A stretch of 64,000 nt of DNA. It comes from Candidatus Ryanbacteria bacterium CG10_big_fil_rev_8_21_14_0_10_43_42. GTDB taxonomy: Bacteria; Patescibacteriota; Minisyncoccia; Ryanbacterales; 2-02-FULL-48-12. Shown piece by piece: positions 1 through 64,000 of the stretch; position 1 is the first letter of the stretch, and each line of letters begins with the position of its first letter. The stretch lies in contig PFEF01000006.1 in the NCBI GenBank assembly GCA_002793915.1, positions 97,368 to 161,367 of the forward strand, written 5' to 3'. A program made the translations under genes and the position numbers. The notes under the pieces were generated by a model. It was not told where the DNA came from and ran no database searches. It saw nothing but the letters and a program-made list of their open reading frames with translations.

Positions 1-98
1 GTCTTTCAACATACGCACCTGAAGCGTACGCGTCTACCAATTCCGCCACTCCGGCAATAAATAATTTTTAGCAGAGCTTTTATAGATTTCACCGCTTA

Positions 99-1841
99 CT
101 ACATTCCGCTTGTTTGCCAGACATTCTTCGTTTTTATATACCATGTATGTATATCAGTGAATCTATCTGAAGGAAGAACGACATTTTTAATGGAGATATT
201 GTGTACCGAGGAAGCGGGAACATATAAGTAATATGGACTATACAGAAACAGTGCCGGCATATCAGTAGCGATATATTCTCCGAATGTACGATATTTTTCT
301 TCGCGCTCTTCCGGAGAGGGTAGTGCATGAGCATCTGTAAGCAGGGTATCTACGCGCGGGTTTGTATACATGGCTATATTCAGTCCGGGATCGTTTCTTT
401 GGGAGGAGTGCCAGAATGCAAATGGATCGGGATCATGCGCCATAGCCTGGCCAAATAGTACGGCATCGTAGCGGCGCGGACGCAAGACATTTTGTTCAAA
501 ATCTCCAATTTCAAATACGGAAATTTCCACTTTTGCGCCAAGTTCATTCCACATGGTCTGTAAGAGGCGCGCCGTTTCCACGAGGTCGGGCGTGTCGGAT
601 GTGCTGATGGTAAAGGAAAGATGGATAGTTTCATCTTTGGATATTTTTTTATCACGTATGCCGTCCTCATCTATATCAATCCAGTCATTATCGGTCAATA
701 GCTGTTTTGCGCGTTCAAGATCAAATGCGCGATCACTGTAAAAATCCTGATCCAATGCACCAAATGTTTCCGGTGGGATAGGACCATAAGCGGGCGTACC
801 TTCTCCTTCAAGTACATTTGCAACAAGCATGTTTTTATCGATACTTAACTCGAGAGCGTCCCGCACCACATCATCGGTTAATGTTTTCGATGTGTTCTGG
901 TTAAGAAAGAGGCCAAACACGCGAGACAGAGGTAGACGAAGGATGGGGAATGATTCATGGATATGTGCGGCGGCGGAAGGAGGAACGGCACTCGCTGAAT
1001 CAATGCGTCTATTTTCAAGGGCAAGGAGAAGTTCTTCGGGTGAGGGAAAAAAGTGGAGTTCCAGGGTATTAATTAATGGTGTTCCCAGCACGTAGTGAGT
1101 GTTTGCTTCAAGAATGTACGTAGTAATGCCTCCCGTGCTGTTTTTTTCGAGCGAAACAACACGAAACGGTCCGGCGCCTATCGGCTCTATATTAAGCGGT
1201 GTTAAGGTAAATTCTTCCGCAGATACGGCGCTCCATATATGACGGGGGAGAATGCCTACGGTTGTATTTTCAAGGAATGGCGCGTACGGTTTTGCAAGTG
1301 TAAATTGTACGGTATAATCATCAATTTTTTCTGTGGCAACACCTTCCCAATTTGCCCGTAAAGGACTGCGATATGACGGATTGGTGGCAAGAGATATGGT
1401 AAATATCACATCATCCGCCGTTACGGGTGTTCCATCGCTAAAACGTGCGTCTTTGCGAATATGAAAGGTGTACACAATGCCATCTTCGGAAATGGTGTAA
1501 TCTTCTGCAAGATTCGGTATCACCGTTCCTGTGGAATCCAGTCGCATAAGGCCCGCATAGGTAAGGGCCGTCATATCTCTGTCGGTGTTTGATACGGCAA
1601 GAAGAGGGTTGATAAATCGGGGGATGCCGATGATGCCTTCACGCAACGTACCTCCGTTTGCAGGTACGGGTACGGAGTAAGCGCGACTAATCGAACCACC
1701 AAGGTAGATACCGGAAGCTATCAATAAAACAACAAAAAGCGCATATATACCTTTCTCACTTCGTGTTAAGAGGCGAGTTGCGGCGCGAAAGCGTAGTATA
1801 CGCGAAGGTTTTTGTAAATGATTATCGGAATCTTCTTGCAC
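99..1841 (-). CDS. ABC transporter substrate-binding protein, family 5 (Opp/Dpp-like), with an N-terminal membrane anchor
   Basis: 580 aa ORF with an N-terminal hydrophobic helix followed by a long periplasmic-type domain. The overall pattern matches oligopeptide/nickel SBP_bac_5 proteins, judged from the translation only. Confidence 0.55.
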   Translation of the reverse strand: MQEDSDNHLQKPSRILRFRAATRLLTRSEKGIYALFVVLLIASGIYLGGSISRAYSVPVPANGGTLREGIIGIPRFINPLLAVSNTDRDMTALTYAGLMRLDSTGTVIPNLAEDYTISEDGIVYTFHIRKDARFSDGTPVTADDVIFTISLATNPSYRSPLRANWEGVATEKIDDYTVQFTLAKPYAPFLENTTVGILPRHIWSAVSAEEFTLTPLNIEPIGAGPFRVVSLEKNSTGGITTYILEANTHYVLGTPLINTLELHFFPSPEELLLALENRRIDSASAVPPSAAAHIHESFPILRLPLSRVFGLFLNQNTSKTLTDDVVRDALELSIDKNMLVANVLEGEGTPAYGPIPPETFGALDQDFYSDRAFDLERAKQLLTDNDWIDIDEDGIRDKKISKDETIHLSFTISTSDTPDLVETARLLQTMWNELGAKVEISVFEIGDFEQNVLRPRRYDAVLFGQAMAHDPDPFAFWHSSQRNDPGLNIAMYTNPRVDTLLTDAHALPSPEEREEKYRTFGEYIATDMPALFLYSPYYLYVPASSVHNISIKNVVLPSDRFTDIHTWYIKTKNVWQTSGM

Positions 1842-1943
1842 GATAAATTAAAGAAGTGACAAAAATAAGGAAACAGAGATCGGTTTAGAGTATCGAACAC
1901 AAGATTATTATGGTAATAATCCCAAATTCCATGCTCCAAAATA

Positions 1944-2297
1944 TTATTCGTTTGATTCCCCTGTAGGTACGGCGTTCGGTATTGTGTTGATGGAAGGAAT
2001 AGTTGGTGCGCCGGATTCATCCGTTAGGGGGACGGTTTCTATATTGATCGACTCGGTTGTCGCCGGCTGAATTGTCTTGCTTACCACAATGGTAAGAAGG
2101 CCAACAAGCAAAAAGAGCGCACTTAGTATAATAGTAGCAATTAGGAGTCCTTTTTCAACACCTCGTTTGCTCTGATAAAATCCGCCTCCGCCAAATGTTG
2201 AAGAAAGACCCGTCCCTTTTTGTTGTAAGAGGATAACAGCGCCAAGTGTGATGGATATGCCGACTTCCGCATAGATCAAGATTTGTCCAAGATTCAT
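1944..2297 (-). CDS. secG: preprotein translocase subunit SecG
   Basis: 117 aa with two transmembrane segments and an LLQQ-KG...FGGGG motif typical of SecG. Confidence 0.55.
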   Translation of the reverse strand: MNLGQILIYAEVGISITLGAVILLQQKGTGLSSTFGGGGFYQSKRGVEKGLLIATIILSALFLLVGLLTIVVSKTIQPATTESINIETVPLTDESGAPTIPSINTIPNAVPTGESNE

Positions 2298-2480
2298 TCC
2301 CGTAGCGTACTACAGGTTGCTTGATAAGTCAAATGGTTTATTACAATAATATACACCAAGAATAGCGCAACCAAGGATAAGAATATGAATACTTTTCTTT
2401 GATGAAATAAATGACAATCACTTACTTTAAATAACGGTGTTTATGGTTTCCTATCTACTGCGGTATACTCAAAGTATAGC

Positions 2481-3086
2481 ATGAAACGCAAATATATTAT
2501 TGGTATAGATGAAGTAGGACGCGGACCGTTGGCAGGGCCCCTTACCCTTGGTGCCGTTGCCTTTTTCGGAGAAGGGGAAGAGCTTTCGAATGATTTCGGT
2601 TTAGGTGGCATAAAAGATTCAAAAAAACTAAGTCATAAAAGAAGGGTTGAATGGGCGATGAAAATAACAAAACAGCTTCCTTATGCGGTTTCATCAATAC
2701 ATGCTGGCGAAATTGATAGCGGTGGCATAAGTCGTGCGCTTAGAAAAGCGGTAGCGGATGTTTTGGAAAAACTGTTAACGGAAAACCCATCAATTTTTCA
2801 TTCAGAGTGTGTTGTTCAGTTGGATGGAGGATTGCATGCGCCTGACTTATTTACCCACCAGGAAACTATTATAAAAGGGGACGAAACTAATGCGCTTATA
2901 TCCGCCGCGTCCATTGTAGCCAAGGTATGCCGAGATGCCTATATGTGCCGGCTTCATGAAAAATATCCCGTATATGGTTTTGATAAGCATAAGGGGTACG
3001 GCACGCGATTGCATATGGATAATATTATTAAACATGGTCTCTCGCGTCACCATCGCAAGTCTTTTTGCCGGAATTTTATAAAATAA
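2481..3086 (+). CDS. rnhB: ribonuclease HII
   Basis: N-terminal GIDEVGRGPLAGPL motif and the typical length (201 aa). Confidence 0.85.
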   Translation: MKRKYIIGIDEVGRGPLAGPLTLGAVAFFGEGEELSNDFGLGGIKDSKKLSHKRRVEWAMKITKQLPYAVSSIHAGEIDSGGISRALRKAVADVLEKLLTENPSIFHSECVVQLDGGLHAPDLFTHQETIIKGDETNALISAASIVAKVCRDAYMCRLHEKYPVYGFDKHKGYGTRLHMDNIIKHGLSRHHRKSFCRNFIK

Positions 3087-3162
3087 GCGAACTATATACT
3101 ACAAAGTTACCCCAACTTTATACCCCCTTGCTCTTTATTTTTTTATGTTGTAGAGTGTTCGT

Positions 3163-3444
3163 ATGTCTATACGCATGAGGCACACAAAGGCTCATAGAAA
3201 CGAACGGCGGGCTCATCACGGGCTTAAGCCTCTTCAGGCGGGTACATGTCCGAAATGTAAATCAATAATAATGCCGCATAATGTATGCGCAAATTGCGGT
3301 ACGTATCGTGGGCGGGAAGAAATTGACGTACTTGCAAAGCTCACGAAAAAAGAACGAAAACAGAAAGAGAAAGAACTTGCCGCCACCGAACCGAGTAACC
3401 AGCCGCAAGGCGAACCTAGTATGGAAGAAATGTCCAAAAGTTAA
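3163..3444 (+). CDS. rpmF: 50S ribosomal protein L32 with a C-terminal charged extension
   Basis: Basic N-terminus, a CxxC...CxxC zinc ribbon and YRGRE motif. 93 aa, versus about 57 typical, with a K/E-rich tail. Confidence 0.8.
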   Translation: MSIRMRHTKAHRNERRAHHGLKPLQAGTCPKCKSIIMPHNVCANCGTYRGREEIDVLAKLTKKERKQKEKELAATEPSNQPQGEPSMEEMSKS

Positions 3445-3513
3445 TTAAACAAAGAAAGACGGGTTTATTTTCTCAATGTAAGCTAAATCTACTATCTAAA
3501 CTAGTTCCTTAAA

Positions 3514-4419
3514 ATGGCTTCACGACATCTTGCGCGATCTATTGCCATGCAGACGCTTTACGAATGGGACTTTAAAGAAACCATCGGTATTTTGGTTTCG
3601 CGTGAAGATGTGTCCTCCATATTAAAGCGGGATATTGACGAGTTTGGTCCCGGACTTGAGGAAAAAGCGTTTGCTAAAAATTTAGTAGACGGTGTGCTTG
3701 ATCATGCAAGTGATATTGATGCCATTATTGAGAAGGCCGCACCCGAGTGGCCCATTAAACAAGTGGCAATTGTAGACCGCAATGTTCTTCGCATCGGTCT
3801 TTTTGAGCTTCTGTTTGGAAAATATGGAGAAGTGCCGCCCAAGGTTGCCATTAATGAATCTATTGAGCTTGCGAAAACATTTGGCGGGCCAAATTCCGGC
3901 AAGTTTATTAACGGTGTGCTGGGAACGGTATATCGGGAAATTGGTGAACCGGGCAAAGAGGATAAAGTACGCAGAGACTTGTCTCCCGAAGAGCGTGCCG
4001 AGCTTCCTGTGGAAAATAAAGTAGGGGCGGTTGTATTTCGGAAAGAAAAAAATACCAATCATTTCGCGCTTGTACATGATGTTTTTGGATATTGGACGCT
4101 CGCGAAAGGAAGCCCTGAAGAGCACGAAAAATTGGAAGACACCGCAATCCGGAAAGTTTTGGATGAAGCCGGGCTGGGGCATTCCCATGTAGTGGAGAAA
4201 TTGGGCGAGAATGAATACGTGGCGCATGATCCCGAAAAAGGGCGTGTGCGTCGACGTGTTACCTATTTTTTACTGGAAACAGCGGACACAAAACTCACAC
4301 TTAAGGAAACGGGCGGTCTTGATGATGTACGGTGGTTTGCGGAAAAAGAACTTTCCGATCTGAAAATGTACGATGATGTTCGTGGATTTTTTGCGAAAGC
4401 GCTTGAAATTATAAATTAG
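3514..4419 (+). CDS. nusB: NusB antitermination factor fused to a C-terminal Nudix hydrolase domain
   Basis: The N-terminal 150 aa are NusB-like (MQTLYEWDF..., FELLF). The C-terminal 130 aa carry a Nudix box, GSPEEHEKLEDTAIRKVLDEAGL (Gx5Ex7R.u.EE.Gu). Confidence 0.7.
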   Translation: MASRHLARSIAMQTLYEWDFKETIGILVSREDVSSILKRDIDEFGPGLEEKAFAKNLVDGVLDHASDIDAIIEKAAPEWPIKQVAIVDRNVLRIGLFELLFGKYGEVPPKVAINESIELAKTFGGPNSGKFINGVLGTVYREIGEPGKEDKVRRDLSPEERAELPVENKVGAVVFRKEKNTNHFALVHDVFGYWTLAKGSPEEHEKLEDTAIRKVLDEAGLGHSHVVEKLGENEYVAHDPEKGRVRRRVTYFLLETADTKLTLKETGGLDDVRWFAEKELSDLKMYDDVRGFFAKALEIIN

Positions 4420-4490
4420 TTTGTAGGTTGTAGGTGTCAGGTTAGAGGGGAAACTCTAAAGCTTGGCACCTAAAACCTAATATTTCTCTT

Positions 4491-5180
4491 ATGAAAGACG
4501 TAACTAAACTTGAAGAAATTCTTGGGGTAACTTTTAACGACAAAGATCTTTTAAAATCAGCCCTGACGCATCGATCGTATTTAAATGAAAATCCGTCATG
4601 GCCGCTTCCGCAAAATGAGCGTCTTGAGTTTTTAGGTGACGCTGTTTTGGAACTGGCGGTAACGCGTTATTTGTATCTTAATTTTGAGAATCCGGAAGGC
4701 GAGCTTACGAGTTATCGTGCGGCATTGGTAAATTCTATCATGCTTACGCGTTTGGCGGCCGATCTGAATCTTAACGATTTTTTACTTCTTTCTCGCGGTG
4801 AAGCCAAGGATGAAGGCAAGGCGCGCATGTATATTTTGGCAAATACGGTGGAAGCCGTTATAGGTGCAATCTATCTGGACGGGGGGTATGATGTTGCGGA
4901 GGCCTTCATTATGCGTGTCCTTATTCCTTATATGGATGAGGTTCTGGAAAAGAAATTATATCGGGATGCAAAAAGTTATTTTCAAGAAAAAGCACAGGAA
5001 GTTGAAGGTATTACGCCTACGTATCATGTTATAAAAGAATGGGGACCTGATCATGCCAAAAACTTTATTGTGGGAGTATATATCGGAGATAATCTTGTTG
5101 CCGAAGGAGAAGGGTCGTCAAAACAAATTGCGCAACAGCATGCCGCAGAAAATGGTATTAAGATAAAGGAGTGGGAGTGA
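4491..5180 (+). CDS. rnc: ribonuclease III
   Basis: RNase III signature ERLEFLGDAVLELAV and a C-terminal dsRBD-like region. Confidence 0.85.
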   Translation: MKDVTKLEEILGVTFNDKDLLKSALTHRSYLNENPSWPLPQNERLEFLGDAVLELAVTRYLYLNFENPEGELTSYRAALVNSIMLTRLAADLNLNDFLLLSRGEAKDEGKARMYILANTVEAVIGAIYLDGGYDVAEAFIMRVLIPYMDEVLEKKLYRDAKSYFQEKAQEVEGITPTYHVIKEWGPDHAKNFIVGVYIGDNLVAEGEGSSKQIAQQHAAENGIKIKEWE

Positions 5181-5234
5181 TGTATCTATCCTTTTTTCCT
5201 TACCACTTCCGATTTTCTACGGTATACTAATTTT

Positions 5235-7454
5235 GTGAGCATCCTTAAACAACTGGAAATTACCGGATTTAAATCGTTTGCCAAGCCGGTAACGATAGAG
5301 TTTGACGCGCCCATTACCGGTGTTGTCGGCCCGAACGGTTCGGGAAAATCAAATGTATCAGAGGCTATCAAATGGGTACTGGGCGAACAATCCATGAAGT
5401 CTTTGCGTGGAAAGCGCGGGGAAGATCTTATTTTCAACGGTTCGGGTTCGGTGTCTCAGCTCGGCAAAGCAAAGGTTTCCATTACGTTCGATAATAGTAG
5501 TAAGGTGCTTCCTCTTGATTTTGATGAGGTGATTGTTTCGCGTGAGGTATATCGGGACGGAGCGAATGAATATAAATTAAACGGATCTTCCGTGCGCCTA
5601 AAGGATGTTGTGGAACTTATGAGTAATGTGGGCGTAGGCGGATCGGGGCATCATATTATAAGCCAGGGGGAGGCGGATAGGATTTTACATGCATCACCCA
5701 AAGAAAAGCGCGCCATGCTGGAGGATGCGCTGGGGCTTAAAATTTATCAGATAAAGAAAGCGGAAACGGAGCGCAAGCTTGAGCATACGGAAACAAACAT
5801 GGTCCAAGTGGAGGCTCTTCGTCGCGAAGTGGCGCCGCATCTGACATTTTTACGCACGCAGGCGAAAAAAGTGGAAGCATCAAGTAAGTTACGGGAAGAG
5901 CTTAGGCAAAACGTTGCGGAATATATTGCACGGGAAAAGCATGCCATTGATAAAGAATATGCTCGTGTGGAGGCGGAGGAGGCGCCGTATAAAAAAGCAT
6001 ATGAAGAACTTGAAAAAGATTTGCATCTCATACGTTCGTCTTTTCCGAAAGGAGATGAGAAAATAGATACGGCTCACCAAAAAAAACAAGAGACGTACCG
6101 GCATGAGATGAATGAAATAGAGGAGCAGTATCGTGGATTAGAGCGTGAATTCGGCCGTTTGGAAGGACAACTTGCTGTTCTGGCAAAATCTTCCGCACCT
6201 ATTGTCTCATCACACGATGAACGCCATATTGCGGTCGGGGAGGTTAAGGACATTTTAGAGGAAATGCTTTCAATGCTTGCCGATATGGAGAACAGTAGTT
6301 CCGTAAGGGATGTGCAGGAAATTATTACACGCATACGCACGCACGCGGAGTCATTTTTGGAGCGTCTTTCCGTAAAGAAACCAAAAGAGGATATTGACAG
6401 TCAGCCCGCGGAGGAAATACATACTCTCACGAAAGAGAAGGAGTTTATGAATGATGCTATGCGGAAGCTGGCGGAGAAACGGGATGAAATGAGCCTGGTG
6501 ATGCAAAAAGAGAATGAGGACTTTATATCTTCGCGTCGGGCGCACGCGGACGCGGAGCGGCGCATGCACGATCGGGAAGCGGAATTATATACGGTAAAGG
6601 AGACGCTTCAGAAGTATGCGTTTATGAAAGAGCGTGTTCGGCTTCGGGAAGATGAATGGACGCGCGAGCATGAAGAAATGAAGCATATAGTGGAACAAGC
6701 GGACATGGGACGTTATACAGAGGCGTTTTCCCGGGAGGAACGTGAGCAACTTCGCCGGTCTATCCAACGGCTTAAGATAAAACTGGAAGAAGTGGGCGGT
6801 ATTGATACTGCTGTTTTGGAGGAATATAACGAAGTCGCCGAGCGCGATCAATTTTTAGAAAAAGAACTTTCCGATTTGCGGGAATCGGACGAATCTCTTC
6901 GCGCGCTGATGGAAGAATTACAAACACACCTCGAACATGATTTTCAAAAGGGTATTACGCAGATTAATATCGAGTTTGCTCATTTGTTTCAGACAATGTT
7001 TGGGGGAGGCAACGCTTCTCTTATTACCGTTAAAGAAAAAAAACGAAAACAAAACCGCGAGGAAGAATATGAGCAGGAAGAAAATGGCGTTGAGGATGAT
7101 GGGGAAGCCGGTATAGAGATAGCTGTAGATCTTCCGCGGAAACGTATTAAAAATCTTGATATGCTTTCCGGCGGAGAGCGCGCTCTTACCTCAATTGCTC
7201 TTTTATTTGCGATGTCTATTGTCAATCCGCCGCCGTTTTTGGTGCTTGATGAAACGGATGCGGCGCTCGATGAAGCAAATTCACAGCGGTACGGTGCCAT
7301 GCTTCAGCAACTTTCCAAAGAAACACAGCTTATTGTCATAACGCATAATCGTCAAACAATGAAAGAAGCGGGTATTCTTTACGGGGTTACAATGGGATCG
7401 GACGGTATCTCGAAGATATTATCGGTTAAATTTAATGAAGAAAAAACGCCATAA
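5235..7454 (+). CDS. smc: chromosome segregation SMC-like ATPase (short, 739 aa)
   Basis: N-terminal Walker A (GPNGSGKSN), a long coiled-coil region, and a C-terminal ABC signature LSGGERALTSIALLFA with Walker B VLDETDAALD. Sits at the conserved rnc-smc position. Confidence 0.7.
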   Translation: MSILKQLEITGFKSFAKPVTIEFDAPITGVVGPNGSGKSNVSEAIKWVLGEQSMKSLRGKRGEDLIFNGSGSVSQLGKAKVSITFDNSSKVLPLDFDEVIVSREVYRDGANEYKLNGSSVRLKDVVELMSNVGVGGSGHHIISQGEADRILHASPKEKRAMLEDALGLKIYQIKKAETERKLEHTETNMVQVEALRREVAPHLTFLRTQAKKVEASSKLREELRQNVAEYIAREKHAIDKEYARVEAEEAPYKKAYEELEKDLHLIRSSFPKGDEKIDTAHQKKQETYRHEMNEIEEQYRGLEREFGRLEGQLAVLAKSSAPIVSSHDERHIAVGEVKDILEEMLSMLADMENSSSVRDVQEIITRIRTHAESFLERLSVKKPKEDIDSQPAEEIHTLTKEKEFMNDAMRKLAEKRDEMSLVMQKENEDFISSRRAHADAERRMHDREAELYTVKETLQKYAFMKERVRLREDEWTREHEEMKHIVEQADMGRYTEAFSREEREQLRRSIQRLKIKLEEVGGIDTAVLEEYNEVAERDQFLEKELSDLRESDESLRALMEELQTHLEHDFQKGITQINIEFAHLFQTMFGGGNASLITVKEKKRKQNREEEYEQEENGVEDDGEAGIEIAVDLPRKRIKNLDMLSGGERALTSIALLFAMSIVNPPPFLVLDETDAALDEANSQRYGAMLQQLSKETQLIVITHNRQTMKEAGILYGVTMGSDGISKILSVKFNEEKTP

Positions 7455-7523
7455 TGTTATGTATCATGTCTTTTCGGGAGTACTGTGTATGTGGGGGGAC
7501 TTGATTTTTAGCGGATATCCTGT

Positions 7524-7949
7524 ATGATAGGCACCATGGTAACTATACGACTCCAACGCGTGGGAAAACGGAACGATCCGAGTTATCGGGTTGTTTTGAC
7601 GGATACCCGTCGCGGACCAAAAAGTGGTGGGTTTATCGAGATTCTAGGATCTTACAATCCCAAACAAAAAGGGTCTTTCCGCGTGAAGGAAGATCGTGTT
7701 TCGCATTGGATTGCATCCGGCGCACAGGCATCGGATACGGTGCATAATTTGCTTGTCAGTGCAAAAGTAATTGATAAGCCAAAAAGGAATGTTGTACCGC
7801 CCGCAAAACCAAAAGCGGAAAGCGAAGAAAAGGAAGCAGTAAAGGAAAAAGAAGAAAGCGTGGAAGATAAACCGTCTGAATCTAAGACGGCAGATGAGAA
7901 AAAAGATGAGAATCCTCCGGCGGAACAGGAAGTATCGGAAGAAAAATAA
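7524..7949 (+). CDS. rpsP: 30S ribosomal protein S16 with a C-terminal K/E-rich extension
   Basis: MVTIRLQRVGKRNDPSYRVV is an S16 N-terminus. 141 aa, with an acidic/basic tail after about residue 85. Confidence 0.85.
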   Translation: MIGTMVTIRLQRVGKRNDPSYRVVLTDTRRGPKSGGFIEILGSYNPKQKGSFRVKEDRVSHWIASGAQASDTVHNLLVSAKVIDKPKRNVVPPAKPKAESEEKEAVKEKEESVEDKPSESKTADEKKDENPPAEQEVSEEK

Positions 7950-7954
7950 AATAG

Positions 7955-7982
7955 TTGACTTTTTAATAATATATGCTATAAT
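7955..7982 (+). promoter_or_regulatory. sigma70-like promoter (TTGACT, 16 nt spacer, TATAAT) upstream of the KH-protein gene
   Basis: Exact consensus hexamers read directly in the sequence. Confidence 0.35.
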
Positions 7983-8077
7983 TTTTGTTATTCATACAGG
8001 AAGGTCGATTTACAGATTATCGGAATCGGAGCATATCCAAGTAAATCTCGGTTAGTGGCAGAAAAACAGATTTTCGG

Positions 8078-8416
8078 ATGTGTTCTCTAGCGAATGAATC
8101 AATGGCATATTCTGATCAGGATTTCCTTGAATTCGTTGTAAAGGCTCTTGTAGACAACCCCGAAGAAGTTTCGGTTGACCGCAAGGTTGATGAGATGGGA
8201 GTTCTTCTTACTCTCAAAGTAGCTCCTTCAAACATGGGGCAGATCATCGGCCGTAACGGTGCTACAGCAAAAGCCATTCGCAGTCTTCTCCGTGTTGTGG
8301 GCATTAAAAATAATGCACGCGTAAACCTCAAGATAGAGGAACCGGAAGGCCGCGAAGAACGAATACGGGAAAGCAGCAGAGGCGTTGACGACGTTGTTGA
8401 CGATCTAAAGCTCTAA
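8078..8416 (+). CDS. KH-domain RNA-binding protein (UPF0109/YlqC-like)
   Basis: KH-type GxxG region (IIGRNGATAKAIRSL) and the conserved rpsP-KH-trmD neighbourhood. The true start is probably the ATG at 8102. Confidence 0.7.
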   Translation: MCSLANESMAYSDQDFLEFVVKALVDNPEEVSVDRKVDEMGVLLTLKVAPSNMGQIIGRNGATAKAIRSLLRVVGIKNNARVNLKIEEPEGREERIRESSRGVDDVVDDLKL

Positions 8417-8435
8417 TACGTATCTTTAATAAAAA

Positions 8436-8470
8436 TCACCGCGACAATTGCCGCGGTGATTTTTCTTTGT
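8436..8470 (+). terminator. rho-independent terminator after the KH-protein gene
   Basis: atcaccgcg...cgcggtgat stem followed by a T-run. Confidence 0.4.
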
Positions 8471-8505
8471 ATGTTGTATGCGAAAAATAAAAAAGGCGAA
8501 ATGCC

Positions 8506-8739
8506 TTATTTGTGTACCACTATAATATCATTATGTCTTGGCGAAAAATGAAGCTCCGCCGGCGAATCCGCCGGTGCGATAATTCTTGTCGCTATCGGCA
8601 TGCCGATAGTGCATACGCCTATAATAACGGCGCATATTTCAGATCCTAAACAGTAAACACCGTGTGATAAAGAGCAAGCCATAATCCCAAGAGTGGCTAT
8701 GTTCGCCGCAACCAAAGAGAGAAAGATATATACCTTCAT
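8506..8739 (-). CDS. hypothetical small Cys-rich membrane protein
   Basis: 77 aa ORF with two hydrophobic helices. No recognisable family. Confidence 0.25.
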   Translation of the reverse strand: MKVYIFLSLVAANIATLGIMACSLSHGVYCLGSEICAVIIGVCTIGMPIATRIIAPADSPAELHFSPRHNDIIVVHK

Positions 8740-8852
8740 AGACCTCCCCTATAGATACAATATACATCTACTCTCTATAATACATTATATTTTAAAATAG
8801 AAAAGGATATAGATTATTTTCTATATGGCATTCGCTAGTATATACTATCATT

Positions 8853-9560
8853 ATGCGATTCGACATAATAACAATCTTTCCGCGTATATTTGATTCCTAT
8901 TTTGGAGAGTCAATTATTAAGCGTGCACAGGAAACAAAAAAAGTATCTTTTCATGTGCACAATCTGCGCGATTATGCAGAAAATAAGCATCATCAGGTTG
9001 ATGATAAGCCGTATGGGGGCGGTGCCGGTATGGTTCTGATGGCGGAACCGATTTTAAAAGCATGTGTCAATCTTAAGAAAAAGAAAAGATCGGAGCAGGA
9101 GAAGGAAAAAGTGGTTATCTTTTCGGCAAAAGGAAAGCTGTTTACGCAAAAAATGGCGCAAGACTGGGCAAAAAAATATGACCGGCTTATTTTTATCACC
9201 GGACGATATGAAGGAATTGATGAGCGTGTGAAAAAAGTGTTGAAGGCGGAGGAGGTTTCTATAGGACCATACGTTCTTACCGATGGGGATGTGGCGGTTA
9301 TGGTGGCGGTGTCTGCTGTAACGCGCCTTATTCCCGGTGTTATTACATTTGAATCACTGAAAGAGGAATCGCATTGGGCGCGCGTATTATCCAAGGAAAA
9401 GAAAGGAGATCATATGCCTTCGAGCGGTACATTGGAATATCCGCACTATACGCGTCCGGAAGTGCTTGAATATAACGGAAAAAAGTATCGCGTTCCCAAG
9501 GTGTTATTATCGGGGAATCATAAAGATATAGAGAAGTGGCGCAGTGAACACAGAACATAA
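8853..9560 (+). CDS. trmD: tRNA (guanine37-N1)-methyltransferase
   Basis: MRFDIITIFP... N-terminus and the SPOUT TrmD pattern. Confidence 0.85.
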   Translation: MRFDIITIFPRIFDSYFGESIIKRAQETKKVSFHVHNLRDYAENKHHQVDDKPYGGGAGMVLMAEPILKACVNLKKKKRSEQEKEKVVIFSAKGKLFTQKMAQDWAKKYDRLIFITGRYEGIDERVKKVLKAEEVSIGPYVLTDGDVAVMVAVSAVTRLIPGVITFESLKEESHWARVLSKEKKGDHMPSSGTLEYPHYTRPEVLEYNGKKYRVPKVLLSGNHKDIEKWRSEHRT

Positions 9561-9579
9561 GCACTCCCTTCTTCGTGGG

Positions 9580-9608
9580 GTTGACCGCCGGGCAGGATAT
9601 GTATATAA
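9580..9608 (+). promoter_or_regulatory. canonical sigma70 promoter (TTGACC, 17 nt spacer, TATAAT) upstream of the 16S rRNA gene
   Basis: Consensus hexamers with optimal spacing, about 140 nt upstream of the 16S 5' end. Confidence 0.45.
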
Positions 9609-9744
9609 TGGACGCACACTCATATTTTGCAAGATCGTTGAAAATCTATTCTATTGTTCCGGTCGAACACGGTGCGCACTTTTTGTGTGCTGTGTTCATA
9701 TTCTGAATATTATAATGAGTAATATCACTATGGTATTTGGATTT

Positions 9745-11215
<1,471 letters not shown>

Positions 11216-11344
11216 TAAGGATATACATCTCATGCTAACGGCATGAGTATGGTCGTTCGAATATTTGCGGATATATGGCAAGTATTTGAAACGGTTTGGT
11301 CGTCACCAATCAGAAAACGACTCCGGAACAATAGAATAGGCGTT

Positions 11345-11386
11345 CAACACAAAAAGCCGCCGTCAAACGGCGGTTTTTTGTGTTGG
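11345..11386 (+). terminator. long perfect hairpin with a T-run in the 16S-tRNA spacer
   Basis: caacacaaaaagccgcc / ggcggttttttgtgttgg, a 17 bp stem with a 7 nt loop. Confidence 0.4.
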
Positions 11387-11544
11387 TGGGAGTAAGTAAA
11401 TGGAATGCAGGAAATGGCAATAATCGTTTATGGGCGGTTATCATATTGAAAAATAGAGTAAAACAGTGTAGGCTATGTTCTATAGATACGGGTGTTCAGC
11501 TCAAGCCGGTTTAATCCGTTCTGAACAAGTGCCTTATAATTAAT

Positions 11545-11618
11545 GGGCGTGTAGCTCAGCTGGTTAGAGCGCGTCACTGATAATGACGAGGTCGGAGGTT
11601 CGAGTCCTCCCACGCCCA
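11545..11618 (+). tRNA. tRNA-Ile (anticodon GAT)
   Basis: Cloverleaf read by hand: acceptor gggcgtg/cacgccc, anticodon loop ctGATaa, T-loop ttcgagt. No encoded CCA. Confidence 0.9.
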
Positions 11619-11628
11619 CAGAATGGAT

Positions 11629-11717
11629 TTAGAGCGGAGAAGAGTAATAGGAATTACTCTTCTCCTGATAACTAGAAAATACCTGTGATATTTTCTAGAG
11701 GTCGGAGGTTCGGAGTA
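11629..11717 (+). pseudogene. degenerate tRNA-Ile-derived element: a copy from the D-arm 3' side to the T-loop, with both anticodon-stem halves replaced by perfect hairpins
   Basis: It shares ttagagcg, ctgataa and a 14 nt exact aggtcggaggttcg with the upstream tRNA-Ile. In place of the anticodon-stem halves it has inserted hairpins gagaagagtaat/attactcttctc and ctagaaaata/tattttctag. Confidence 0.5.
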
Positions 11718-11792
11718 ACGTAATCCAAGTGGACATAAAGATACACACAGTAATAAATGCGCTTCTTGCGTATTTTTTTGTATACTATATCT

Positions 11793-12764
11793 ATGAAGCA
11801 GAATAAATTAAAAATTGGTGTTGTAATGGGCGGACCGTCGAGCGAGCATGATATTTCATTAATGACGGGTAGGAATGTTATAGATACTCTTCGCGGATTA
11901 GGGCATACGGTAACACAGGTATATGTTACCAAATCGGGCAATTGGCTCTATAACAACAGTGCTTCCGCTTTCGATCCGGTAGAGATATGCGCACGTCATG
12001 ATGTTATGTTCAATGCTATGCACGGGGAATATGGTGAGGATGGGCAGGTACAGCAAATTTTTGACAGATGCAATGTGCGGTATACGGGATCTCGCACAAC
12101 GGCGGCGGCACTTGCGATGAACAAAATAATCAGCAAAGATATTTTTAATAAGGCGGGAATCCTTACGCCAAGAGCCGTAGCGTTCGAGCGGAATAATTTT
12201 GATATGAAGGAGGCTCTTTCTCGCGTGCATCTCATGACGGCACCTCCCTGGGTAGTGAAGCCCGCAAGTCGCGGTTCTTCCGTGGGTGTTACCATAGCAC
12301 GCACACTTCCGGGGTTAGCCGACGGTTTGGAAACCGCATTCGGGTATGATAATCATGTTGTAGTGGAAGAATTTATAAAAGGACGGGAGATTACCTGTGG
12401 AGTACTTCAGGATTTTGCCGGAGAGGATGTGCACGCGCTTCACCCGCTGGAGATTATTCCGCCGGACGGAAAGTTCTTTGATTATGAAGTAAAGTATGAT
12501 GGTTCTACAAAAGAAGTTCCAGCACCGTTCTTCGGCGAAATGCTTAAAAATATTAAGGCACAGGCCGTTGCGGCTCATAATGCGCTCGGATGTCGGCATT
12601 ATTCCCGTACGGATATGATTATTAAGGGAACGAAAATATACGTTTTGGAAACGAATACCCTACCGGGACTCACAAGCGAATCGCTTTTCCCGAAACAGGC
12701 GCGATTAGCTAAAATGGAATTTCCGCAGTTACTGGAACATTTGGTGCGTTTGGCAACGGCATAA
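11793..12764 (+). CDS. ddl: D-alanine--D-alanine ligase
   Basis: MKQNKLKIGVVMGGPSSEHDISL N-terminus and an ATP-grasp pattern. The ORF track starts at 11757, but the ATG at 11793 fits the family N-terminus. Confidence 0.8.
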   Translation: MKQNKLKIGVVMGGPSSEHDISLMTGRNVIDTLRGLGHTVTQVYVTKSGNWLYNNSASAFDPVEICARHDVMFNAMHGEYGEDGQVQQIFDRCNVRYTGSRTTAAALAMNKIISKDIFNKAGILTPRAVAFERNNFDMKEALSRVHLMTAPPWVVKPASRGSSVGVTIARTLPGLADGLETAFGYDNHVVVEEFIKGREITCGVLQDFAGEDVHALHPLEIIPPDGKFFDYEVKYDGSTKEVPAPFFGEMLKNIKAQAVAAHNALGCRHYSRTDMIIKGTKIYVLETNTLPGLTSESLFPKQARLAKMEFPQLLEHLVRLATA

Positions 12765-12792
12765 CAGATCTTTTACAAGGAGGAAGTGTTTT

Positions 12793-13536
12793 ATGAGACG
12801 CATGCGATGGCAGAGTTGGGCTTTGGGATTTTCTCTTTTATATATTTTAGTTAAGGGATTTGGTTCATCTGAATATGCGAGTATGGTAACGCCCGCACGC
12901 TTTTATATACAGTCTTATTTTGTAGAAACGCGCCTGGTTGTATACGAAGGGGAATACTGGCGTGTTGTACTACACGAAAAGCAGAATCCGCATTTCTTGC
13001 GGAGCATCGTGCGTTTAAAACGGGTATGCGAATCTCCCGTATGCCTAACGTCTGCTGAAAGGCGAGAACGGGATGAGATAGAACTCGTACTACATACTTT
13101 GGTACTTAGATATGGCGCCACCTACACCAACTTTATGCGTCTTATGAATAATGCTTATCGTTCGCCGATTCCTATGCCGGTAATGCATTATCACTTTATT
13201 CCGCGCTACAAAACCCCATTTTCTTTTGGAGAGATATATTTTCATGATAAGGCGTATGGGCGTCATTATTCTGAAAACGAAGAAAAGCCGGTTCCTCCCG
13301 CACTTATGCTTCTCATAAAAAATATTGTAGGGAAAGAATTTAAAGACCGTATGCCAAAGCCATCCGCAGAGGTGGCTTTTTTCTTGAAAAAAAGGAAGAA
13401 CCATGGTATGGTTTTTTGTAGATTTCAAATTAAAATATTTCGAAATTTACGAGGGCGAATTTCGGTAGCTCATCTGGTAGAGCGGTTTGATATGCCCCCA
13501 GCATATCAAACTTGCACTGCGGAGGGTGGAAAGTAA
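12793..13536 (+). CDS. hypothetical protein (possible HIT-like fold); the 3' end runs into the tRNA-like element
   Basis: 247 aa ORF with no family recognised with confidence. The last 27 codons are translated from the tRNA-Ala-like sequence, so the true C-terminus or the gene's integrity is uncertain. Confidence 0.3.
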   Translation: MRRMRWQSWALGFSLLYILVKGFGSSEYASMVTPARFYIQSYFVETRLVVYEGEYWRVVLHEKQNPHFLRSIVRLKRVCESPVCLTSAERRERDEIELVLHTLVLRYGATYTNFMRLMNNAYRSPIPMPVMHYHFIPRYKTPFSFGEIYFHDKAYGRHYSENEEKPVPPALMLLIKNIVGKEFKDRMPKPSAEVAFFLKKRKNHGMVFCRFQIKIFRNLRGRISVAHLVERFDMPPAYQTCTAEGGK

Positions 13537-13566
13537 CGGGGTTACTTTCCACGGTTCGAGTCCTAG
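13465..13566 (+). pseudogene. degenerate tRNA-Ala-derived element with two perfect hairpin insertions
   Basis: Its D-arm gtagctcatctggtagagcg, the cttgcactgcgg segment and the T-loop ggttcgagtcc are identical to tRNA-Ala 150 nt downstream. The 5' anticodon-stem half is replaced by tttgatatgc/gcatatcaaa, and gtggaaagtaa/ttactttccac is inserted before the T-arm. No acceptor pairing is present. Confidence 0.5.
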
Positions 13567-13611
13567 GAGGGTAAAAGACTTTAATAATAGGTTTAGAGAC
13601 GTAAATAATAT

Positions 13612-13684
13612 GGGCCCGTAGCTCATCTGGTAGAGCGCCGCACTTGCACTGCGGAGGTGGCAGGTTCGAGTCCTGTCGGGTCCA
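13612..13684 (+). tRNA. tRNA-Ala (anticodon TGC)
   Basis: Acceptor gggcccg/cgggtcc with a G3:U70 pair, anticodon loop ctTGCac, T-loop ttcgagt. Confidence 0.9.
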
Positions 13685-13812
13685 CATCGTAAATCTCAAT
13701 AACCGTTTTTAACCTCCCGCTGTCCGCGTGCCGGCAAGGCGGAAAGAGGGAGTTTTTGGTTTGCTTAGCCGCTTTCTTGTTTACAAAACCCCTTAAATCC
13801 GATATGATTTAA

Positions 13813-13848
13813 ATATAGATATTCCATACTTTATATTATAATCTATAT
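13813..13848 (+). promoter_or_regulatory. inverted repeat (atatagat ... atctatat) spanning a TATAAT-like box upstream of the XRE gene; candidate operator
   Basis: 8 bp inverted-repeat arms separated by about 20 nt, 25-60 nt upstream of the ATG at 13872. Confidence 0.3.
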
Positions 13849-13871
13849 ACCAATTTATATAACAGAAAGTT

Positions 13872-14069
13872 ATGAAAATTGCAGATAACCTCAAAAAAAT
13901 AAGAGCGGAAAAGAGCTACTCTCTCGAAAAAGTGGCGCGGTTAGCTGATTTGTCGCTCAATACGGTTGTAAAGATAGAAAGCGGGGTCAATAAGAATCCT
14001 ACTATCGATACTCTTTCCAAAATCGCCAAGGCGCTTGAGGTTGATGTTGATGATTTAATACAGAAGTAG
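13872..14069 (+). CDS. XRE-family helix-turn-helix regulator (controller/C-protein-like)
   Basis: 65 aa with an HTH_XRE pattern (SLEKVARLADLSLNTVVKIESG). The stop codon lies 2 nt before the methyltransferase ATG. Confidence 0.7.
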   Translation: MKIADNLKKIRAEKSYSLEKVARLADLSLNTVVKIESGVNKNPTIDTLSKIAKALEVDVDDLIQK

Positions 14070-14071
14070 TT

Positions 14072-15190
14072 ATGAACACCCAAACCTTAAACATGGGCCT
14101 TAACAAGGCTGGTCAAGCAAAGAAAGATGAGTTTTATACTCAGCTCGTTGATATTGAAAAAGAGTTGAAGCATTACAAAAATCAATTTCGAGGCAAGGTT
14201 GTTTATTGCAACTGCGACGATCCGTTTGAGAGTAACTTTTTTAAATATTTCGCTGGTAATTTTAATGCACTGGGATTGAAAAAACTAATTGCGACGAGCT
14301 ACAAGCCGTCACCTATTGCAAATACACAGCTTGGACTATTTGGTGACGAAGAAGTGCTGACAAAATCCAAAGGCCGTCCAAAAGTGACTGCCAATAAATT
14401 TATCATCAACGAAGTTGATGATTTTGATGGCGACGGTGCTTTTGATTTACGTGATGTCGCTGAACAGCTCAAAGCAAACAAAAACAACGAATGGGCACCG
14501 TTAGATAGCGAGGGAGATTTTAGAAGTCCAGAAAGTATAGAGTTGCTTAAACAAGCTGACATTGTAGTGACAAATCCGCCATTTTCACTCTTTCGTGAGT
14601 ATGTAGCCCAACTTGTTGAATACGATAAGAAATTTTTAATACTTGGGGACCAAAACGCCATAACATACAAGGAGATTTTTAAGTTAATTAGCGACGATAA
14701 AATATGGCTCGGTTACGATAATGGAGGCACGAAATGGTTTCAAGTCCCGATGGATTACGACATTCCAACTGAATCAAGAAAGAAAATCGTAAACGGCGTG
14801 AAGTATTTCAGTATGGGAAGAATTATGTGGTTTACAAATCTTGAGACCACAAAACGTCACGAGAGACTGACTTTGTATAAAACATACACCGCACAAGAAT
14901 ATCCTAAATACGACAACTATCCTGCAATAAACGTTGATAAAGTCTCTGATATTCCAATGGACTACGATGGAATAATGGGTGTCCCTATTACTTTCATCGA
15001 TAAATACAATCCAGAGCAGTTTGAAATATTAGGCATTACTGATAGACAAAACACGTCTGGTCTCCGAACGAAAAAATATACAGAAGCGGACAATCCTAAA
15101 TACAACGACTTAAATGCTCGTAGCGTGATAAAAACTGGCAATACTTACAAAGCTGTGTACGCGCGACTTTTAATAAGAAATAAAAAATAA
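14072..15190 (+). CDS. N6-adenine DNA methyltransferase (NPPF motif; EcoRI-methylase-like family)
   Basis: VVTNPPFSL is catalytic motif IV of amino-methyltransferases. The N-terminal DEFYT..CDDPFES region is as in the EcoRI-methylase family, recalled from memory. Translationally coupled to its neighbours. Confidence 0.55.
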   Translation: MNTQTLNMGLNKAGQAKKDEFYTQLVDIEKELKHYKNQFRGKVVYCNCDDPFESNFFKYFAGNFNALGLKKLIATSYKPSPIANTQLGLFGDEEVLTKSKGRPKVTANKFIINEVDDFDGDGAFDLRDVAEQLKANKNNEWAPLDSEGDFRSPESIELLKQADIVVTNPPFSLFREYVAQLVEYDKKFLILGDQNAITYKEIFKLISDDKIWLGYDNGGTKWFQVPMDYDIPTESRKKIVNGVKYFSMGRIMWFTNLETTKRHERLTLYKTYTAQEYPKYDNYPAINVDKVSDIPMDYDGIMGVPITFIDKYNPEQFEILGITDRQNTSGLRTKKYTEADNPKYNDLNARSVIKTGNTYKAVYARLLIRNKK

Positions 15191-15192
15191 TT

Positions 15193-16296
15193 ATGAAAAT
15201 TGAACTACACAGAATCAAAATACGTGAGGTAGTCAATGGCTACGCAGACAATCATGAAGAAGGTGTGGTTGCTTATGGTGGCAAGCTCGATATTCGACCT
15301 AAATATCAACGTGAATTTGTCTATAAAGATAAACAGCGCGATGCGGTCATTGATACCGTAAAGAAAAATTTTCCGCTCAATGTGATGTATTGGGTAAAAA
15401 GCGACGACGATAGCTTTGAGGTGTTAGACGGACAGCAAAGAACAATCAGTATCGGGCAATTTGCGAATGGAGATTTTTCGGTGGACTTTAATGGTCGCAC
15501 TGCTATGTTCCACAACCTTACTAAAGAAGAACAGGGGCAAATCCTCGATTACGAATTGATGGTGTACTTCTGTGAAGGAACAGATAAGGAAAAGTTAGAT
15601 TGGTTCAAGATTATCAACATCGCAGGCGAACGTCTTACCGATCAAGAATTGCGAAATGCTGTTTACACTGGCACATGGCTTTCGGACGCAAAACTTAAGT
15701 TTAGTAAATCTGGCTGCGCGGCATATCTTTTGGCAAATGATGGCGGCGCATTGCTTACAGGTTCACCAATTAGACAAGAGTACCTAGAAACTGCACTCTC
15801 GTGGATCAATAGCGGCGAAATTGCCGAATATATGGCAAAGCATCAGCACGACAAGAATGCCGATGAGCTGTGGAAGTATTTCCAAAATGTTATTGCGTGG
15901 GTGCGTCAGACATTTCCGAACTATCGCAAAGAAATGGCGCACGTAAATTGGGGCGAGTTGTACAACCAATTCAAGGATAAAAAGCTAAACGCCAAGAAAC
16001 TTGAAACAGAAGTTGCAGAATTTATGAAAGACGAAGATGTAACAAAAAAATCTGGTATCTATCCGTATGTTTTGACGCGAAATGAGCGGCATTTAAATAT
16101 CCGTTCATTTACTGACAATATGAAGCGAGAGGCGTACGAGAGGCAGAAAGGTATTTGTGCATTCTGCAAAGAAAAGTTTGATATTTCTGATATGGAAGCT
16201 GATCACATTACCCCTTGGCATGAGGGCGGCAAAACTAACGCAAAAAATTGCCAGTTGTTGTGCAAAGACGATAACCGAAGGAAATCTGGAAAGTAA
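15193..16296 (+). CDS. DUF262 (ParB-like, DGQQR) domain fused to a C-terminal HNH endonuclease
   Basis: LDGQQRTISIGQF is the DUF262 hallmark. The C-terminus CAFCKEKF...ADHITPWHEGGKTNAKNCQLLCKDDNRRK is an HNH motif. Its start overlaps the methyltransferase stop (taattATG). Confidence 0.7.
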   Translation: MKIELHRIKIREVVNGYADNHEEGVVAYGGKLDIRPKYQREFVYKDKQRDAVIDTVKKNFPLNVMYWVKSDDDSFEVLDGQQRTISIGQFANGDFSVDFNGRTAMFHNLTKEEQGQILDYELMVYFCEGTDKEKLDWFKIINIAGERLTDQELRNAVYTGTWLSDAKLKFSKSGCAAYLLANDGGALLTGSPIRQEYLETALSWINSGEIAEYMAKHQHDKNADELWKYFQNVIAWVRQTFPNYRKEMAHVNWGELYNQFKDKKLNAKKLETEVAEFMKDEDVTKKSGIYPYVLTRNERHLNIRSFTDNMKREAYERQKGICAFCKEKFDISDMEADHITPWHEGGKTNAKNCQLLCKDDNRRKSGK

Positions 16297-16306
16297 CACT
16301 AACACC

Positions 16307-19300
16307 ATGAGGCTACCTCCCCAAACAATACGAACACTGTTAGAGGCAATTTTTTGGGGATCTGCTGTTTCGTTTACCTTTATTCTTGGATCCGCTATTG
16401 GATCATGGTTTTCGTTGAATATTCTCCCAGACTATTCATGGTTGATTACTCGTAAGGGCGAGGCATTTTATATTTTTGTATTCGCTCTTTTATTCTCTTA
16501 TCTTTACTTTCGAGATTTTCTACAAGTAGTATGGAAGGTCATAAAGAGTTCGAGATTTGATATTTTTATTGCGGCAGGATTAAGTGCATTGGTGGTCTTT
16601 AGCAATAAAAATATACTTTCTACATACATACAGGAGCATGTAATGGAACTAAACAGCGACAGCGTATTACTTTTCTTTATTATTGTATTTATTTTGTCGC
16701 TATCATGCGTACTGTATGTGATACTGCAAATGTTTAACCGCAGAAAGAAAGTGGACTCAAAATTTGCAAATGATAACCCAATTAGGGATTCCGAAGGCGA
16801 TCTCCTGGATTTTAGTACAAAAGCAAATTCGTTCGCAGAGAATATCTTTCATGCTTCACAGGGTAAGGGTTTAGTGTTTGGTGTAGATGCCCCTTGGGGA
16901 TCTGGTAAGTCATCATTTTTAAATCTCTGTAAGAGGTATTGGGAAATCAAACATAAAAACGAGTTAATTGTGTACGAATTTAGTCCCTTACACTATTCAA
17001 CAGATGCTAATTTACTTGAGAGATTTGTGGATGGTCTAATAAAAGAAATACAAAAGAATGTTTTTATTCCTGAGATACGCCCACTTTTTTCTCAATATTC
17101 TAAGCTCATCAAGATAGTAAATGGATTTAGTATTTTTGGGGTAAAAATTCCAGAATTTGCTAGTAGGCGCACCATTAACGATGTACATAATGATTTAGAG
17201 TGTGCACTAAATGGAATCAATAGGAGAATAATCGTTATTGTAGACGACCTAGACCGCATAGAATTAAAAGAGATTAAGAACGTATTGTTTGCAATACGTG
17301 AAAGTTTTAAATTCCCCAATATTTCGTATGTCTTATGTTACGACACAGAGAATATAAATGCATTGGAGGCAGATACGCCAGAGATTGAGACGGTGAATGA
17401 ATTCCTGGAGAAATTCGTCAATATTAAGATAAGTATTTTCCTCGATAAGAAAAACCTAGAGAATTTCGTTTCAAAAGAATTGAAAAAGGTAATTGAGGAC
17501 AAAACAACAGATCCAGAACTTGTTGCTGTCGTATTAAGCGGACTACGCGACATATTTCAATCACCTGAATTTCATCGTTATACGTCCTTTGTCGGAGACA
17601 TTAGAAAATTGAAGCGACTTGTGAATACGGTGGTTCTTTTAGAGTTGTATAAAGTAAACTTCGATAAAGCAGATATTGATAAGTTTGATTTAGCTCATTT
17701 ACTACTGATTTATATTAATTATCCAAGTATTTTCAGAAAAATTTATAACACCGAAACTGCAGGTGGTTATGGTTTTTTCTCTGCAGTTGGTCCCTATGAC
17801 AGTGAGTTTTATCCAAAAGATAAGAAGAGAAACAATGGAGAAAGGAGCGACACATATGAAAATTCTGATGTATACAACGAATATCTAGAGGACTTAACAG
17901 ATAATCAAAAGTTTCTCATTGAGCAGATATTTAATGTCACTAGGCGACTTAAGCGAGCAAAAAATAATGATAGTGCAAACCACTACATCAATAATGAAGA
18001 TTCATATCGAAAGATAGACAGTGTATCGGAAGACATAAAAACTTCCCTGGCATGTTTCAATGGTGACAAATTTACTGGTTCTGGTCGCAATCTAGAAGAT
18101 TATTTGCGTTTAATTGCTCATCTAGCGCCGCCAGAAGAAGAAAAGCAATTTGCACCTTTCAAAAACTGGCGAGACAAGATCATTAGCGAAGATATAACTA
18201 TAGAACAACTTTTTAATCAACCAGAATTTTCTGTTGAACTTGGCGAGCAAAAGCGACAAAAACTTTGGCGTCTCATTGTAAACAACACAAGGAAACTGAA
18301 TCAAAATGTTGCTGGTAATTTAATAAGGTATCTGACACAAAATATATCTAAATATTCCCTGTTTGAAAACGAGGTTCTTGGCGTAGGACTACGTCATCAT
18401 GATCTTCCTTATTTTTTGGTACGACTGCTTAATGATGCTGGATATAAAGGTAGCATGAATGGTAATAATACGGAGGAAAACATCAAAGAAATCGCTGATT
18501 GGATTTTCGGTGAAGACACCCACAAAGATGAAGGAATACTAGACGCCTTGTTAGAAGATGAGCGAGGTATTCTTGGTCTATATGATTCACTTAGTTTGAG
18601 ATTGATCTGCTGTTCCGATAGAGGTGGCGATATTTTCAACGTATCTAGAGCAATAGCAAAACACGGTAATAAAGAAGCTCCTACTGCGGGGGACACGAGA
18701 ATCATTGTAAAAGAAGAAATGCGTGAAATTTCACAGAAAATTTTTGGTGTGTTTAAATCACGATACATTGACAAAAAGATTAACATTTTTTCGGAAGTTC
18801 AAAAGTTGTCTTTGGATAATATAACGGGAGAATATTCCACTTATGTGCGAAATCAAGTGAAAGGCGGTGTTATATCTGAAGATAAGTTACAGGCAGATGT
18901 TGAATATACAAAATTTAATGCTTTAGGTTTTATTGTTTACCAGCTAGGTGATGACCAGATAAATCACGGGGTTGGTTGTGGTCTTTATGATCCTCTCGGA
19001 AATGCTGACAAAGGAATGATCAAAAACTTGATGAATAAGTATCTATTTGAGAGGTGCTTTAATCCGACAACCAGTGAGAATAATTATGAGAATCTTTTAA
19101 GTTTGCTTTTGAGGAATATTCCATTTGATGCTCTCAGGGAAGATCATTTTGGTAAAATTCCTGACTTTAAGTTAAAAACGATTGTTGGTGTTCTTGATAT
19201 ACAAACTCTCTCTGAATTTTGGAAGGAACATAGAGAAAAAATCAAGAAACTAAACTTTGAGAATTCAGGTAAAAAAATATTTATGGGAACACGATATGTA

Positions 19301-19414
19301 AATTCAGATTCTGAGGATATTTTTGCGTCCTATCAAAACGACTTGCCACGTGTATATAAGGCACTCGATGATTATATCGATAACCCTACTGGCAAAGGGG
19401 AGTCGCCCGCATAG
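16307..19414 (+). CDS. KAP-family P-loop NTPase with an N-terminal 4-5 helix transmembrane region
   Basis: Walker A GVDAPWGSGKSSFLNL and Walker B IIVIVDDLDR within a KAP-like region, preceded by about 180 aa of transmembrane helices. The ORF track begins at 16157, but the ATG at 16307 sits just after the upstream stop. Confidence 0.7.
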   Translation: MRLPPQTIRTLLEAIFWGSAVSFTFILGSAIGSWFSLNILPDYSWLITRKGEAFYIFVFALLFSYLYFRDFLQVVWKVIKSSRFDIFIAAGLSALVVFSNKNILSTYIQEHVMELNSDSVLLFFIIVFILSLSCVLYVILQMFNRRKKVDSKFANDNPIRDSEGDLLDFSTKANSFAENIFHASQGKGLVFGVDAPWGSGKSSFLNLCKRYWEIKHKNELIVYEFSPLHYSTDANLLERFVDGLIKEIQKNVFIPEIRPLFSQYSKLIKIVNGFSIFGVKIPEFASRRTINDVHNDLECALNGINRRIIVIVDDLDRIELKEIKNVLFAIRESFKFPNISYVLCYDTENINALEADTPEIETVNEFLEKFVNIKISIFLDKKNLENFVSKELKKVIEDKTTDPELVAVVLSGLRDIFQSPEFHRYTSFVGDIRKLKRLVNTVVLLELYKVNFDKADIDKFDLAHLLLIYINYPSIFRKIYNTETAGGYGFFSAVGPYDSEFYPKDKKRNNGERSDTYENSDVYNEYLEDLTDNQKFLIEQIFNVTRRLKRAKNNDSANHYINNEDSYRKIDSVSEDIKTSLACFNGDKFTGSGRNLEDYLRLIAHLAPPEEEKQFAPFKNWRDKIISEDITIEQLFNQPEFSVELGEQKRQKLWRLIVNNTRKLNQNVAGNLIRYLTQNISKYSLFENEVLGVGLRHHDLPYFLVRLLNDAGYKGSMNGNNTEENIKEIADWIFGEDTHKDEGILDALLEDERGILGLYDSLSLRLICCSDRGGDIFNVSRAIAKHGNKEAPTAGDTRIIVKEEMREISQKIFGVFKSRYIDKKINIFSEVQKLSLDNITGEYSTYVRNQVKGGVISEDKLQADVEYTKFNALGFIVYQLGDDQINHGVGCGLYDPLGNADKGMIKNLMNKYLFERCFNPTTSENNYENLLSLLLRNIPFDALREDHFGKIPDFKLKTIVGVLDIQTLSEFWKEHREKIKKLNFENSGKKIFMGTRYVNSDSEDIFASYQNDLPRVYKALDDYIDNPTGKGESPA

Positions 19415-19468
19415 CGGGCGGTTTGCGCGCGCACTGGGAGGGTGGGGCAAACGCAAAGACATTTTTTG
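19404..19468 (+). terminator. GC-rich tandem hairpins ending in a T-run; the KAP gene stop codon lies in the first loop
   Basis: cgcccgc-atag-gcgggcg, then gtttgc..gcaaac, then attttttg. Confidence 0.4.
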
Positions 19469-19542
19469 CCTACTTTGTTATAATTCACAAAAAGCGGACA
19501 TGTCGACCCGCTCTCATATAAATCAACTAACCTTTTATAACT

Positions 19543-19887
19543 ATGGCTAAAAAAATTTCAACTGAAGAAGTAAAGAGTAAATTGGATAAAAACGAGAACT
19601 TTTATCTCATTGATACATTGGCGGCCAACAGCTTTGAGGCGCGCCACATCCCCGGAGCAAAAAGCATGCCGTATGGAACTGATTTTATAAAACAATTTGA
19701 GCAAGTAATTAACGCCCAGAAAGACGCAGAGATCATAACTTATTGCGCCTCAAATGGATGTCAGCTATCAGCGTTGGCCGCCAATGCTCTTGAAGAAGCC
19801 GGCTATACGAATGTTGGTCATTATGTTGACGGTCTCGCAGGTTGGCAAAACGCAGGCCATAAATTTGAAGGAGAAGCGACGAAATAG
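19543..19887 (+). CDS. rhodanese-domain sulfurtransferase
   Basis: Active-site loop YCASNGCQ in a 114 aa single-domain protein. Confidence 0.7.
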   Translation: MAKKISTEEVKSKLDKNENFYLIDTLAANSFEARHIPGAKSMPYGTDFIKQFEQVINAQKDAEIITYCASNGCQLSALAANALEEAGYTNVGHYVDGLAGWQNAGHKFEGEATK

Positions 19888-19985
19888 TTTGGATTAAGGG
19901 AGTAAAATTATGCGCACACTGGGCGAGTGTGGCAAGCACAATATGGTAAACTACAAGGGTCGATTAATAACTAACCATAAAAACT

Positions 19986-20186
19986 ATGAAAACTCTAAAA
20001 TGTGATATGTGCGACCATGAAGCACAGGGCGAAACGTTTGGGGAGTGGATGAATAATCTCAAGCCACATTATACCGAGGCGCATGCTGAAGTTATGAAGG
20101 GAAAGGCAGATCTAACTCCCGAACAACAAAAGACGGAAATGCAGAAGTGGATGGACGAGAACAAGGCAAGATTCGAAGCCGCGTAG
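19986..20186 (+). CDS. small DUF1059-like protein
   Basis: 66 aa, MKxLKCDMCDHEAQGET...HYTEAHAEVM pattern resembling DUF1059 (recalled from memory). Confidence 0.35.
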   Translation: MKTLKCDMCDHEAQGETFGEWMNNLKPHYTEAHAEVMKGKADLTPEQQKTEMQKWMDENKARFEAA

Positions 20187-20304
20187 TTTTGCCGCACAAA
20201 CATCGCCGAAGCCACAGAGCGAACACGAAGCAAACACCGAGCTCCATTTAGTAAATACCCGGAAAAGTCCTTATTTTAAATCATGTCATGCCTCTTTTGA
20301 TCCT

Positions 20305-20326
20305 CTATATCACTAGATTGATATAG
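20305..20326 (+). promoter_or_regulatory. palindrome ctatatca-ctagat-tgatatag upstream of the fic gene; candidate operator
   Basis: Perfect 8 bp inverted arms, about 160 nt upstream of the Fic start. Confidence 0.25.
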
Positions 20327-20487
20327 TAAAAATGCTTGATTTATCAGTGGATACTAGGCCAGTTTTTTAGGGCTGATTATGTCGGCTTTTTGCACCAAGT
20401 CGTAATACAAATATCCTTATTGCACTTTTTGTGGATATCTGGTAATATGGGAATACGTGTTTCAACTTAGACAAAACAAGTAAAACT

Positions 20488-21651
20488 ATGGAGAACAAAG
20501 CACAGCAAAATGACAAATTTATGGCAGGTACTCACAAAAAGCACTTCTGGGGTAAGGATTATGAATACCAGAGTTTTTTGCCGTCTCCGGTAAATCATCC
20601 CTACGAGTGGCAAGATAAAAGAATTCCTGTTCTCCTTGAAGAGGCAATTAGACTTGTCGGAGAATTAAATGCTTATTCCATCCTTGTGCCGGATGTAGAT
20701 TTTTTCATTCAAATGCATGTGCGCAATGAAGCGGTAAAATCCAGTCGCATTGAAGGCACTCGCACTGGTATGGATGAAGCTGTTTTGCCGGAAGAAGAAA
20801 TCTCTCCGGAAAAAAGAGATGACTGGACTGAGGTACAAAATTATATTGCCGCAATGAATAAGAGTATTGCCCGATTGAATGAGCTCCCGATCTCGATGAG
20901 GCTTTTACAAGAAGCTCATAAGATTTTATTGTCCGGCGTTCGTGGTGAACACAAACAACCGGGAGAAGTTCGCACCGCACAAAATTGGATTGGCGGCACA
21001 AGTATTCAGACCGCCGCTTTTATTCCACCCCATCCGGAAGATATGGGAGAGGCCTTAAAGGACCTTGAATTTTTTTGGCATAACAAAGGATTGAATATGC
21101 CCCACTTAATCAAGATGGCTATTTCGCATTATCAGTTTGAGACGATTCACCCGTTCAATGACGGCAACGGGAGAATTGGCCGTATGCTCATCGGGCTTCA
21201 TCTCATCGAGCTTGGAATTTTGCGAAAACCAACCCTGTATCTTTCGGACTTCTTTGAAAGAAATAAAGGTGCGTATTATGACGCGCTTACTTTTGTGCGA
21301 GAGAGGAATGATCTGGATCAATGGATAGTCTTTTTCCTCTCGGCAGTTATTGAGACGGCCAAAAAAGGCAAAGATACGTTCGAGAAAATTATCGATCTGC
21401 GTGCTCGCTACGAGAAACAAACTATGGAGCTCGGACGCCGGGCAAAACTGGCTCATAAACTTTTATTACAGTCATTTTCCATGCCTGCTTTTAAAGTTTC
21501 TGATGCATCAAAGTATCTTAACGCTTCAAACACGGCGACCAACACCCTTGTCGGCGAAATGGAGCGCGTTGGTATTCTTAAGGAAATTACCGGTTTTTCC
21601 CGTAACCGGATTTTTGTCCTGCACGAGTATCTGGAACTTTTTAAGAGATAA
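20488..21651 (+). CDS. fic: Fic-family protein (AMPylator/toxin-like) with an intramolecular inhibitory motif
   Basis: Fic motif [12 protein letters not shown], an N-terminal SSRIEG ([ST]xxxE[GN]) inhibitory helix, and a C-terminal winged-helix-like tail. Confidence 0.85.
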
Positions 21652-21857
21652 AGCTATGAAAAAGGAAATCGCCACAACAACTAAACAGGAAAGCTACTAC
21701 AGATTTGGATTTGTGGGATTAGGATTTAGTGTCAGCCACTATTGAATTTAATTCCCGTCAGGTCCACCCTGTTTTGATAAAATCAACTTTATGTTATATT
21801 ATCTAAACGATTGACAGTCAGGTGAGGAGAGTCAATTTCTCCAAAAACTTAAAACAG

Positions 21858-21888
21858 TCCCGTGGAATCCACGGGGCTGTTTTTATTG
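21858..21888 (+). terminator. hairpin cccgtgg-aat-ccacggg followed by ctgttttta
   Basis: Read directly in the sequence, 200 nt downstream of fic in a gene-free A+T-rich stretch. Confidence 0.3.
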
Positions 21889-22002
21889 GGCACACAGAAA
21901 AACTAAAAGGAAAGCCGGCCATCCTTCTATTTTTGCCTCTGGTTCCGTATTCTGTCGCACGGGCGTATTTCTTCATATACGATATTCTGGTACATTTAAG
22001 AT

Positions 22003-22527
22003 ATGAAAATAGTTGTAGCTTCTCAAAATCCGGTTAAAGTAGAATCCGTAAAACGCGCTTTTGAAAGCATGTTTCCGGAAGAAGTGTTTGAAATAGCCGG
22101 CACTCCTGCTGTGTCCGGTGTACGTGATCAGCCGTGCAGTGATAAAGAAACATTGGAGGGCGCGTATAATAGAGTGGCACACGTTGTAAAAATGACGGAT
22201 GCGGATTTTTGGGTTGGTTTAGAGGGCGGAATAGAAGATAAGGGCACCGAAATGGAAGCATTTGCGTGGGTGGTAGTGAAGGCAAAAGATAATAAAATAG
22301 GGAAAGGCCGGACGGGTGTATATATTTTGCCCCCGAGAGTAGCGGAGCTTATTCGGCAAGGGAAAGAATTGGGAGAAGCAGATGATATTGTATTTAAGAG
22401 AACAAATTCGAAACAAGAAAACGGCTCGGTGGGTATTCTAACGGCGGACAGCATAGACAGAACGAAGTATTATACGGCCGCCGCCATACTTGCCCTTATT
22501 CCTTTTAAGAATAAAGAGTTATATTAA
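22003..22527 (+). CDS. yjjX: inosine/xanthosine triphosphatase (non-canonical purine NTP phosphatase, YjjX family)
   Basis: MKIVVASQNPVKV..., DFWVGLEGGIE and a C-terminal ILALIPF closely parallel E. coli YjjX. Confidence 0.7.
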   Translation: MKIVVASQNPVKVESVKRAFESMFPEEVFEIAGTPAVSGVRDQPCSDKETLEGAYNRVAHVVKMTDADFWVGLEGGIEDKGTEMEAFAWVVVKAKDNKIGKGRTGVYILPPRVAELIRQGKELGEADDIVFKRTNSKQENGSVGILTADSIDRTKYYTAAAILALIPFKNKELY

Positions 22528-22697
22528 ATTCTATCGATACGGGAATTCTTGAGCTTATTTATAAAGAATATATGTTTTTAAAGCGCAACGAGTCAGCTTT
22601 GGCGGAATGGTATACATTTTACACACAGTCTGGTACTATGGGCAGTAATACATGTAATTATGTATAAGGGAATATTAGATTTAGTAGCTATATTATA

Positions 22698-23384
22698 ATG
22701 GATAATACACATATGGACGATGCAAACACACAAGAAAGTATGGAGGAAAACATATCATCTTCGGCTAAAGATATGTCGAGCCAGGTAAATATAACAATGA
22801 AGAAATCCAAGCTGGTTTATATTATAATCGCAGGCGTGATCGTTCTTATTCTTGTCGGACTGTTCTTCGCTAAAAGTCTTTTTGTAGCGGCAACGGTAAA
22901 CGGTAGTCCGATAAGTCGTTTTTCCGTTATTAGCGAGCTTGAAAAACAAAGTGGTGCGCAGGTGCTTGGAGCCATAATAGATCAAAAGCTTATTAAGGCC
23001 GAACTTGATAATCAGGGTGTAAGCGTGGCGGAGGAAGAGATAGATGCGGAAATTAAAAAAATTGAAGAACAAATTGCAAGCCAGGGCGGAGAACTAAGTC
23101 AGATTCTCGCCGCGCAAGGCGTTACAGAAACGGAACTTCGTGAACAGATTAGTATCCAGAAACGATTGGAAAAAATATTAGCAGATAAAATTGTTGTTTC
23201 AGATGAGGAGGTAAATGCGTATATCACGGATAACGCCATTACTCTTCCGGAGGGAATGACAATGGAGGTGTTTGTCGGACAGATTAAAGAGCAGTTAAAA
23301 AATCAGAAATTTCAGCAGGAAGCAGGGCAATGGGTATCTGATGTAACGGCAAGTGCGGACATCAAATATTATATCGAATATTAA
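22698..23384 (+). CDS. membrane-anchored SurA-N-terminal-domain chaperone-like protein
   Basis: An N-terminal acidic region, one transmembrane helix, then a SurA_N-like helical domain. No PPIase domain was recognised. Confidence 0.45.
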   Translation: MDNTHMDDANTQESMEENISSSAKDMSSQVNITMKKSKLVYIIIAGVIVLILVGLFFAKSLFVAATVNGSPISRFSVISELEKQSGAQVLGAIIDQKLIKAELDNQGVSVAEEEIDAEIKKIEEQIASQGGELSQILAAQGVTETELREQISIQKRLEKILADKIVVSDEEVNAYITDNAITLPEGMTMEVFVGQIKEQLKNQKFQQEAGQWVSDVTASADIKYYIEY

Positions 23385-23431
23385 ACAAATAAAATAAGCA
23401 TGTTTCTTGGAATGAGTAAGTACTGCAGAAT

Positions 23432-23456
23432 AAACCGCCTTATTGGCGGTTTATTG
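23432..23456 (+). terminator. rho-independent terminator (aaccgcc-ttat-tggcggttt)
   Basis: Stem-loop plus a T-rich tail after the SurA-like gene. Confidence 0.4.
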
Positions 23457-23461
23457 TTGTT

Positions 23462-24511
23462 ATGGAAAAATTGATAATTTATAATGGCGTATATATGGAA
23501 TCTGTAAAAAATACCGATAAAAATATACACGCCGTCTTTGAAGGGGGCGGCGTAAAAGGGACGGGACTTGTAGGGGCCGTGCAGGTAACGGAGGATCACG
23601 GATATATATTTGACCGTGTCGCGGGTACTTCGGCGGGTGCTATTATAGCCGCTCTTATAGCGGCCGGTTATACGGCAAGCGAAATGAAAGAAATTATGTT
23701 TGCATTGGATTATAGGAAGTTTAAAGATAAGGGACTGGGAGACAGTATACCGCTTGTAGGACCTCTTGCGAGTTTGCTTATTACAAAAGGTATTTATGAA
23801 GGAGATTATTTTGAAAACTGGTTAAGAGATTTGCTCTTACAAAAGAATATCAGAACTTTCAAGGATCTTTTGATTGATGAAAACATCAAAGACTCGACGT
23901 ACAGATACAAGCTTCAGGTCATAGCGTCGGATGTTTCGCGCGGAAGACTTATTACACTTCCGCATGACGTGAGCGAATATGGTTTTGTACCCAATGATTT
24001 TGATGTTGCAAGAGCTGTTAGAATGAGTATGAGCATTCCTTTTTTCTATAAGCCGGTTATCATGAAAAATGCAAAAGGGGACGCTTCATTCATTGTAGAC
24101 GGAGGAATTTTAAGTAATTATCCCGTTGGAATTTTTGATCCCGTGGGAAATACGAGTCCTCTCTGGCCAACATTCGGCTATAAACTGGTGGAACCGGATG
24201 AATATAAGCCACACAATATCAACGGTCCGGTAAGCCTTTTAGCGGCACTGTTTTCGACCATGATGGAGGCGCATGATGCAAGATATATTAAGGATACGAA
24301 TTTCCAGCGTACGATACCCATAGAAACGCTGGGTGTCCAAACCACCGATTTTGATACGACCATAGAGAAAAAACAGGAGCTTTATGAAAGCGGAAAAAAG
24401 GCCGCAGAGGAATTTTTCCAAAAGTGGAACTTTGAAGAATACAATCAAAAGCGTGGAAAAGGAGAAAGCCGCAGACAGCAAGTTTGGAAATCGAAAGAAG
24501 AGGCGGGATGA
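23462..24511 (+). CDS. patatin-like phospholipase
   Basis: GGGVKG oxyanion motif, GTSAG serine-nucleophile motif and DGG. Confidence 0.8.
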
Positions 24512-24558
24512 TTATTAATTGATTTATCTCTGCTTTTTGTATATACTGTACCCACAGT

Positions 24559-27432
24559 ATGGCAAAAAAAGCATCAAAAAAGAGTACGTCACGCAAAAAG
24601 AGCGTATTGTCGAAGGCAGAACTACCCCCCCTCGGCAATGCCCATGCTATACAGGTGCGTGGCGCACGTGCGCACAATTTGAAAAATGTCTCTGTTGATA
24701 TTCCGCGTGATAAATTTGTTGTTATTACGGGACTTTCCGGATCAGGGAAATCATCGCTTGCTTTCGACACCGTTTATGCCGAAGCCGAACGACGGTTTGT
24801 TGAATCTCTTTCTGCGTATGCGCGTCAGTTCTTGGGTGTAAAAGAAAAGCCGGATGTGGATTCCATAGAAGGCCTTTCACCCGCTATTGCCATTGATCAA
24901 AAAAGTGTTTCGCGTAATCCGCGTTCTACCGTAGGCACCATCACGGAGATTTATGATTATCTGCGTATCTTATATGCGCGTATTGGTATTCCGCATTGTC
25001 CGGAGTGCGGAAAACCCGTTCGCCGGCAAAGCGTGGATGAAATTATCGCCCGTATTCTTTCCATGCCGGTCCGTACACAGGCGATATTATTAGCTCCCAT
25101 TGTGCGCGGCCGCAAAGGAGAGCATAAGGGGGTGCTTGAAGAAATACAAAAGAAAGGATTTGCCCGCGTGCGGATTGATGGTGTCGTGATACGAACGGAG
25201 GAAGCGGTGGATAAAGCGCTTGATCCGAAAAGAAAACATAGTATTGAGGTTGTGGTGGATCGTATTGTGGTGGACGATGGACTGGATCGTCCGCGTCTTG
25301 CTGATTCATTGGAGACTGCCCTTAAAATAGGAAAAGGTATTGCGGCGGTGGATACCGGAAAAGAGGAACTTATGTTCTCGGAACATTTTGCATGTCCCGA
25401 TTGCGGTGTTTCGTTGCCGGAATTGGAGCCGCGGCTTTTTTCGTTTAACAGTCCGTATGGTGCTTGTCCGGCATGTACCGGCATTGGACATACGCTTGAA
25501 ATTGATGCCGATTTAGTATTTCCCAATAAGACACTCACGCTTGCGGAAGGTGCAATACAGCCGTGGGCGAAAGCATCGCATAGGGTGGGGCGCCAGTCAT
25601 GGTATTGGTGGATGCTGGAAGATGTAAGCGAGCGGCATAAATTTTCTTTGCATACTCCTATAAAAGATCTCCCAAAGTCGGCGGTGAATGTTATTTTAAA
25701 TGGCGACGACACCGATTCGAAAGAAGGAAAACAGGGGTTTGAGGGTGTGATTTCGAACTTAAAGCGGAGGTGGAAAGAAACAGATTCGGAATGGACGCGT
25801 GCCGAAATTGAAAAATATATGCGTTCGCAGGTATGTCCGGCATGTAATGGAGCACGCCTTAAGCCGGAATCGTTGGGAGTTAAAATTAATAAGAAAAATA
25901 TTGCAGATATTGGCCGCATGGACGTGCAATCCGCGGCACCGTTTTTTGAAGATATTCTTGAGCAGTCATCTTTCGAGCAGAAAAAGATTACACGTCCTCT
26001 TGTTAAAGAAATTGTGGGTCGTCTTACGTTTCTTATTGATGTTGGTCTTGAATACGTTACCCTTGATAGGGAATCCACAACTCTTTCGGGCGGAGAAGCG
26101 CAACGCGTGCGTCTTGCCACGCAGATAGGATCCCGTCTTACGGGAGTTACTTATGTATTGGATGAGCCCTCTATCGGACTTCATCCGCGGGACCACGGAC
26201 GTCTTATCGAAACACTCAAAAAATTACGAGATTTAGGAAATACTATTCTGGTGGTTGAGCATGATCGTGAGACAATGCAGGAAGCCGATTGGATTATTGA
26301 TCTGGGTCCGGGTGCCGGAAAGCATGGGGGTATGATAATTTTTGAGGGTACGGCAGAGGAGCTTTTGAAGGCATCAACGCTTACCGGGCATTATCTTTCT
26401 CATAGAAAACATATAGCGATACCGGTAAGCACGCCACCGAAAAGCAAGAAAACATATCTCACCATAAAGGGAGCTTCGGGGAATAATTTAAAAAACATTA
26501 CAACAAAAATTCCATTGGGTGAATTTGTGTGTATTGCGGGCGTTTCCGGATCCGGTAAAAGTACGCTTGTAAATGATACGCTGGGAAGAGCGCTTATGCA
26601 GTATTTCTATCGTTCAAAGGCGGAACCGTCGCCCCATAAAAGTATAGAGGGACTTGAGCATATCGATAAGGTTGTTATTGTGGATCAGTCTCCTATTGGG
26701 CGTACGCCGCGATCAAATCCGGCAACATACACGGGAGCTTTTTCTTTCATAAGGGAAGCGTTTGCGCGTACAAGAGAGGCACGCTCGCGGGGATATAAAG
26801 CGGGACGATTCAGCTTTAATGTAAAAGGAGGGCGATGTGAAGTATGTGAGGGGCAGGGAGTGCGAAAGATAGAAATGTATTTTCTCCCCGATATTTATAT
26901 CGAGTGCGAAGAATGTCGCGGTAAGCGGTATAACCAAGAAGCGCTTTCCATTTTATATAATGAACGCACGATAGCGGATGTACTTGAAATGCCCATTGAA
27001 GAAGCGTATATATTTTTTAAAGATATTCCGGCAATTGCCTCACGCCTTGAAACGCTTGTTCATGTTGGTTTGGGGTATATGCACCTGGGACAGCCGGCAA
27101 CCACTCTTTCCGGCGGGGAGGCACAGCGTGTAAAATTGGCAACGGAGCTTGCAAAAAAGGCAACGGGAAAAACGTTGTATATTTTGGACGAGCCAACCAC
27201 GGGGCTTCATTTTGAGGATATCAGGCGACTTTTAGAGGTACTGCGCGCCCTTGTGGAAAAGGGAAATAGTGTTCTTGTAATTGAACATAATACGGATGTT
27301 CTTAAAAATGCCGATTGGATTATTGAATTAGGTCCCGAAGGAGGATCCGCGGGAGGGATAATTGTTGCCGAAGGAACACCGAAAGATATCGCAAGTACAA
27401 AGAAATCCCCTACTCAAAAATGGCTTATATAA
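24559..27432 (+). CDS. uvrA: excinuclease ABC subunit A
   Basis: Two ABC ATPase modules with zinc-finger CxxC pairs, LSGGEAQR signatures, and 957 aa length. Confidence 0.95.
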
Positions 27433-27495
27433 AGAGCTTTTAGTGCTTTAAGGGGGGAAGTTGACCTTTTTTATGGATTATGTTATTATGCGCAC

Positions 27496-28521
27496 ATGGT
27501 ATCAATGCATCCACAAAAGGCGGTAGAAATACTTACGGCGGAATTACCTAAACGATCGGGAGCTGTTCTCGAGAAGCGTTTTGGTTTGGGTAAAACCGGC
27601 AAGCGTCAAACGCTTGAAGCTATTGGAAAAGGGTATGGCATAACACGGGAACGTGTACGCCAGATTGAGCGCGATAGCATAATACGTATTAAAAAGAGTG
27701 CGGCATATAAGGATGTTATGCCGGTGTTTTTTGTATTTGAGGAATATATAACACAGAAGGGAGGTATTGTTGCGGAAGATCAGCTGGTACGCCAGTTTGA
27801 TACGGACGGAAAGTCGCAAAATCATATCGTTTTTTTGCTCACATTAGCACCGGCAATAGATCACAAGCCGGAGAACGATGAACTTGCAAGTCGGTGGATA
27901 ACCAATACTGAAAAAATGACTGCCGTAGAAAACGCTCTTAATGCCGTACATGCCGACATCGAGCAAAGCACAAGTCTTCTTTCGCGTGATGAATTGGTAA
28001 GCAAGGTGCAAAACCATATGGAGGCGCATAATGTATCGGCAGACTCCGATGAGCTTGATCGGTACATTGGTATTTCAAAATGCATCGGAGAGAATTGCTT
28101 TGGTCAGTGGGGACACGCAAGTTCGAGTCTTGTGCGTCCGCGCGGCGTGCGCGATATGGCTTATTTGGTATTTCAGCGGGAAGGGAAGCCTCTTCATTTT
28201 TTGAGTGTGGCAAATCTTATCCGTGATCTTGTAGCGGAACGCAGTGTTCATGCGCAAACAGTGCATAATGAGCTTATTAAAGATAGCCGTTTTGTGTTGG
28301 TGGGGCGCGGTATGTATGGTCTTCGGGAGTGGGGGTACGAACCGGGTACGGTACGGGATATTATTATGCGCATGCTCCGAAAAGATTCGCTTACCAAGGA
28401 AGAAATTGTGGATAAGGTGCTTGATAAACGGCAGGTAAAAGCTAATACCATTCTTATTAATTTGCAAAATAAAAAGTTTTTTAAAAAGCTTTCTGACGGC
28501 CGGTATACGGCGGTGGCATAA
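27496..28521 (+). CDS. sigma-70 region-4 HTH domain protein with an uncharacterised 260 aa C-terminal extension
   Basis: The N-terminal LEAIGKGYGITRERVRQIE matches the region 4.2 HTH of sigma70 factors. No region 2 was recognised. Confidence 0.5.
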   Translation: MVSMHPQKAVEILTAELPKRSGAVLEKRFGLGKTGKRQTLEAIGKGYGITRERVRQIERDSIIRIKKSAAYKDVMPVFFVFEEYITQKGGIVAEDQLVRQFDTDGKSQNHIVFLLTLAPAIDHKPENDELASRWITNTEKMTAVENALNAVHADIEQSTSLLSRDELVSKVQNHMEAHNVSADSDELDRYIGISKCIGENCFGQWGHASSSLVRPRGVRDMAYLVFQREGKPLHFLSVANLIRDLVAERSVHAQTVHNELIKDSRFVLVGRGMYGLREWGYEPGTVRDIIMRMLRKDSLTKEEIVDKVLDKRQVKANTILINLQNKKFFKKLSDGRYTAVA

Positions 28522-28618
28522 AGAACAATGTCGATATCTTATTGGTTTGGCGGGCGCCTTTCATGATATACTTATCATGCAGGGAGGGAAACTCATAAGA
28601 TAACGATGTGCGTGTATT

Positions 28619-29899
28619 GTGGAAACTCAATTGACAATTTCTCTTTTTAAGGCGGCGGTAACTACATGGTTCATTTGGTTGCCTGTTTTGTCGTTCCTTG
28701 TTCTTGTGGTTACATGGCTTGATTATAAGCGCACGATATTTATTGCCGATGTTGAGTACGTTTTTTTGGAGGTACGCGTGCCTCGTGAAATTAGGCGCGG
28801 ACCCAAGGCAATGGAGCAGTTATTTACCTCTATTTACAGTATTCTTAACTCTACGGTTCCGAGCCATATTATTGACGGTCTTTTATATGGAGAGATAGCG
28901 CTTACTATGTCGTTTGAAATTGTTTCCATTGGCGGAGAAGTACATTTTTTTATTAAGACGCCTAAGAAATTTAAAAATATTCTCGAAGCAAATTTGTTTG
29001 GATGTTATGCCGATCTGGAAATTGCCGTGGTTCCCGATTACACCGAGCGTATGCCGAGTACGTATGCCGACCTTGCCGAAAATAATTATGAGTTGTGGGG
29101 ATCGGAGCTTGTCTTGATGACGGACGATGTTTATCCCATTCGTACATATGTGGAGTTTGAATCCATGGATGAATATGCTCAGTTGGATCCCATTGCCACG
29201 CTCGTTGAAATGTTGAGTAAGTTGCAGGTGGAAGAGGAGCTTTGGATACAGTTTATTATTGTTCCGGCGGGTATGGAATGGCGCGCAAAAGGGCAAAAAG
29301 TGGTTGAAGGGTTGCGTACTCAGTCAAGCAAAACAACTATAATAGGAGGAGAGAGTACGGTATCCATGGTGGATAGAACACCCGGACAAACAGATATTAT
29401 AAAAGCAATAGAGCGTAATATTTCAAAGCCGGGATATTATACCGTTATTCGCTATGTTTATATAGCACCTAAAAGTATCTACAATAAGGATCTTGCACGA
29501 ACCGGTATCCCAAGCGCGTTTAATCAGTATCAAGCACAAACACTAAATGCCTTTCGGCATGATTTTAGTGTACGCACGCAAACAATATGGCATAAGCATC
29601 CTTATTTTTTCCCCACCTGGCGGCTTTTACAAAGACGAAAGTCTATTTACGATTCATTTATAAAGCGTTCATTTCCGGAAGCGCCATTCTTTAAGCAATT
29701 ATTCACCGGACAAACACTGTCGGCGGATATTCCCATTTTTAACACAGAAGAACTGGCAACGTTGTATCATTATCCAACAGATATTGTTCTTACCGCGCCG
29801 TCAATGAAGCGCGTGGAGTCGAAGAAGGTGGGTCCTCCCGCGGGACTTCCTATTTTTCAGGAAACGGGAGATAGTATTCAGGGTTTTAAGAATAAATAA
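28619..29899 (+). CDS. hypothetical membrane-anchored protein (first gene of an ATPase module)
   Basis: 426 aa with an N-terminal transmembrane helix and no family recognised. Tightly spaced with the two downstream genes. Confidence 0.4.
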   Translation: METQLTISLFKAAVTTWFIWLPVLSFLVLVVTWLDYKRTIFIADVEYVFLEVRVPREIRRGPKAMEQLFTSIYSILNSTVPSHIIDGLLYGEIALTMSFEIVSIGGEVHFFIKTPKKFKNILEANLFGCYADLEIAVVPDYTERMPSTYADLAENNYELWGSELVLMTDDVYPIRTYVEFESMDEYAQLDPIATLVEMLSKLQVEEELWIQFIIVPAGMEWRAKGQKVVEGLRTQSSKTTIIGGESTVSMVDRTPGQTDIIKAIERNISKPGYYTVIRYVYIAPKSIYNKDLARTGIPSAFNQYQAQTLNAFRHDFSVRTQTIWHKHPYFFPTWRLLQRRKSIYDSFIKRSFPEAPFFKQLFTGQTLSADIPIFNTEELATLYHYPTDIVLTAPSMKRVESKKVGPPAGLPIFQETGDSIQGFKNK

Positions 29900-29908
29900 A
29901 GAAACGAT

Positions 29909-30424
29909 ATGGATGGATCGGTGTCATATACCATACTTGCTGTCATAAAATCACTTGCGCTTCTTATTACGTTATTTTCATGGGTAATGATTGTTTATGC
30001 TATTATGAAAAAGCGGGAATTTATGGAAGCTCGTCCCGGAGACATGCTGGCGAAGAATACGGAACCAAAAAAAGATCCCGATTTACAGAATAATATTCGT
30101 ACCCAAAAAATTGCCCGCGAAGGATGGACGCGTATCACCGGCAAGATAGATGCAACAGAACAAAAAGATTTTAAATCGGCAATTATTGAAGCGGATGCAT
30201 TGGTTGATGCCGTACTAAAAGCGTATAATTATTCGGGTGAAACCATGGGAGATCGTATGAAATCCATAAAAAAGGATGAACTGCCAAGTCTGGATGATTT
30301 ATGGCAAATACATAAACTGCGCAATACTGTTGCGCACCATCCTACGTACGAAATTACCTCAAAGAGGGGAGAAAGTGCTCTTAAAACATACGAAAAAATA
30401 CTGCGGGAATTGGGGGCAATATAA
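29909..30424 (+). CDS. hypothetical small membrane protein
   Basis: 171 aa with an N-terminal transmembrane helix (LAVIKSLALLITLFSWVMIVYAIM), 9 nt after the previous stop. Confidence 0.4.
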   Translation: MDGSVSYTILAVIKSLALLITLFSWVMIVYAIMKKREFMEARPGDMLAKNTEPKKDPDLQNNIRTQKIAREGWTRITGKIDATEQKDFKSAIIEADALVDAVLKAYNYSGETMGDRMKSIKKDELPSLDDLWQIHKLRNTVAHHPTYEITSKRGESALKTYEKILRELGAI

Positions 30425-30455
30425 ATACAAAAACTATGTATACTAATCTTTAAAA

Positions 30456-32219
30456 ATGGATGACAGCGTAGCCTATTTTGCAAAAACAAATTTCCGCAAT
30501 AAAGAGCGGATGTTTGGTATACAAAAAAAAGACCGCCGCCAGCACATGTATGTTATCGGACAGACCGGTACGGGGAAATCGACGTTTCTTAAAAATATTG
30601 CGCTTCAAGATATACGATCGGGGCATGGTATTTGTATTGTTGATCCGCACGGAGAATTTGTGGAAGAAGTTCTCGAAATGATTCCATCGGAGCGCATTCG
30701 AGACGTTATTTATTTTAACCCGGCCGATAGTAATAATCCGGTAGGTTTTAATGTCCTCGAAGTGCCGGAACAGACAACGAATACGGATTACCGTACCATT
30801 GCCGCCTCGGGTCTTATGGGGATTTTTACCAAAATTTGGGCGAATGTCTGGTCATCGCGAATGGAATATATTCTCAATAACGCCGTACTTGCCCTTCTTG
30901 AAATGCCGGGCGCAACGCTTTTGGGTATTCAACGTATTCTTATCGATAAAGAATACCGCAAAGAAGTGCTCTCTCATGTGAAAAACGATCAAGTGCGCGC
31001 TTTTTGGACGCAGGAATACGATTTATGGGAGCCGCGATTTCGTAATGAAGCCATAGCGGCCATTCAAAACAAAGTGGGACAATTTTTATCTTCTCCCCTT
31101 ATTCGTAATATCGTAGGACAGCCAAAAACATCACTTAATCTGTATGATGCGATGAATCAAGAGAAGATTATTTTGGTAAATGTATCGAAGGGGCGTATCG
31201 GGGAAGATAATTCCCAGCTTTTGGGAGCTATGATTATTACCAAAATTCAGTTGGCAGCCATGGAGCGTGTACAAATTCCTGAAGATGATCGGAAGGATTT
31301 TTACTTATATGTTGATGAGTTTCAAAATTTTGCAACGGATTCATTTGCGTCCATTCTTTCCGAGGCGCGTAAATATCGTCTGAATATTATCATTGCTCAT
31401 CAATACATCGGACAACTCGTTACCGAAACAAGCACCAAAGTGCGGGACGCTGTTTTTGGAAACGTGGGCACAATGGTTACGTTTCGCGTGGGTGCTACGG
31501 ATGCGGAGTTTTTGGAAAAAGAATTTGCGCCGGAAGTAACCATTCAGGATTTAGTCGGTCTTCCTAATCATAATATTTTTCTAAAACTTATGATTAACAA
31601 TGTGCGGTGCGCGCCGTTTTCAGCAACAACTCTGCCGCCATTAGCTATTGATACCGAAGAGCGTACAGCGGAAAAAATAATAGAATATTCTCGAAAGACC
31701 TATGCACGTAATAAAGATGAGGTAGAAACGGAAATACGTGCACTAAGCAAGATAATTGATGCCATACCCCAGTCCAAGTCGCATAAGCCGATATCGCCTG
31801 TAAGGTCGGACCACGCACCTGCGCGTCCTGTTATCGTGCCTCGGCGAGAACCGCCCAAACAGCATGAGTCGTATTCTTCATCGCACGTAAAAAAGGAGAA
31901 GGAAGATGTTCCTGTTCCGCAACCAACAAAACCGGTAGAGCCCAAAAAAGTTCTTTCACTGGCATCTCTTCTTCCCAAAAAAGAAGAAAAGAATGACGCT
32001 ACTGATATAAGAAAAGAGTACACATCACGAAAGGAAGAAAAAAAGCCGGAACGGAAAAAGAGGCCGGCAGGTATGACAGATTTAAGAGAAGCTCTTCATC
32101 GCGCACTGCAAAAAAAGAATTCTCCTGTGCGGGAAAACACGCAAACATCTTCGTCAAAAGAAACAAAGCAAGAAGTGCGCGGAGAACGGCTTGAGCCCGG
32201 GCAAAGTGTAAAGCTGTAA
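30456..32219 (+). CDS. FtsK/HerA-superfamily P-loop ATPase (HerA/DUF87- or VirD4/TraG-like) with a disordered K/E/P-rich C-terminal tail
   Basis: Walker A GQTGTGKST, DPHGEF motif, Walker B YLYVDEFQNF and IIAHQ...QL motif. The last 160 aa are low-complexity. Confidence 0.6.
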   Translation: MDDSVAYFAKTNFRNKERMFGIQKKDRRQHMYVIGQTGTGKSTFLKNIALQDIRSGHGICIVDPHGEFVEEVLEMIPSERIRDVIYFNPADSNNPVGFNVLEVPEQTTNTDYRTIAASGLMGIFTKIWANVWSSRMEYILNNAVLALLEMPGATLLGIQRILIDKEYRKEVLSHVKNDQVRAFWTQEYDLWEPRFRNEAIAAIQNKVGQFLSSPLIRNIVGQPKTSLNLYDAMNQEKIILVNVSKGRIGEDNSQLLGAMIITKIQLAAMERVQIPEDDRKDFYLYVDEFQNFATDSFASILSEARKYRLNIIIAHQYIGQLVTETSTKVRDAVFGNVGTMVTFRVGATDAEFLEKEFAPEVTIQDLVGLPNHNIFLKLMINNVRCAPFSATTLPPLAIDTEERTAEKIIEYSRKTYARNKDEVETEIRALSKIIDAIPQSKSHKPISPVRSDHAPARPVIVPRREPPKQHESYSSSHVKKEKEDVPVPQPTKPVEPKKVLSLASLLPKKEEKNDATDIRKEYTSRKEEKKPERKKRPAGMTDLREALHRALQKKNSPVRENTQTSSSKETKQEVRGERLEPGQSVKL

Positions 32220-32235
32220 TACTCTTAGGTACGCG

Positions 32236-32799
32236 TTATGTAACCCGCTCAACGTACGCCCCCGTTTCTGTGTTAATGCGTACGATATCTCCGGGCTCAA
32301 TAAACATGGGAGTATTTATTACAGCCCCTGTTTCGAGAGTAACCTGTTTAACGCCTCCTTGTGCTGTATTTCCCTTTACGGCCGGTGGTGCTTCTTTTAC
32401 GGCAATATCCACTTTTATGGGAAGGACGATATCCAGGAGCTTATCGTTGATGTAGCGTGCGAGTATTTCGGATTGCGGCTTCAAGTATTTTATTTTGTCT
32501 CCCAACGCATCTATTGCTATAACAAAGCGCTCGCCGGGTTTACCGGAGGGGTAAAATGTGCAGGTATCTTTATTGCAAAATACAAAGATAGCGGATTTTT
32601 TCTCTATGGACAACTCCTTAAAGGTGTCCGATTGCTTGAATGTCTGGCTTGATACGGATCCCGTTTTAAGGTTGCGTATTTTTGTTTGTGCCACGGGACG
32701 GCGCTGTTGCATGCGCATAAAATTATACTCAACCACTTCGTAGGGTTCGCCGTTCCATTCGAAAAGAGTTCCTTTTTTTAGCTCGTTATAGTCCAGCAT
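32236..32799 (-). CDS. efp: elongation factor P
   Basis: MLDYNELKKGTLFEWNGEPYEVVEY... is a typical EF-P N-terminus, and the protein is 187 aa. Confidence 0.9.
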   Translation of the reverse strand: MLDYNELKKGTLFEWNGEPYEVVEYNFMRMQQRRPVAQTKIRNLKTGSVSSQTFKQSDTFKELSIEKKSAIFVFCNKDTCTFYPSGKPGERFVIAIDALGDKIKYLKPQSEILARYINDKLLDIVLPIKVDIAVKEAPPAVKGNTAQGGVKQVTLETGAVINTPMFIEPGDIVRINTETGAYVERVT

Positions 32800-32915
32800 T
32801 ATGTTATGTGTAGTTTATAACAATATCTCAAAAATAACGGGATATATTACATGTTGCATACGGTGTATTTTGAGTGCAGGTTGATTTTACGCCATTTTTA
32901 GCTACAATTCAACCT

Positions 32916-34391
32916 ATGGCAGAATCAAGTACAAAAACGGAATATGAAGTCGTTGTTGGTATTGAGGTGCATGCGGAGTTAAATACGCGCACGAAGATGT
33001 TTTGTTCATCCCGGAATGATCCGCATGAGTCTCATCCCAATATGAATATTTGTCCGGTATGTATGGGGCATCCCGGGACATTGCCGGTTATTAACAGGGA
33101 AGCTGTAATGAAGGTTATTCGGGTTGGACTTGCTTTGAGAGGAGAAATTAATGCGTTTTCACAATTTGACCGTAAGAATTACTTTTATCCTGACTTGCCA
33201 AAAGGATATCAGATATCACAGTTTGAATATCCCATCGTAACGGGGGGCATGTTAGACGGTGTTCATATAACGCGTGTTCACTTGGAGGAAGATGCCGGAC
33301 GGCTTCAGCACATGCCGGACAACACGCTCGTGGACTATAACCGTGCCGGCGTGCCTCTTATGGAACTAGTAACGGAGCCGGATATTCGTTCCGCCGCGGA
33401 TGCAAAACATTTTGCAGAAGAGCTTCGCGCGCTTCTTCGATATGTCGGTGCGTCGGATGCCGATATGGAAAAGGGGCAAATGCGCATAGAAGCAAATATC
33501 AGTTTGCGTCCCAAAGGAGAAGAAGTATTCGGCACGAAGGTGGAAGTTAAAAATATTAATTCATTCCGTGCGGTAGAGAAAGCTATTGAATATGAAATGG
33601 ACCGACAGGCTGTATTATTGGATGCGGGAGAGAATATAACACAGGAAACGCGCGGATGGAATGACGTAAAGGGGATAACGGTATCTCAACGTAAGAAGGA
33701 AGGGTCGTCCGATTATCGCTACTTTCCGGAGCCGGACTTACCGCCTCTCCATCTTACCAAAGAGGAAGGATGGGACATTGAGGCTATTCGAAATACATTA
33801 CCGGAACTCCCCGCGGAAAAGCGAGAGCGTTTTTCAAAACAGTACCCTATAAATGAAAAACAGCGCGAAACACTTATCGCCGATAAAGCATATGCGGATT
33901 ATTTTGAGCAGGCGGCATCGGAACTTCGTGAATGGCTGAACGGCAAACAAGAATCGAAAGGTGAAGAAAGGGCTATTACGCTCTTGGCGAATTATCTTAC
34001 ATCGGACGTTCAGGCTCTGATGATTGAAAAAAGTGCACACATATCACAAATTCTCATAACACCGGAGAATCTTGCCGAGCTTGTAAAAATGATTTTCACC
34101 AATGAAATATCCTCACGAGTAGCAAAAGATGTGCTCATGCGCATGTTTGCCGATGGGTCCGATCCGTCCGTTATTGTACACGAAGAAGGGCTTGCGCAGG
34201 TGAGCGACGCGGGCGCTCTCGAGACGGTTGCAAAAGAAGTTGTAGAGGAGAACGTAAAGATGGCGGAAGATTATAAGAACGGGAAAGAACCTGCTTTGCA
34301 GGCGCTAGTCGGAAAAGTAATGGCAAAAACAAAGGGAGCCGCCAATCCGCAGGTGGTACGAGACGTATTGACGCAATTATTACAGGAGTAA
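32916..34391 (+). CDS. gatB: Asp/Glu-tRNA(Asn/Gln) amidotransferase subunit B
   Basis: YEVVVGIEVHAELNTRTKMFC... and a GatB/YqeY tail. The ORF track starts at 32874; the ATG at 32916 fits the family. Confidence 0.9.
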   Translation: MAESSTKTEYEVVVGIEVHAELNTRTKMFCSSRNDPHESHPNMNICPVCMGHPGTLPVINREAVMKVIRVGLALRGEINAFSQFDRKNYFYPDLPKGYQISQFEYPIVTGGMLDGVHITRVHLEEDAGRLQHMPDNTLVDYNRAGVPLMELVTEPDIRSAADAKHFAEELRALLRYVGASDADMEKGQMRIEANISLRPKGEEVFGTKVEVKNINSFRAVEKAIEYEMDRQAVLLDAGENITQETRGWNDVKGITVSQRKKEGSSDYRYFPEPDLPPLHLTKEEGWDIEAIRNTLPELPAEKRERFSKQYPINEKQRETLIADKAYADYFEQAASELREWLNGKQESKGEERAITLLANYLTSDVQALMIEKSAHISQILITPENLAELVKMIFTNEISSRVAKDVLMRMFADGSDPSVIVHEEGLAQVSDAGALETVAKEVVEENVKMAEDYKNGKEPALQALVGKVMAKTKGAANPQVVRDVLTQLLQE

Positions 34392-34462
34392 TATTATGCA
34401 TGCATGAGTCTTCGACGCCTCCTCATCATAAGAGGAAAGTAGGCGGAACGACCATTATAGCG

Positions 34463-34489
34463 GAGGCATGGTTATCGTAACCATGCCTC
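34463..34489. terminator. perfect 12 bp hairpin between the convergent gatB and miaA genes
   Basis: gaggcatggtta-tcg-taaccatgcctc. Confidence 0.4.
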
Positions 34490-34570
34490 ATTTACGTCTA
34501 GATTACTTATTGCATAAGTTTAAGCTCTGCTGGGTATGCTGGAAGGGGTGTTGCATGTATGTAACGCCTT

Positions 34571-35509
34571 TTAATATGCAAGAAATACCTGTATAAGATC
34601 TTCCGCTTCTTCTTGGCTGGAAATCCATCGAATATTTTTATCTCTCTTAAACCATGTCATTTGGCGTTTTGCGTATTGCCAGTTTTTTTGTATGAGAACA
34701 TGCTCCAGCTCTTGTAAGCTTCCGAAGACCTCATTCTCGGGAGCTTTTAAATACTCCAATGCATAAGAATATTCAAAGCCAAGTTCGCGGATGCGTTCTT
34801 TTGGTATGCCGTTTTTTATAAGACTCTGCACTTCATTAATGAGGCCGTTTTCCAGCATGTCATGCACCATATGAGTAATGCGTTTTTTTGTTTCTTCTTC
34901 GGTTCGTTTTATACCGAGCATAAGCGTGTTATATTGCGGATCCTTTTTTATGAGAGGGACCGATCCGAGTGCCGTTGTAATTTCTATCGCGCGTATAAGG
35001 CGCCGTGGATTATCAGGATCAATAGCGTCCGCACGCGCCGGATCGCATTTTTGCAGGAGTGCAAAAAGTTCTTTCGTTGTTTTTTCGGATAAGTCTTCAC
35101 GGAGTTTTTTATTGGGAGGTACTTTCGGCGGTACGATGCCGTATACAACGGCATCTATATAGAGTCCGGTACCGCCAACGAGGAAGGGTGTTTTGTCGCG
35201 CGAGAGAATGTCTTTTATTGCTTTGTCGGCACAGTTTTTAAATTCAGCGACTGTATATGTTTCTTTTGGATCTATAAAATCAATGCAATAATGGGGAATA
35301 TTCTTATAGGTGAATGTCGTTTTTTCCATTCCATCTCTTTTTTGCCATTGCCCGGAAATTTTATTCGTACCAATAGCAAGGTCTCTATACACTTGCCGGG
35401 AGTCAGCCGATATAATTTCACCGTCATATTTTTTAGCCAAAAAAACCGCCAACTCGGATTTTCCGGATGCGGTTGGTCCTACGATTGCAATAAGGGAGCG
35501 TGCCGGCAT
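34571..35509 (-). CDS. miaA: tRNA dimethylallyltransferase
   Basis: P-loop IVGPTASGKS and SADSRQVYRDLAIGTNK. Confidence 0.85.
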   Translation of the reverse strand: MPARSLIAIVGPTASGKSELAVFLAKKYDGEIISADSRQVYRDLAIGTNKISGQWQKRDGMEKTTFTYKNIPHYCIDFIDPKETYTVAEFKNCADKAIKDILSRDKTPFLVGGTGLYIDAVVYGIVPPKVPPNKKLREDLSEKTTKELFALLQKCDPARADAIDPDNPRRLIRAIEITTALGSVPLIKKDPQYNTLMLGIKRTEEETKKRITHMVHDMLENGLINEVQSLIKNGIPKERIRELGFEYSYALEYLKAPENEVFGSLQELEHVLIQKNWQYAKRQMTWFKRDKNIRWISSQEEAEDLIQVFLAY

Positions 35510-35515
35510 TTTTAT

Positions 35516-37261
35516 CTACAAAATATGTTCAAATTTTTTAAGCAGTGCGTCAATTTTTTGTACGCCGCCGTCTTTATTGCCATGTTCGCGTACGCTCACC
35601 GTTTCGGCATCTTTTTCTTTTTCACCGATAATAAGAAGATAAGGAATCTTTTCTTTTTCGCCCTCGCGGATTTTTTTACCGATAGATTCATTGCGCGTAT
35701 CAAGTTCCACACGAATATTATGTTCTACAAGTTTTTGCATAACGGTATGGGCATAGTCATGTACTTTGTCGTTTATTGAAAGTACTTTTACCTGAACCGG
35801 CGCGAGCCAGAATGGAAATGCACCGGCGTAATGCTCAATTAAGAGTCCGAAAAAACGCTCGGGAGATCCGGTAATGGCGCTATGCACCATAACGGGGCGC
35901 CGTTTTTTGCCTTTTTCATCGATATATTCGAGATTAAAGCGTTCCGGCTGATTGAAATCTATTTGAATGGTGGAAATTTGCCATTCCCGTGCGAGTGCGT
36001 CTTTCACAATAAGATCCATTTTAGGGCCGTAAAAAGCCGCTTCGCCTTCTGCGGTAACAAAGTCTATGGCATTATTTTTAAGAAGTTTTTTGAGTGTTGC
36101 CTGTGATTTTTTCCATACGGCATCAGTGCCAAGATATCCTTCTTTATTTTTTTCATCACGAAGGGATAGGCGGATATAATAAGAAAGCCCGTAGCGCTTC
36201 ATGGCAGTATTAATGCTGGTAAGAACATTTTTAAATTCTTGTTCTACTTGATCTTCCCGTAGAAATGCGTGTCCGTCATCCTGGGAAAAGGATCGAAGGC
36301 GAGTAAGACCGGAAAGCTCTCCCGGTTTTTCATCCCGATAAAGAAGAGAGAAGTCGGCATAACGAACGGGCAGATCCTTATAGCTCCGTATTTCCGAAGC
36401 ATAAATTTGCGTATGCTGGGGACAATTCATGGGCTTTAGAAAATACGCTTCTTTTGAATAGTTTGATGATACATGAAACATATCATCCTTGAACTTTTCA
36501 TAATGTCCCGAATTCATGAAAAGTTTGTCTTTATTTATTTGGGGTGTTTGCACTTCTTCATACCCGATTTCGGTACGAAGCGCATGCGAGAAGTTTTTAA
36601 TGCGACGCAATATACCGGCGCCCTTGGGGGTGTAAAGAGGAAGACCGGGACCAACTATGTCCGAAAATACAAAAAGTCCAAGCTCGCGGCCGAGTTTTCT
36701 ATGATCGCGCCGTACGGCCTCTTCCAAAAGCATAAGGTGGTCTTCCAGTTCTTTTACTGTTGAAAATGCCACGCCGTATATGCGGGTAAGTTGGGGATTT
36801 TTTTCATCACCGCGCCAGTATGCCCCTGCGAGTTTCAAAAGCTTGAACGCATCGGGATTGATTTCCTTTGTGTTTTTAACATGTCCGCCCTTGCAAAGAT
36901 CCACAAAATTACCGGTTGTATATGCGGTTAAATCTTTTTTATCTTTCGTGAATTCTTTTATTAAATCAAGTTTAAACGGTTGGTTTTTAAAAAGAGAACG
37001 CGCTTTTTGGGGAGTAATTTTTTCGCTGGAGAACGGAAGATTTTCATTGATAATTTCTCGCATGCGTTTTTCAATGGCAGGAAGCTCATCTTCGCTTATT
37101 GGTTTGGAAAATTTAATATCGTAGTAAAAACCGGTATCAATAGCGGGTCCAATGCCCAGCTCCGCCTTGGGATACTTTTCCAAAACGGCGGTGGCCAAAA
37201 TATGCGCCAGTGAGTGGCGGATATGCTCTATATTGGTGTTCGATTTTTTGTTTTGAGTCAT
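35516..37261 (-). CDS. thrS: threonyl-tRNA synthetase (lacking the N-terminal TGS domain)
   Basis: HxxxH editing-domain motif (HIRHSLAHIL), a class II core and an anticodon-binding tail. 581 aa. Confidence 0.8.
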   Translation of the reverse strand: MTQNKKSNTNIEHIRHSLAHILATAVLEKYPKAELGIGPAIDTGFYYDIKFSKPISEDELPAIEKRMREIINENLPFSSEKITPQKARSLFKNQPFKLDLIKEFTKDKKDLTAYTTGNFVDLCKGGHVKNTKEINPDAFKLLKLAGAYWRGDEKNPQLTRIYGVAFSTVKELEDHLMLLEEAVRRDHRKLGRELGLFVFSDIVGPGLPLYTPKGAGILRRIKNFSHALRTEIGYEEVQTPQINKDKLFMNSGHYEKFKDDMFHVSSNYSKEAYFLKPMNCPQHTQIYASEIRSYKDLPVRYADFSLLYRDEKPGELSGLTRLRSFSQDDGHAFLREDQVEQEFKNVLTSINTAMKRYGLSYYIRLSLRDEKNKEGYLGTDAVWKKSQATLKKLLKNNAIDFVTAEGEAAFYGPKMDLIVKDALAREWQISTIQIDFNQPERFNLEYIDEKGKKRRPVMVHSAITGSPERFFGLLIEHYAGAFPFWLAPVQVKVLSINDKVHDYAHTVMQKLVEHNIRVELDTRNESIGKKIREGEKEKIPYLLIIGEKEKDAETVSVREHGNKDGGVQKIDALLKKFEHIL

Positions 37262-37317
37262 GGGTGGATTGTAGCAAAAATTGAGAGAAAGGGAATATCG
37301 GCATTTTTTATCCTTAG

Positions 37318-40300
37318 CTATACCATAACTATAATTTCGTCGCAGATAATGGAAGTTTCACCCTCCCGTTCGTTTGTTTTTCCTTTTATGGATATGCAAT
37401 TTTCTTCTTTTAAGTGTTCGCCATATTTTTTAAGCGCACTGGGGAATACGACAGCTTCGATGGTATCGGACAGATCCTCAATGCGAAGGAATGCCATGGT
37501 GTCTCCTTTTTTCGTGAGAATTTTTTTCATGTTTGAAATAAGCCCCGCCGTTGTAATGGCGGCACCGGAGCGGAATTGTTTTACGGTCGCTATGCTGGAA
37601 TTCGATCGCGGAATTTTTTCTTTGAATGGATCAAGCGGATGTCCGGATACATACAATCCCAAGAGTTCCTTTTCCCAGCGAAGGCGTTCGGTCATAGACG
37701 CGGCTTCTACGGACGGAAGGCGGAGAAGAGGTGCTGTTTGTTCGGCGGGAAGAAGGGTAAACAGGGAAGACTGATTTTGCATTTTTGCCCTGCCGGCTTC
37801 ACGTACATAATCCAAAATGGCATCCATATTAAGAAGTATGCGATTACGTTCCTCCAGATCATCAAACGTACCCGATTTTACGAGTGCCTCAAGGGATTTT
37901 TTATTGATGGTGCCCGCATTCATCCGGTTAAGAAAGTCTTCAAACGAAGTGAATACGCCGCCGGCTTTGCGTTCTTCTATAATGGCATCCGTAGTATTAC
38001 TGCCTAAATTTTTAATGGCGGCAAATCCGAAGCGTATTTCATGTTCGGATACGATGGTAAAATCTCTATTGCTGGCATTTATGCTCGGTGGGGATACTGT
38101 TATATTAATGTTTTTGCATTCGCCTACCAAAAAAGCCATACGCTCAACATTTTTAGCATCGGCATTCATAATGGCGGCCATAAATTCTGCCGGATAGTGT
38201 ACTTTAAGATATGCGGTTTGGTATGCAATAAGTGCATAACACGCCGCATGACTGCGGTTAAAACCATATCGGGCGAATGGCGGAAATAATTCCCATATGG
38301 CTTCGGCGGTTTCTTTCGGAATATCATTTTTCACCATGCCCGATATAAGTTTTTCTTGCTGTTCGGCAAGGAGATCCACAATTTTTTTACCGATTGCCTT
38401 TCGGAGCGTATCGGCTTCGGCAAGTGTGAAGCCGGCAAGGTCGCGCGCTATACGCATCATTTGTTCCTGATAGATACCAATGCCATAGGTACTGCGAAGT
38501 ATGGGTTCCAGTTTGGGGTGCAGATGGGTAATTTTTTCCTCTCCGTGTTTTCGCTTAATGTATGATGGAATAAGTTCCATCGGGCCGGGACGATATAAGG
38601 AAACCATGGCAATAAGATCTTCAAATTCACTCGGACGAAGTTCTTTTAAGTATCTGCGCATACCTGCCGATTCAAACTGAAAGAATCCCGTCGTTTCTCC
38701 GCTTTTAAAAGGTTCAAATACACGCTCATCATCCAGAGGGATATCGTCAATTACAAGGGTAACGCCATGGCGTTCTTTAATGCGCAAAAGAGCATCTTCA
38801 ATAATGCTTAAGTTGGCAAGACCGAGAAAATCCACTTTCAAAAGTCCCAAATCTTCCACGGCATGCATTTCGTACTGCGTAACAAGCGATTTTGCCGATT
38901 CTTCTCCGCCGCCGCTGGTGGCATACTGAAGCGGCATAACGTCCGTCAGGGAATCTTTGGTAATAACAACACCGCACGCATGCGTGGAGGCGTGCCGCAC
39001 AACGCCTTCCAGTTTTTTAGCGGCATCCAGAAGTTCTTTTGTTTGCGGATCTTTTTTGTATAATTCTTCCAATTCGGCAACTTCGGCGAGAGCTTTTTCA
39101 AGACCGTATCCAAACGGGATGAGTTTTGCAATGCGGTCACAGAATCCATATGGAAGCCCCATAGCGCGTCCGGTGTCCCGTATAGCGGCTCGTGCCGCCA
39201 TGGTGCCAAAGGTGATAATTTGCGCCACATGGTCGCGCCCGTATTTTCGGGAAACATATTCAATAACTTCATCACGGCGTGTATCGGCAAAATCCAGGTC
39301 AATATCGGGTGGACTGATGCGGTCCGGATTCATAAACCGCTCAAAGAGAAGATTATAATAAATAGGGTCAACGTTCGTGATGCCGAGAATATACGCCACT
39401 ATGGATCCGGCGGCGGAACCGCGTCCGGGACCCACTACAATACCTTGATCTTTCGCCCAATTTACGAAATCCTGCACCATCAGAAAATAGGTGGTAAATC
39501 CGGTTTTCTCAAATACGGAAAGCTCATAGTGCATGCGGTCATAAATTTCCTTTGCAGGTTCGGGGTATCGGTTTTTAATACGACTTTCACACATTTCTTT
39601 AAGATATTCGGCATCTGTTTTTCCATCGGGGATAGGGTAATGGGGAAGTTGTATGGTGCCGAGCTCAAGTTTGAGATTGCATTTTTCTGCAACACGCAGA
39701 GTATTTTCAACAGCCTCCGGTATATGAGGAAATAATTCCTTCATTTCTTCCGGTGCCCGCACGGAATAATCATCCGATTTCATAGACATACGATTTGGAT
39801 CACCCACGTGGGAGTTTGTTTGTATGGCGAGAAGCACGTCATGAGCGGCGGCATCTTCGGTATGGAGATAATGCGCATCCTGCGTTGCAACGAGGGGTAT
39901 GGCGTTTGCGCGCGCGAATACGATAAGATCATCCACTACTTTTGGGTAATTCGGTACATTGGGATGATTGCCGATTTCAATATAAAAATTATCCGCACCG
40001 AAAATACTTCTATATTCGTCGGCAAGCTCTTTAGCTCTTTCTTGATCGTTTATTAAAAGGGCTTGCGGAATCTCGCCCGACAAACATCCCGAAAGGGCGA
40101 TAAGGCCGTCGGCATGTTTCTTAAGAAGATTCTTGTCCATGCGGGGTTTGTAGTAATAGCCCTCCAGATTAGATGCCGTTACAAGTTTAAGAAGGTTTTT
40201 GTACCCGGTTTGATTTTTTGCCAACAAGATAAGATGAAAGCGCTTATCATCAATGCCGGCAATCTTACTCGTCATGTCGCCCGCCGTTATATATGCCTCC

Positions 40301-40494
40301 ACACCGATAATGGGTTTAATACCTGCCTTGGTTGCTTTCTGATAAAATTCAATGGCGCCGTACAAATTGCCATGATCCGTAAGGGCAAGTGCCGGCATGT
40401 TCTTTTCTTTTGCGTGTGCGACAAGTTCATCGATCTTAGAGAGACCGTCGAGGAGACTGTAGTGGGAGTGGGTATGCAGATGTACAAATGACAT
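37318..40494 (-). CDS. dnaE: DNA polymerase III alpha subunit
   Basis: PHP domain start MSFVHLHTHSHYSLLDG and a polymerase core. 1058 aa. Confidence 0.95.
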   Translation of the reverse strand: MSFVHLHTHSHYSLLDGLSKIDELVAHAKEKNMPALALTDHGNLYGAIEFYQKATKAGIKPIIGVEAYITAGDMTSKIAGIDDKRFHLILLAKNQTGYKNLLKLVTASNLEGYYYKPRMDKNLLKKHADGLIALSGCLSGEIPQALLINDQERAKELADEYRSIFGADNFYIEIGNHPNVPNYPKVVDDLIVFARANAIPLVATQDAHYLHTEDAAAHDVLLAIQTNSHVGDPNRMSMKSDDYSVRAPEEMKELFPHIPEAVENTLRVAEKCNLKLELGTIQLPHYPIPDGKTDAEYLKEMCESRIKNRYPEPAKEIYDRMHYELSVFEKTGFTTYFLMVQDFVNWAKDQGIVVGPGRGSAAGSIVAYILGITNVDPIYYNLLFERFMNPDRISPPDIDLDFADTRRDEVIEYVSRKYGRDHVAQIITFGTMAARAAIRDTGRAMGLPYGFCDRIAKLIPFGYGLEKALAEVAELEELYKKDPQTKELLDAAKKLEGVVRHASTHACGVVITKDSLTDVMPLQYATSGGGEESAKSLVTQYEMHAVEDLGLLKVDFLGLANLSIIEDALLRIKERHGVTLVIDDIPLDDERVFEPFKSGETTGFFQFESAGMRRYLKELRPSEFEDLIAMVSLYRPGPMELIPSYIKRKHGEEKITHLHPKLEPILRSTYGIGIYQEQMMRIARDLAGFTLAEADTLRKAIGKKIVDLLAEQQEKLISGMVKNDIPKETAEAIWELFPPFARYGFNRSHAACYALIAYQTAYLKVHYPAEFMAAIMNADAKNVERMAFLVGECKNINITVSPPSINASNRDFTIVSEHEIRFGFAAIKNLGSNTTDAIIEERKAGGVFTSFEDFLNRMNAGTINKKSLEALVKSGTFDDLEERNRILLNMDAILDYVREAGRAKMQNQSSLFTLLPAEQTAPLLRLPSVEAASMTERLRWEKELLGLYVSGHPLDPFKEKIPRSNSSIATVKQFRSGAAITTAGLISNMKKILTKKGDTMAFLRIEDLSDTIEAVVFPSALKKYGEHLKEENCISIKGKTNEREGETSIICDEIIVMV

Positions 40495-40511
40495 AATTTT
40501 TCGATTCCTAT

Positions 40512-40615
40512 ATTTGGCGCGCTACTGCGTTGCAAGCTCCAGGGGCTCGACACCGTATACCCGATACGGCTTTCTCGCCGCTTCGCTTGCGCCTTGTATC
40601 GCATCCAAATCTAGA
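40512..40615 (-). ncRNA. candidate structured 5' leader or small RNA upstream of dnaE
   Basis: Nested complementary segments: atttgg/ccaaat, gcaagc/gcttgc and ccgtat-accc-gatacgg. GC-rich relative to its surroundings. No known family was recognised. Confidence 0.2.
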
Positions 40616-40846
40616 AATCTCTTAGTTTAGTTAAGGTCTCTGATTATTTTACCTTCGCGCCCTTGTCTATCCGGTAGGTAGGTTGAGTTTCATCCAAACA
40701 TGCGAATCCTTACAATAATGAAAATAAGATTACTCGAATATATTTATTGTAAGTTAAATTTGAAAGAATTTCATCTTTCTATTATAAACAATCGTATACG
40801 GTAATTTTTATTGACTATGGTATCTATGGGCGTATAGTATAGGCAT

Positions 40847-41167
40847 ATGAATGAACAAGACATTCAAAAGCTTATAGGCGCGATGAAAGAGGTTTTTCCT
40901 ACCGCCGAGATGGTACAAACCGGCTTTACGGAAGCATCAACAGACTGCCAAACCATGAAAACTGATATCGCGGAAGTACGCGCCGATCTCGGACACCTTA
41001 CCAGTACCGTTGAAGACCTACGCGAACGTGTCGCAGTTATGCCAACCACGCATGATATGGAAGCCATTCTAGAACGAACTTACGGTTTCAATCAGATGAA
41101 AGCCGAACATAAGAGTATTAAACATGCAAGTAAAATAAATATATGCCCACTTGGATTATATTTGTAA
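40847..41167 (+). CDS. hypothetical protein
   Basis: 106 aa ORF in an A+T-rich stretch with no family recognised. Confidence 0.3.
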   Translation: MNEQDIQKLIGAMKEVFPTAEMVQTGFTEASTDCQTMKTDIAEVRADLGHLTSTVEDLRERVAVMPTTHDMEAILERTYGFNQMKAEHKSIKHASKINICPLGLYL

Positions 41168-41478
41168 AAATATTTGATATTATAACGATCCTTCTAGTAT
41201 CTGCATCTGTCGTTTGGCTTTTCGCTACTTATAATGAAGAATTTTCGAGGACCCCATTCTTTTTAGGGATCTTTGTTCTGGCGGCTAGAGGGTTGGTGGT
41301 TGGATCTCTATATTATAGGGATATAAGAAAAACTTGGAACAAAAGTGTTTTCGATGCAATTGCGAGCACTATTCTTATTCTCCGATTCCCTTTCTATTCC
41401 AATGTATATTTCCGGGAGCGAGAGAAAGATTTGAAGAATCGGAGTTCTGTTAAATCAGAAGATTCATACGGGCTATAA
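41143..41478 (+). CDS. hypothetical membrane protein
   Basis: 111 aa with three predicted transmembrane helices. Overlaps the previous ORF. Confidence 0.3.
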   Translation: MPTWIIFVKIFDIITILLVSASVVWLFATYNEEFSRTPFFLGIFVLAARGLVVGSLYYRDIRKTWNKSVFDAIASTILILRFPFYSNVYFREREKDLKNRSSVKSEDSYGL

Positions 41479-41594
41479 TAAACCTCATACTTTTGTATAT
41501 GAAATATGACATCATATCTCTAACTTTCTTCTTAACCAACTTTTAAAATTTGCCGACAAAATGAGTGGTGTAATTTCTAATCGCCCAAAACACT

Positions 41595-41630
41595 GAAAAA
41601 AGAGCCGTGCAATACGGCTCTTTTTTTCAA
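41595..41630. terminator. bidirectional rho-independent terminator (A-tract, agagccgt-gcaat-acggctct, T-tract)
   Basis: Read directly in the sequence, between convergent genes. Confidence 0.5.
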
Positions 41631-41707
41631 CAATATCCACACCTGTCTTTGCTCTCACTGCTCAAAAGATGCATTATGGGTGGTTTATGTGAGAAGACAT
41701 GTTTATA

Positions 41708-42445
41708 TTATTTATCTTCCTGTTTCTTTCGGAACGCTTTTACAATTTTCTCGAAATCGCCGGCGATGACATTTTCGATGTCGTGCCAATTTTTCTTGAT
41801 GCGGTGATCGGTTATACGATCCTGCATAAAGTTATAGGTGCGGATTTTTTCAGAACGGTCTCCCGTACCTATTTGGTCTTTGCGGCTTTGCGCCACGTCA
41901 CCAACATTTTTACGCTGTTCCTCCTCGTATACCTTTGCGCGCAATATGCCCATAGCACGTTCACGATTTTGGGTCTGTGACCGCTCCGCTTGAGAACGAA
42001 CTATAATGCCGGTAGGTTTATGTAAAATACGTACCGCTGTTTCCACCTTATTTACATTCTGGCCGCCCGCTCCTCCGGCACGTGAAAAAGTGACCTCAAT
42101 ATCTTCGGGCTTAATATCCATTTCCGCCTGTTCCACTTCGGGGAGTACGGCCACCGATATGGTTGAGGTATGTACGCGTCCCGATTTTTCCGTTTTGGGA
42201 ACGCGTTGTACTCGGTGCACGCCCGATTCATGTTTAAAATCTTCGTATACATTCTCGCCTCGAATAGCGAACACCACTTCTTTGTATCCGCCAAGGTCAT
42301 TGCCGGATTCATCAATTTTAGTAAGTTTCCATCCTTTTTTTTCGGCATGACGCATGTACATCTGCGCTAATTCGTATGCAAAAAGAGCGGCCTCGTTTCC
42401 GCCGGCGCCGGCACGAATTTCCATAATAATAGAGTTGCGTGTCAT
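41708..42445 (-). CDS. prfA: peptide chain release factor, RF1-like (PxT motif PKT), lacking the N-terminal domain 1
   Basis: GGQ motif ([11 protein letters not shown]), PKT tripeptide and an RF1-like C-terminus ([12 protein letters not shown]). Only 245 aa. The start is 50 nt from the rpmE stop, so no room exists for an N-domain. Confidence 0.75.
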
Positions 42446-42495
42446 GAGGGGACAGGGGTTAGATGAGTAGAGGCGGATTAATGTCGAGTGAGAAA

Positions 42496-42744
42496 TTATT
42501 TGCGTACTTTGCGCGCAGTCGTTTTCTTTTCTTTTTGTTTTGCGGCTTTTTCCACTTTAGTGCGGAATTTTTCAACGCGGCCCGCCGTGTCTACCAATTT
42601 TTCTTTTCCGGTGTAAAAGGGATGACAATTACTGCAGATTTCAACGCTTGTGGATTCTTTCGTGGAGCCAACGGAAATAACATTTCCGCATACGCAGGAA
42701 ATTTTTGCACCGGCAAAATATGGTGGATGAATATCCTTTTTCAT
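42496..42744 (-). CDS. rpmE: 50S ribosomal protein L31
   Basis: MKKDIHPPY..., a CxC...CxxCHPFYTG zinc ribbon, 82 aa. Confidence 0.85.
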
Positions 42745-42854
42745 GAGTGCTATAATACACCATATGGCTCATTCATGCAAGTATAATGGTCTATTTGCCT
42801 ATGCAGAGCACAAAACTCTTGCGCGTGGCAATGCTCTATGGTAATGTGTTTCTT

Positions 42855-43661
42855 ATGATATCTCCTATAAGCGAGGAAGAGAAAATAGCCGTAAGTCCTG
42901 AGATTTCCGCCATGTTCAAGGCAGGTATGCATATTGGATATGCAAAAACACGTCGTCATCCAAAAATGCGGCCGTTTATTTATGGCACAAAAAATAATGT
43001 TGAGGTTTTTGATCTGCAAAAAGTTCTTCCCAAATTTGAAGAGGCAAAAAATGTTATGCGTACGCTTGCTATGGAGCGAAAAACGATTCTTTTTGTAGCA
43101 ACTAAAGCTTCGGCAAAAGATTGTATTCGCAAAATGGCGATGGAGCTTGGTATGCCGTATGTGGTGGAGAGGTGGCTGGGAGGAACGCTTACCAACTTTA
43201 AAATTATTCTCGAACGCGTGCAGTATTGGCAGGATTTGGAGCGCCAACAGGCGGAAGGAGAATTTAAAAAGTATACAAAACATGAAGCGCTTAAGCTCTC
43301 TCAACAAATTGAAAAGTTTCGATACATGTTTGGCGGGCTTGAAACAATGTCTCGTCTTCCGCATGCTATGGTTGTGATCGATATAAAAGAAGAGGAGCTT
43401 GCAGTTCGGGAAGCCGAGAAAAAAGGCATCCCCATTTTAGCCCTCTCAAATAGCGATACGGATCCTACGCATATTGCTCATGTTATTCCGGCGAATGATA
43501 ATGCTAAAAGCAGTATAGAGTTTGTATGCGAAGCACTTAAAAAGGCCTATCAGGACGGACTTACGAAACAGATTCCGCTTCCTGAAGTTGTTCCGGCTCC
43601 TATTTCCGCGGAAAAAAATGGCGGAAAAGATGTTAAGCCTAAAATTGACACGGCGGCATAA
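42855..43661 (+). CDS. rpsB: 30S ribosomal protein S2
   Basis: AGMHIGYAKTRRHPKM is the S2 signature region. The ORF track begins at 42786, but the ATG at 42855 gives a typical 268 aa S2. Confidence 0.85.
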   Translation: MISPISEEEKIAVSPEISAMFKAGMHIGYAKTRRHPKMRPFIYGTKNNVEVFDLQKVLPKFEEAKNVMRTLAMERKTILFVATKASAKDCIRKMAMELGMPYVVERWLGGTLTNFKIILERVQYWQDLERQQAEGEFKKYTKHEALKLSQQIEKFRYMFGGLETMSRLPHAMVVIDIKEEELAVREAEKKGIPILALSNSDTDPTHIAHVIPANDNAKSSIEFVCEALKKAYQDGLTKQIPLPEVVPAPISAEKNGGKDVKPKIDTAA

Positions 43662-43698
43662 TAAAAATTATTAAGAGACCTTTTAAGATTATGGTATT

Positions 43699-44148
43699 AT
43701 GGTAGACGTAGCAGTACTTAAAGAACTACGTGATCGCACCGATGCGCCGATTAACCGGTGCAAAGAAGCGCTTGAAAAAGCAGAGGGAGATATTCAAAAA
43801 GCGATTATCCTCTTAAGCGAAGAAGGCGTAAAGGTGGCTGCCAAAAAATCCACCCGCGAAACGGGTACGGGTATTGTGGAAGCATATATACACGGTGCCG
43901 GACGTATTGGCGTTCTTCTTGAAATCCGCAGTGAAACGGATTTCGTCGCACGTAACCCGGCATTCAAGCAGGTGGCGCATGATATTGCTATGCATATTGC
44001 CGCTGCAAATCCCGCAACGACGGAGGAAATGAACGAGCAACCCTTTGTAAAGGATGAATCGAAAACGGTTGGCGATGTGATAAAAGAAACCATTGCCCGT
44101 TTTGGAGAAAATATACAGGTCACGCGATTTACCCGGTTTGACGCCTAA
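43699..44148 (+). CDS. tsf: elongation factor Ts (short form)
   Basis: N-terminal UBA-like VLKELRDRTDAPINRCKEAL. 149 aa. Confidence 0.8.
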   Translation: MVDVAVLKELRDRTDAPINRCKEALEKAEGDIQKAIILLSEEGVKVAAKKSTRETGTGIVEAYIHGAGRIGVLLEIRSETDFVARNPAFKQVAHDIAMHIAAANPATTEEMNEQPFVKDESKTVGDVIKETIARFGENIQVTRFTRFDA

Positions 44149-44211
44149 TGCGTTACCCTCGCTTTAGAGTATGTTTGATATCATAATCCGCTCTAGAGAT
44201 ATGATCTTCAT

Positions 44212-44676
44212 ATGATTATTCCGGCTTCTATTATTTTTGGCGTAAGTTTAGTGGGTATCATTGCTCTTTTGGTGCGGCGTATACGAAGTGCGTCATATAT
44301 GAGCGATACCCAATTGCGGTACCTTCTCTTAAAAGAACCGCCTCTTTTTTTGCAAATGGTATATATGGTGCGGCATGGTATTCAGATATTCTGGTATCGT
44401 TATTGTCGCGATATATTATTTGCATTTATTATGAGGCAAATTTCGCGCGTGCGGATTTTTGTCTTGCATATTGAACATAATCTTTTTCGTATGGGCCATA
44501 CAATACGGGAACGTAGTATTAGGCGAAAGCCTTCGGTTTATTGGCGCGATTTGCATGGGTGGCATAAAGCGGCGCGATGGAGTAAAAGAAAAAAGAATGT
44601 TATGAGTGAAAAACGAATTGAGGTGCGTGAATATACGCCGGATGATTTTGCTCCGGTTGAAATAAGCCGTAAATAA
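44212..44676 (+). CDS. doubtful ORF / hypothetical protein upstream of tRNA-Thr
   Basis: 154 aa ORF with an N-terminal hydrophobic segment and otherwise atypical R/H/W-rich composition. It may be non-coding. Confidence 0.2.
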   Translation: MIIPASIIFGVSLVGIIALLVRRIRSASYMSDTQLRYLLLKEPPLFLQMVYMVRHGIQIFWYRYCRDILFAFIMRQISRVRIFVLHIEHNLFRMGHTIRERSIRRKPSVYWRDLHGWHKAARWSKRKKNVMSEKRIEVREYTPDDFAPVEISRK

Positions 44677-44748
44677 GCCACCTTAGCTCAGTGGCAGAGC
44701 AACACTTTTGTAAAGTGAAGGTCCTCGGTTCGAATCCGAGAGGTGGCT
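44677..44748 (+). tRNA. tRNA-Thr (anticodon TGT)
   Basis: Acceptor gccacct/aggtggc is perfect. D-arm gctcagtggcagagc, anticodon loop ttTGTaa, T-loop ttcgaat. Confidence 0.85.
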
Positions 44749-44792
44749 CTATTTTATAGAAAAAGATAAGGAAGATTCCAAGGCGTTGGACG

Positions 44793-44842
44793 CGCGAAGC
44801 GCGTGATGGCTTGAAACTGTCGTGTACGCTCCACGCGCTTCG
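44793..44842. repeat. GC-rich 12 bp perfect inverted repeat (gcgaagcgcgtg ... cacgcgcttcgc) with a 26 nt spacer, just downstream of tRNA-Thr
   Basis: Read directly in the sequence. The local GC content is much higher than the surrounding A+T-rich spacer. Confidence 0.4.
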
Positions 44843-45044
44843 CATGCGCTATGGTCATCATTACGAATTTTTAATAAAGTAAGTTTGAGTAAAGTCATAA
44901 AGAAACGACGCTCATGAAAAATTACGCTAAGAAACAAACACATAAAGGGAAAACGGCATACCGGACACCATCCGTTTTTCGATATAAAAAAACGGTGGAA
45001 TATGGTAAGCTGAAAAAGGCAAAAAATGTAAATCGACCGCATTC

Positions 45045-46448
45045 ATGATGTCTTCTCTTAAATTTGCCTATGCAAGGAAAGATGCCCCTTTACCAAAGGG
45101 GGTTGTTTGTGTGCGCATTACCGAAAAGAAAGAAAATATATTAGTACGATCCCCGGATACGCATGACGTTCTTGAAATCGGCATAGGGAAGGAAGGTGTT
45201 ATAACGAGGCGACGCCTTGTTCTTGCGGCACGGAGAATTATTATATTTGCAAAATCTCAGGCTATTTCTCGTATCGCCATTTCCTTTTCAGATTTTTTAT
45301 TTCCGCAGGTGACTATATCAAAAGAAGAGATTGCGGAACTTATTGCTGTTAATATGGAGATGGCAAATTTTGATTTTGTGGATTATAAAACGAAACCGAA
45401 AAACGGATGGCCGTGGGTTTTGAGTGTGGTGGTTATGGGTGATATTTCTAAAAGTGTCCGGGCGGCGTTTGTTAAAGGAAGTATTATAGGAGAAGAAGTT
45501 AATGCGTGCCGGCACCTCGCGAATATTCCCGGTGGAGAAATGACACCGAAACGTCTTGCGGAGGAAGCAAAAAAAGCCGCAAAGGGTACACCAATACGCG
45601 TAACCGTTTTTGATGAAAAAGAGATAGCGCAAAAAAAGATGGGAGGCATAATAGGGGTTTCCCGCGGTTCGGGTGAAGTACCGCGGTTTATCATCATGGA
45701 GTATGCGCCACCCAACGCAAAAGGAAATCCTATTGTGTATATCGGTAAGGGCGTTACATTTGATACGGGAGGACTTAATTTAAAACCCGCCGATGGCATG
45801 TATGAGATGCATATGGATATGTCGGGAGGGGCGGCTGTTATGCATGCCGTCGTAGCGGCGGCAAAACTGAAATTAAAGCGCCATGTTATCGCCCTTATTC
45901 CTGCGGTGGAAAATATGCCGTCCGGGTCAGGGTATCGTCCGGGAGACGTACTTATATCACTTTCAGGCCGCACTATTGAGGTTCTCAATACGGATGCCGA
46001 AGGGCGTATTATTTTGGCGGACGCCATAACATATGCAAAAAAATATAACCCTTCTCTTATGGTAGATGTAGCCACGCTTACCGGAGCTTCTATGGTGGCG
46101 CTTGGTATGCGGTGCAGTGCTTTATTTACGACAGATGCGCAAACTGAAAACATGATCCGCAAAGCGGGAGAAGAGTCGGGAGATTATGTGTGGCCGCTTC
46201 CGTTATGGGATGAGTATGATGAAGATATTGCCGGCACGTTCGGGGATATTGCGAATACCGGAAAAAATAAGTATGGAGGCGCTATAACGGCTGCTAAGTT
46301 TTTACATGCATTTGCAAAAGATGTCGATTCTCCGTGGGCTCATATTGATATAGCTCCCCGCATGACATCCATTGAAGGGGATTACCTGGCTAAGGGAGCC
46401 GCCGGTGCGCCGGTGCGGTTATTGGTTAAATTACTCGAAACGTATTAG
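45045..46448 (+). CDS. pepA: leucyl aminopeptidase (M17 family)
   Basis: NTDAEGRIILADAITYA signature and metal-binding residues. Confidence 0.85.
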   Translation: MMSSLKFAYARKDAPLPKGVVCVRITEKKENILVRSPDTHDVLEIGIGKEGVITRRRLVLAARRIIIFAKSQAISRIAISFSDFLFPQVTISKEEIAELIAVNMEMANFDFVDYKTKPKNGWPWVLSVVVMGDISKSVRAAFVKGSIIGEEVNACRHLANIPGGEMTPKRLAEEAKKAAKGTPIRVTVFDEKEIAQKKMGGIIGVSRGSGEVPRFIIMEYAPPNAKGNPIVYIGKGVTFDTGGLNLKPADGMYEMHMDMSGGAAVMHAVVAAAKLKLKRHVIALIPAVENMPSGSGYRPGDVLISLSGRTIEVLNTDAEGRIILADAITYAKKYNPSLMVDVATLTGASMVALGMRCSALFTTDAQTENMIRKAGEESGDYVWPLPLWDEYDEDIAGTFGDIANTGKNKYGGAITAAKFLHAFAKDVDSPWAHIDIAPRMTSIEGDYLAKGAAGAPVRLLVKLLETY

Positions 46449-46488
46449 TATTGAAGTATAGTCGAATATAATAAACCAAGTCGGTACT

Positions 46489-46962
46489 ATGAAATTAGTC
46501 AGTAGTGCATTTGAAGACACAACACCTATTCCGCCGGAATATACATGCGACGGGAACAATATAAATCCGCCGCTCTCTATCCAAACCGCACCGCCGGGAA
46601 CAAAGAGTTTTACACTTATCATGAGTGACCCCGATGCTCCGGGAGAAATATGGATTCACTGGACAATGTGGAATATTCCGCCGGATACATCCGAAATAGC
46701 GGCGGGTATTTCTCCAAAAAATGCTTCAATTCCCGGCACGTCCAATATAGCGCGTCATGCCGTTGAGGGGACGACAAGTTTTAATACAAAAGGATACGGC
46801 GGTCCGTGTCCGCCGAGCGGGACTCACCGGTATATATTCCGCCTGTATGCACTCGATATTCCTCTTAATATTCCTCTTACGTCGCGTGTTTTTCAAATAG
46901 AGGAGGCAATGAGGGGGCACGTATTGGGAGATGCTTCTCTTATGGGTACTTATTCCAAGTAA
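46489..46962 (+). CDS. YbhB/YbcL-family (PEBP-like) protein
   Basis: SDPDAPGE...HW and GGPCPPSGTHRY motifs of bacterial PEBP proteins. Confidence 0.8.
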   Translation: MKLVSSAFEDTTPIPPEYTCDGNNINPPLSIQTAPPGTKSFTLIMSDPDAPGEIWIHWTMWNIPPDTSEIAAGISPKNASIPGTSNIARHAVEGTTSFNTKGYGGPCPPSGTHRYIFRLYALDIPLNIPLTSRVFQIEEAMRGHVLGDASLMGTYSK

Positions 46963-46990
46963 GAACAATCTTACCCATTAACAAACATGT

Positions 46991-47788
46991 ATGTTTGAAG
47001 CCATTATACTAGGAACCATACAAGGCGTAACGGAATGGCTTCCAATTAGTTCGGAGGGCATTACAACACTTGTGTACACGGCTCTTACGAAAAATACCGT
47101 ACCTCTTGAGGAAATTATTCGCCTTTCTTTGTTTTTACATGGCGGCACTTTTTTGGCCGCCTTGGTATATTTTTGGAAAGATGTGCGAGACATTATACTG
47201 GCTCTTTTCTGGCGGGAGAAAACGGAGGAAATACATCACCTTGTCCGATTTCTTATTATCGCAACGGGTGTTTCGGGTAGCGTGGGATTGATATTATTTT
47301 CCGGCATTAAAATAGCAAGTGACTGGTTACAGGTGGGCGGGAGTGGTATTACGGGACTTATTGGTATGTTTCTTATTATAACGGGCGTACTTCAGCTTAC
47401 TCAAAAAAAGGAACATAGTAACATACGAGAAACAAGGGACTTGACCATGAAGGATGCTTTAGTGTTGGGTGTTGTGCAGGGATGCGCTGTTCTGCCCGGT
47501 CTTTCCCGTTCCGGTATTACAGTAGCGGCGCTTTTATTTCGATCATACGCCACAGCATCCGCCTTGCGCGTAAGTTTTTTAATGAGTTTACCGATAGTAT
47601 TGGGAGGAAATATTCTTTTAAATAGTAAAGAATTTGCCATTACACCGCCTCTTATGGCAGGTTTTTTTGTTTCGTTTTTCTTTGGATTCCTCACTATTAA
47701 CGGCCTTCTTAAGCTTGCTCAAAAAATAAACTTCGGTTATTTTGCGCTTGGATTTGGCGTACTTGCGTTACTGGCGGCATTTATATAA
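46991..47788 (+). CDS. uppP: undecaprenyl-diphosphatase
   Basis: Its N-terminus (ILGTIQGVTEWLPISSEG) is typical of BacA/UppP, and it has about 8 transmembrane helices. Confidence 0.85.
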   Translation: MFEAIILGTIQGVTEWLPISSEGITTLVYTALTKNTVPLEEIIRLSLFLHGGTFLAALVYFWKDVRDIILALFWREKTEEIHHLVRFLIIATGVSGSVGLILFSGIKIASDWLQVGGSGITGLIGMFLIITGVLQLTQKKEHSNIRETRDLTMKDALVLGVVQGCAVLPGLSRSGITVAALLFRSYATASALRVSFLMSLPIVLGGNILLNSKEFAITPPLMAGFFVSFFFGFLTINGLLKLAQKINFGYFALGFGVLALLAAFI

Positions 47789-47812
47789 AAACACCTCCGG
47801 AGAGGTGTAAAC
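47789..47812. terminator. hairpin acacctc-cggag-aggtgt between convergent genes
   Basis: Read directly in the sequence. Confidence 0.35.
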
Positions 47813-47821
47813 AAGACGATA

Positions 47822-48163
47822 TTACGACATTCTTTTTTCGCGGGCGTGTATAAGTGTTTTGCGCAATGATTCAGTTTGAAGCCCGAATGTCTCACAGAGA
47901 CTCTCGAACGCAAAAGGCCACTCACGTTCTTTCGAGAGTATCCACCGCTCTTCTTCCCAAAAATCAGTCTCACCATTCGGAAGAACAAAATTCTCTATTC
48001 CGTCGGTAAACACCAACCATTTAAACACCAACTCATTGGTCATGAATCCCGATAATTTTTTGTCAGATAAGAGACTTTCAAAACATGGGAAAAATGGAAA
48101 TGAAGTGAGGGGTTCCATCGCTGTGGGGGAGTTGGTAAAGATGGACTCTTTTTGGCATGGCAT
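47822..48163 (-). CDS. hypothetical protein
   Basis: 113 aa ORF with no family recognised. Confidence 0.3.
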   Translation of the reverse strand: MPCQKESIFTNSPTAMEPLTSFPFFPCFESLLSDKKLSGFMTNELVFKWLVFTDGIENFVLPNGETDFWEEERWILSKEREWPFAFESLCETFGLQTESLRKTLIHAREKRMS

Positions 48164-48207
48164 TCTACACCTCCCAAGGATTTCTTTTTTTATAATACAT
48201 CATTAAT

Positions 48208-49956
48208 TTAATTTGTCAATTCATATATGCGAAATGCTTCATTTCCGCGTTTGTTAGCGATGATGCGCGTCGGCATAATGCCGGACGCATGCAATTGATT
48301 CTCAAAATTTCTGCCGACAGGCGTGAGGAATTTTTGCGTTTTAAGGGGTATGCCTTCTGCCGGTATGATAATAATTGTTTTTGTAACACCAACACGGTCA
48401 AATAAATCAGGACCCTGCTCACTAAGAAAACTAAGATACTGGTCAATGGGAATTACAGGCCATGCATGATAAATCTGCAATCTATCTAGTATCCATAACT
48501 GTCCCATACTTTGGATGTTTCGGTCGTATAATATAAGAAGCGGATAAGGTTCTTTCCCTGCGCGTTCCGCTTCAGTAAGAGATTTTTTATGAATTTCGCT
48601 GATGAATGCATACTGTGATTCAAAGGCGAATGCCGGCATGCGCCCGTCCAGTTCTTTTGTGATATACGCATTAAGTTCATTGTATCCCCAGGCATAGTTA
48701 TCGAATCTGCTTTGCGAGAATGTCCATAATTTAGCACCGTAGGGATATGATATTAATTGAGTATTTACTGAATATAGAAATTCAATCAATAAAAACACAC
48801 TAATAATTCCCACACGCATTCCTATGCGGAAGTTAGACTTTCGTATTGCTGTCGAAAGAAAGTAAGCTATGCCAAGCGCCATGAATGGCGTAAGAAATGA
48901 TATGAAGCGAAGGGAGGGGCCGATAAGCCCAATAATTAAAAGGAGAATCCATCCAAATGAAAGAAGTAAAAGGGTATGTTTACGGAGAATTTCTACACAA
49001 TTCTTTTTACATGTAAAAAGAAATCCCATAATACTTACCGCAAACATAGAGAGAAAAATCCAGGAATTAAAACCGATAGTATTAGGAACAAATGACGCAA
49101 GGCGCGCATTTATGGTTGGAAATTGTTCTTTGCCCGGTGCGATCTGCCATACAGCCGGATGTTGTCCAAATATATATGAGAGCTGAAAGTCAAAATGACC
49201 GACGGTCTTCCATAAATGGTAATTGTATAAAAGTACGGGACTAAAAATTATAGTTCCGATTCCGGCACCGATCCATAATTGCCGCGACCATAAATAATCC
49301 CGATGAAACAAAAGGAGATAACTTCCAAATATAGGTATTAGCACAAAAAGCGTATATTTTGTAAGAAAAGCTAATCCAAGAATCGCTCCTAAGACGGTAA
49401 GATATGATTTATTTTCGCGCGCACGAATAAAGACATAGTACGAAAGCAGAAGAAAAAACATAACGTATGCTTCCTGTAAGCCAAGACGGGATATGGTAAC
49501 GGGATTTACCGTAACGGCAAATATGCCGGCCGCAAGAAGACCTGCATCATCATCGTATAGGCGTCGCCCGATAAGATACAGAATGTATACCGATGCTATG
49601 CCCAGAAGAGCAGACGGAAACCGAAACGCAAAATTACGCTCGCCAAACACGGTTATAAATGCATGCTGTACCCAAAATACGAGCGGCGGATGATCATGGA
49701 AAGAAAGCTTTGTCCAGGAAGGTATATCCGGATCAAACCATTCAAGCGGCGTTGTTTGGTCGCCCGCTTCGTCAAAATCCAGAAGCCCCACTGACCGGAA
49801 TGCGTATCCGACTTCATCCGTAAGAGGGTCTCCGGAACTTATGGCGGTAAGGCGTAAAAATGCCGCCAAAAGAAGAATACTTATAAGAATAAGGGTGTGA
49901 TATTTTTTTAGCATGATATATATGGTCAACGATAACATGTATGGTAAAGTAATCAC
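48208..49956 (-). CDS. ArnT/PMT-like glycosyltransferase (GT39/GT83-type, polytopic membrane protein)
   Basis: DEVGYA motif in the first loop, more than 10 transmembrane helices, and a C-terminal soluble domain. Confidence 0.55.
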   Translation of the reverse strand: MITLPYMLSLTIYIMLKKYHTLILISILLLAAFLRLTAISSGDPLTDEVGYAFRSVGLLDFDEAGDQTTPLEWFDPDIPSWTKLSFHDHPPLVFWVQHAFITVFGERNFAFRFPSALLGIASVYILYLIGRRLYDDDAGLLAAGIFAVTVNPVTISRLGLQEAYVMFFLLLSYYVFIRARENKSYLTVLGAILGLAFLTKYTLFVLIPIFGSYLLLFHRDYLWSRQLWIGAGIGTIIFSPVLLYNYHLWKTVGHFDFQLSYIFGQHPAVWQIAPGKEQFPTINARLASFVPNTIGFNSWIFLSMFAVSIMGFLFTCKKNCVEILRKHTLLLLSFGWILLLIIGLIGPSLRFISFLTPFMALGIAYFLSTAIRKSNFRIGMRVGIISVFLLIEFLYSVNTQLISYPYGAKLWTFSQSRFDNYAWGYNELNAYITKELDGRMPAFAFESQYAFISEIHKKSLTEAERAGKEPYPLLILYDRNIQSMGQLWILDRLQIYHAWPVIPIDQYLSFLSEQGPDLFDRVGVTKTIIIIPAEGIPLKTQKFLTPVGRNFENQLHASGIMPTRIIANKRGNEAFRIYELTN

Positions 49957-51174
49957 ATGACACCTGATACCATGCGCCGCATTGATTATTGGGTGGGGAT
50001 CCCGCTCTGTTTTCTGGTAACGATATGGTATCGTGTCCTTCGGTTTTTGGGGTTAAAAAATCCGCAGTATGACAATAATCCTAAGCGCATACTGTTCATA
50101 GAATTAGCGGAAATGGGAAGTACGATTATCGCATATCCGGCAATGCGAAAGGCGCAGGAGTTGTACCCCGATGCAACATTTTATTTTCTTCTATTTAAGC
50201 AGAATAAAGCTACGATGCAGGTACTGGATGTGGTAGACGCGGAACATACGCTCATAATAGATGCTTCCGATATAATTTCTTTTATACGCGACACGCTTCG
50301 TATTCTTATTATTTGCCGTAAACGGAAGATCGACACGGTTATTAATCTTGAAATGTTTGTCCGCTACAGTACCCTTCTTTCATATTTTTCGGGGGCGCGG
50401 AAGCGAGTTGGATTTTTCCGGTATTTTAATGAAGGGATGTATATCGGGAATTTTTTAACACATAAAGTGCCGTATAATAATCACATTCATACAGCACATT
50501 CGTACATAGCGCTTGTACGTGCACTTACAGAATCGTCGAGCGATATTCCTTTAAGTAAATTTTCCATAGCGGAGGATGATATTTCTTTACCGGTACGACA
50601 CCCCGATACAAAAGCAAAGGATCGCGTATGGGAAATTTTAATGGGGATTAATCCGCGTGTTAGTAAAACTGACCGACTTATTGTCATCAATCCAAATGCA
50701 AGTAAGTTGGTGAAAATGAGAAAGTGGCCGCTTGAGAATTATGCGGCATTGGCAAAAAAATTATCGGCGGAAAATGGTGTGTTTATTGTTATAACCGGCG
50801 TGGAGGAAGAACGGGAAGAAGCGGAATATATTGCAAAAGCTGTGGGGGTGGAGCGCGCCATAAATGTTGCCGGTAAAACATCTCTCACCGAACTCATCGA
50901 TCTTTTTTCGCTATCACACGCACTTATTACAAATGACTCCGGTCCGGCGCATTTTGCATCTCTTACCGACACTCCTTTATTTGTCTTTTTTGGTCCGGAA
51001 ACGCCTGCTCTCTATAGGCCACTTTCTCAAAACTGTACCGTGCTATATTCACGGTTTGCTTGTAGTCCCTGCGTATCGGTGCAAAATCAGCGTCGGACAC
51101 CGTGCACACTTAATGCATGTCTTCAAAGTATTGAAGTAGAGGGGGTATTTCGGAAAGTATTGGAGGGAATATAG
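49957..51174 (+). CDS. glycosyltransferase family 9 (heptosyltransferase-like)
   Basis: The C-terminal ITNDSGPAHFASLTDTPLFVFFGPETP pattern matches the GT9 signature. Divergently adjacent to the GT39 gene. Confidence 0.65.
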   Translation: MTPDTMRRIDYWVGIPLCFLVTIWYRVLRFLGLKNPQYDNNPKRILFIELAEMGSTIIAYPAMRKAQELYPDATFYFLLFKQNKATMQVLDVVDAEHTLIIDASDIISFIRDTLRILIICRKRKIDTVINLEMFVRYSTLLSYFSGARKRVGFFRYFNEGMYIGNFLTHKVPYNNHIHTAHSYIALVRALTESSSDIPLSKFSIAEDDISLPVRHPDTKAKDRVWEILMGINPRVSKTDRLIVINPNASKLVKMRKWPLENYAALAKKLSAENGVFIVITGVEEEREEAEYIAKAVGVERAINVAGKTSLTELIDLFSLSHALITNDSGPAHFASLTDTPLFVFFGPETPALYRPLSQNCTVLYSRFACSPCVSVQNQRRTPCTLNACLQSIEVEGVFRKVLEGI

Positions 51175-51245
51175 AGCCAAAAAACCGTTATTTTATAGGG
51201 GTAAAATGACTACTTTCTGAATATGTATAAGGCGCTCTGCTTGTA

Positions 51246-51274
51246 TTGACTTTTATACCCTTTTTGTGTATAAT
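51246..51274 (+). promoter_or_regulatory. canonical sigma70 promoter (TTGACT, 17 nt spacer, TATAAT) upstream of the LysM/RlpA gene
   Basis: Exact consensus hexamers. Confidence 0.4.
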
Positions 51275-51346
51275 GCTCCCATCGATGAATATGGCGTTTG
51301 GAAGAATAGGAGACAGATTTTCTCCTATGTCTGCGAATAGGATTCG

Positions 51347-52060
51347 GTGTCTATGAACGAAAACAAAACAATTTTACGTAATTGTAGGGGTACGTGTATT
51401 ACATATAGTAAACAGTCGCAATTCTCGAGAAAGGTACTCGCTGGATTTTTCGGAGTATCCACATTTTTACAAAATATTCTTTTACCTGTTCCGGCACCGG
51501 AGGATCTTCAAAAAGAAATAGAAAACGTTGTTGCTTATATTGAATCAAGTACGCCTAAACCCATAGGAGAGCATTACACTATTGTAGAGTCATTTGATTA
51601 TACGGTAGAGGATGGTGATAATATTCATAGCATTGCGCGTGATCTTAAAAAGGAAAACATATGGGTAACACCAAAGCAGATTATTGAATGGAATAATCTG
51701 AATGGACCGCGGTATTATCTGGATCCGGGACGAATTATCAAAATCAATAAACTTTCATGGGACAAGCAGATCGTAGAGGCGTCATGGTACGGACCCGGAT
51801 TTCAAGGGCGTCCCATGGCAAATACGAAGATTTTTGATCAGAATGATATAGTTGCGGCGCATATGCACTTACCTCTTAATATGAAGGTGCGGGTAACTAA
51901 TTTGGAAAACGGAAAATCTCTCGTCATTCCCATTACTGATCGTGGTAATTTTGAAAAATATAATCGCGGTATTGATCTTTCAAAGCAGGCGGCCAAGGAA
52001 CTTGGGTATCAGGGTGCCGGCGTAACACAGGTGCTGATAGAACCGTTGCATACGCTGTAG
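51347..52060 (+). CDS. LysM domain plus RlpA-like (DPBB) domain protein
   Basis: LysM (VEDGDNIHSIARDL...WNNL) followed by ASWYGPGFQG...VRVTNLENGKSLVIPITDRG. Confidence 0.7.
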   Translation: MSMNENKTILRNCRGTCITYSKQSQFSRKVLAGFFGVSTFLQNILLPVPAPEDLQKEIENVVAYIESSTPKPIGEHYTIVESFDYTVEDGDNIHSIARDLKKENIWVTPKQIIEWNNLNGPRYYLDPGRIIKINKLSWDKQIVEASWYGPGFQGRPMANTKIFDQNDIVAAHMHLPLNMKVRVTNLENGKSLVIPITDRGNFEKYNRGIDLSKQAAKELGYQGAGVTQVLIEPLHTL

Positions 52061-52096
52061 TATATACGGTAGTATATGTGAAGAGCAGAAAGCTGA

Positions 52097-52137
52097 AATG
52101 GGTTTTTGTGTAAAAACAAAAATCGCTTTCAGCTTTT
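52097..52137 (+). terminator. nested hairpin terminator (aagctgaaa ... tttcagctt followed by tttttg)
   Basis: Read directly in the sequence. Confidence 0.35.
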
Positions 52138-52176
52138 TTGCTGAAATATAGTTCTTTGAAGGAAAGGAAGTACGGA

Positions 52177-52584
52177 ATGGTGAAGGTCCTTGGGATAATG
52201 GCAGTGGTTATTATTGCGTATGTGATGTGTGTCGTAGAGGTTGGTGCGCGCGTGAAGGGTATGTTTATAGCAACAACATACCGACAGCAAAAAATTGCTT
52301 CTTGGTACGGTCCGGGCTTTTGGGGGAAGCGTACTGCGTGCGGTAATATTTACACAGGCCGGCAATTAACCGCCGCGCATATGGATTTGGGAGATAAATT
52401 TCCGTGTGGAACGCGCATACGCGTAACCAATCTGCGTAATGGAAAAAGTGCCGTTCTTACCATCGACGACACGGGAAACTTTGCTCGATATGGGAGAGTT
52501 TTGGACGTTTCCTATGCCGCCGCAAAAAAATTGGGCTTTTTAACTCAAGGAACGGCTCCCGTACAAATTAATGTCCTTCCTTAA
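52177..52584 (+). CDS. RlpA-like lytic transglycosylase-family protein (second copy)
   Basis: ASWYGPGFWGKRTACG...IRVTNLRNGKSAVLTIDDTG. The ORF track starts at 52138; the ATG at 52177 precedes the signal-like helix. Confidence 0.65.
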   Translation: MVKVLGIMAVVIIAYVMCVVEVGARVKGMFIATTYRQQKIASWYGPGFWGKRTACGNIYTGRQLTAAHMDLGDKFPCGTRIRVTNLRNGKSAVLTIDDTGNFARYGRVLDVSYAAAKKLGFLTQGTAPVQINVLP

Positions 52585-52648
52585 ACTCTTTTGCCTCTTA
52601 CATTTTAAGGTAAGGGGTTCTTTTTTTACGTGGACTCTGTGGTATAAT

Positions 52649-53125
52649 AGATGCATGAAATTAAAAGAAGGAAAAAAGGCGCCTGCCATAAAACTTCCCG
52701 ATCAAAACGGGAACATATGCCGTTTAGCGGATTACAAAGGCGTATGGGTGCTTGTTTATTTCTATCCAAAGGATGATACGCCCGGATGTACCGTGCAGGC
52801 GTGCGGAATTAGAGACAATTACGCCGCCTTTAAAAAAGCAAAAATTACAGTTTTTGGTATTAGTAAAGACCCCGTAAAAAAACATAAAAAGTTTGAAGAA
52901 AAATATAATCTTCCCTTTACGCTCCTTTCAGATGAAGGATTGACTGTTCTTAAGGCGTATGATGTGTGGGGAACAAAAAAATTCATGGGACGTGAGTATA
53001 TGGGTATTTCCCGTACGTCATTTCTCATAGACCCGGAAGGCAATATTGCGAAAATATATGAAAATGTAAAACCTAATGAGCATGCGGATATGATCCTTAA
53101 AGATGTAAAAATGCTTCGGACATAA
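52649..53125 (+). CDS. bcp: peroxiredoxin, Bcp-type
   Basis: FYPKDDTPGCTVQAC active-site motif. The ORF track starts at 52571; the ATG at 52649 fits the family. Confidence 0.8.
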   Translation, partial: RCMKLKEGKKAPAIKLPDQNGNICRLADYKGVWVLVYFYPKDDTPGCTVQACGIRDNYAAFKKAKITVFGISKDPVKKHKKFEEKYNLPFTLLSDEGLTVLKAYDVWGTKKFMGREYMGISRTSFLIDPEGNIAKIYENVKPNEHADMILKDVKMLRT

Positions 53126-53151
53126 ATCTTTATTTTTAATTTTCAAAAAAC

Positions 53152-53424
53152 ATGGGAATCTTTTTTACCGGTAAAAAGAAAATAACACGCGAAGAATTTC
53201 GTGATTCACTAAATGCACTTCGTCACGAGAGACTTAACGATTCGGATATTAATGATCTTAAAAATATTTTTAGCGGTTCTCTTAATGAAAAACATGATGA
53301 TAAGGGAATTGACGGAGATGAGTTGAAAAAAACCATCGAACTGCTGAAAAAGAATAAGGGAACGCATAATCTCTCAAAAGCACAAATAGAAAAAGCTGAA
53401 AAAAATCTCAAAAAGCGTCTGTAA
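53152..53424 (+). CDS. hypothetical small charged protein
   Basis: 90 aa, K/E-rich. No family recognised. Confidence 0.3.
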   Translation: MGIFFTGKKKITREEFRDSLNALRHERLNDSDINDLKNIFSGSLNEKHDDKGIDGDELKKTIELLKKNKGTHNLSKAQIEKAEKNLKKRL

Positions 53425-53488
53425 CTTACGTGTCGCGTAAGAGTGGTTTTAAATTGCCTTTACGGCTCATTTATAATACAATGTCGCC

Positions 53489-54121
53489 ATGAATATAAAA
53501 AAGACAGCCGTACTGATAATCGTTTTTATAGCCATTGCGGTAACGGGTGCGTTGGTATTTAGGTCGGAATATCAACCTATCAATGTTCCAGACGAACCCA
53601 TAATTAGCGAAGAAGACAAGTACGAAGAACTTACATTTCCGGACAATACCCTTGATACGTCGGATTGGGAGATGTACCGCAATGAAGAATTCGGGTTTGA
53701 GATTCGGTATCCGAGAGGGTGGAAGATAAATGCACCTTTGATACACCGTGGTACAGCAGTAAGTAGTTTTTCTGAAAGTGGATATGGGGGCGAATTGCGG
53801 TTTTTCCCTGATGGTATTCCAAGTTCCGATTACTTGGTATTTATGCGTGTTCGGAATATTTCGCTCGAAAATCAAATTGAGAATGTAGAAAACAGCGAAA
53901 TGTTTCCAATGGCTGGTGTAAAAGAATATATAAAAGTGAATAACACTGTTGGTATTGAAACAAAAGATTTTGAAGGCCCAGGATTTTATGTGTATGAAAG
54001 GTACATTTTAGAAGGGCAAAATAACATAACTTACGAATTTGGTGAACTTAACGAGCCGAACGCAGATAAATATAAATCAGAAATGGAGCAAATGCTCCTT
54101 TCGTTCAAACTCATCAAGTAA
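53489..54121 (+). CDS. secreted/membrane-anchored hypothetical protein, paralog A
   Basis: An N-terminal transmembrane/signal helix, then a shared motif block (EELTFPDNTLDTSDWE, FEIRYPRGWKI, ...LLSFKLIK) with the gene at 54365. Confidence 0.45.
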   Translation: MNIKKTAVLIIVFIAIAVTGALVFRSEYQPINVPDEPIISEEDKYEELTFPDNTLDTSDWEMYRNEEFGFEIRYPRGWKINAPLIHRGTAVSSFSESGYGGELRFFPDGIPSSDYLVFMRVRNISLENQIENVENSEMFPMAGVKEYIKVNNTVGIETKDFEGPGFYVYERYILEGQNNITYEFGELNEPNADKYKSEMEQMLLSFKLIK

Positions 54122-54167
54122 TCCATAGAAATTACTTATTGCAAAAAAATGATAGTATACTATCATC

Positions 54168-54203
54168 GCAAGGTCGGTTAATTGGTAACCGACCTTGTTC
54201 TTT
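54168..54203 (+). repeat. terminator hairpin repeat, copy 1 (ggtcggttaa-ttgg-ttaaccgacc followed by ttgttcttt); copy 2 is at 55100..55135
   Basis: A roughly 35 nt segment repeated identically after each of the two paralogous genes. Confidence 0.5.
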
Positions 54204-54223
54204 ATGTCGCACGCCTTATTTAG

Positions 54224-54343
54224 ATAGAAGTGCATCACGGAACCATTCGCGCCGAACCGGGAGGTGCTGATAGGGGGAGCGCGTTTATTATCGAACTGCC
54301 GTTGGAGGGTATTGAGAAAAATAAAAAAGGTGTTATGGTGTAA
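54224..54343 (+). pseudogene. 3' remnant of a histidine kinase gene (HATPase_c C-terminus only)
   Basis: Translates to IEVHHGTIRAEPGGADRGSAFIIELPLEGIEKNKK*, matching the HK terminal motif HGGxIxxES..GxGSxFxxxLP. It is preceded by in-frame stops and has no upstream kinase sequence. Confidence 0.45.
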
Positions 54344-54364
54344 AGATTATATTCAAGTACATTT

Positions 54365-55054
54365 TTGATACTATACATGCACTGGAACAAAAAATATATA
54401 ATTATACTAATCATAGTCACCATTACTTTAGCGGGGACGCTGTTTTTGAAATCGGAAAACGGGCTTATGCCAGAGGATTCAATGGAAGAACCGGTAAATG
54501 GAATAATGCCTAAAGACAGAATGGAGAAACCGCCCGCCACTACCCCGGATAGTACATACGAGGAACTTGCATTTCCGGATAACACGCTTGATACGTCAGA
54601 TTGGGAGACGTATAAGCCAAGCAGTTTTGATAATAATATCGCATTTGAAATAAGATATCCAAGAAACTGGAAAATCCAATCTCATGGGGAAAAACAGGCC
54701 GGACCAAATGCAACTATGGTTCTTTACGATAAGAGAATAGGTCACGGAGCCGATAACGGTATCTACATGGTAGTAGAAATAATACCTATTGAGCAATACG
54801 TTAGTGAAAGCACGAAATCTTCAGAATATAGAAAAATTAAGGCAGGTACTGTTTATGGGTACGCGCTTTCCGATGAAGCCCAAAAGAACTTTTCAGCATC
54901 AAGTGCATTATCAGATGTAATATTTGGAAACACGAAAGGGAATAGGACGTATACGTTTCGTATAATTGGACCAGATCTGAAAAATCCTTCTGATCCCGAT
55001 TATTATTTAGATGTTCTAGAACAAATCCTTCTCTCTTTCAAGCTTACTCCGTAG
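54365..55054 (+). CDS. secreted/membrane-anchored hypothetical protein, paralog B
   Basis: Same architecture and motif blocks as 53489..54121 (EELAFPDNTLDTSDWE, FEIRYPRNWKI, ...LLSFKLTP). Confidence 0.45.
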   Translation: MILYMHWNKKYIIILIIVTITLAGTLFLKSENGLMPEDSMEEPVNGIMPKDRMEKPPATTPDSTYEELAFPDNTLDTSDWETYKPSSFDNNIAFEIRYPRNWKIQSHGEKQAGPNATMVLYDKRIGHGADNGIYMVVEIIPIEQYVSESTKSSEYRKIKAGTVYGYALSDEAQKNFSASSALSDVIFGNTKGNRTYTFRIIGPDLKNPSDPDYYLDVLEQILLSFKLTP

Positions 55055-55099
55055 ATTCCGGAGGATATTGCAAAGAGGGTATTAATTTAGTAAAATATT

Positions 55100-55135
55100 A
55101 CGGTCGGTTAATTGGTAACCGACCTTGTTCTTTCA
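55100..55135 (+). repeat. terminator hairpin repeat, copy 2
   Basis: acggtcggttaattggtaaccgaccttgttcttt, identical to 54168..54203. Confidence 0.5.
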
Positions 55136-55155
55136 CAACTAGAGGAGGGTAAATG

Positions 55156-56380
55156 TATGAAGATTAGATTGTTCTTGACTGGCACGGTTTTTATCGGTGC
55201 GTTTATTGGATCTGTATACGCAGGATCAATTAATCCTGTAAGTTCTCCGACTGGGACGTTTGATGTACCGCAAGATGAGGATTATTCAGGACCATATTGT
55301 AGTCAGAGTGGATTTAAACTGGATTACGATCAGTACCATATGCAATGGAATGGTATTATCAGTAAATACCATATGGGCGAAGATTGGAACGGAATGTGTG
55401 GTGACGACACGGATGAGGGTTACCCCCTACGAGCAATTGCATTCGGAAAAGTTGTGTATGTGGATGACACGGGCAATTCCACAAAAGGCAAACAGCTTCA
55501 CATTCGGTATTCTTTTCCGTATGCACTGGCACCGAATGATGTGCAAACATTTGATAGCGTGTATTTACACATTACCGGGATTAATCCGAGTGAAGTTTCT
55601 TTTTCCGGATCGGGTACGGGAAGTTTTGTTTCGAAAGGGGATGTTGTCGCATATCTTGGTGGAACTGGTGGGACAGTGGGATGGCCTGCGCATCTTCATT
55701 GGGAGGCATTGTGGGATGATAGTATTTCGCTTACCGAAAATACCTACCAAAATCCACTCACGGTGGATCACGCATTAAAATATCGTGCTCCATCGCTGAT
55801 TGTTGATGATCGGCGCGATATCGTCGGCCATAGCACTCCTGCTCCGGGTAACTGGTATACATTCACCATGCAGGGTAATGCGCCATCATCTACAATGTAC
55901 ATTTGGCATAATGGAGAGCGCAAGAGTTTGAGAAATGCCATTGCGGCTGGATGGATACCGTCAAAGCCCATTCTCCATGAGAGGGATGGAACATGGTACT
56001 ATTACATTGATGTCGACAATAACTTCTTTGAAAACGGTAAAAGGTATGCCATTAAAACACTTATTTCCGGCCCTGTTTTCTACATCCTTATTCCGGGAAA
56101 CGGCTTTACGGAAGACCGTGCCCGACTTGATATGCTTCATGCAGTGGAGAATGATAATGGATACGATTCGGTAAAAACGGAGACGTATAGTGTTGATTAT
56201 AACTGGATGAGTAGTTTTGAGCTTTATCAAATGGAGTTTAAATTATCAAATGGCGATACCGCATATGTATATCAAGCGACAAGCAAGACTAACCCACTAA
56301 TCCGGTATACCAGCCATTATGACACCAGTAGCAGTACCTATTCCGGATGGGTACCGGTGAATTGGAACCGAATGTACTAA
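55156..56380 (+). CDS. secreted M23-family metallopeptidase-like protein with a C-terminal extension
   Basis: Signal peptide from the ATG at 55156, then HMGED (HxxxD) and HLHWE (HxH) motifs. The ORF track starts at 55112. Confidence 0.55.
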
Positions 56381-56661
56381 TGTGTCTACTTTTTAACCTG
56401 TTGTTATATAATCAAATCTTTTAGCTTTCTTGTATTTAGGAAGGCTTTTTATTTTAACGAAGTCCGTATAAAAAAATTTATATAATGGGACATAAGTTTG
56501 AGCTTAGGGTGGGAATTCTTTAATCGCATGTCACTGAATGAAGTGTGAAGTAGATTGGATTCTGATTAAAGCAACTAATTCCTCTAATTGTTTCTTAGTA
56601 GTATCAGGAGTAGGTAGCGTTTCTTATCGTACAAAAGTTCAAAAACTACTCTGTAAAATTA

Positions 56662-56690
56662 TTGACATATAATATATTTTATATTATAAT
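56662..56690 (+). promoter_or_regulatory. canonical sigma70 promoter (TTGACA, 17 nt spacer, TATAAT) abutting the start codon, implying a leaderless transcript
   Basis: The -10 hexamer ends at 56690, and ATG codons lie at 56691 and 56697. Confidence 0.4.
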
Positions 56691-57746
56691 ATGACCATGA
56701 AATATCTCACGGTCATATGTTCGGTAGGAATACTTTTTTTCATTTTTTCTTTTGTTTTTACGGCATATGCCGAATCTGCAAGCCTTTCTCATAGGGGAGA
56801 ACCGGTGGTTTTTAGTGATGTCGGAACACGAAACGAACAAAACGTAACCATGCGGGGAATGGTGCGTCCGGAGGGGAAATCCACCATTGCGTGGTTTGAG
56901 TGGGGATTATCTCCCGATAGTCTTCCCAATGCAACGCCCGGCATATCCCTGGACGCGGCTTCTTCGTGGCAGGGTTATTCTTATAATATTACCTCAATTA
57001 TTATCCCCGTTTATTATCGGTCCGTTGCTTATAATGAAAATGGTATTTCTCGCGGCGGTATAGTAACAACCGACTATGGATATGTACTGTCGGAAGAAAA
57101 AGATGAGGTATTTATTCAACCTGATAATAATCCGTGTGTGTGCGATTTTTCCGGCAGTGACATGCCCTTGGAGAAAGTGTCGGAATGGGATATAGAAAAA
57201 GATATACGTCTTTCCGGTAATTCCATTATTACGTATGCTATTCACGTTACAAATAAAGGACCAAAAGAACTGCATGATATTGTCATAACAGACACGCTTG
57301 CCTTTTCCGTGCCGCCTCCCATACTTTCCATATCGGATAAGGGTGTATATAGCAAAAAAGACAAGACTGTACTATGGACAATAAATCGCATGGAGTCGCA
57401 TGAAACGCGCATACTAATGTATGTAGTTGCGGTGGATGAACATGAGCCGTACGCCATTCTTGCGGGAGGACAAACAACATTAAAGCAAAACGACACATCG
57501 TTTAAGGTGTCTACCTCCACAATAAGTACATCCTCCGGAACATATGAATATATATACGAAGAGCAATCTACAGATTCCGGCATCGCAGGGAAACATATTT
57601 TATCCCCACCTTCTCGGAAGGCATCTTTCTTTTCCGGTTTTATCGGGATGGCGATTGGCGGTTTGGGTATTCTTCTTATATTTCTTCTTATTTCTTTGGG
57701 AGGAATTATAGCCTATGAAAAACGCTTGAATCGTTTGCGGGCGTAA
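56691..57746 (+). CDS. cell-surface protein with a DUF11-like repeat domain and a C-terminal transmembrane anchor
   Basis: Signal peptide, TYAIHVTNKGPKELHDIVITDTL (the DUF11 'TNxGP...VxDTL' pattern), and a C-terminal GGLGILLIFLLISLGGIIAY helix. Confidence 0.45.
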   Translation: MTMKYLTVICSVGILFFIFSFVFTAYAESASLSHRGEPVVFSDVGTRNEQNVTMRGMVRPEGKSTIAWFEWGLSPDSLPNATPGISLDAASSWQGYSYNITSIIIPVYYRSVAYNENGISRGGIVTTDYGYVLSEEKDEVFIQPDNNPCVCDFSGSDMPLEKVSEWDIEKDIRLSGNSIITYAIHVTNKGPKELHDIVITDTLAFSVPPPILSISDKGVYSKKDKTVLWTINRMESHETRILMYVVAVDEHEPYAILAGGQTTLKQNDTSFKVSTSTISTSSGTYEYIYEEQSTDSGIAGKHILSPPSRKASFFSGFIGMAIGGLGILLIFLLISLGGIIAYEKRLNRLRA

Positions 57747-57821
57747 AGGAGCTAAGGAATACGTAGAATAATAAGGGTTTTTCTTGCGTATATCCCCGCA
57801 GTATGGTAGAAAATAAGCATT

Positions 57822-58574
57822 ATGCATGAAATTTTTCTCAGTGCCGAACCTATTTTTTCTGTGGGAACTTTTTCCGTAACAAACGCTCTTATTCTTTCCG
57901 TGGTTGTGGTTCTTTTTTTGCTGATTGGCAGTATATTATTACAGAGGCGTATACGGCTTGTTCCGGGCGGATTTCAAAGCGTGGCGGAGATTGTTTACGA
58001 AGAGGGACTTTTTTTAATGGACTCCGTTTTGGGTGAGCGCCGTAAATCCGAAAAATATCTTCCGTTTGTTGCCACGATATTTCTTTTTATTCTTTTTTCC
58101 AACTGGTTTGGTATTTTGCCCGGCGTTGGTTCTATCGGGTTTTATGAAGAGGTCGCTTTGCATGGGGAGCATCATATGACATTTACTCCTTTATTACGCG
58201 CACCTTCCAGCGATCTTAATTTTACTCTTGCGCTTGCCATACTTACCGTTGTTATGGTGAATGTTTTTGGTATAGCGGCTATAGGAGTAAAAGCGCATAT
58301 CGGAAAGTTCCTTAACTTTAAAAGCCCCATAGGTTTTTTTATAGGGATACTTGAACTTATTTCAGAAATTGCTAGAATGATATCGTTTGCGTTTCGTCTT
58401 TTCGGAAACGTTTTTGCAGGCGAGGTATTGCTTGTCGTAATTGCTTTTTTAGTACCGCTTATAGCTCCGGTACCCTTTTTCTTTCTTGAAATTTTTGTGG
58501 GTTTTATTCAGGCGTTTGTATTTGCAATGCTTGCCTTGGTTTTTATTTCCATGGCGACGATAGAGCATCATTAG
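57822..58574 (+). CDS. atpB: ATP synthase F0 subunit a
   Basis: Polytopic membrane protein with the conserved R in LFGNVFAGE and position at the head of the atp operon. Confidence 0.85.
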   Translation: MHEIFLSAEPIFSVGTFSVTNALILSVVVVLFLLIGSILLQRRIRLVPGGFQSVAEIVYEEGLFLMDSVLGERRKSEKYLPFVATIFLFILFSNWFGILPGVGSIGFYEEVALHGEHHMTFTPLLRAPSSDLNFTLALAILTVVMVNVFGIAAIGVKAHIGKFLNFKSPIGFFIGILELISEIARMISFAFRLFGNVFAGEVLLVVIAFLVPLIAPVPFFFLEIFVGFIQAFVFAMLALVFISMATIEHH

Positions 58575-58613
58575 AACTTTCTCATGTGTCTTACTGTAAA
58601 GTCACATGAGTGA

Positions 58614-58901
<288 letters not shown>

Positions 58902-58911
58902 TAAGGACTTC

Positions 58912-59406
58912 ATGGAAGAATTTGTAAGACAATTTGGCATAGATGGCCGCTTTCTGTTAAGTCAGGTGGTAAACTTTGCTATTGTTCTTGCGGCACTGCG
59001 GTTTTTTGCCTTTAAGCCCCTGGCTCATATTCTTAAATCACGGCGGGAGCGTATTGAAGAAGGGCTTGCAAAAGCGGATGCCGCCGATAAGCGTATGGAG
59101 GATGTACAGCAGATGGCCAAGAATAAATTGCGGAAGGCTGAACAAGAGGCAATGGAGGTTCTACGTGCTGTTGATGTTCGCGCAAAAGAAACAGAGGAAG
59201 CTCTTTTGGAATCTTCTCGTAAAAAGGGAGAGGTACTTCTTCGCGAAGCTGTTCAATCTATAGAAGCCGAACGTCAAAAAACGCGGGGGGAAGTAGAAAA
59301 AGAGGCGCGTACGCTGGTGCGTGATGCTGTACTTGCCGTCGCGGACATATCTCCGGATAGTATTGACGAGGCGCTTATTGGAAAAGCGCTTCAGCGCATA
59401 AAATAA
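58912..59406 (+). CDS. atpF: ATP synthase F0 subunit b
   Basis: A single N-terminal transmembrane helix, then a long charged helix. The ORF track starts at 58876; the ATG at 58912 does not overlap atpE. Confidence 0.7.
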   Translation: MEEFVRQFGIDGRFLLSQVVNFAIVLAALRFFAFKPLAHILKSRRERIEEGLAKADAADKRMEDVQQMAKNKLRKAEQEAMEVLRAVDVRAKETEEALLESSRKKGEVLLREAVQSIEAERQKTRGEVEKEARTLVRDAVLAVADISPDSIDEALIGKALQRIK

Positions 59407-59408
59407 GC

Positions 59409-59786
59409 ATGAAATACGCCCCCGTATTATACGCACGCGCATTTGCATCTGCCATGGAGGAATATCCGAAAATGGCGCATGATCTTGTTAAAAATATGCT
59501 TACCGTACTTAAGCGTACGGGAGATATTTCTCATGCGGAACGTATTATATACGCTATCGAGCGCGAACTTACACGAAAAAACGGCGGACATGTTATTACG
59601 GTACAGACAGCGCGAACCGTATCCGACATTCTACAAAAGAAAATTACCGAATCATTTACAAAAGAAGATATAATAAAAGAGCAGATACGTCCTGAGTTGG
59701 GGGCGGGTATACGTGTTGTTGTGGATGATGAGAGAGAATACAATGCTTCACTGCAGTATAAATTAAAACGACTATTAGGCGTCTAG
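59409..59786 (+). CDS. atpH: ATP synthase delta (OSCP) subunit, short form
   Basis: Position between atpF and atpA and a helical OSCP-like N-terminus. Only 125 aa. Confidence 0.6.
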   Translation: MKYAPVLYARAFASAMEEYPKMAHDLVKNMLTVLKRTGDISHAERIIYAIERELTRKNGGHVITVQTARTVSDILQKKITESFTKEDIIKEQIRPELGAGIRVVVDDEREYNASLQYKLKRLLGV

Positions 59787-59817
59787 TGTTATAGACTCTG
59801 TATCTAAAATCTAAACA

Positions 59818-61350
59818 ATGAGCTACGAAATTGTAGAAAAATTAAAAAAAGAGATAGCGGGTTTTACCGATTCTGCCGAATGGCGGGATGTGGGTTCTGT
59901 TATTGAAGTTGCGGACGGTATTGCAAAAGTATCGGGGCTTCGGAATGTAATGAGTCAGGAGCTTCTCGTAATTGAAACACGGCAGGGAGAATGTTCTGCT
60001 CTTGCTCTTAATTTGGAGGAAGAAACAATTGGTGTATTGGTGCTCGGCGGGTATGAATCCATCGAGGCGGGAAATACTGTTCGCAGTACCGGAAACGTAC
60101 TTTCCTTGGATGTTGGTCCGGATATTGTGGGGCGTGTAATTGATCCTCTGGGTCGTCCTCTTGATGGGGCCGGACCGCTATATAAAGAGGGGAGCAATAA
60201 AAAGCGCCAATTGTTGGAGGAGAACGCACCCTCTGTTATTGATCGTGAGTCGGTTAATGTTCCGCTTCACACGGGTATAAAAGCTATCGACAGCATGATT
60301 CCTATCGGGCGCGGACAGCGCGAGCTTATTATTGGAGATCGGCAGACGGGGAAAACAGCTATTGCTCTTGATGTTATTATCAACCAGAAAAAAGAGGGCG
60401 GCGAGCCACCTGTTTGTATCTACGTTGCTATCGGACAAAAGGAATCTAAAATTGCCCGTACTATTGAAACATTGAAAAAACATGGCGCTATGGATTATAC
60501 GGTTGTTGTTTCCGCGCCGGCGGCATCTGGTGCGGCGCATTGGTATCTGGCACCTTTTGCGGGCGCGGCAGTGGGAGAATATTTTCGTGATAGCGGCAAG
60601 GATGCGGTAATCATCTATGACGATCTTTCCAAACATGCATCCGCTTATCGTCAAATAGCACTTTTACTGCGCCGTCCGCCCGGACGAGAAGCATATCCGG
60701 GAGATATTTTTTATCTGCATTCCCGCTTATTGGAGCGTGCCGCGAAACTATCAAAAGAAAAAGGCGGCGGATCTCTTACCGCCCTTCCTATTATTGAAAC
60801 ACAACTTGGCGATGTTACCGCCTATGTGCCCACAAACGTAATTTCCATTACAGACGGACAAATTTATTTGGAATCCGATTTGTTTAATAAAGGCATGCGT
60901 CCGGCTATTAATGCGGGTCTTTCCGTTTCGCGCGTGGGTTCGGCGGCACAAACAAAAGCCATAAAAAAAGTAGCAGGGAAATTGCGTCTTACACTTGCAC
61001 AATTCCGGGAATTGCAGTCGTTCGTACAGTTTGCGTCTGATGTAGATGAACAGACACGTTCCCGTATTCAAGAGGGGCGTATTATGACGGAACTTTTGAA
61101 GCAATCCGACTTATCTCCCGTTCCGTTTGAATATCAGGCCGTTTTGTTTTTTGCCGCTATAAATGGTTATCTTGCAAAACTTGATCCCGATATTATCCCG
61201 GCGTTTGAAAAAGCATTTATGGAGCACATGGAAAGATTGCATGAAAAAGATATCTTGATACCGATTCGAGAAAAGAAAACGATTGATGAAGAATTGGAAA
61301 AAACATTGAGGGATATTATTCAAACGTTCGTAGAGGGTTACAAAAACTAA
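59818..61350 (+). CDS. atpA: ATP synthase F1 alpha subunit
   Basis: Walker A GDRQTGKT and alpha-subunit signature. Confidence 0.95.
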   Translation: MSYEIVEKLKKEIAGFTDSAEWRDVGSVIEVADGIAKVSGLRNVMSQELLVIETRQGECSALALNLEEETIGVLVLGGYESIEAGNTVRSTGNVLSLDVGPDIVGRVIDPLGRPLDGAGPLYKEGSNKKRQLLEENAPSVIDRESVNVPLHTGIKAIDSMIPIGRGQRELIIGDRQTGKTAIALDVIINQKKEGGEPPVCIYVAIGQKESKIARTIETLKKHGAMDYTVVVSAPAASGAAHWYLAPFAGAAVGEYFRDSGKDAVIIYDDLSKHASAYRQIALLLRRPPGREAYPGDIFYLHSRLLERAAKLSKEKGGGSLTALPIIETQLGDVTAYVPTNVISITDGQIYLESDLFNKGMRPAINAGLSVSRVGSAAQTKAIKKVAGKLRLTLAQFRELQSFVQFASDVDEQTRSRIQEGRIMTELLKQSDLSPVPFEYQAVLFFAAINGYLAKLDPDIIPAFEKAFMEHMERLHEKDILIPIREKKTIDEELEKTLRDIIQTFVEGYKN

Positions 61351-61359
61351 TTTTAAACT

Positions 61360-62304
61360 GTGGAATCCCTGCAAAACATAAAACGTCGTCTCAAGACCGT
61401 AAAAAACATCGGCCAGATAACAAAGGCCATGGAACTTGTTGCGGCGACAAAAATGCGCAAGAGTCAGGATGTGGCGCTTGCATCTCGCCCGTATGTATAT
61501 ACTGTTCTTGAACTCCTTGCCCAACTTTCGCGCGTAGAGATGCCCTATACGCCTCCCTTGCTGAAGGAGCGGGTAATAAAACGTACCGCCGTTGTTGTAA
61601 TTGCGTCCGATAAGGGGCTCACGGGATCTTTTAATAGTGCCGTGTTTCGTGCTTGTGAAAAATACATGGAAACTAAGCATACGAATGTATCCTCGGTGTA
61701 TATTGCCGTAGGGACCAAGTCCGCTCAATTTCTTCAAAGAAAGGGTTACCCGACGGAGGCATCATTTACGCAATATGGTGATATTACTACGGTAGAAGGA
61801 GTGCGTCCTCTTGCCACCATGCTTTTAAACGGATATCTTTCTCATAAATGGGATTCTGTTGTTATTCTTTCCACTAATTTTAAAAGTGCCCTTTCACAGA
61901 ATGTTGTAACACGAGAAGTGTTTCCGATAACGTTTGAGAGTTTGGAAAAAACAGCCCGGGAGATTATTCCCGTAACAAAACGTTTTACGGAAGAATTTAA
62001 TGAAAAAGGATTTTCTTTTTTTGCGCAAGATGAACGCACGGCAAAGGATCAGGAGTATATTATTGAGCCGTCTCCCGAAAAGGCACTCGAAACATTAATT
62101 CCTCATCTTGTCATGATGCAGATATACCACACTATACTGGAAGCAAATGCATCAGAGCATGCATCCCGCCGGATGGCGATGAAGAACGCCTCGGATAATG
62201 CAAATGATATTTTGGATACGCTTTCCATTGAATATAATAAATCCCGTCAAGCAGGTATTACAAGAGAACTCACCGAAATTACGGCGGGAGCGGAAGCGCT
62301 ATAA
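61360..62304 (+). CDS. atpG: ATP synthase F1 gamma subunit
   Basis: Gamma N-terminus (IKRRLKTVKNIGQITKAMELVAATKMRK) and position between atpA and atpD. Confidence 0.9.
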   Translation: MESLQNIKRRLKTVKNIGQITKAMELVAATKMRKSQDVALASRPYVYTVLELLAQLSRVEMPYTPPLLKERVIKRTAVVVIASDKGLTGSFNSAVFRACEKYMETKHTNVSSVYIAVGTKSAQFLQRKGYPTEASFTQYGDITTVEGVRPLATMLLNGYLSHKWDSVVILSTNFKSALSQNVVTREVFPITFESLEKTAREIIPVTKRFTEEFNEKGFSFFAQDERTAKDQEYIIEPSPEKALETLIPHLVMMQIYHTILEANASEHASRRMAMKNASDNANDILDTLSIEYNKSRQAGITRELTEITAGAEAL

Positions 62305-62346
62305 TTATGCATATCATAATATAGTGTCAGAAACTCGAACAGATAA

Positions 62347-63720
<1,374 letters not shown>

Positions 63721-63728
63721 ATACTACT

Positions 63729-63989
63729 ATGAAGCTCCGCATATACTCGCTTAAAAATGTGCTGTATCAGGGAGACGCCGTTTCTCTTAACTGCTCTACC
63801 GTCAGTGGCGATATTACCGTTTTAGATAATCACCGGCCGCTTATTTCGGTTCTAACAGGAAGCACGATGTCTATCAAGAATACGGATGGCACCGATAATT
63901 ACATCCCTATCCGCTCTGGTTTCTTGGAAGTAAAAGGCACTAACGAAGTAAGGGTCTTAGTGGAAGAGGATCCGAAACCGGAGCATTAG
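63729..63989 (+). CDS. atpC: ATP synthase F1 epsilon subunit (short)
   Basis: The beta-sandwich N-domain pattern is recognisable. 86 aa. Confidence 0.75.
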   Translation: MKLRIYSLKNVLYQGDAVSLNCSTVSGDITVLDNHRPLISVLTGSTMSIKNTDGTDNYIPIRSGFLEVKGTNEVRVLVEEDPKPEH

Positions 63990-64000
63990 TTCTGTGTAAG

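Follow-up and report, generated by a model that had tools for sequence, protein, structure and literature searches.

We identified a release factor 1 (RF1) that consists of domains 2, 3 and 4 only in a 64,000-nt stretch of genomic DNA (hereafter the window) from Candidatus Ryanbacteria bacterium CG10_big_fil_rev_8_21_14_0_10_43_42, a member of the Parcubacteria within the candidate phyla radiation (CPR). Domain 1 is part of the textbook bacterial RF1 and RF2. The short RF1 is a real natural variant, and its gene is intact and conserved. Judging from its sequence, the protein is most likely the working RF1 of the organism, in which a codon-reading superdomain (domains 2/4, with the tripeptide PKT) is combined with the catalytic domain 3 (with the GGQ motif). 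The features of the locus are as follows.

41596 to 41626, minus strand: terminator-like hairpin with a 13-bp stem and a T run, about 80 nt past the prfA stop (pattern match in a consensus scan)
41708 to 42445, minus strand: prfA, encoding RF1 with domains 2-4 only; 245-aa ORF from ATG to TAA
42059 to 42067, minus strand: GGQ, the peptidyl-tRNA hydrolysis motif, residues 127-129 (DNA, reverse complement GGC GGC CAG)
42191 to 42199, minus strand: PKT tripeptide (the PxT 'anticodon'), residues 83-85 (DNA, reverse complement CCC AAA ACG)
42446 to 42495, minus strand: rpmE-prfA spacer, exactly 50 nt by ORF coordinates, without a match to the domain-1 HMM
42496 to 42744, minus strand: rpmE, ribosomal protein L31, 82 aa (Pfam PF01197, Ribosomal_L31), co-directional with and upstream of prfA

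A previous sequence-only reading of this DNA had given the same ORF coordinates, which stand, but had not stated the strand, and the gene lies on the minus strand. It had described the product as a 245-aa RF1-type factor that begins at domain 2 and retains PKT and GGQ. The length and both motifs are confirmed from the DNA, and the domain-2 start is borne out by Pfam, NCBIfam and the PDB alignments. By exact database match, the protein is identical to P0001 / PJE64414.1 / UniRef100_A0A2M8KWV1 of Candidatus Ryanbacteria bacterium CG10_big_fil_rev_8_21_14... In Pfam, PCRF (PF03462) covers it from profile position 100 to 194 of 194 only (E-value 7e-43), while the RF-1 domain (PF00472) is complete (positions 2-116 of 116, E-value 1e-38), and the two follow each other in the canonical order, PCRF (domain 2) and then RF-1/GGQ (domain 3). 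The NCBIfam prfA model NF001859 is matched at positions 104-343 of 347 with 365 bits (cut-off 400), and TIGR00019 gives 355 bits (cut-off 423); these scores fall below the equivalog cut-offs because domain 1 is absent, and the protein is thus not a full-length prfA equivalog, a definition that includes domain 1. As the prfB model yields 231 bits, below both prfA scores, the protein is closer to RF1 than to RF2.

Alignment to RF1 structures (phmmer against PDB) equates residues 4-243 of the short RF1 with residues 105-344 of 354 in Thermus thermophilus RF1, 110-344 of 360 in E. coli RF1 and 87-319 of 342 in Thermotoga maritima RF1, in each case without large gaps. Since the alignment sets in at T. 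thermophilus residue 105, the protein begins exactly at the start of domain 2. With the resulting offset of 101, PKT is the equivalent of T. thermophilus P184-x-T186, and GGQ that of residues 228-230. In an alignment of 44 homologs, the decoding residues E18, Q80, P83, T85, H92 and T93 of the short RF1 are invariant, that is, the equivalents of T. thermophilus E119, Q181, P184, T186, H193 and T194, as is GGQ 228-230. We take the roles of these decoding residues to be those assigned after the RF1-ribosome structure of Laurberg et al. 2008.

The claim that an N-terminal domain could not be encoded upstream also holds. The 50-nt spacer separates prfA from rpmE, and a stop codon lies in the RF1 frame 45 codons ahead of the EIRAG motif, which leaves no room there for the approximately 105 residues of domain 1. 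No Shine-Dalgarno sequence is visible ahead of the prfA ATG in the window DNA, and the hairpin at 41596 to 41626 is probably the end of the rpmE-prfA transcript, as its sequence pattern suggests. The neighbours of the gene are rpmE, rpsB/tsf and dnaE, and the adjacency of rpmE and prfA is conserved across Patescibacteria.

The same protein is encoded on contigs of four independent assemblies (ENA, two JGI samples, and Logan); the two JGI contigs carry an rpmE annotation 50 nt upstream, and on the other two the gene caller did not list rpmE. In two Ryanbacteria-like loci whose RF1 is 75-78% identical, L246 and L248, the gene order rpsB-tsf / rpmE-prfA-dnaE-thrS-miaA is retained. In L246, the rpmE stop and the prfA start overlap (TAATG), while the rpmE-prfA gap of L248 (9728 to 10000) is 273 nt long and is made up of about 3.5 copies of a 68-nt tandem repeat that contains stops in all frames. 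The 68-nt repeat unit (GGAAATCCCTCGCTTCGCTCGGGATGTCGAAGATACTGAACGCAGTGAACGTACTCAAAAATTCTTTT) has an internal dyad symmetry. Among the 120 closest clusters listed (90%-identity clusters, 64-88% identity), fewer than 20 residues precede the EIRAGAGG motif in 107, and PxT and GGQ are present in all 120. The named members of these 120 clusters are all Patescibacteria (Ryanbacteria, Niyogibacteria, Colwellbacteria, Paceibacterota and 'Patescibacteria group', these taxon names being database labels), and several of the clusters are found on contigs of 0.5-0.9 Mb. An AlphaFold2 model of the short RF1 (pLDDT 82, pTM 0.74) is of low confidence only at the GGQ loop and in the switch-loop region; it superposes on the compact RF1 1rq0 with a TM-score of 0.85 and an rmsd of 1.7-2.1 Å, and on the pre-accommodated ribosome-bound RF1 6orl with a TM-score of 0.84. 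Foldseek gave 42-49% sequence identity to the RF1 chains in PDB.

To trace domain 1 itself, we used an HMM of 108 positions built from 36 full-length RF1s of the genome scan, which detected all full-length control RF1s with E-values of 1e-21 to 1e-42. Neither the entire 64-kb window, translated in all six frames, nor the flanks of the other short-RF1 loci gave a match. The Patescibacterial loci fall into three states.

Full domain 1 (about 105 residues): L014, L022, L028, L031 and L051; whole HMM profile matched; about 440-500 nt from the rpmE end to EIRAG
Partial domain 1 (about 80 residues): many loci; HMM positions about 34-105 only; about 250-400 nt from the rpmE end to EIRAG
No domain 1: the window, L013, L015, L029 and L246; no HMM match; 51-139 nt from the rpmE end to EIRAG

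The same gradation is seen with the prfA model, which matches a protein with full domain 1 (P0090) at positions 5-343 and sets in at position 39 in one with partial domain 1 (P0091). In most loci of the series rpmE lies directly upstream of prfA. The less of domain 1 a locus retains, the shorter is the distance between rpmE and EIRAG, and the domain was therefore lost by deletion in place. In a rough neighbour-joining tree of the domain 2-4 core, the full-length Patescibacterial RF1s are basal and the domain-1-less RF1s form mostly one large group with a few longer sequences inside it, which suggests more than one loss of domain 1, the tree being crude and not robust enough for counting loss events. 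Most of the representatives listed after 50% clustering are full-length RF1s. Several others, among them P0375 and P0440, carry RF1 domains 2-4 at the extreme N-terminus followed by a PrmC_N match; instead of true fusions, these probably represent gene calls at contig edges or ones that read through from prfA into prmC. The gene for uL11 is absent from all the Patescibacterial loci retrieved.

The short RF1 can be compared with four kinds of known factors. It shares with canonical RF1 (e.g. T. thermophilus PDB 4v63 and T. maritima 1rq0) the colinear domains 2, 3 and 4, PxT, GGQ, the decoding residues and the predicted fold, and its position after rpmE matches that in Patescibacteria with a full-length RF1; however, it lacks about 101-106 residues, those of the L11- and RF3-contacting helices of domain 1. 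The best functional analogue is the engineered truncated E. coli RF1: according to the passages of PMC1586002 that concern Mora et al. 2003 (Mol Microbiol 50:1467) and Vestergaard et al. 2005, truncated E. coli RF1 and RF2 likewise consist of domains 2-4 only, retain peptide release at normal codon specificity in vitro and, in the case of RF1, support growth. These constructs are artificial and work in a host with RF3 and a matching ribosome, whereas the deletion in the window is natural, fixed and conserved in a clade. PrfH (RF-H; TIGR03072; PDB 9mor) also has no domain 1 and keeps GGQ, but its codon-recognition region is divergent, without PxT or SPF, and its gene is always paired with an RtcB gene. 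We rejected this identity, as the prfH model gives 82 bits against a cut-off of 167, and no RtcB gene lies near the short RF1 in the window or in the neighbourhoods of the matching loci. The rescue factors ArfB, ICT1 and mtRF-R resemble the short RF1 in their GGQ domain and reduced architecture, but are entirely devoid of the codon-reading domains 2/4, for which a C-terminal tail substitutes. A factor of the ArfB type (GGQ domain plus C-terminal tail, about 140 aa) was rejected as well, since the ArfB model reaches 50 bits (cut-off 100) and matches just the 35 residues around GGQ (107-141), and the codon-reading domain is complete.

We considered three other explanations of the short gene. One is that the short factor is an additional paralog specialised, for instance, in ribosome rescue or regulation, like PrfH or ArfB, and that a canonical full-length RF1 is encoded elsewhere in the genome. 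The RF1 score of 365 bits far exceeds those for PrfH and ArfB, and PxT and all the stop-codon-reading residues, absent in PrfH and ArfB, are kept; moreover, the gene sits in the same rpmE-prfA slot as the full-length RF1 of other Patescibacteria, the RtcB partner was not found nearby, and about 35 Patescibacterial loci carry one RF1 gene each, with no second release factor within 10 kb on either side. We thus consider an accessory role unlikely, even though the domain-1-less class-I relatives PrfH, ArfB and ICT1 are accessory factors (PMC1586002), the protein scores below the NCBIfam prfA cut-off, and the sequence covered amounts to about 79 kb, from a genome that measures 524 kb or more. Another explanation is a split RF1, in which a small protein encoded elsewhere supplies domain 1 and associates with the short RF1 on the ribosome. 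Such a split is conceivable, given that the three helices of domain 1 form a flexibly attached unit (PMC1586002), and the search covered part of the genome; nonetheless, the failure of the domain-1 HMM to match anything in the six frames of the window or around the other truncated loci, and the intermediates with a progressively shorter domain 1, which fit erosion rather than fission, make it highly improbable.

Finally, the truncation might be a pseudogene remnant or an artefact of assembly or gene calling, as chimeric joins and truncated genes do occur in metagenome-assembled genomes. The sequence-only reading had named two outcomes that would overturn it, a pseudogene beside a full-length RF1 elsewhere, and an N-terminal exon missed through an assembly error. 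A pseudogene is very unlikely, as 107 of the 120 clusters lack domain 1 and all 120 keep the motifs; a missed exon is equally so, given the agreement of the four independent assemblies and the rpmE-prfA overlap in L246. The arrangement recurs across different samples, upwards of 100 related clusters share this architecture and have invariant functional motifs, and the ORF is intact with a confidently predicted fold. With the four assemblies, the conserved clusters, the invariant residues and the superposing AlphaFold2 model taken together, a pseudogene or assembly artefact is not tenable, and we hold it to be exceedingly improbable.

We therefore return to the reading of the short protein as the working RF1. 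Domain 1 of RF1 on the ribosome touches the N-terminal domain of L11 and reaches toward the 30S beak, and RF3 binds it through its own domain 3, forming an L11-RF1-RF3 bridge that is broken upon ribosome rotation by RF3-GTP (PMC3677378). The sequence-only reading had assigned to domain 1 contacts with the L7/L12 stalk and RF3; the RF3 contact stands, but the other partner is L11 at the stalk base, not L7/L12 itself. In the passages of PMC1586002 on Mora et al. 2003 and Vestergaard et al. 2005, domain 1 is described as without effect on codon specificity and as dispensable for peptide release in vitro, and truncated RF1 as working in vivo; domain 1 is described there, on Mora et al. 2003, as required for stimulating nucleotide exchange on RF3. 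RF3 is missing from many bacteria, and the spontaneous dissociation of E. coli RF1 is slow, at about 10 s (PMC10287982).

In the mechanism that we propose, the short RF1 would bind to the A site at UAA or UAG and read the codon via PKT and the conserved α-5/β-sheet residues, GGQ would swing into the peptidyl-transferase centre and release the peptide as in canonical RF1, and the factor would then dissociate from the ribosome without RF3, either spontaneously or aided by RRF/EF-G. The reading and catalysis steps are suggested by the conserved sequence and the predicted fold. RF3-independent termination, already put forward in the sequence-only reading, is suggested by the missing domain and, by analogy, by the literature on engineered truncated release factors; as the short RF1 has none of the helices that would connect RF3 with the N-terminal domain of L11, it should not be recyclable by RF3. 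The loss of the L11 contact would plausibly lead to faster spontaneous dissociation, which an organism that grows slowly, has a reduced genome and probably lacks RF3 might tolerate. According to a reviewer comment in PMC1586002, the activity of E. coli RF1 is L11-dependent; thus, a domain-1-less RF1 may need compensating changes in the ribosome.

A tabulation of stop codons, which the sequence-only reading had proposed, indicates that UGA is a true but rare stop in this organism, ending 2 of 67 genes. Over about 79 kb (the window and the flanks L250 and L252), these genes end in TAA (50), TAG (15) or TGA (2); both TGA stops belong to the 55 long ORFs of the window, and none of the 12 further flank genes has one. 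At a GC content of 43%, TGA trinucleotides outnumber TAG by a factor of 1.8. The two genes are rnc (RNase III, 4491 to 5180), whose TGA stop lies at the usual C-terminus just ahead of smc, and a patatin-like gene (23462 to 24511). The smc gene, with a GTG start, begins 17 codons past the rnc TGA in the same frame. We rejected a recoding of TGA, since both genes end sensibly at TGA and long ORFs are uninterrupted under code 11. As short-RF1 relatives use TGA freely (9 of 27 genes in L005, 9 of 20 in L012 and 4 of 19 in L246), the short RF1 is not tied to the loss of TGA. A tblastn search of the 64 kb with RF1 detected no RF1 paralog in the window, and no RF2 or RF3 gene was found in the approximately 79 kb covered (the window and about 15 kb past its ends) of the genome of at least 524 kb. 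There is no Ryanbacteria RF2 among the 240 RF2 matches listed, and a blastp search against the ORFs of 84 loci returned one release factor per locus. RF2 may be weak or absent in this organism.

The same truncation occurs in the paralogous factor. When metagenome contigs were scanned for the RF2-specific motif WGxQIRSYV (at least 120 loci), one among the 120 loci listed, L245 (4.1 kb, 40% GC), was found to encode a domain-1-less RF2.

L245, 1291 to 2004: prfB, 237 aa, begins at domain 2 (MKQDRAILSIQAGVGGRDAEDW...), with SPF and GGQ present

This protein matches the prfB model at positions 115-349 of 353 with 352 bits (cut-off 370). Its gene starts 48 nt past a histidine-kinase gene and is followed by ftsE-ftsX, and no programmed frameshift site is present upstream of it. 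The programmed +1 frameshift of RF2 is normally located in the domain-1 coding region, and for this reason a short RF2 cannot carry it. Domain 1 is missing in 27 of the first 120 relatives of the L245 RF2 listed and in 89 of 107 further relatives from a profile search, while it is partial or full in the remaining ones. The named relatives are all Patescibacterial, namely, Taylorbacteria, Yanofskybacteria, Nealsonbacteria, Portnoybacteria and Azambacteria, and the domain-1-less RF2s include P0135 (MDP3697874.1, a 'release factor-like protein' of Taylorbacteria) and P0275 (KKR36658.1, Yanofskybacteria). Such RF2s match the prfB model from positions 112-115 to 349-351 of 353. The domain-1-less RF2s of 230-260 aa (within P0121-P0347), which are common in Parcubacteria, have SPFS or SPFN and LR(H/Q)TSF instead of the usual SPFD...RRHTSF. 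These RF2s belong to the same bacterial radiation as the short RF1 of the window, but are of the SPF type, reading UGA/UAA, and stand in another gene context (prfB-ftsE-ftsX in L245). Both class-I factors have thus been reduced in Parcubacteria, as seen in separate loci.

These results lead us to a broader and more tentative proposal, which we regard as possible but somewhat short of probable: in a large part of the Parcubacteria, both class-I factors may have shed domain 1 independently and repeatedly, and termination may be carried out by a minimal release factor of two domain modules without RF3, with RF1 doing nearly all the work in the present organism (97% of stops are UAA/UAG) and RF2 perhaps marginal or on its way out. 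If this is true, it would be a natural demonstration that the module of domain 1, L11 and RF3 recycling is dispensable. The role of domain 1, whether in L11 docking, RF3 coupling or the control of dissociation, has been debated since truncated E. coli factors were found to work in vitro, and the large and diverse set of domain-1-less factors fixed in nature offers a natural experiment on what ribosome and factor need (L11, RF3, RRF and stop-codon usage), as well as compact factors for structural and synthetic-biology work. While the parts, their chemistry and the dispensability of domain 1 at the bench are already known, its natural loss across a clade, in RF1 and in parallel in RF2, seems to have gone unreported. 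In the full-text literature searched, outside of which most subscription journals lie, we found no description of a domain-1-less RF1 or RF2 in CPR/Patescibacteria, nor is one given in a review of release-factor evolution covering CPR lineages (PMC6514570) or in an analysis of CPR ribosomes (PMC9297842).

We found no NCBIfam model dedicated to the short RF1. The GenBank names of short release factors vary among 'peptide chain release factor 1', 'PCRF domain-containing protein' and 'peptide chain release factor-like protein', so that a short factor may go under 'PCRF domain-containing' or 'release factor-like'. Both prfA and prfB are among the GTDB bac120 markers. Since the essential short factors score below the NCBIfam equivalog cut-offs and are vaguely named, marker-gene sets can look incomplete in Patescibacteria.

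The loss of domain 1 is in line with the domain losses seen generally in the translation machinery of these bacteria, and domain loss in housekeeping proteins looks like a general trend here. EF-Ts of the window (43699 to 44148) has only 149 aa, and SMC (5235 to 7454) only 739 aa. The ThrRS of a relative (L246, 14036 to 15268, 410 aa) is without the tRNA_SAD domain, whereas the 581-aa ThrRS of the window has it. A NusB-NUDIX fusion of 301 aa is encoded at 3514 to 4419.

Some further observations concern the remainder of the window. In the region 9744 to 13685, a 16S rRNA match of 1472 nt to a 1533-position model is followed by tRNA-Ile(GAT), and no 23S rRNA follows the 16S rRNA within the window; ddl (11757 to 12764) and an unknown ORF (12793 to 13536) lie between tRNA-Ile and tRNA-Ala(TGC). 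A low-GC (35-40%) defence-like island at 14072 to 21651 encodes an EcoRI-type adenine methyltransferase, a GmrSD/HNH endonuclease, a 1085-aa KAP-family NTPase, a rhodanese and a Fic protein. At 30456 to 32219 and 28619 to 30424, a TrwB/TraG-like type IV coupling protein adjoins two ORFs without a Pfam match, and this region may be part of a conjugation or DNA-uptake module.

Follow-up and report, generated by a model that had tools for sequence, protein, structure and literature searches.

The genome of an uncultured groundwater bacterium, Candidatus Ryanbacteria, contains a locus in which two related genes, each followed by the same hairpin-forming sequence, lie on either side of a short piece of a histidine-kinase gene, and this raises the question of how the three came to be arranged in this way. 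A preliminary description held that a segmental duplication or insertion had destroyed a sensor gene at this site. Here we analyse the locus within a 64-kb stretch of DNA (the window), the features of which are given in Table 1. The first gene (P1) is publicly annotated as hypothetical protein COU90_03205 of Candidatus Ryanbacteria. Promoters and transcript ends at the locus are consensus matches only, and no tRNA or tmRNA was detected in 52000-57000.

Table 1. Features of the locus, in positions of the window
Feature	Position	Strand	Description
P1	53489..54121	+	210-aa ORF; N-terminal hydrophobic helix and PsbP/Mog1-like domain
Promoter-like box TTGCAA, 16 nt, TATCAT	54139..54166	+	P1 3' flank; consensus scan, putative function
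Hairpin copy 1	54170..54203	+	Repeat, terminator-pattern and folding analyses; covariance model R1, 56.2 bits
Histidine-kinase 3' relic (by homology)	54203..54343	+	Post-G2 box to stop codon; approximately residues 497-547 of a 547-aa kinase
Promoter-like box TTGAGA, 16 nt, TG-extended TATGGT	54312..54339	+	Within the kinase relic; consensus scan only
P2	54377..55054	+	225-aa paralog; maximal ORF from TTG 54365 is 229 aa
Promoter-like box TTGCAA, 17 nt, TAAAAT	55068..55096	+	Ends 5 nt before hairpin copy 2; consensus scan
Hairpin copy 2	55100..55133	+	23 nt 5' of the M23 start codon; covariance model R1, 58.5 bits
M23/LytM-type metallopeptidase	55157..56380	+	407 aa; Shine-Dalgarno GGAGG 55144-55148
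930-bp segment (kinase relic, P2, spacer, hairpin copy)	54204..55133	+	Bounded by 32-nt direct repeats

The arrangement was found in independent assemblies. Four contigs (L001-L004), obtained from four different samples and two assembly sources, span both hairpin copies together with the unique sequence that separates them and are 100% identical to the window over 53400-55200. A further contig (L005) ends at 54201, at the end of hairpin copy 1, and breaks at the end of a repeat are typical of repeat-induced assembly breaks; a mis-join that created both the repeat and the insert is nevertheless scarcely credible in view of the four spanning contigs.

The piece between the two genes was assessed with a lineage-specific kinase profile, because the 39-aa fragment is too short a query for general searches and, on its own, had no match in Pfam (E<=1) or among the PDB sequences (E<=10). 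For this profile, 115 full-length Parcubacterial kinases were used, and the search covered the window translated in six frames (2,372 segments). It matched the piece with E=1.6e-7 (27.6 bits, positions 502-536 of 538), and with E=2e-10 (37.1 bits, profile positions 495-536) when the frame was read through an in-frame TAG from 54194. By tblastn, a 547-aa kinase matched 54200-54304 only; E values in the tblastn comparisons were 2.6e-5 and 4e-7. The kinase likeness previously noticed at 54224-54343 is therefore not coincidental, and by homology the piece is a histidine-kinase-derived 3' relic. Neither tblastn nor the profile in all frames detected a further kinase piece in the 64 kb; at E<0.01 nothing in the window matched profile positions before 495, and a DHp/HisKA domain with its phospho-accepting histidine was absent from the window in the profile search. 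A nucleotide alignment places the start of the kinase homology on the final base of the 32-nt repeat (54203) and shows the in-frame TAG (54221-54223) as 3 extra nt that none of the compared kinases has.

The known proteins closest in type are the 7TM-receptor kinases (HisKA_7TM, HisKA and HATPase_c, PF02518). In the profile of 115 such kinases, the relic corresponds to the final ~45 positions and covers the post-G2 helix, GxGS turn, FxxELPL motif and basic tail. In contrast to them, it represents ~9% of the protein and contains an in-frame stop; the H, N, G1 and F boxes are missing, and of the G2 box a degenerate trace is all that persists. With the stop and the missing boxes, the piece is dead and cannot be a kinase. 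Its tail resembles those of the kinases of L020, L021 and P0034 (GIEKNKKG in the relic, GIEKGGKN in L021); the L021 kinase is split by a scaffold gap of N's, and the L020 kinase, which P0034 represents in intact form, by a gap within it. The same genome assembly retains an intact kinase outside the window (P0053, COU90_03525). A partial copy of this gene was considered as the source of the relic and rejected, as by our own count the two share 13 of 27 aligned residues and their tails differ.

The final 37 codons of the relic (54230-54343) form an open reading frame, which one gene caller annotated as a gene (L004). That this is a functional small protein, or that it resembles a kinase by chance, would be consistent with the open frame and with the lack of Pfam and PDB matches to the fragment alone; against this, the kinase-profile match is significant and continues on the 5' side of a stop codon, positions that the other kinases keep constant are altered (GLGKGS to GADRGS, W to R), and there are no relatives forming a stand-alone family, which makes either possibility extremely improbable. 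A conserved mini-protein family among the relatives was rejected as well: two are split full-length kinases, and the remaining short ORFs are truncated at different points. The gene call in one public assembly is an annotation trap that can now be corrected, the ORF being a kinase relic.

As to where the kinase was lost, the absence of a kinase body upstream of the piece, which had been reported before, was borne out by the tblastn search with a full-length kinase. The region 5' of P1 holds a peroxiredoxin gene and an ORF of 90 aa, with no kinase 5' part, and the sister lineage (L071 and L072) has no kinase at the site. Since no kinase body precedes the relic, the kinase was probably not destroyed here, contrary to what had been proposed.

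The two flanking genes are indeed paralogs with shared blocks, as first described (210 aa and at most 229 aa). They are homologous by BLASTP (E=1e-18, 33% identity over 187 aa) and have in common YEEL(T/A)FPDNTLDTSDWE, (E/K)IRYPR(G/N)WKI and (M/I)LLSFKL. ATG 54377 is the preferred start of P2, based on the N-termini of the family and a JGI gene call. The DNA encoding the YEEL(T/A)FPDNTLDTSDWE block includes a 56-nt stretch that is 88% identical between the two; beyond this block and the 32-nt hairpin, the P1 and P2 units do not align at the DNA level. In the protein tree, P1 groups with the P protein of L071 (96% bootstrap) and P2 with those of L008, L012, P0002, P0003, P0006 and P0007 (98% bootstrap), so that each has closer relatives in other genomes than the other.

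These placements bear directly on the proposal of a recent tandem duplication of one gene and its terminator, in or next to a resident sensor kinase that was destroyed in place. The repeats are spaced at 930 and 936 nt, near the length of one gene unit, the hairpins are identical, and tandem duplication is known in the P family, with lineage-specific duplicates Pa and Pb in L016 (98% bootstrap) and four to five tandem copies in L075. The separate clades of P1 and P2 largely refute it, however, as they are neither each other's closest relatives nor alignable as whole units, and the missing kinase body, upstream of P1 and throughout the 64 kb, and the kinase-free site of the sister lineage also stand against it. 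We consider a recent tandem duplication highly improbable. What is supported of the paralog expansion first suggested is that P1 and P2 belong to an expanding, fast-evolving family of envelope proteins.

The hairpins are the second feature shared by the two units. The sequence GGTCGGTTAATTGGTAACCGACCTTGTTCTTT occurs exactly twice in the 64 kb, at 54172-54203 and 55102-55133, with 32/32 nt identical; in shuffled sequences no occurrence is expected, even allowing 3 mismatches. A wider comparison (54170-54203 against 55100-55133) gave 33/34 identical positions, so the identity claimed previously holds and the length of 35 nt given for it was slightly generous. The repeated unit, with two occurrences, comprises the hairpin and a tail, TTGTTCTTT; three other TTGTTCTTT sites in the window have no hairpin. 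In copy 1, a 12-bp stem (54169-54180 paired with 54186-54197) encloses the loop ATTGG and is followed by TTCTTT. Predicted folding energies are -24.9 kcal/mol for copy 1 (z=-5.2) and -15.3 kcal/mol for copy 2 (z=-2.5).

The preliminary description took these elements for terminators of the P genes. Intrinsic termination of P1 and P2, with a terminator style common to both and the M23 gene expressed by read-through, would account for the stem and T-run found in both copies and for their location, each 50-60 nt past a P stop codon. Like Rho-independent terminators, 5'-leader attenuators and 5'-terminal stabilising stem-loops, the elements have a GC-containing stem and a T-rich run and lie between co-oriented genes; they differ from these in the conserved loop and tail, the compensatory changes in the stem, the promoter-like box upstream and the T-run, TTGTTCTTT, which is broken by G and C. 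The sequence, including the loop and the tail, is kept between lineages even where identity of their M23 proteins is as low as 40-57%, and ordinary terminators do not usually show such cross-lineage conservation. The position of the element is fixed not to the P stop codon, as the name terminator would imply, but to two other features, the ribosome-binding site of the M23 gene and a promoter-like box that ends 2-8 nt before the element. The L026 locus has its P gene 3' of the M23 gene, and the element is still found 5' of the latter. Plain termination is a somewhat unlikely account of the hairpins, which may instead be a leader of the M23 peptidase gene.

Relatives across the Parcubacteria have the element just 5' of an M23 gene, and hairpin copy 2 is its equivalent in the window. 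In L071, the hairpin and M23 gene follow a box with which the one preceding hairpin copy 1 can be aligned (alignment A4). The order of box and hairpin seen at copy 2 recurs in L026, L027, L032 and L071, and extended -10-like TGnTATAAn boxes occupy the corresponding place in L008, L012 and L031. A hairpin alignment was made from 8 hand-picked sequences of 7 lineages. Changes on both sides of the stem were found in 6 of 12 pairs, G-U pairs were present, 86.5% of the cells expected to pair did so (19-45% when the partners were slid), and the covariation score was reached by none of 500 shuffles. Conserved position and compensatory changes, the marks of a structured cis-regulatory RNA, are both present in this small sample of 8 sequences, and the G-U pairs of L012 and L028 favour an RNA structure over a DNA palindrome operator. 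The covariance model R1 detected two instances outside its training set (L026 and L031), both directly 5' of M23, and over 354 kb of related loci it located the element only upstream of M23. No family of Rfam 15 matched the hairpin, the best being STnc390 with 19.5 bits against a threshold of 50 (E=1.1); the hairpin is a short candidate cis-regulatory RNA with covariation that is not listed there.

A dispersed repeat of the REP or MITE type was rejected for the sequence available, given the two copies in 64 kb and the restriction of R1 matches to M23 upstream regions. Exact scans for the 23-nt hairpin core in genome and metagenome contigs returned 0 matches, and the metagenome scan missed a JGI contig that carries the core, so these nulls say nothing about the copy number of the hairpin elsewhere in the genome.

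The sister lineage allows the boundaries of the rearrangement to be placed. L071 and L072 have an uninterrupted series of P1 orthologue, TTGCAA box, hairpin, TTGTTCTTTCACA, ribosome-binding site and M23 gene. The orthologue is 46% identical to P1 overall and 68% over the last 81 residues. The 3' flank of P1 in the window aligns with that of L071 as far as the hairpin, and the flank beyond hairpin copy 2 (CACAAC) aligns with CACACAAAC of L071. The window is the arrangement of L071 and L072 with an additional 930 bp, consisting of the kinase stub, P2, a spacer and the second hairpin; an insertion-type rearrangement, one of the two events first suggested, is involved. The segment is absent from the sister arrangement, and the identical terminators described earlier are its bounding direct repeats.

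We propose, with a probability of about 60%, that the 930-bp segment was added after the hairpin of a conserved P-hairpin-M23 unit. This conserved Parcubacterial cell-envelope unit would consist of one or more P genes, a promoter-like box, the hairpin with UUGUUCUUU, a ribosome-binding site and the M23 gene, in which the P products would be membrane-anchored proteins of PsbP/Mog1 fold and the M23 product a peptidoglycan peptidase. The simple order of P1, hairpin and M23 would survive in the sister lineage. Here, the material placed directly after the hairpin would have comprised ~47 codons from the 3' end of a histidine-kinase gene of 7TM type, a P gene from another clade (P2) with its downstream spacer, and a second hairpin copy. 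The kinase piece would be a passenger from a donor locus in which a kinase gene ended just 5' of P2, and it is more likely that it arrived already attached to P2. It may have been kept as the carrier of the P2 upstream signals, as the promoter-like box at 54312..54339, 38 nt 5' of the P2 start, lies within it. The surroundings of P0002, P0004, P0005 and P0006 were searched for a donor with an intact kinase directly 5' of a P2-clade gene and yielded none, and other neighbours stand upstream of the P2-clade gene in P0002, L008, L012 and L085. The 32/32 identity of the hairpins would be unexpected for a segment from a diverged lineage; it requires that the donor was close, that gene conversion followed or that the segment arose inside this genome.

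The same data are explained by the reverse direction, in which the double arrangement is ancestral and a deletion between the repeats took place in L071. P1, hairpin, a possible kinase, P2, hairpin and M23 would then be an old order, the hairpins being kept identical by gene conversion or by a shared trans-acting factor. Recombination between 32-nt direct repeats would give exactly the layout of L071; the hairpins are identical within this genome and differ between genomes, as expected of concerted evolution or of co-evolution with a factor; and kinase relics near P-M23 clusters in L016 and L034 hint at an old neighbourhood of kinase and P genes. On the other hand, a P2-clade gene is the sole P upstream of M23 in every other lineage sampled (L008, L012), no sampled lineage combines the double layout with diverged hairpins, and 32/32 identity between unrelated flanks looks recent. 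Deletion in the relative is, in our judgement, unlikely.

The products of the unit can be described in part. The M23 protein of the window has the metal-binding HxxxD (HMGED) and HxH (HLH) motifs of M23/LytM endopeptidases (PF01551), and these residues are invariant in the orthologue alignment A2. It differs from them in scoring just below the Pfam cut-off (26.0 bits against 28.7) and in an additional C-terminal region of ~200 residues without a family match; its orthologues in L008, L009, L010 and L012-L014 have unmarked PF01551 hits. For the P proteins, the Pfam PsbP_2 (PF18933) match of P1 is weak (14.6 bits, E=0.033; gathering threshold 27 bits), and P2 had no PsbP_2 match in the Pfam search. 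A structure model of moderate confidence (pLDDT 69) comprises an N-terminal helix, a linker and a beta-rich domain and superposes on PsbP, Mog1 and related structures, a resemblance of fold that does not establish function. In this model, a membrane anchor would account for the helix no less well than a signal peptide that is cleaved off, and the label of secreted proteins given to P1 and P2 at first should be read accordingly.

The P proteins are alike in fold to PsbP/Mog1-like proteins such as the T6SS immunity proteins Tsi3 and TplEi, mycobacterial LpqN and DcrB, with sequence similarity that is not significant, and no T6SS is known in these bacteria. A P gene lies immediately 5' of M23 in L008, L012, L016, L027, L028, L029, L030, L032-L035, L071 and L074. 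As a tentative suggestion, P may be tethered to the membrane and act as a partner or an inhibitor of the M23 peptidase; for a role in hydrolase immunity or inhibition, the support consists only of the likeness in fold to Tsi3 and TplEi and of the place next to M23, which is conserved. A further idea, which we regard as improbable, is that P genes are swappable, fast-evolving, immunity-like cassettes for a secreted M23 cell-wall hydrolase used by these episymbionts on hosts or competitors, with the hairpin and UUGUUCUUU acting both as the leader setting peptidase expression and as the homology patch for exchange of P cassettes between lineages; the window would then have captured one swap of a P cassette, attached kinase stub included. 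The arrangement resembles integron cassettes in that a segment with one gene, flanked by identical repeats able to form hairpins, is inserted 5' of a gene already in place. Integron attC sites are longer, imperfect hairpins with extrahelical bases, whereas the hairpin here is 23-31 nt and perfectly paired, so that this is a resemblance only, and we take an integron-like attC to be a poor fit.

The locus is an instance of ordinary genome remodelling, in which a streamlined genome of an uncultured bacterium carries a pseudogene stub and the insertion of a single gene. Through it, a conserved module of the Parcubacteria that had not been annotated is defined, in which a PsbP-like membrane protein and an M23 peptidase are encoded on either side of a hairpin. 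The module could offer a way into the study of how episymbionts, for which experimental genetics hardly exists, remodel cell walls or attack others and protect themselves. Stubs of kinase 3' ends are found in three lineages or more, with a relic beside the P-M23 cluster in L016 and another ~4 kb away from it in L034, and they pose the minor puzzle of what survives deletion in very small genomes.

The source genome belongs to the Parcubacteria, within the candidate phyla radiation, and the 1.8 kb concerned was recovered at 100% identity in four spanning contigs from four samples and two assembling sources. P1, the first of two envelope-protein genes of one family (P), is identical to COU90_03205, a hypothetical protein of a Candidatus Ryanbacteria metagenome-assembled genome. 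One public contig (L005) ends at the equivalent of position 54201, the end of hairpin copy 1, a break that a 32-nt repeat can cause in assembly with short k-mers; further short contigs break off at 54333 and 54441. Coordinates are collected in the table.

Features of the window and of related loci (L numbers)
Feature	Locus	Coordinates	Remark
1.8-kb stretch	window	53400-55200	
Lysine-rich ORF	window	53152-53424	90 aa, upstream of P1
Region of promoter-like match at P1	window	53448-53491	TTTAAA, 18 nt, TATAAT; 10/12
P1	window	53489-54121	210 aa
Promoter-like boxes (scan)	window	54139-54166, 55068-55096	
Hairpin copies	window	54172-54203, 55102-55133	32 nt
Kinase relic	window	54203-54343	
P2	window	54377-55054	225 aa
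Extra segment	window	54204-55133	930 bp
M23 peptidase gene	window	55157-56380	
Conserved M23 C-terminal region	window	55760-56380	~200 residues
Second hairpin	window	54150-54165	TGATAGTATACTATCA
Second hairpin	L016	6150-6170, 6950-6965	TGCCATGGTAGTATGGCA
Second hairpin	L071	about 1960-1975	CATAGTAGTATG
Kinase 3' stubs	L016	5146-5433, 2052-2273	one of the two overlaps the start of the first P gene
Kinase 3' stub	L022	8175-8414	
Intact kinase	L022	3472-5115	
Integrase-like frame	L022	8420-8700	
Kinase 3' stub	L034	1470-1781	
'Split' kinases	L020, L021	6740-6780, 2037-2046	internal gap; run of N's
P array	L075	4001-8470	

Both ORFs are real and homologous, as the preliminary description held (BLASTP E=1e-18, 33% identity over 187 residues). 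P2 probably starts at the ATG at 54377, because the N-termini of the family and one public gene call agree. The segmental duplication that had been proposed was contradicted by a bootstrapped neighbour-joining tree of 29 family members, in which P1 grouped with the P protein of L071 (96% bootstrap) and P2 fell into a separate clade with those of L008 and L012 and the proteins P0002, P0003, P0006 and P0007 (98%). P2 shares 63% identity with P0002 and only about 33% with P1, and, judged from these sequences, the pair did not arise by recent duplication. Upstream of P1, the best promoter-like match of the region ends 11 nt before the ATG; since there is also no Shine-Dalgarno sequence, translation of P1 may start on an mRNA with no leader or almost none. 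The ORF farther upstream gave a weak EF-hand-pair match below the cut-off (E=4e-4), and no relatives of it were found among the loci examined.

Between P1 and P2, the 39 codons at 54224-54340 alone matched nothing in Pfam or PDB sequences, so a profile of 115 full-length Parcubacterial kinases was built and searched against the full six-frame set of window segments, 2,372 in number. The relic segment was its only match (E=1.6e-7), which confirms the reported histidine-kinase 3' remnant, and the match improved to E=2e-10 when the reading was extended upstream through an in-frame TAG as far as 54194. When the segment was aligned at the nucleotide level with the 3' ends of six related kinases, the TAG stood out as 3 inserted nucleotides, and homology set in at 54203, the final base of the 32-nt repeat. 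Set against a 547-aa kinase that has HisKA_7TM, HisKA and HATPase_c domains, the relic spans approximately residues 497-547.

The 32-nt hairpin with its T-rich tail occurs in exactly two copies, where none is expected by chance, and both fit a terminator-like pattern and fold stably. In the sister lineage represented by L071 and L072 (the L072 metagenome being that of one contig carrying the window sequence), the order is P1 orthologue, TTGCAA box, hairpin, TTGTTCTTTCACA, ribosome-binding site and M23, with no insert. The P1 3' flank of the window aligns with that of L071 as far as hairpin copy 1, and the CACAAC and ribosome-binding site after copy 2 align with the sequence 3' of the L071 hairpin. 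Since both flanks align, the window reads as the L071 arrangement plus 930 bp, comprising the kinase relic, P2, its own spacer with a TTGCAA box, and the second hairpin copy; the supposed identical terminators are the direct repeats bounding this segment. Deletion of the segment between the repeats in the L071 lineage also fits the data, and an old double arrangement may have been kept uniform by gene conversion. We favour insertion in the lineage of the window, because elsewhere a P2-clade gene is the only P gene preceding M23 and because the repeats are identical and their flanks unrelated. The idea that a sensor gene was destroyed in place is wrong, given the uninterrupted order in L071/L072 and the lack of any further kinase piece in the 64 kb with either a full-length kinase query or the 115-kinase profile. 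All three observations of the preliminary description are confirmed; its interpretation holds in part for decay and insertion, but not for duplication, in-place destruction or, probably, mere terminators.

The rearrangement is an ordinary one; its modest value is that it exposes a conserved Parcubacterial module that lacks annotation and combines P protein, hairpin and M23 peptidase. In L008, L012, L027, L028, L071 and L074 the hairpin precedes the M23 ribosome-binding site by 10-35 nt; its stem is built around GTCG...CGAC, its loop is (A/G)TTGG and its tail is (C)TTGTTCTTT. Looser versions occur in L026, L031 and L032. Covariation was assessed on eight sequences, a small, hand-picked sample, in which 6 of 12 stem pairs were changed on both sides, G-U pairs were present and 86.5% of cells formed a pair (19-45% with partners slid); none of 500 shuffles reached the covariation score. 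A covariance model derived from these eight sequences picked up two instances on which it had not been trained (L026 and L031), both directly upstream of M23, and nothing comparable elsewhere in 354 kb; no Rfam family matched. Read from the sequences, a promoter-like box (TTGCAA, 16-19 nt, TAnnAT, often TG-extended) ends 2-8 nt before the hairpin base. The hairpin thus placed across relatives appears to belong to the peptidase gene, and would act at or near the 5' end of the peptidase mRNA, whether as a leader, as a stabiliser or as a weak attenuator; ending P transcripts may be a further role. Genes of the P1 clade also carry, in their 3' flank, a second, smaller hairpin with compensatory changes; part of it coincides with the promoter-like -10 box.

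As a source of the relic, P0053 (COU90_03525), the intact kinase of the same genome, was rejected: only 13 of 27 aligned residues match (our own count) and the tail is different. It is not encoded in the window, where the full-length kinase query matches the relic only. In its tail, GIEKNKKG, the relic agrees with the kinase type found in L020, L021 and P0034 (LEKGVKN, GIEKGGKN); in those genomes the neighbour of the kinase is an aspartyl-tRNA synthetase gene rather than a P gene. In the public assemblies, the 'split' kinases of L020 and L021 are assembly products and were ruled out as pseudogenes; the L020 kinase exists intact as P0034. Database entries that consist of a short HATPase_c-only gene call can be misleading.

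Related loci repeatedly contain kinase 3' stubs, all truncated 5' and with different breakpoints. One L016 stub overlaps the start of the first P gene and another lies ~3 kb upstream; a third, in L022, lies beside a transposase-like remnant in a contig that also carries an intact kinase. Over the shared part these three are 89-93% identical in protein to the intact L022 kinase, with a differing tail, and they may come from one genome with it, because L022 shares its sample with L018, which carries an L016-type locus. Directly 3' of the L022 stub, one frame resembles by eye the C-terminus of an integrase core of IS type (...WYNARRVHYAFQNKLSPVEF...), suggesting a region built from remnants. In L034, of a distant Paceibacterota lineage with an M23 only 30% identical, a stub begins immediately ahead of the G1 box; it precedes a tyrosyl-tRNA synthetase gene and lies ~4 kb upstream of the P-M23 pair, a position resembling that of the second L016 stub. 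A promoter-like box lies inside the window relic, 38 nt before P2, and in L016 the stub stop codon overlaps the P start codon; we infer that stubs may survive because they hold upstream signals of the next gene.

The P gene lies directly upstream of M23 in almost all Parcubacterial loci retrieved (L008, L012, L016, L027, L028, L029, L030, L032-L035, L071, L074). In L075 the order is reversed: four or five tandem P paralogs, belonging to different clades, follow the M23 gene in an array reminiscent of multi-immunity loci. Structural comparison of a P model gave BT_1490 (10.0), TplEi (9.5), LpqN (8.4), Tsi3 (7.9) and PsbP (7.4). Of these, Tsi3 serves as immunity protein for a peptidoglycan muramidase, and the depositors pointed out its PsbP/Mog1 likeness (PMC3792639); in a survey of polymorphic toxin systems, PsbP/MOG1 is among the domains fused to SuFu-like-family immunity proteins, and PsbP/MOG1-like genes adjoin toxin genes in T6SS operons (PMC3482391). 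Drawing only on this modelled fold and the adjacency, we suggest that P may control or neutralise the M23 peptidase.

The M23 protein of the window scores just under the Pfam threshold and has HxxxD and HxH, two motifs that do not vary among its orthologues. Its C-terminal ~200 residues match no Pfam family and are highly conserved among orthologues (e.g. WYYY, FFE.GK, DRARLD, NPLIR); they may form a targeting or regulatory domain.
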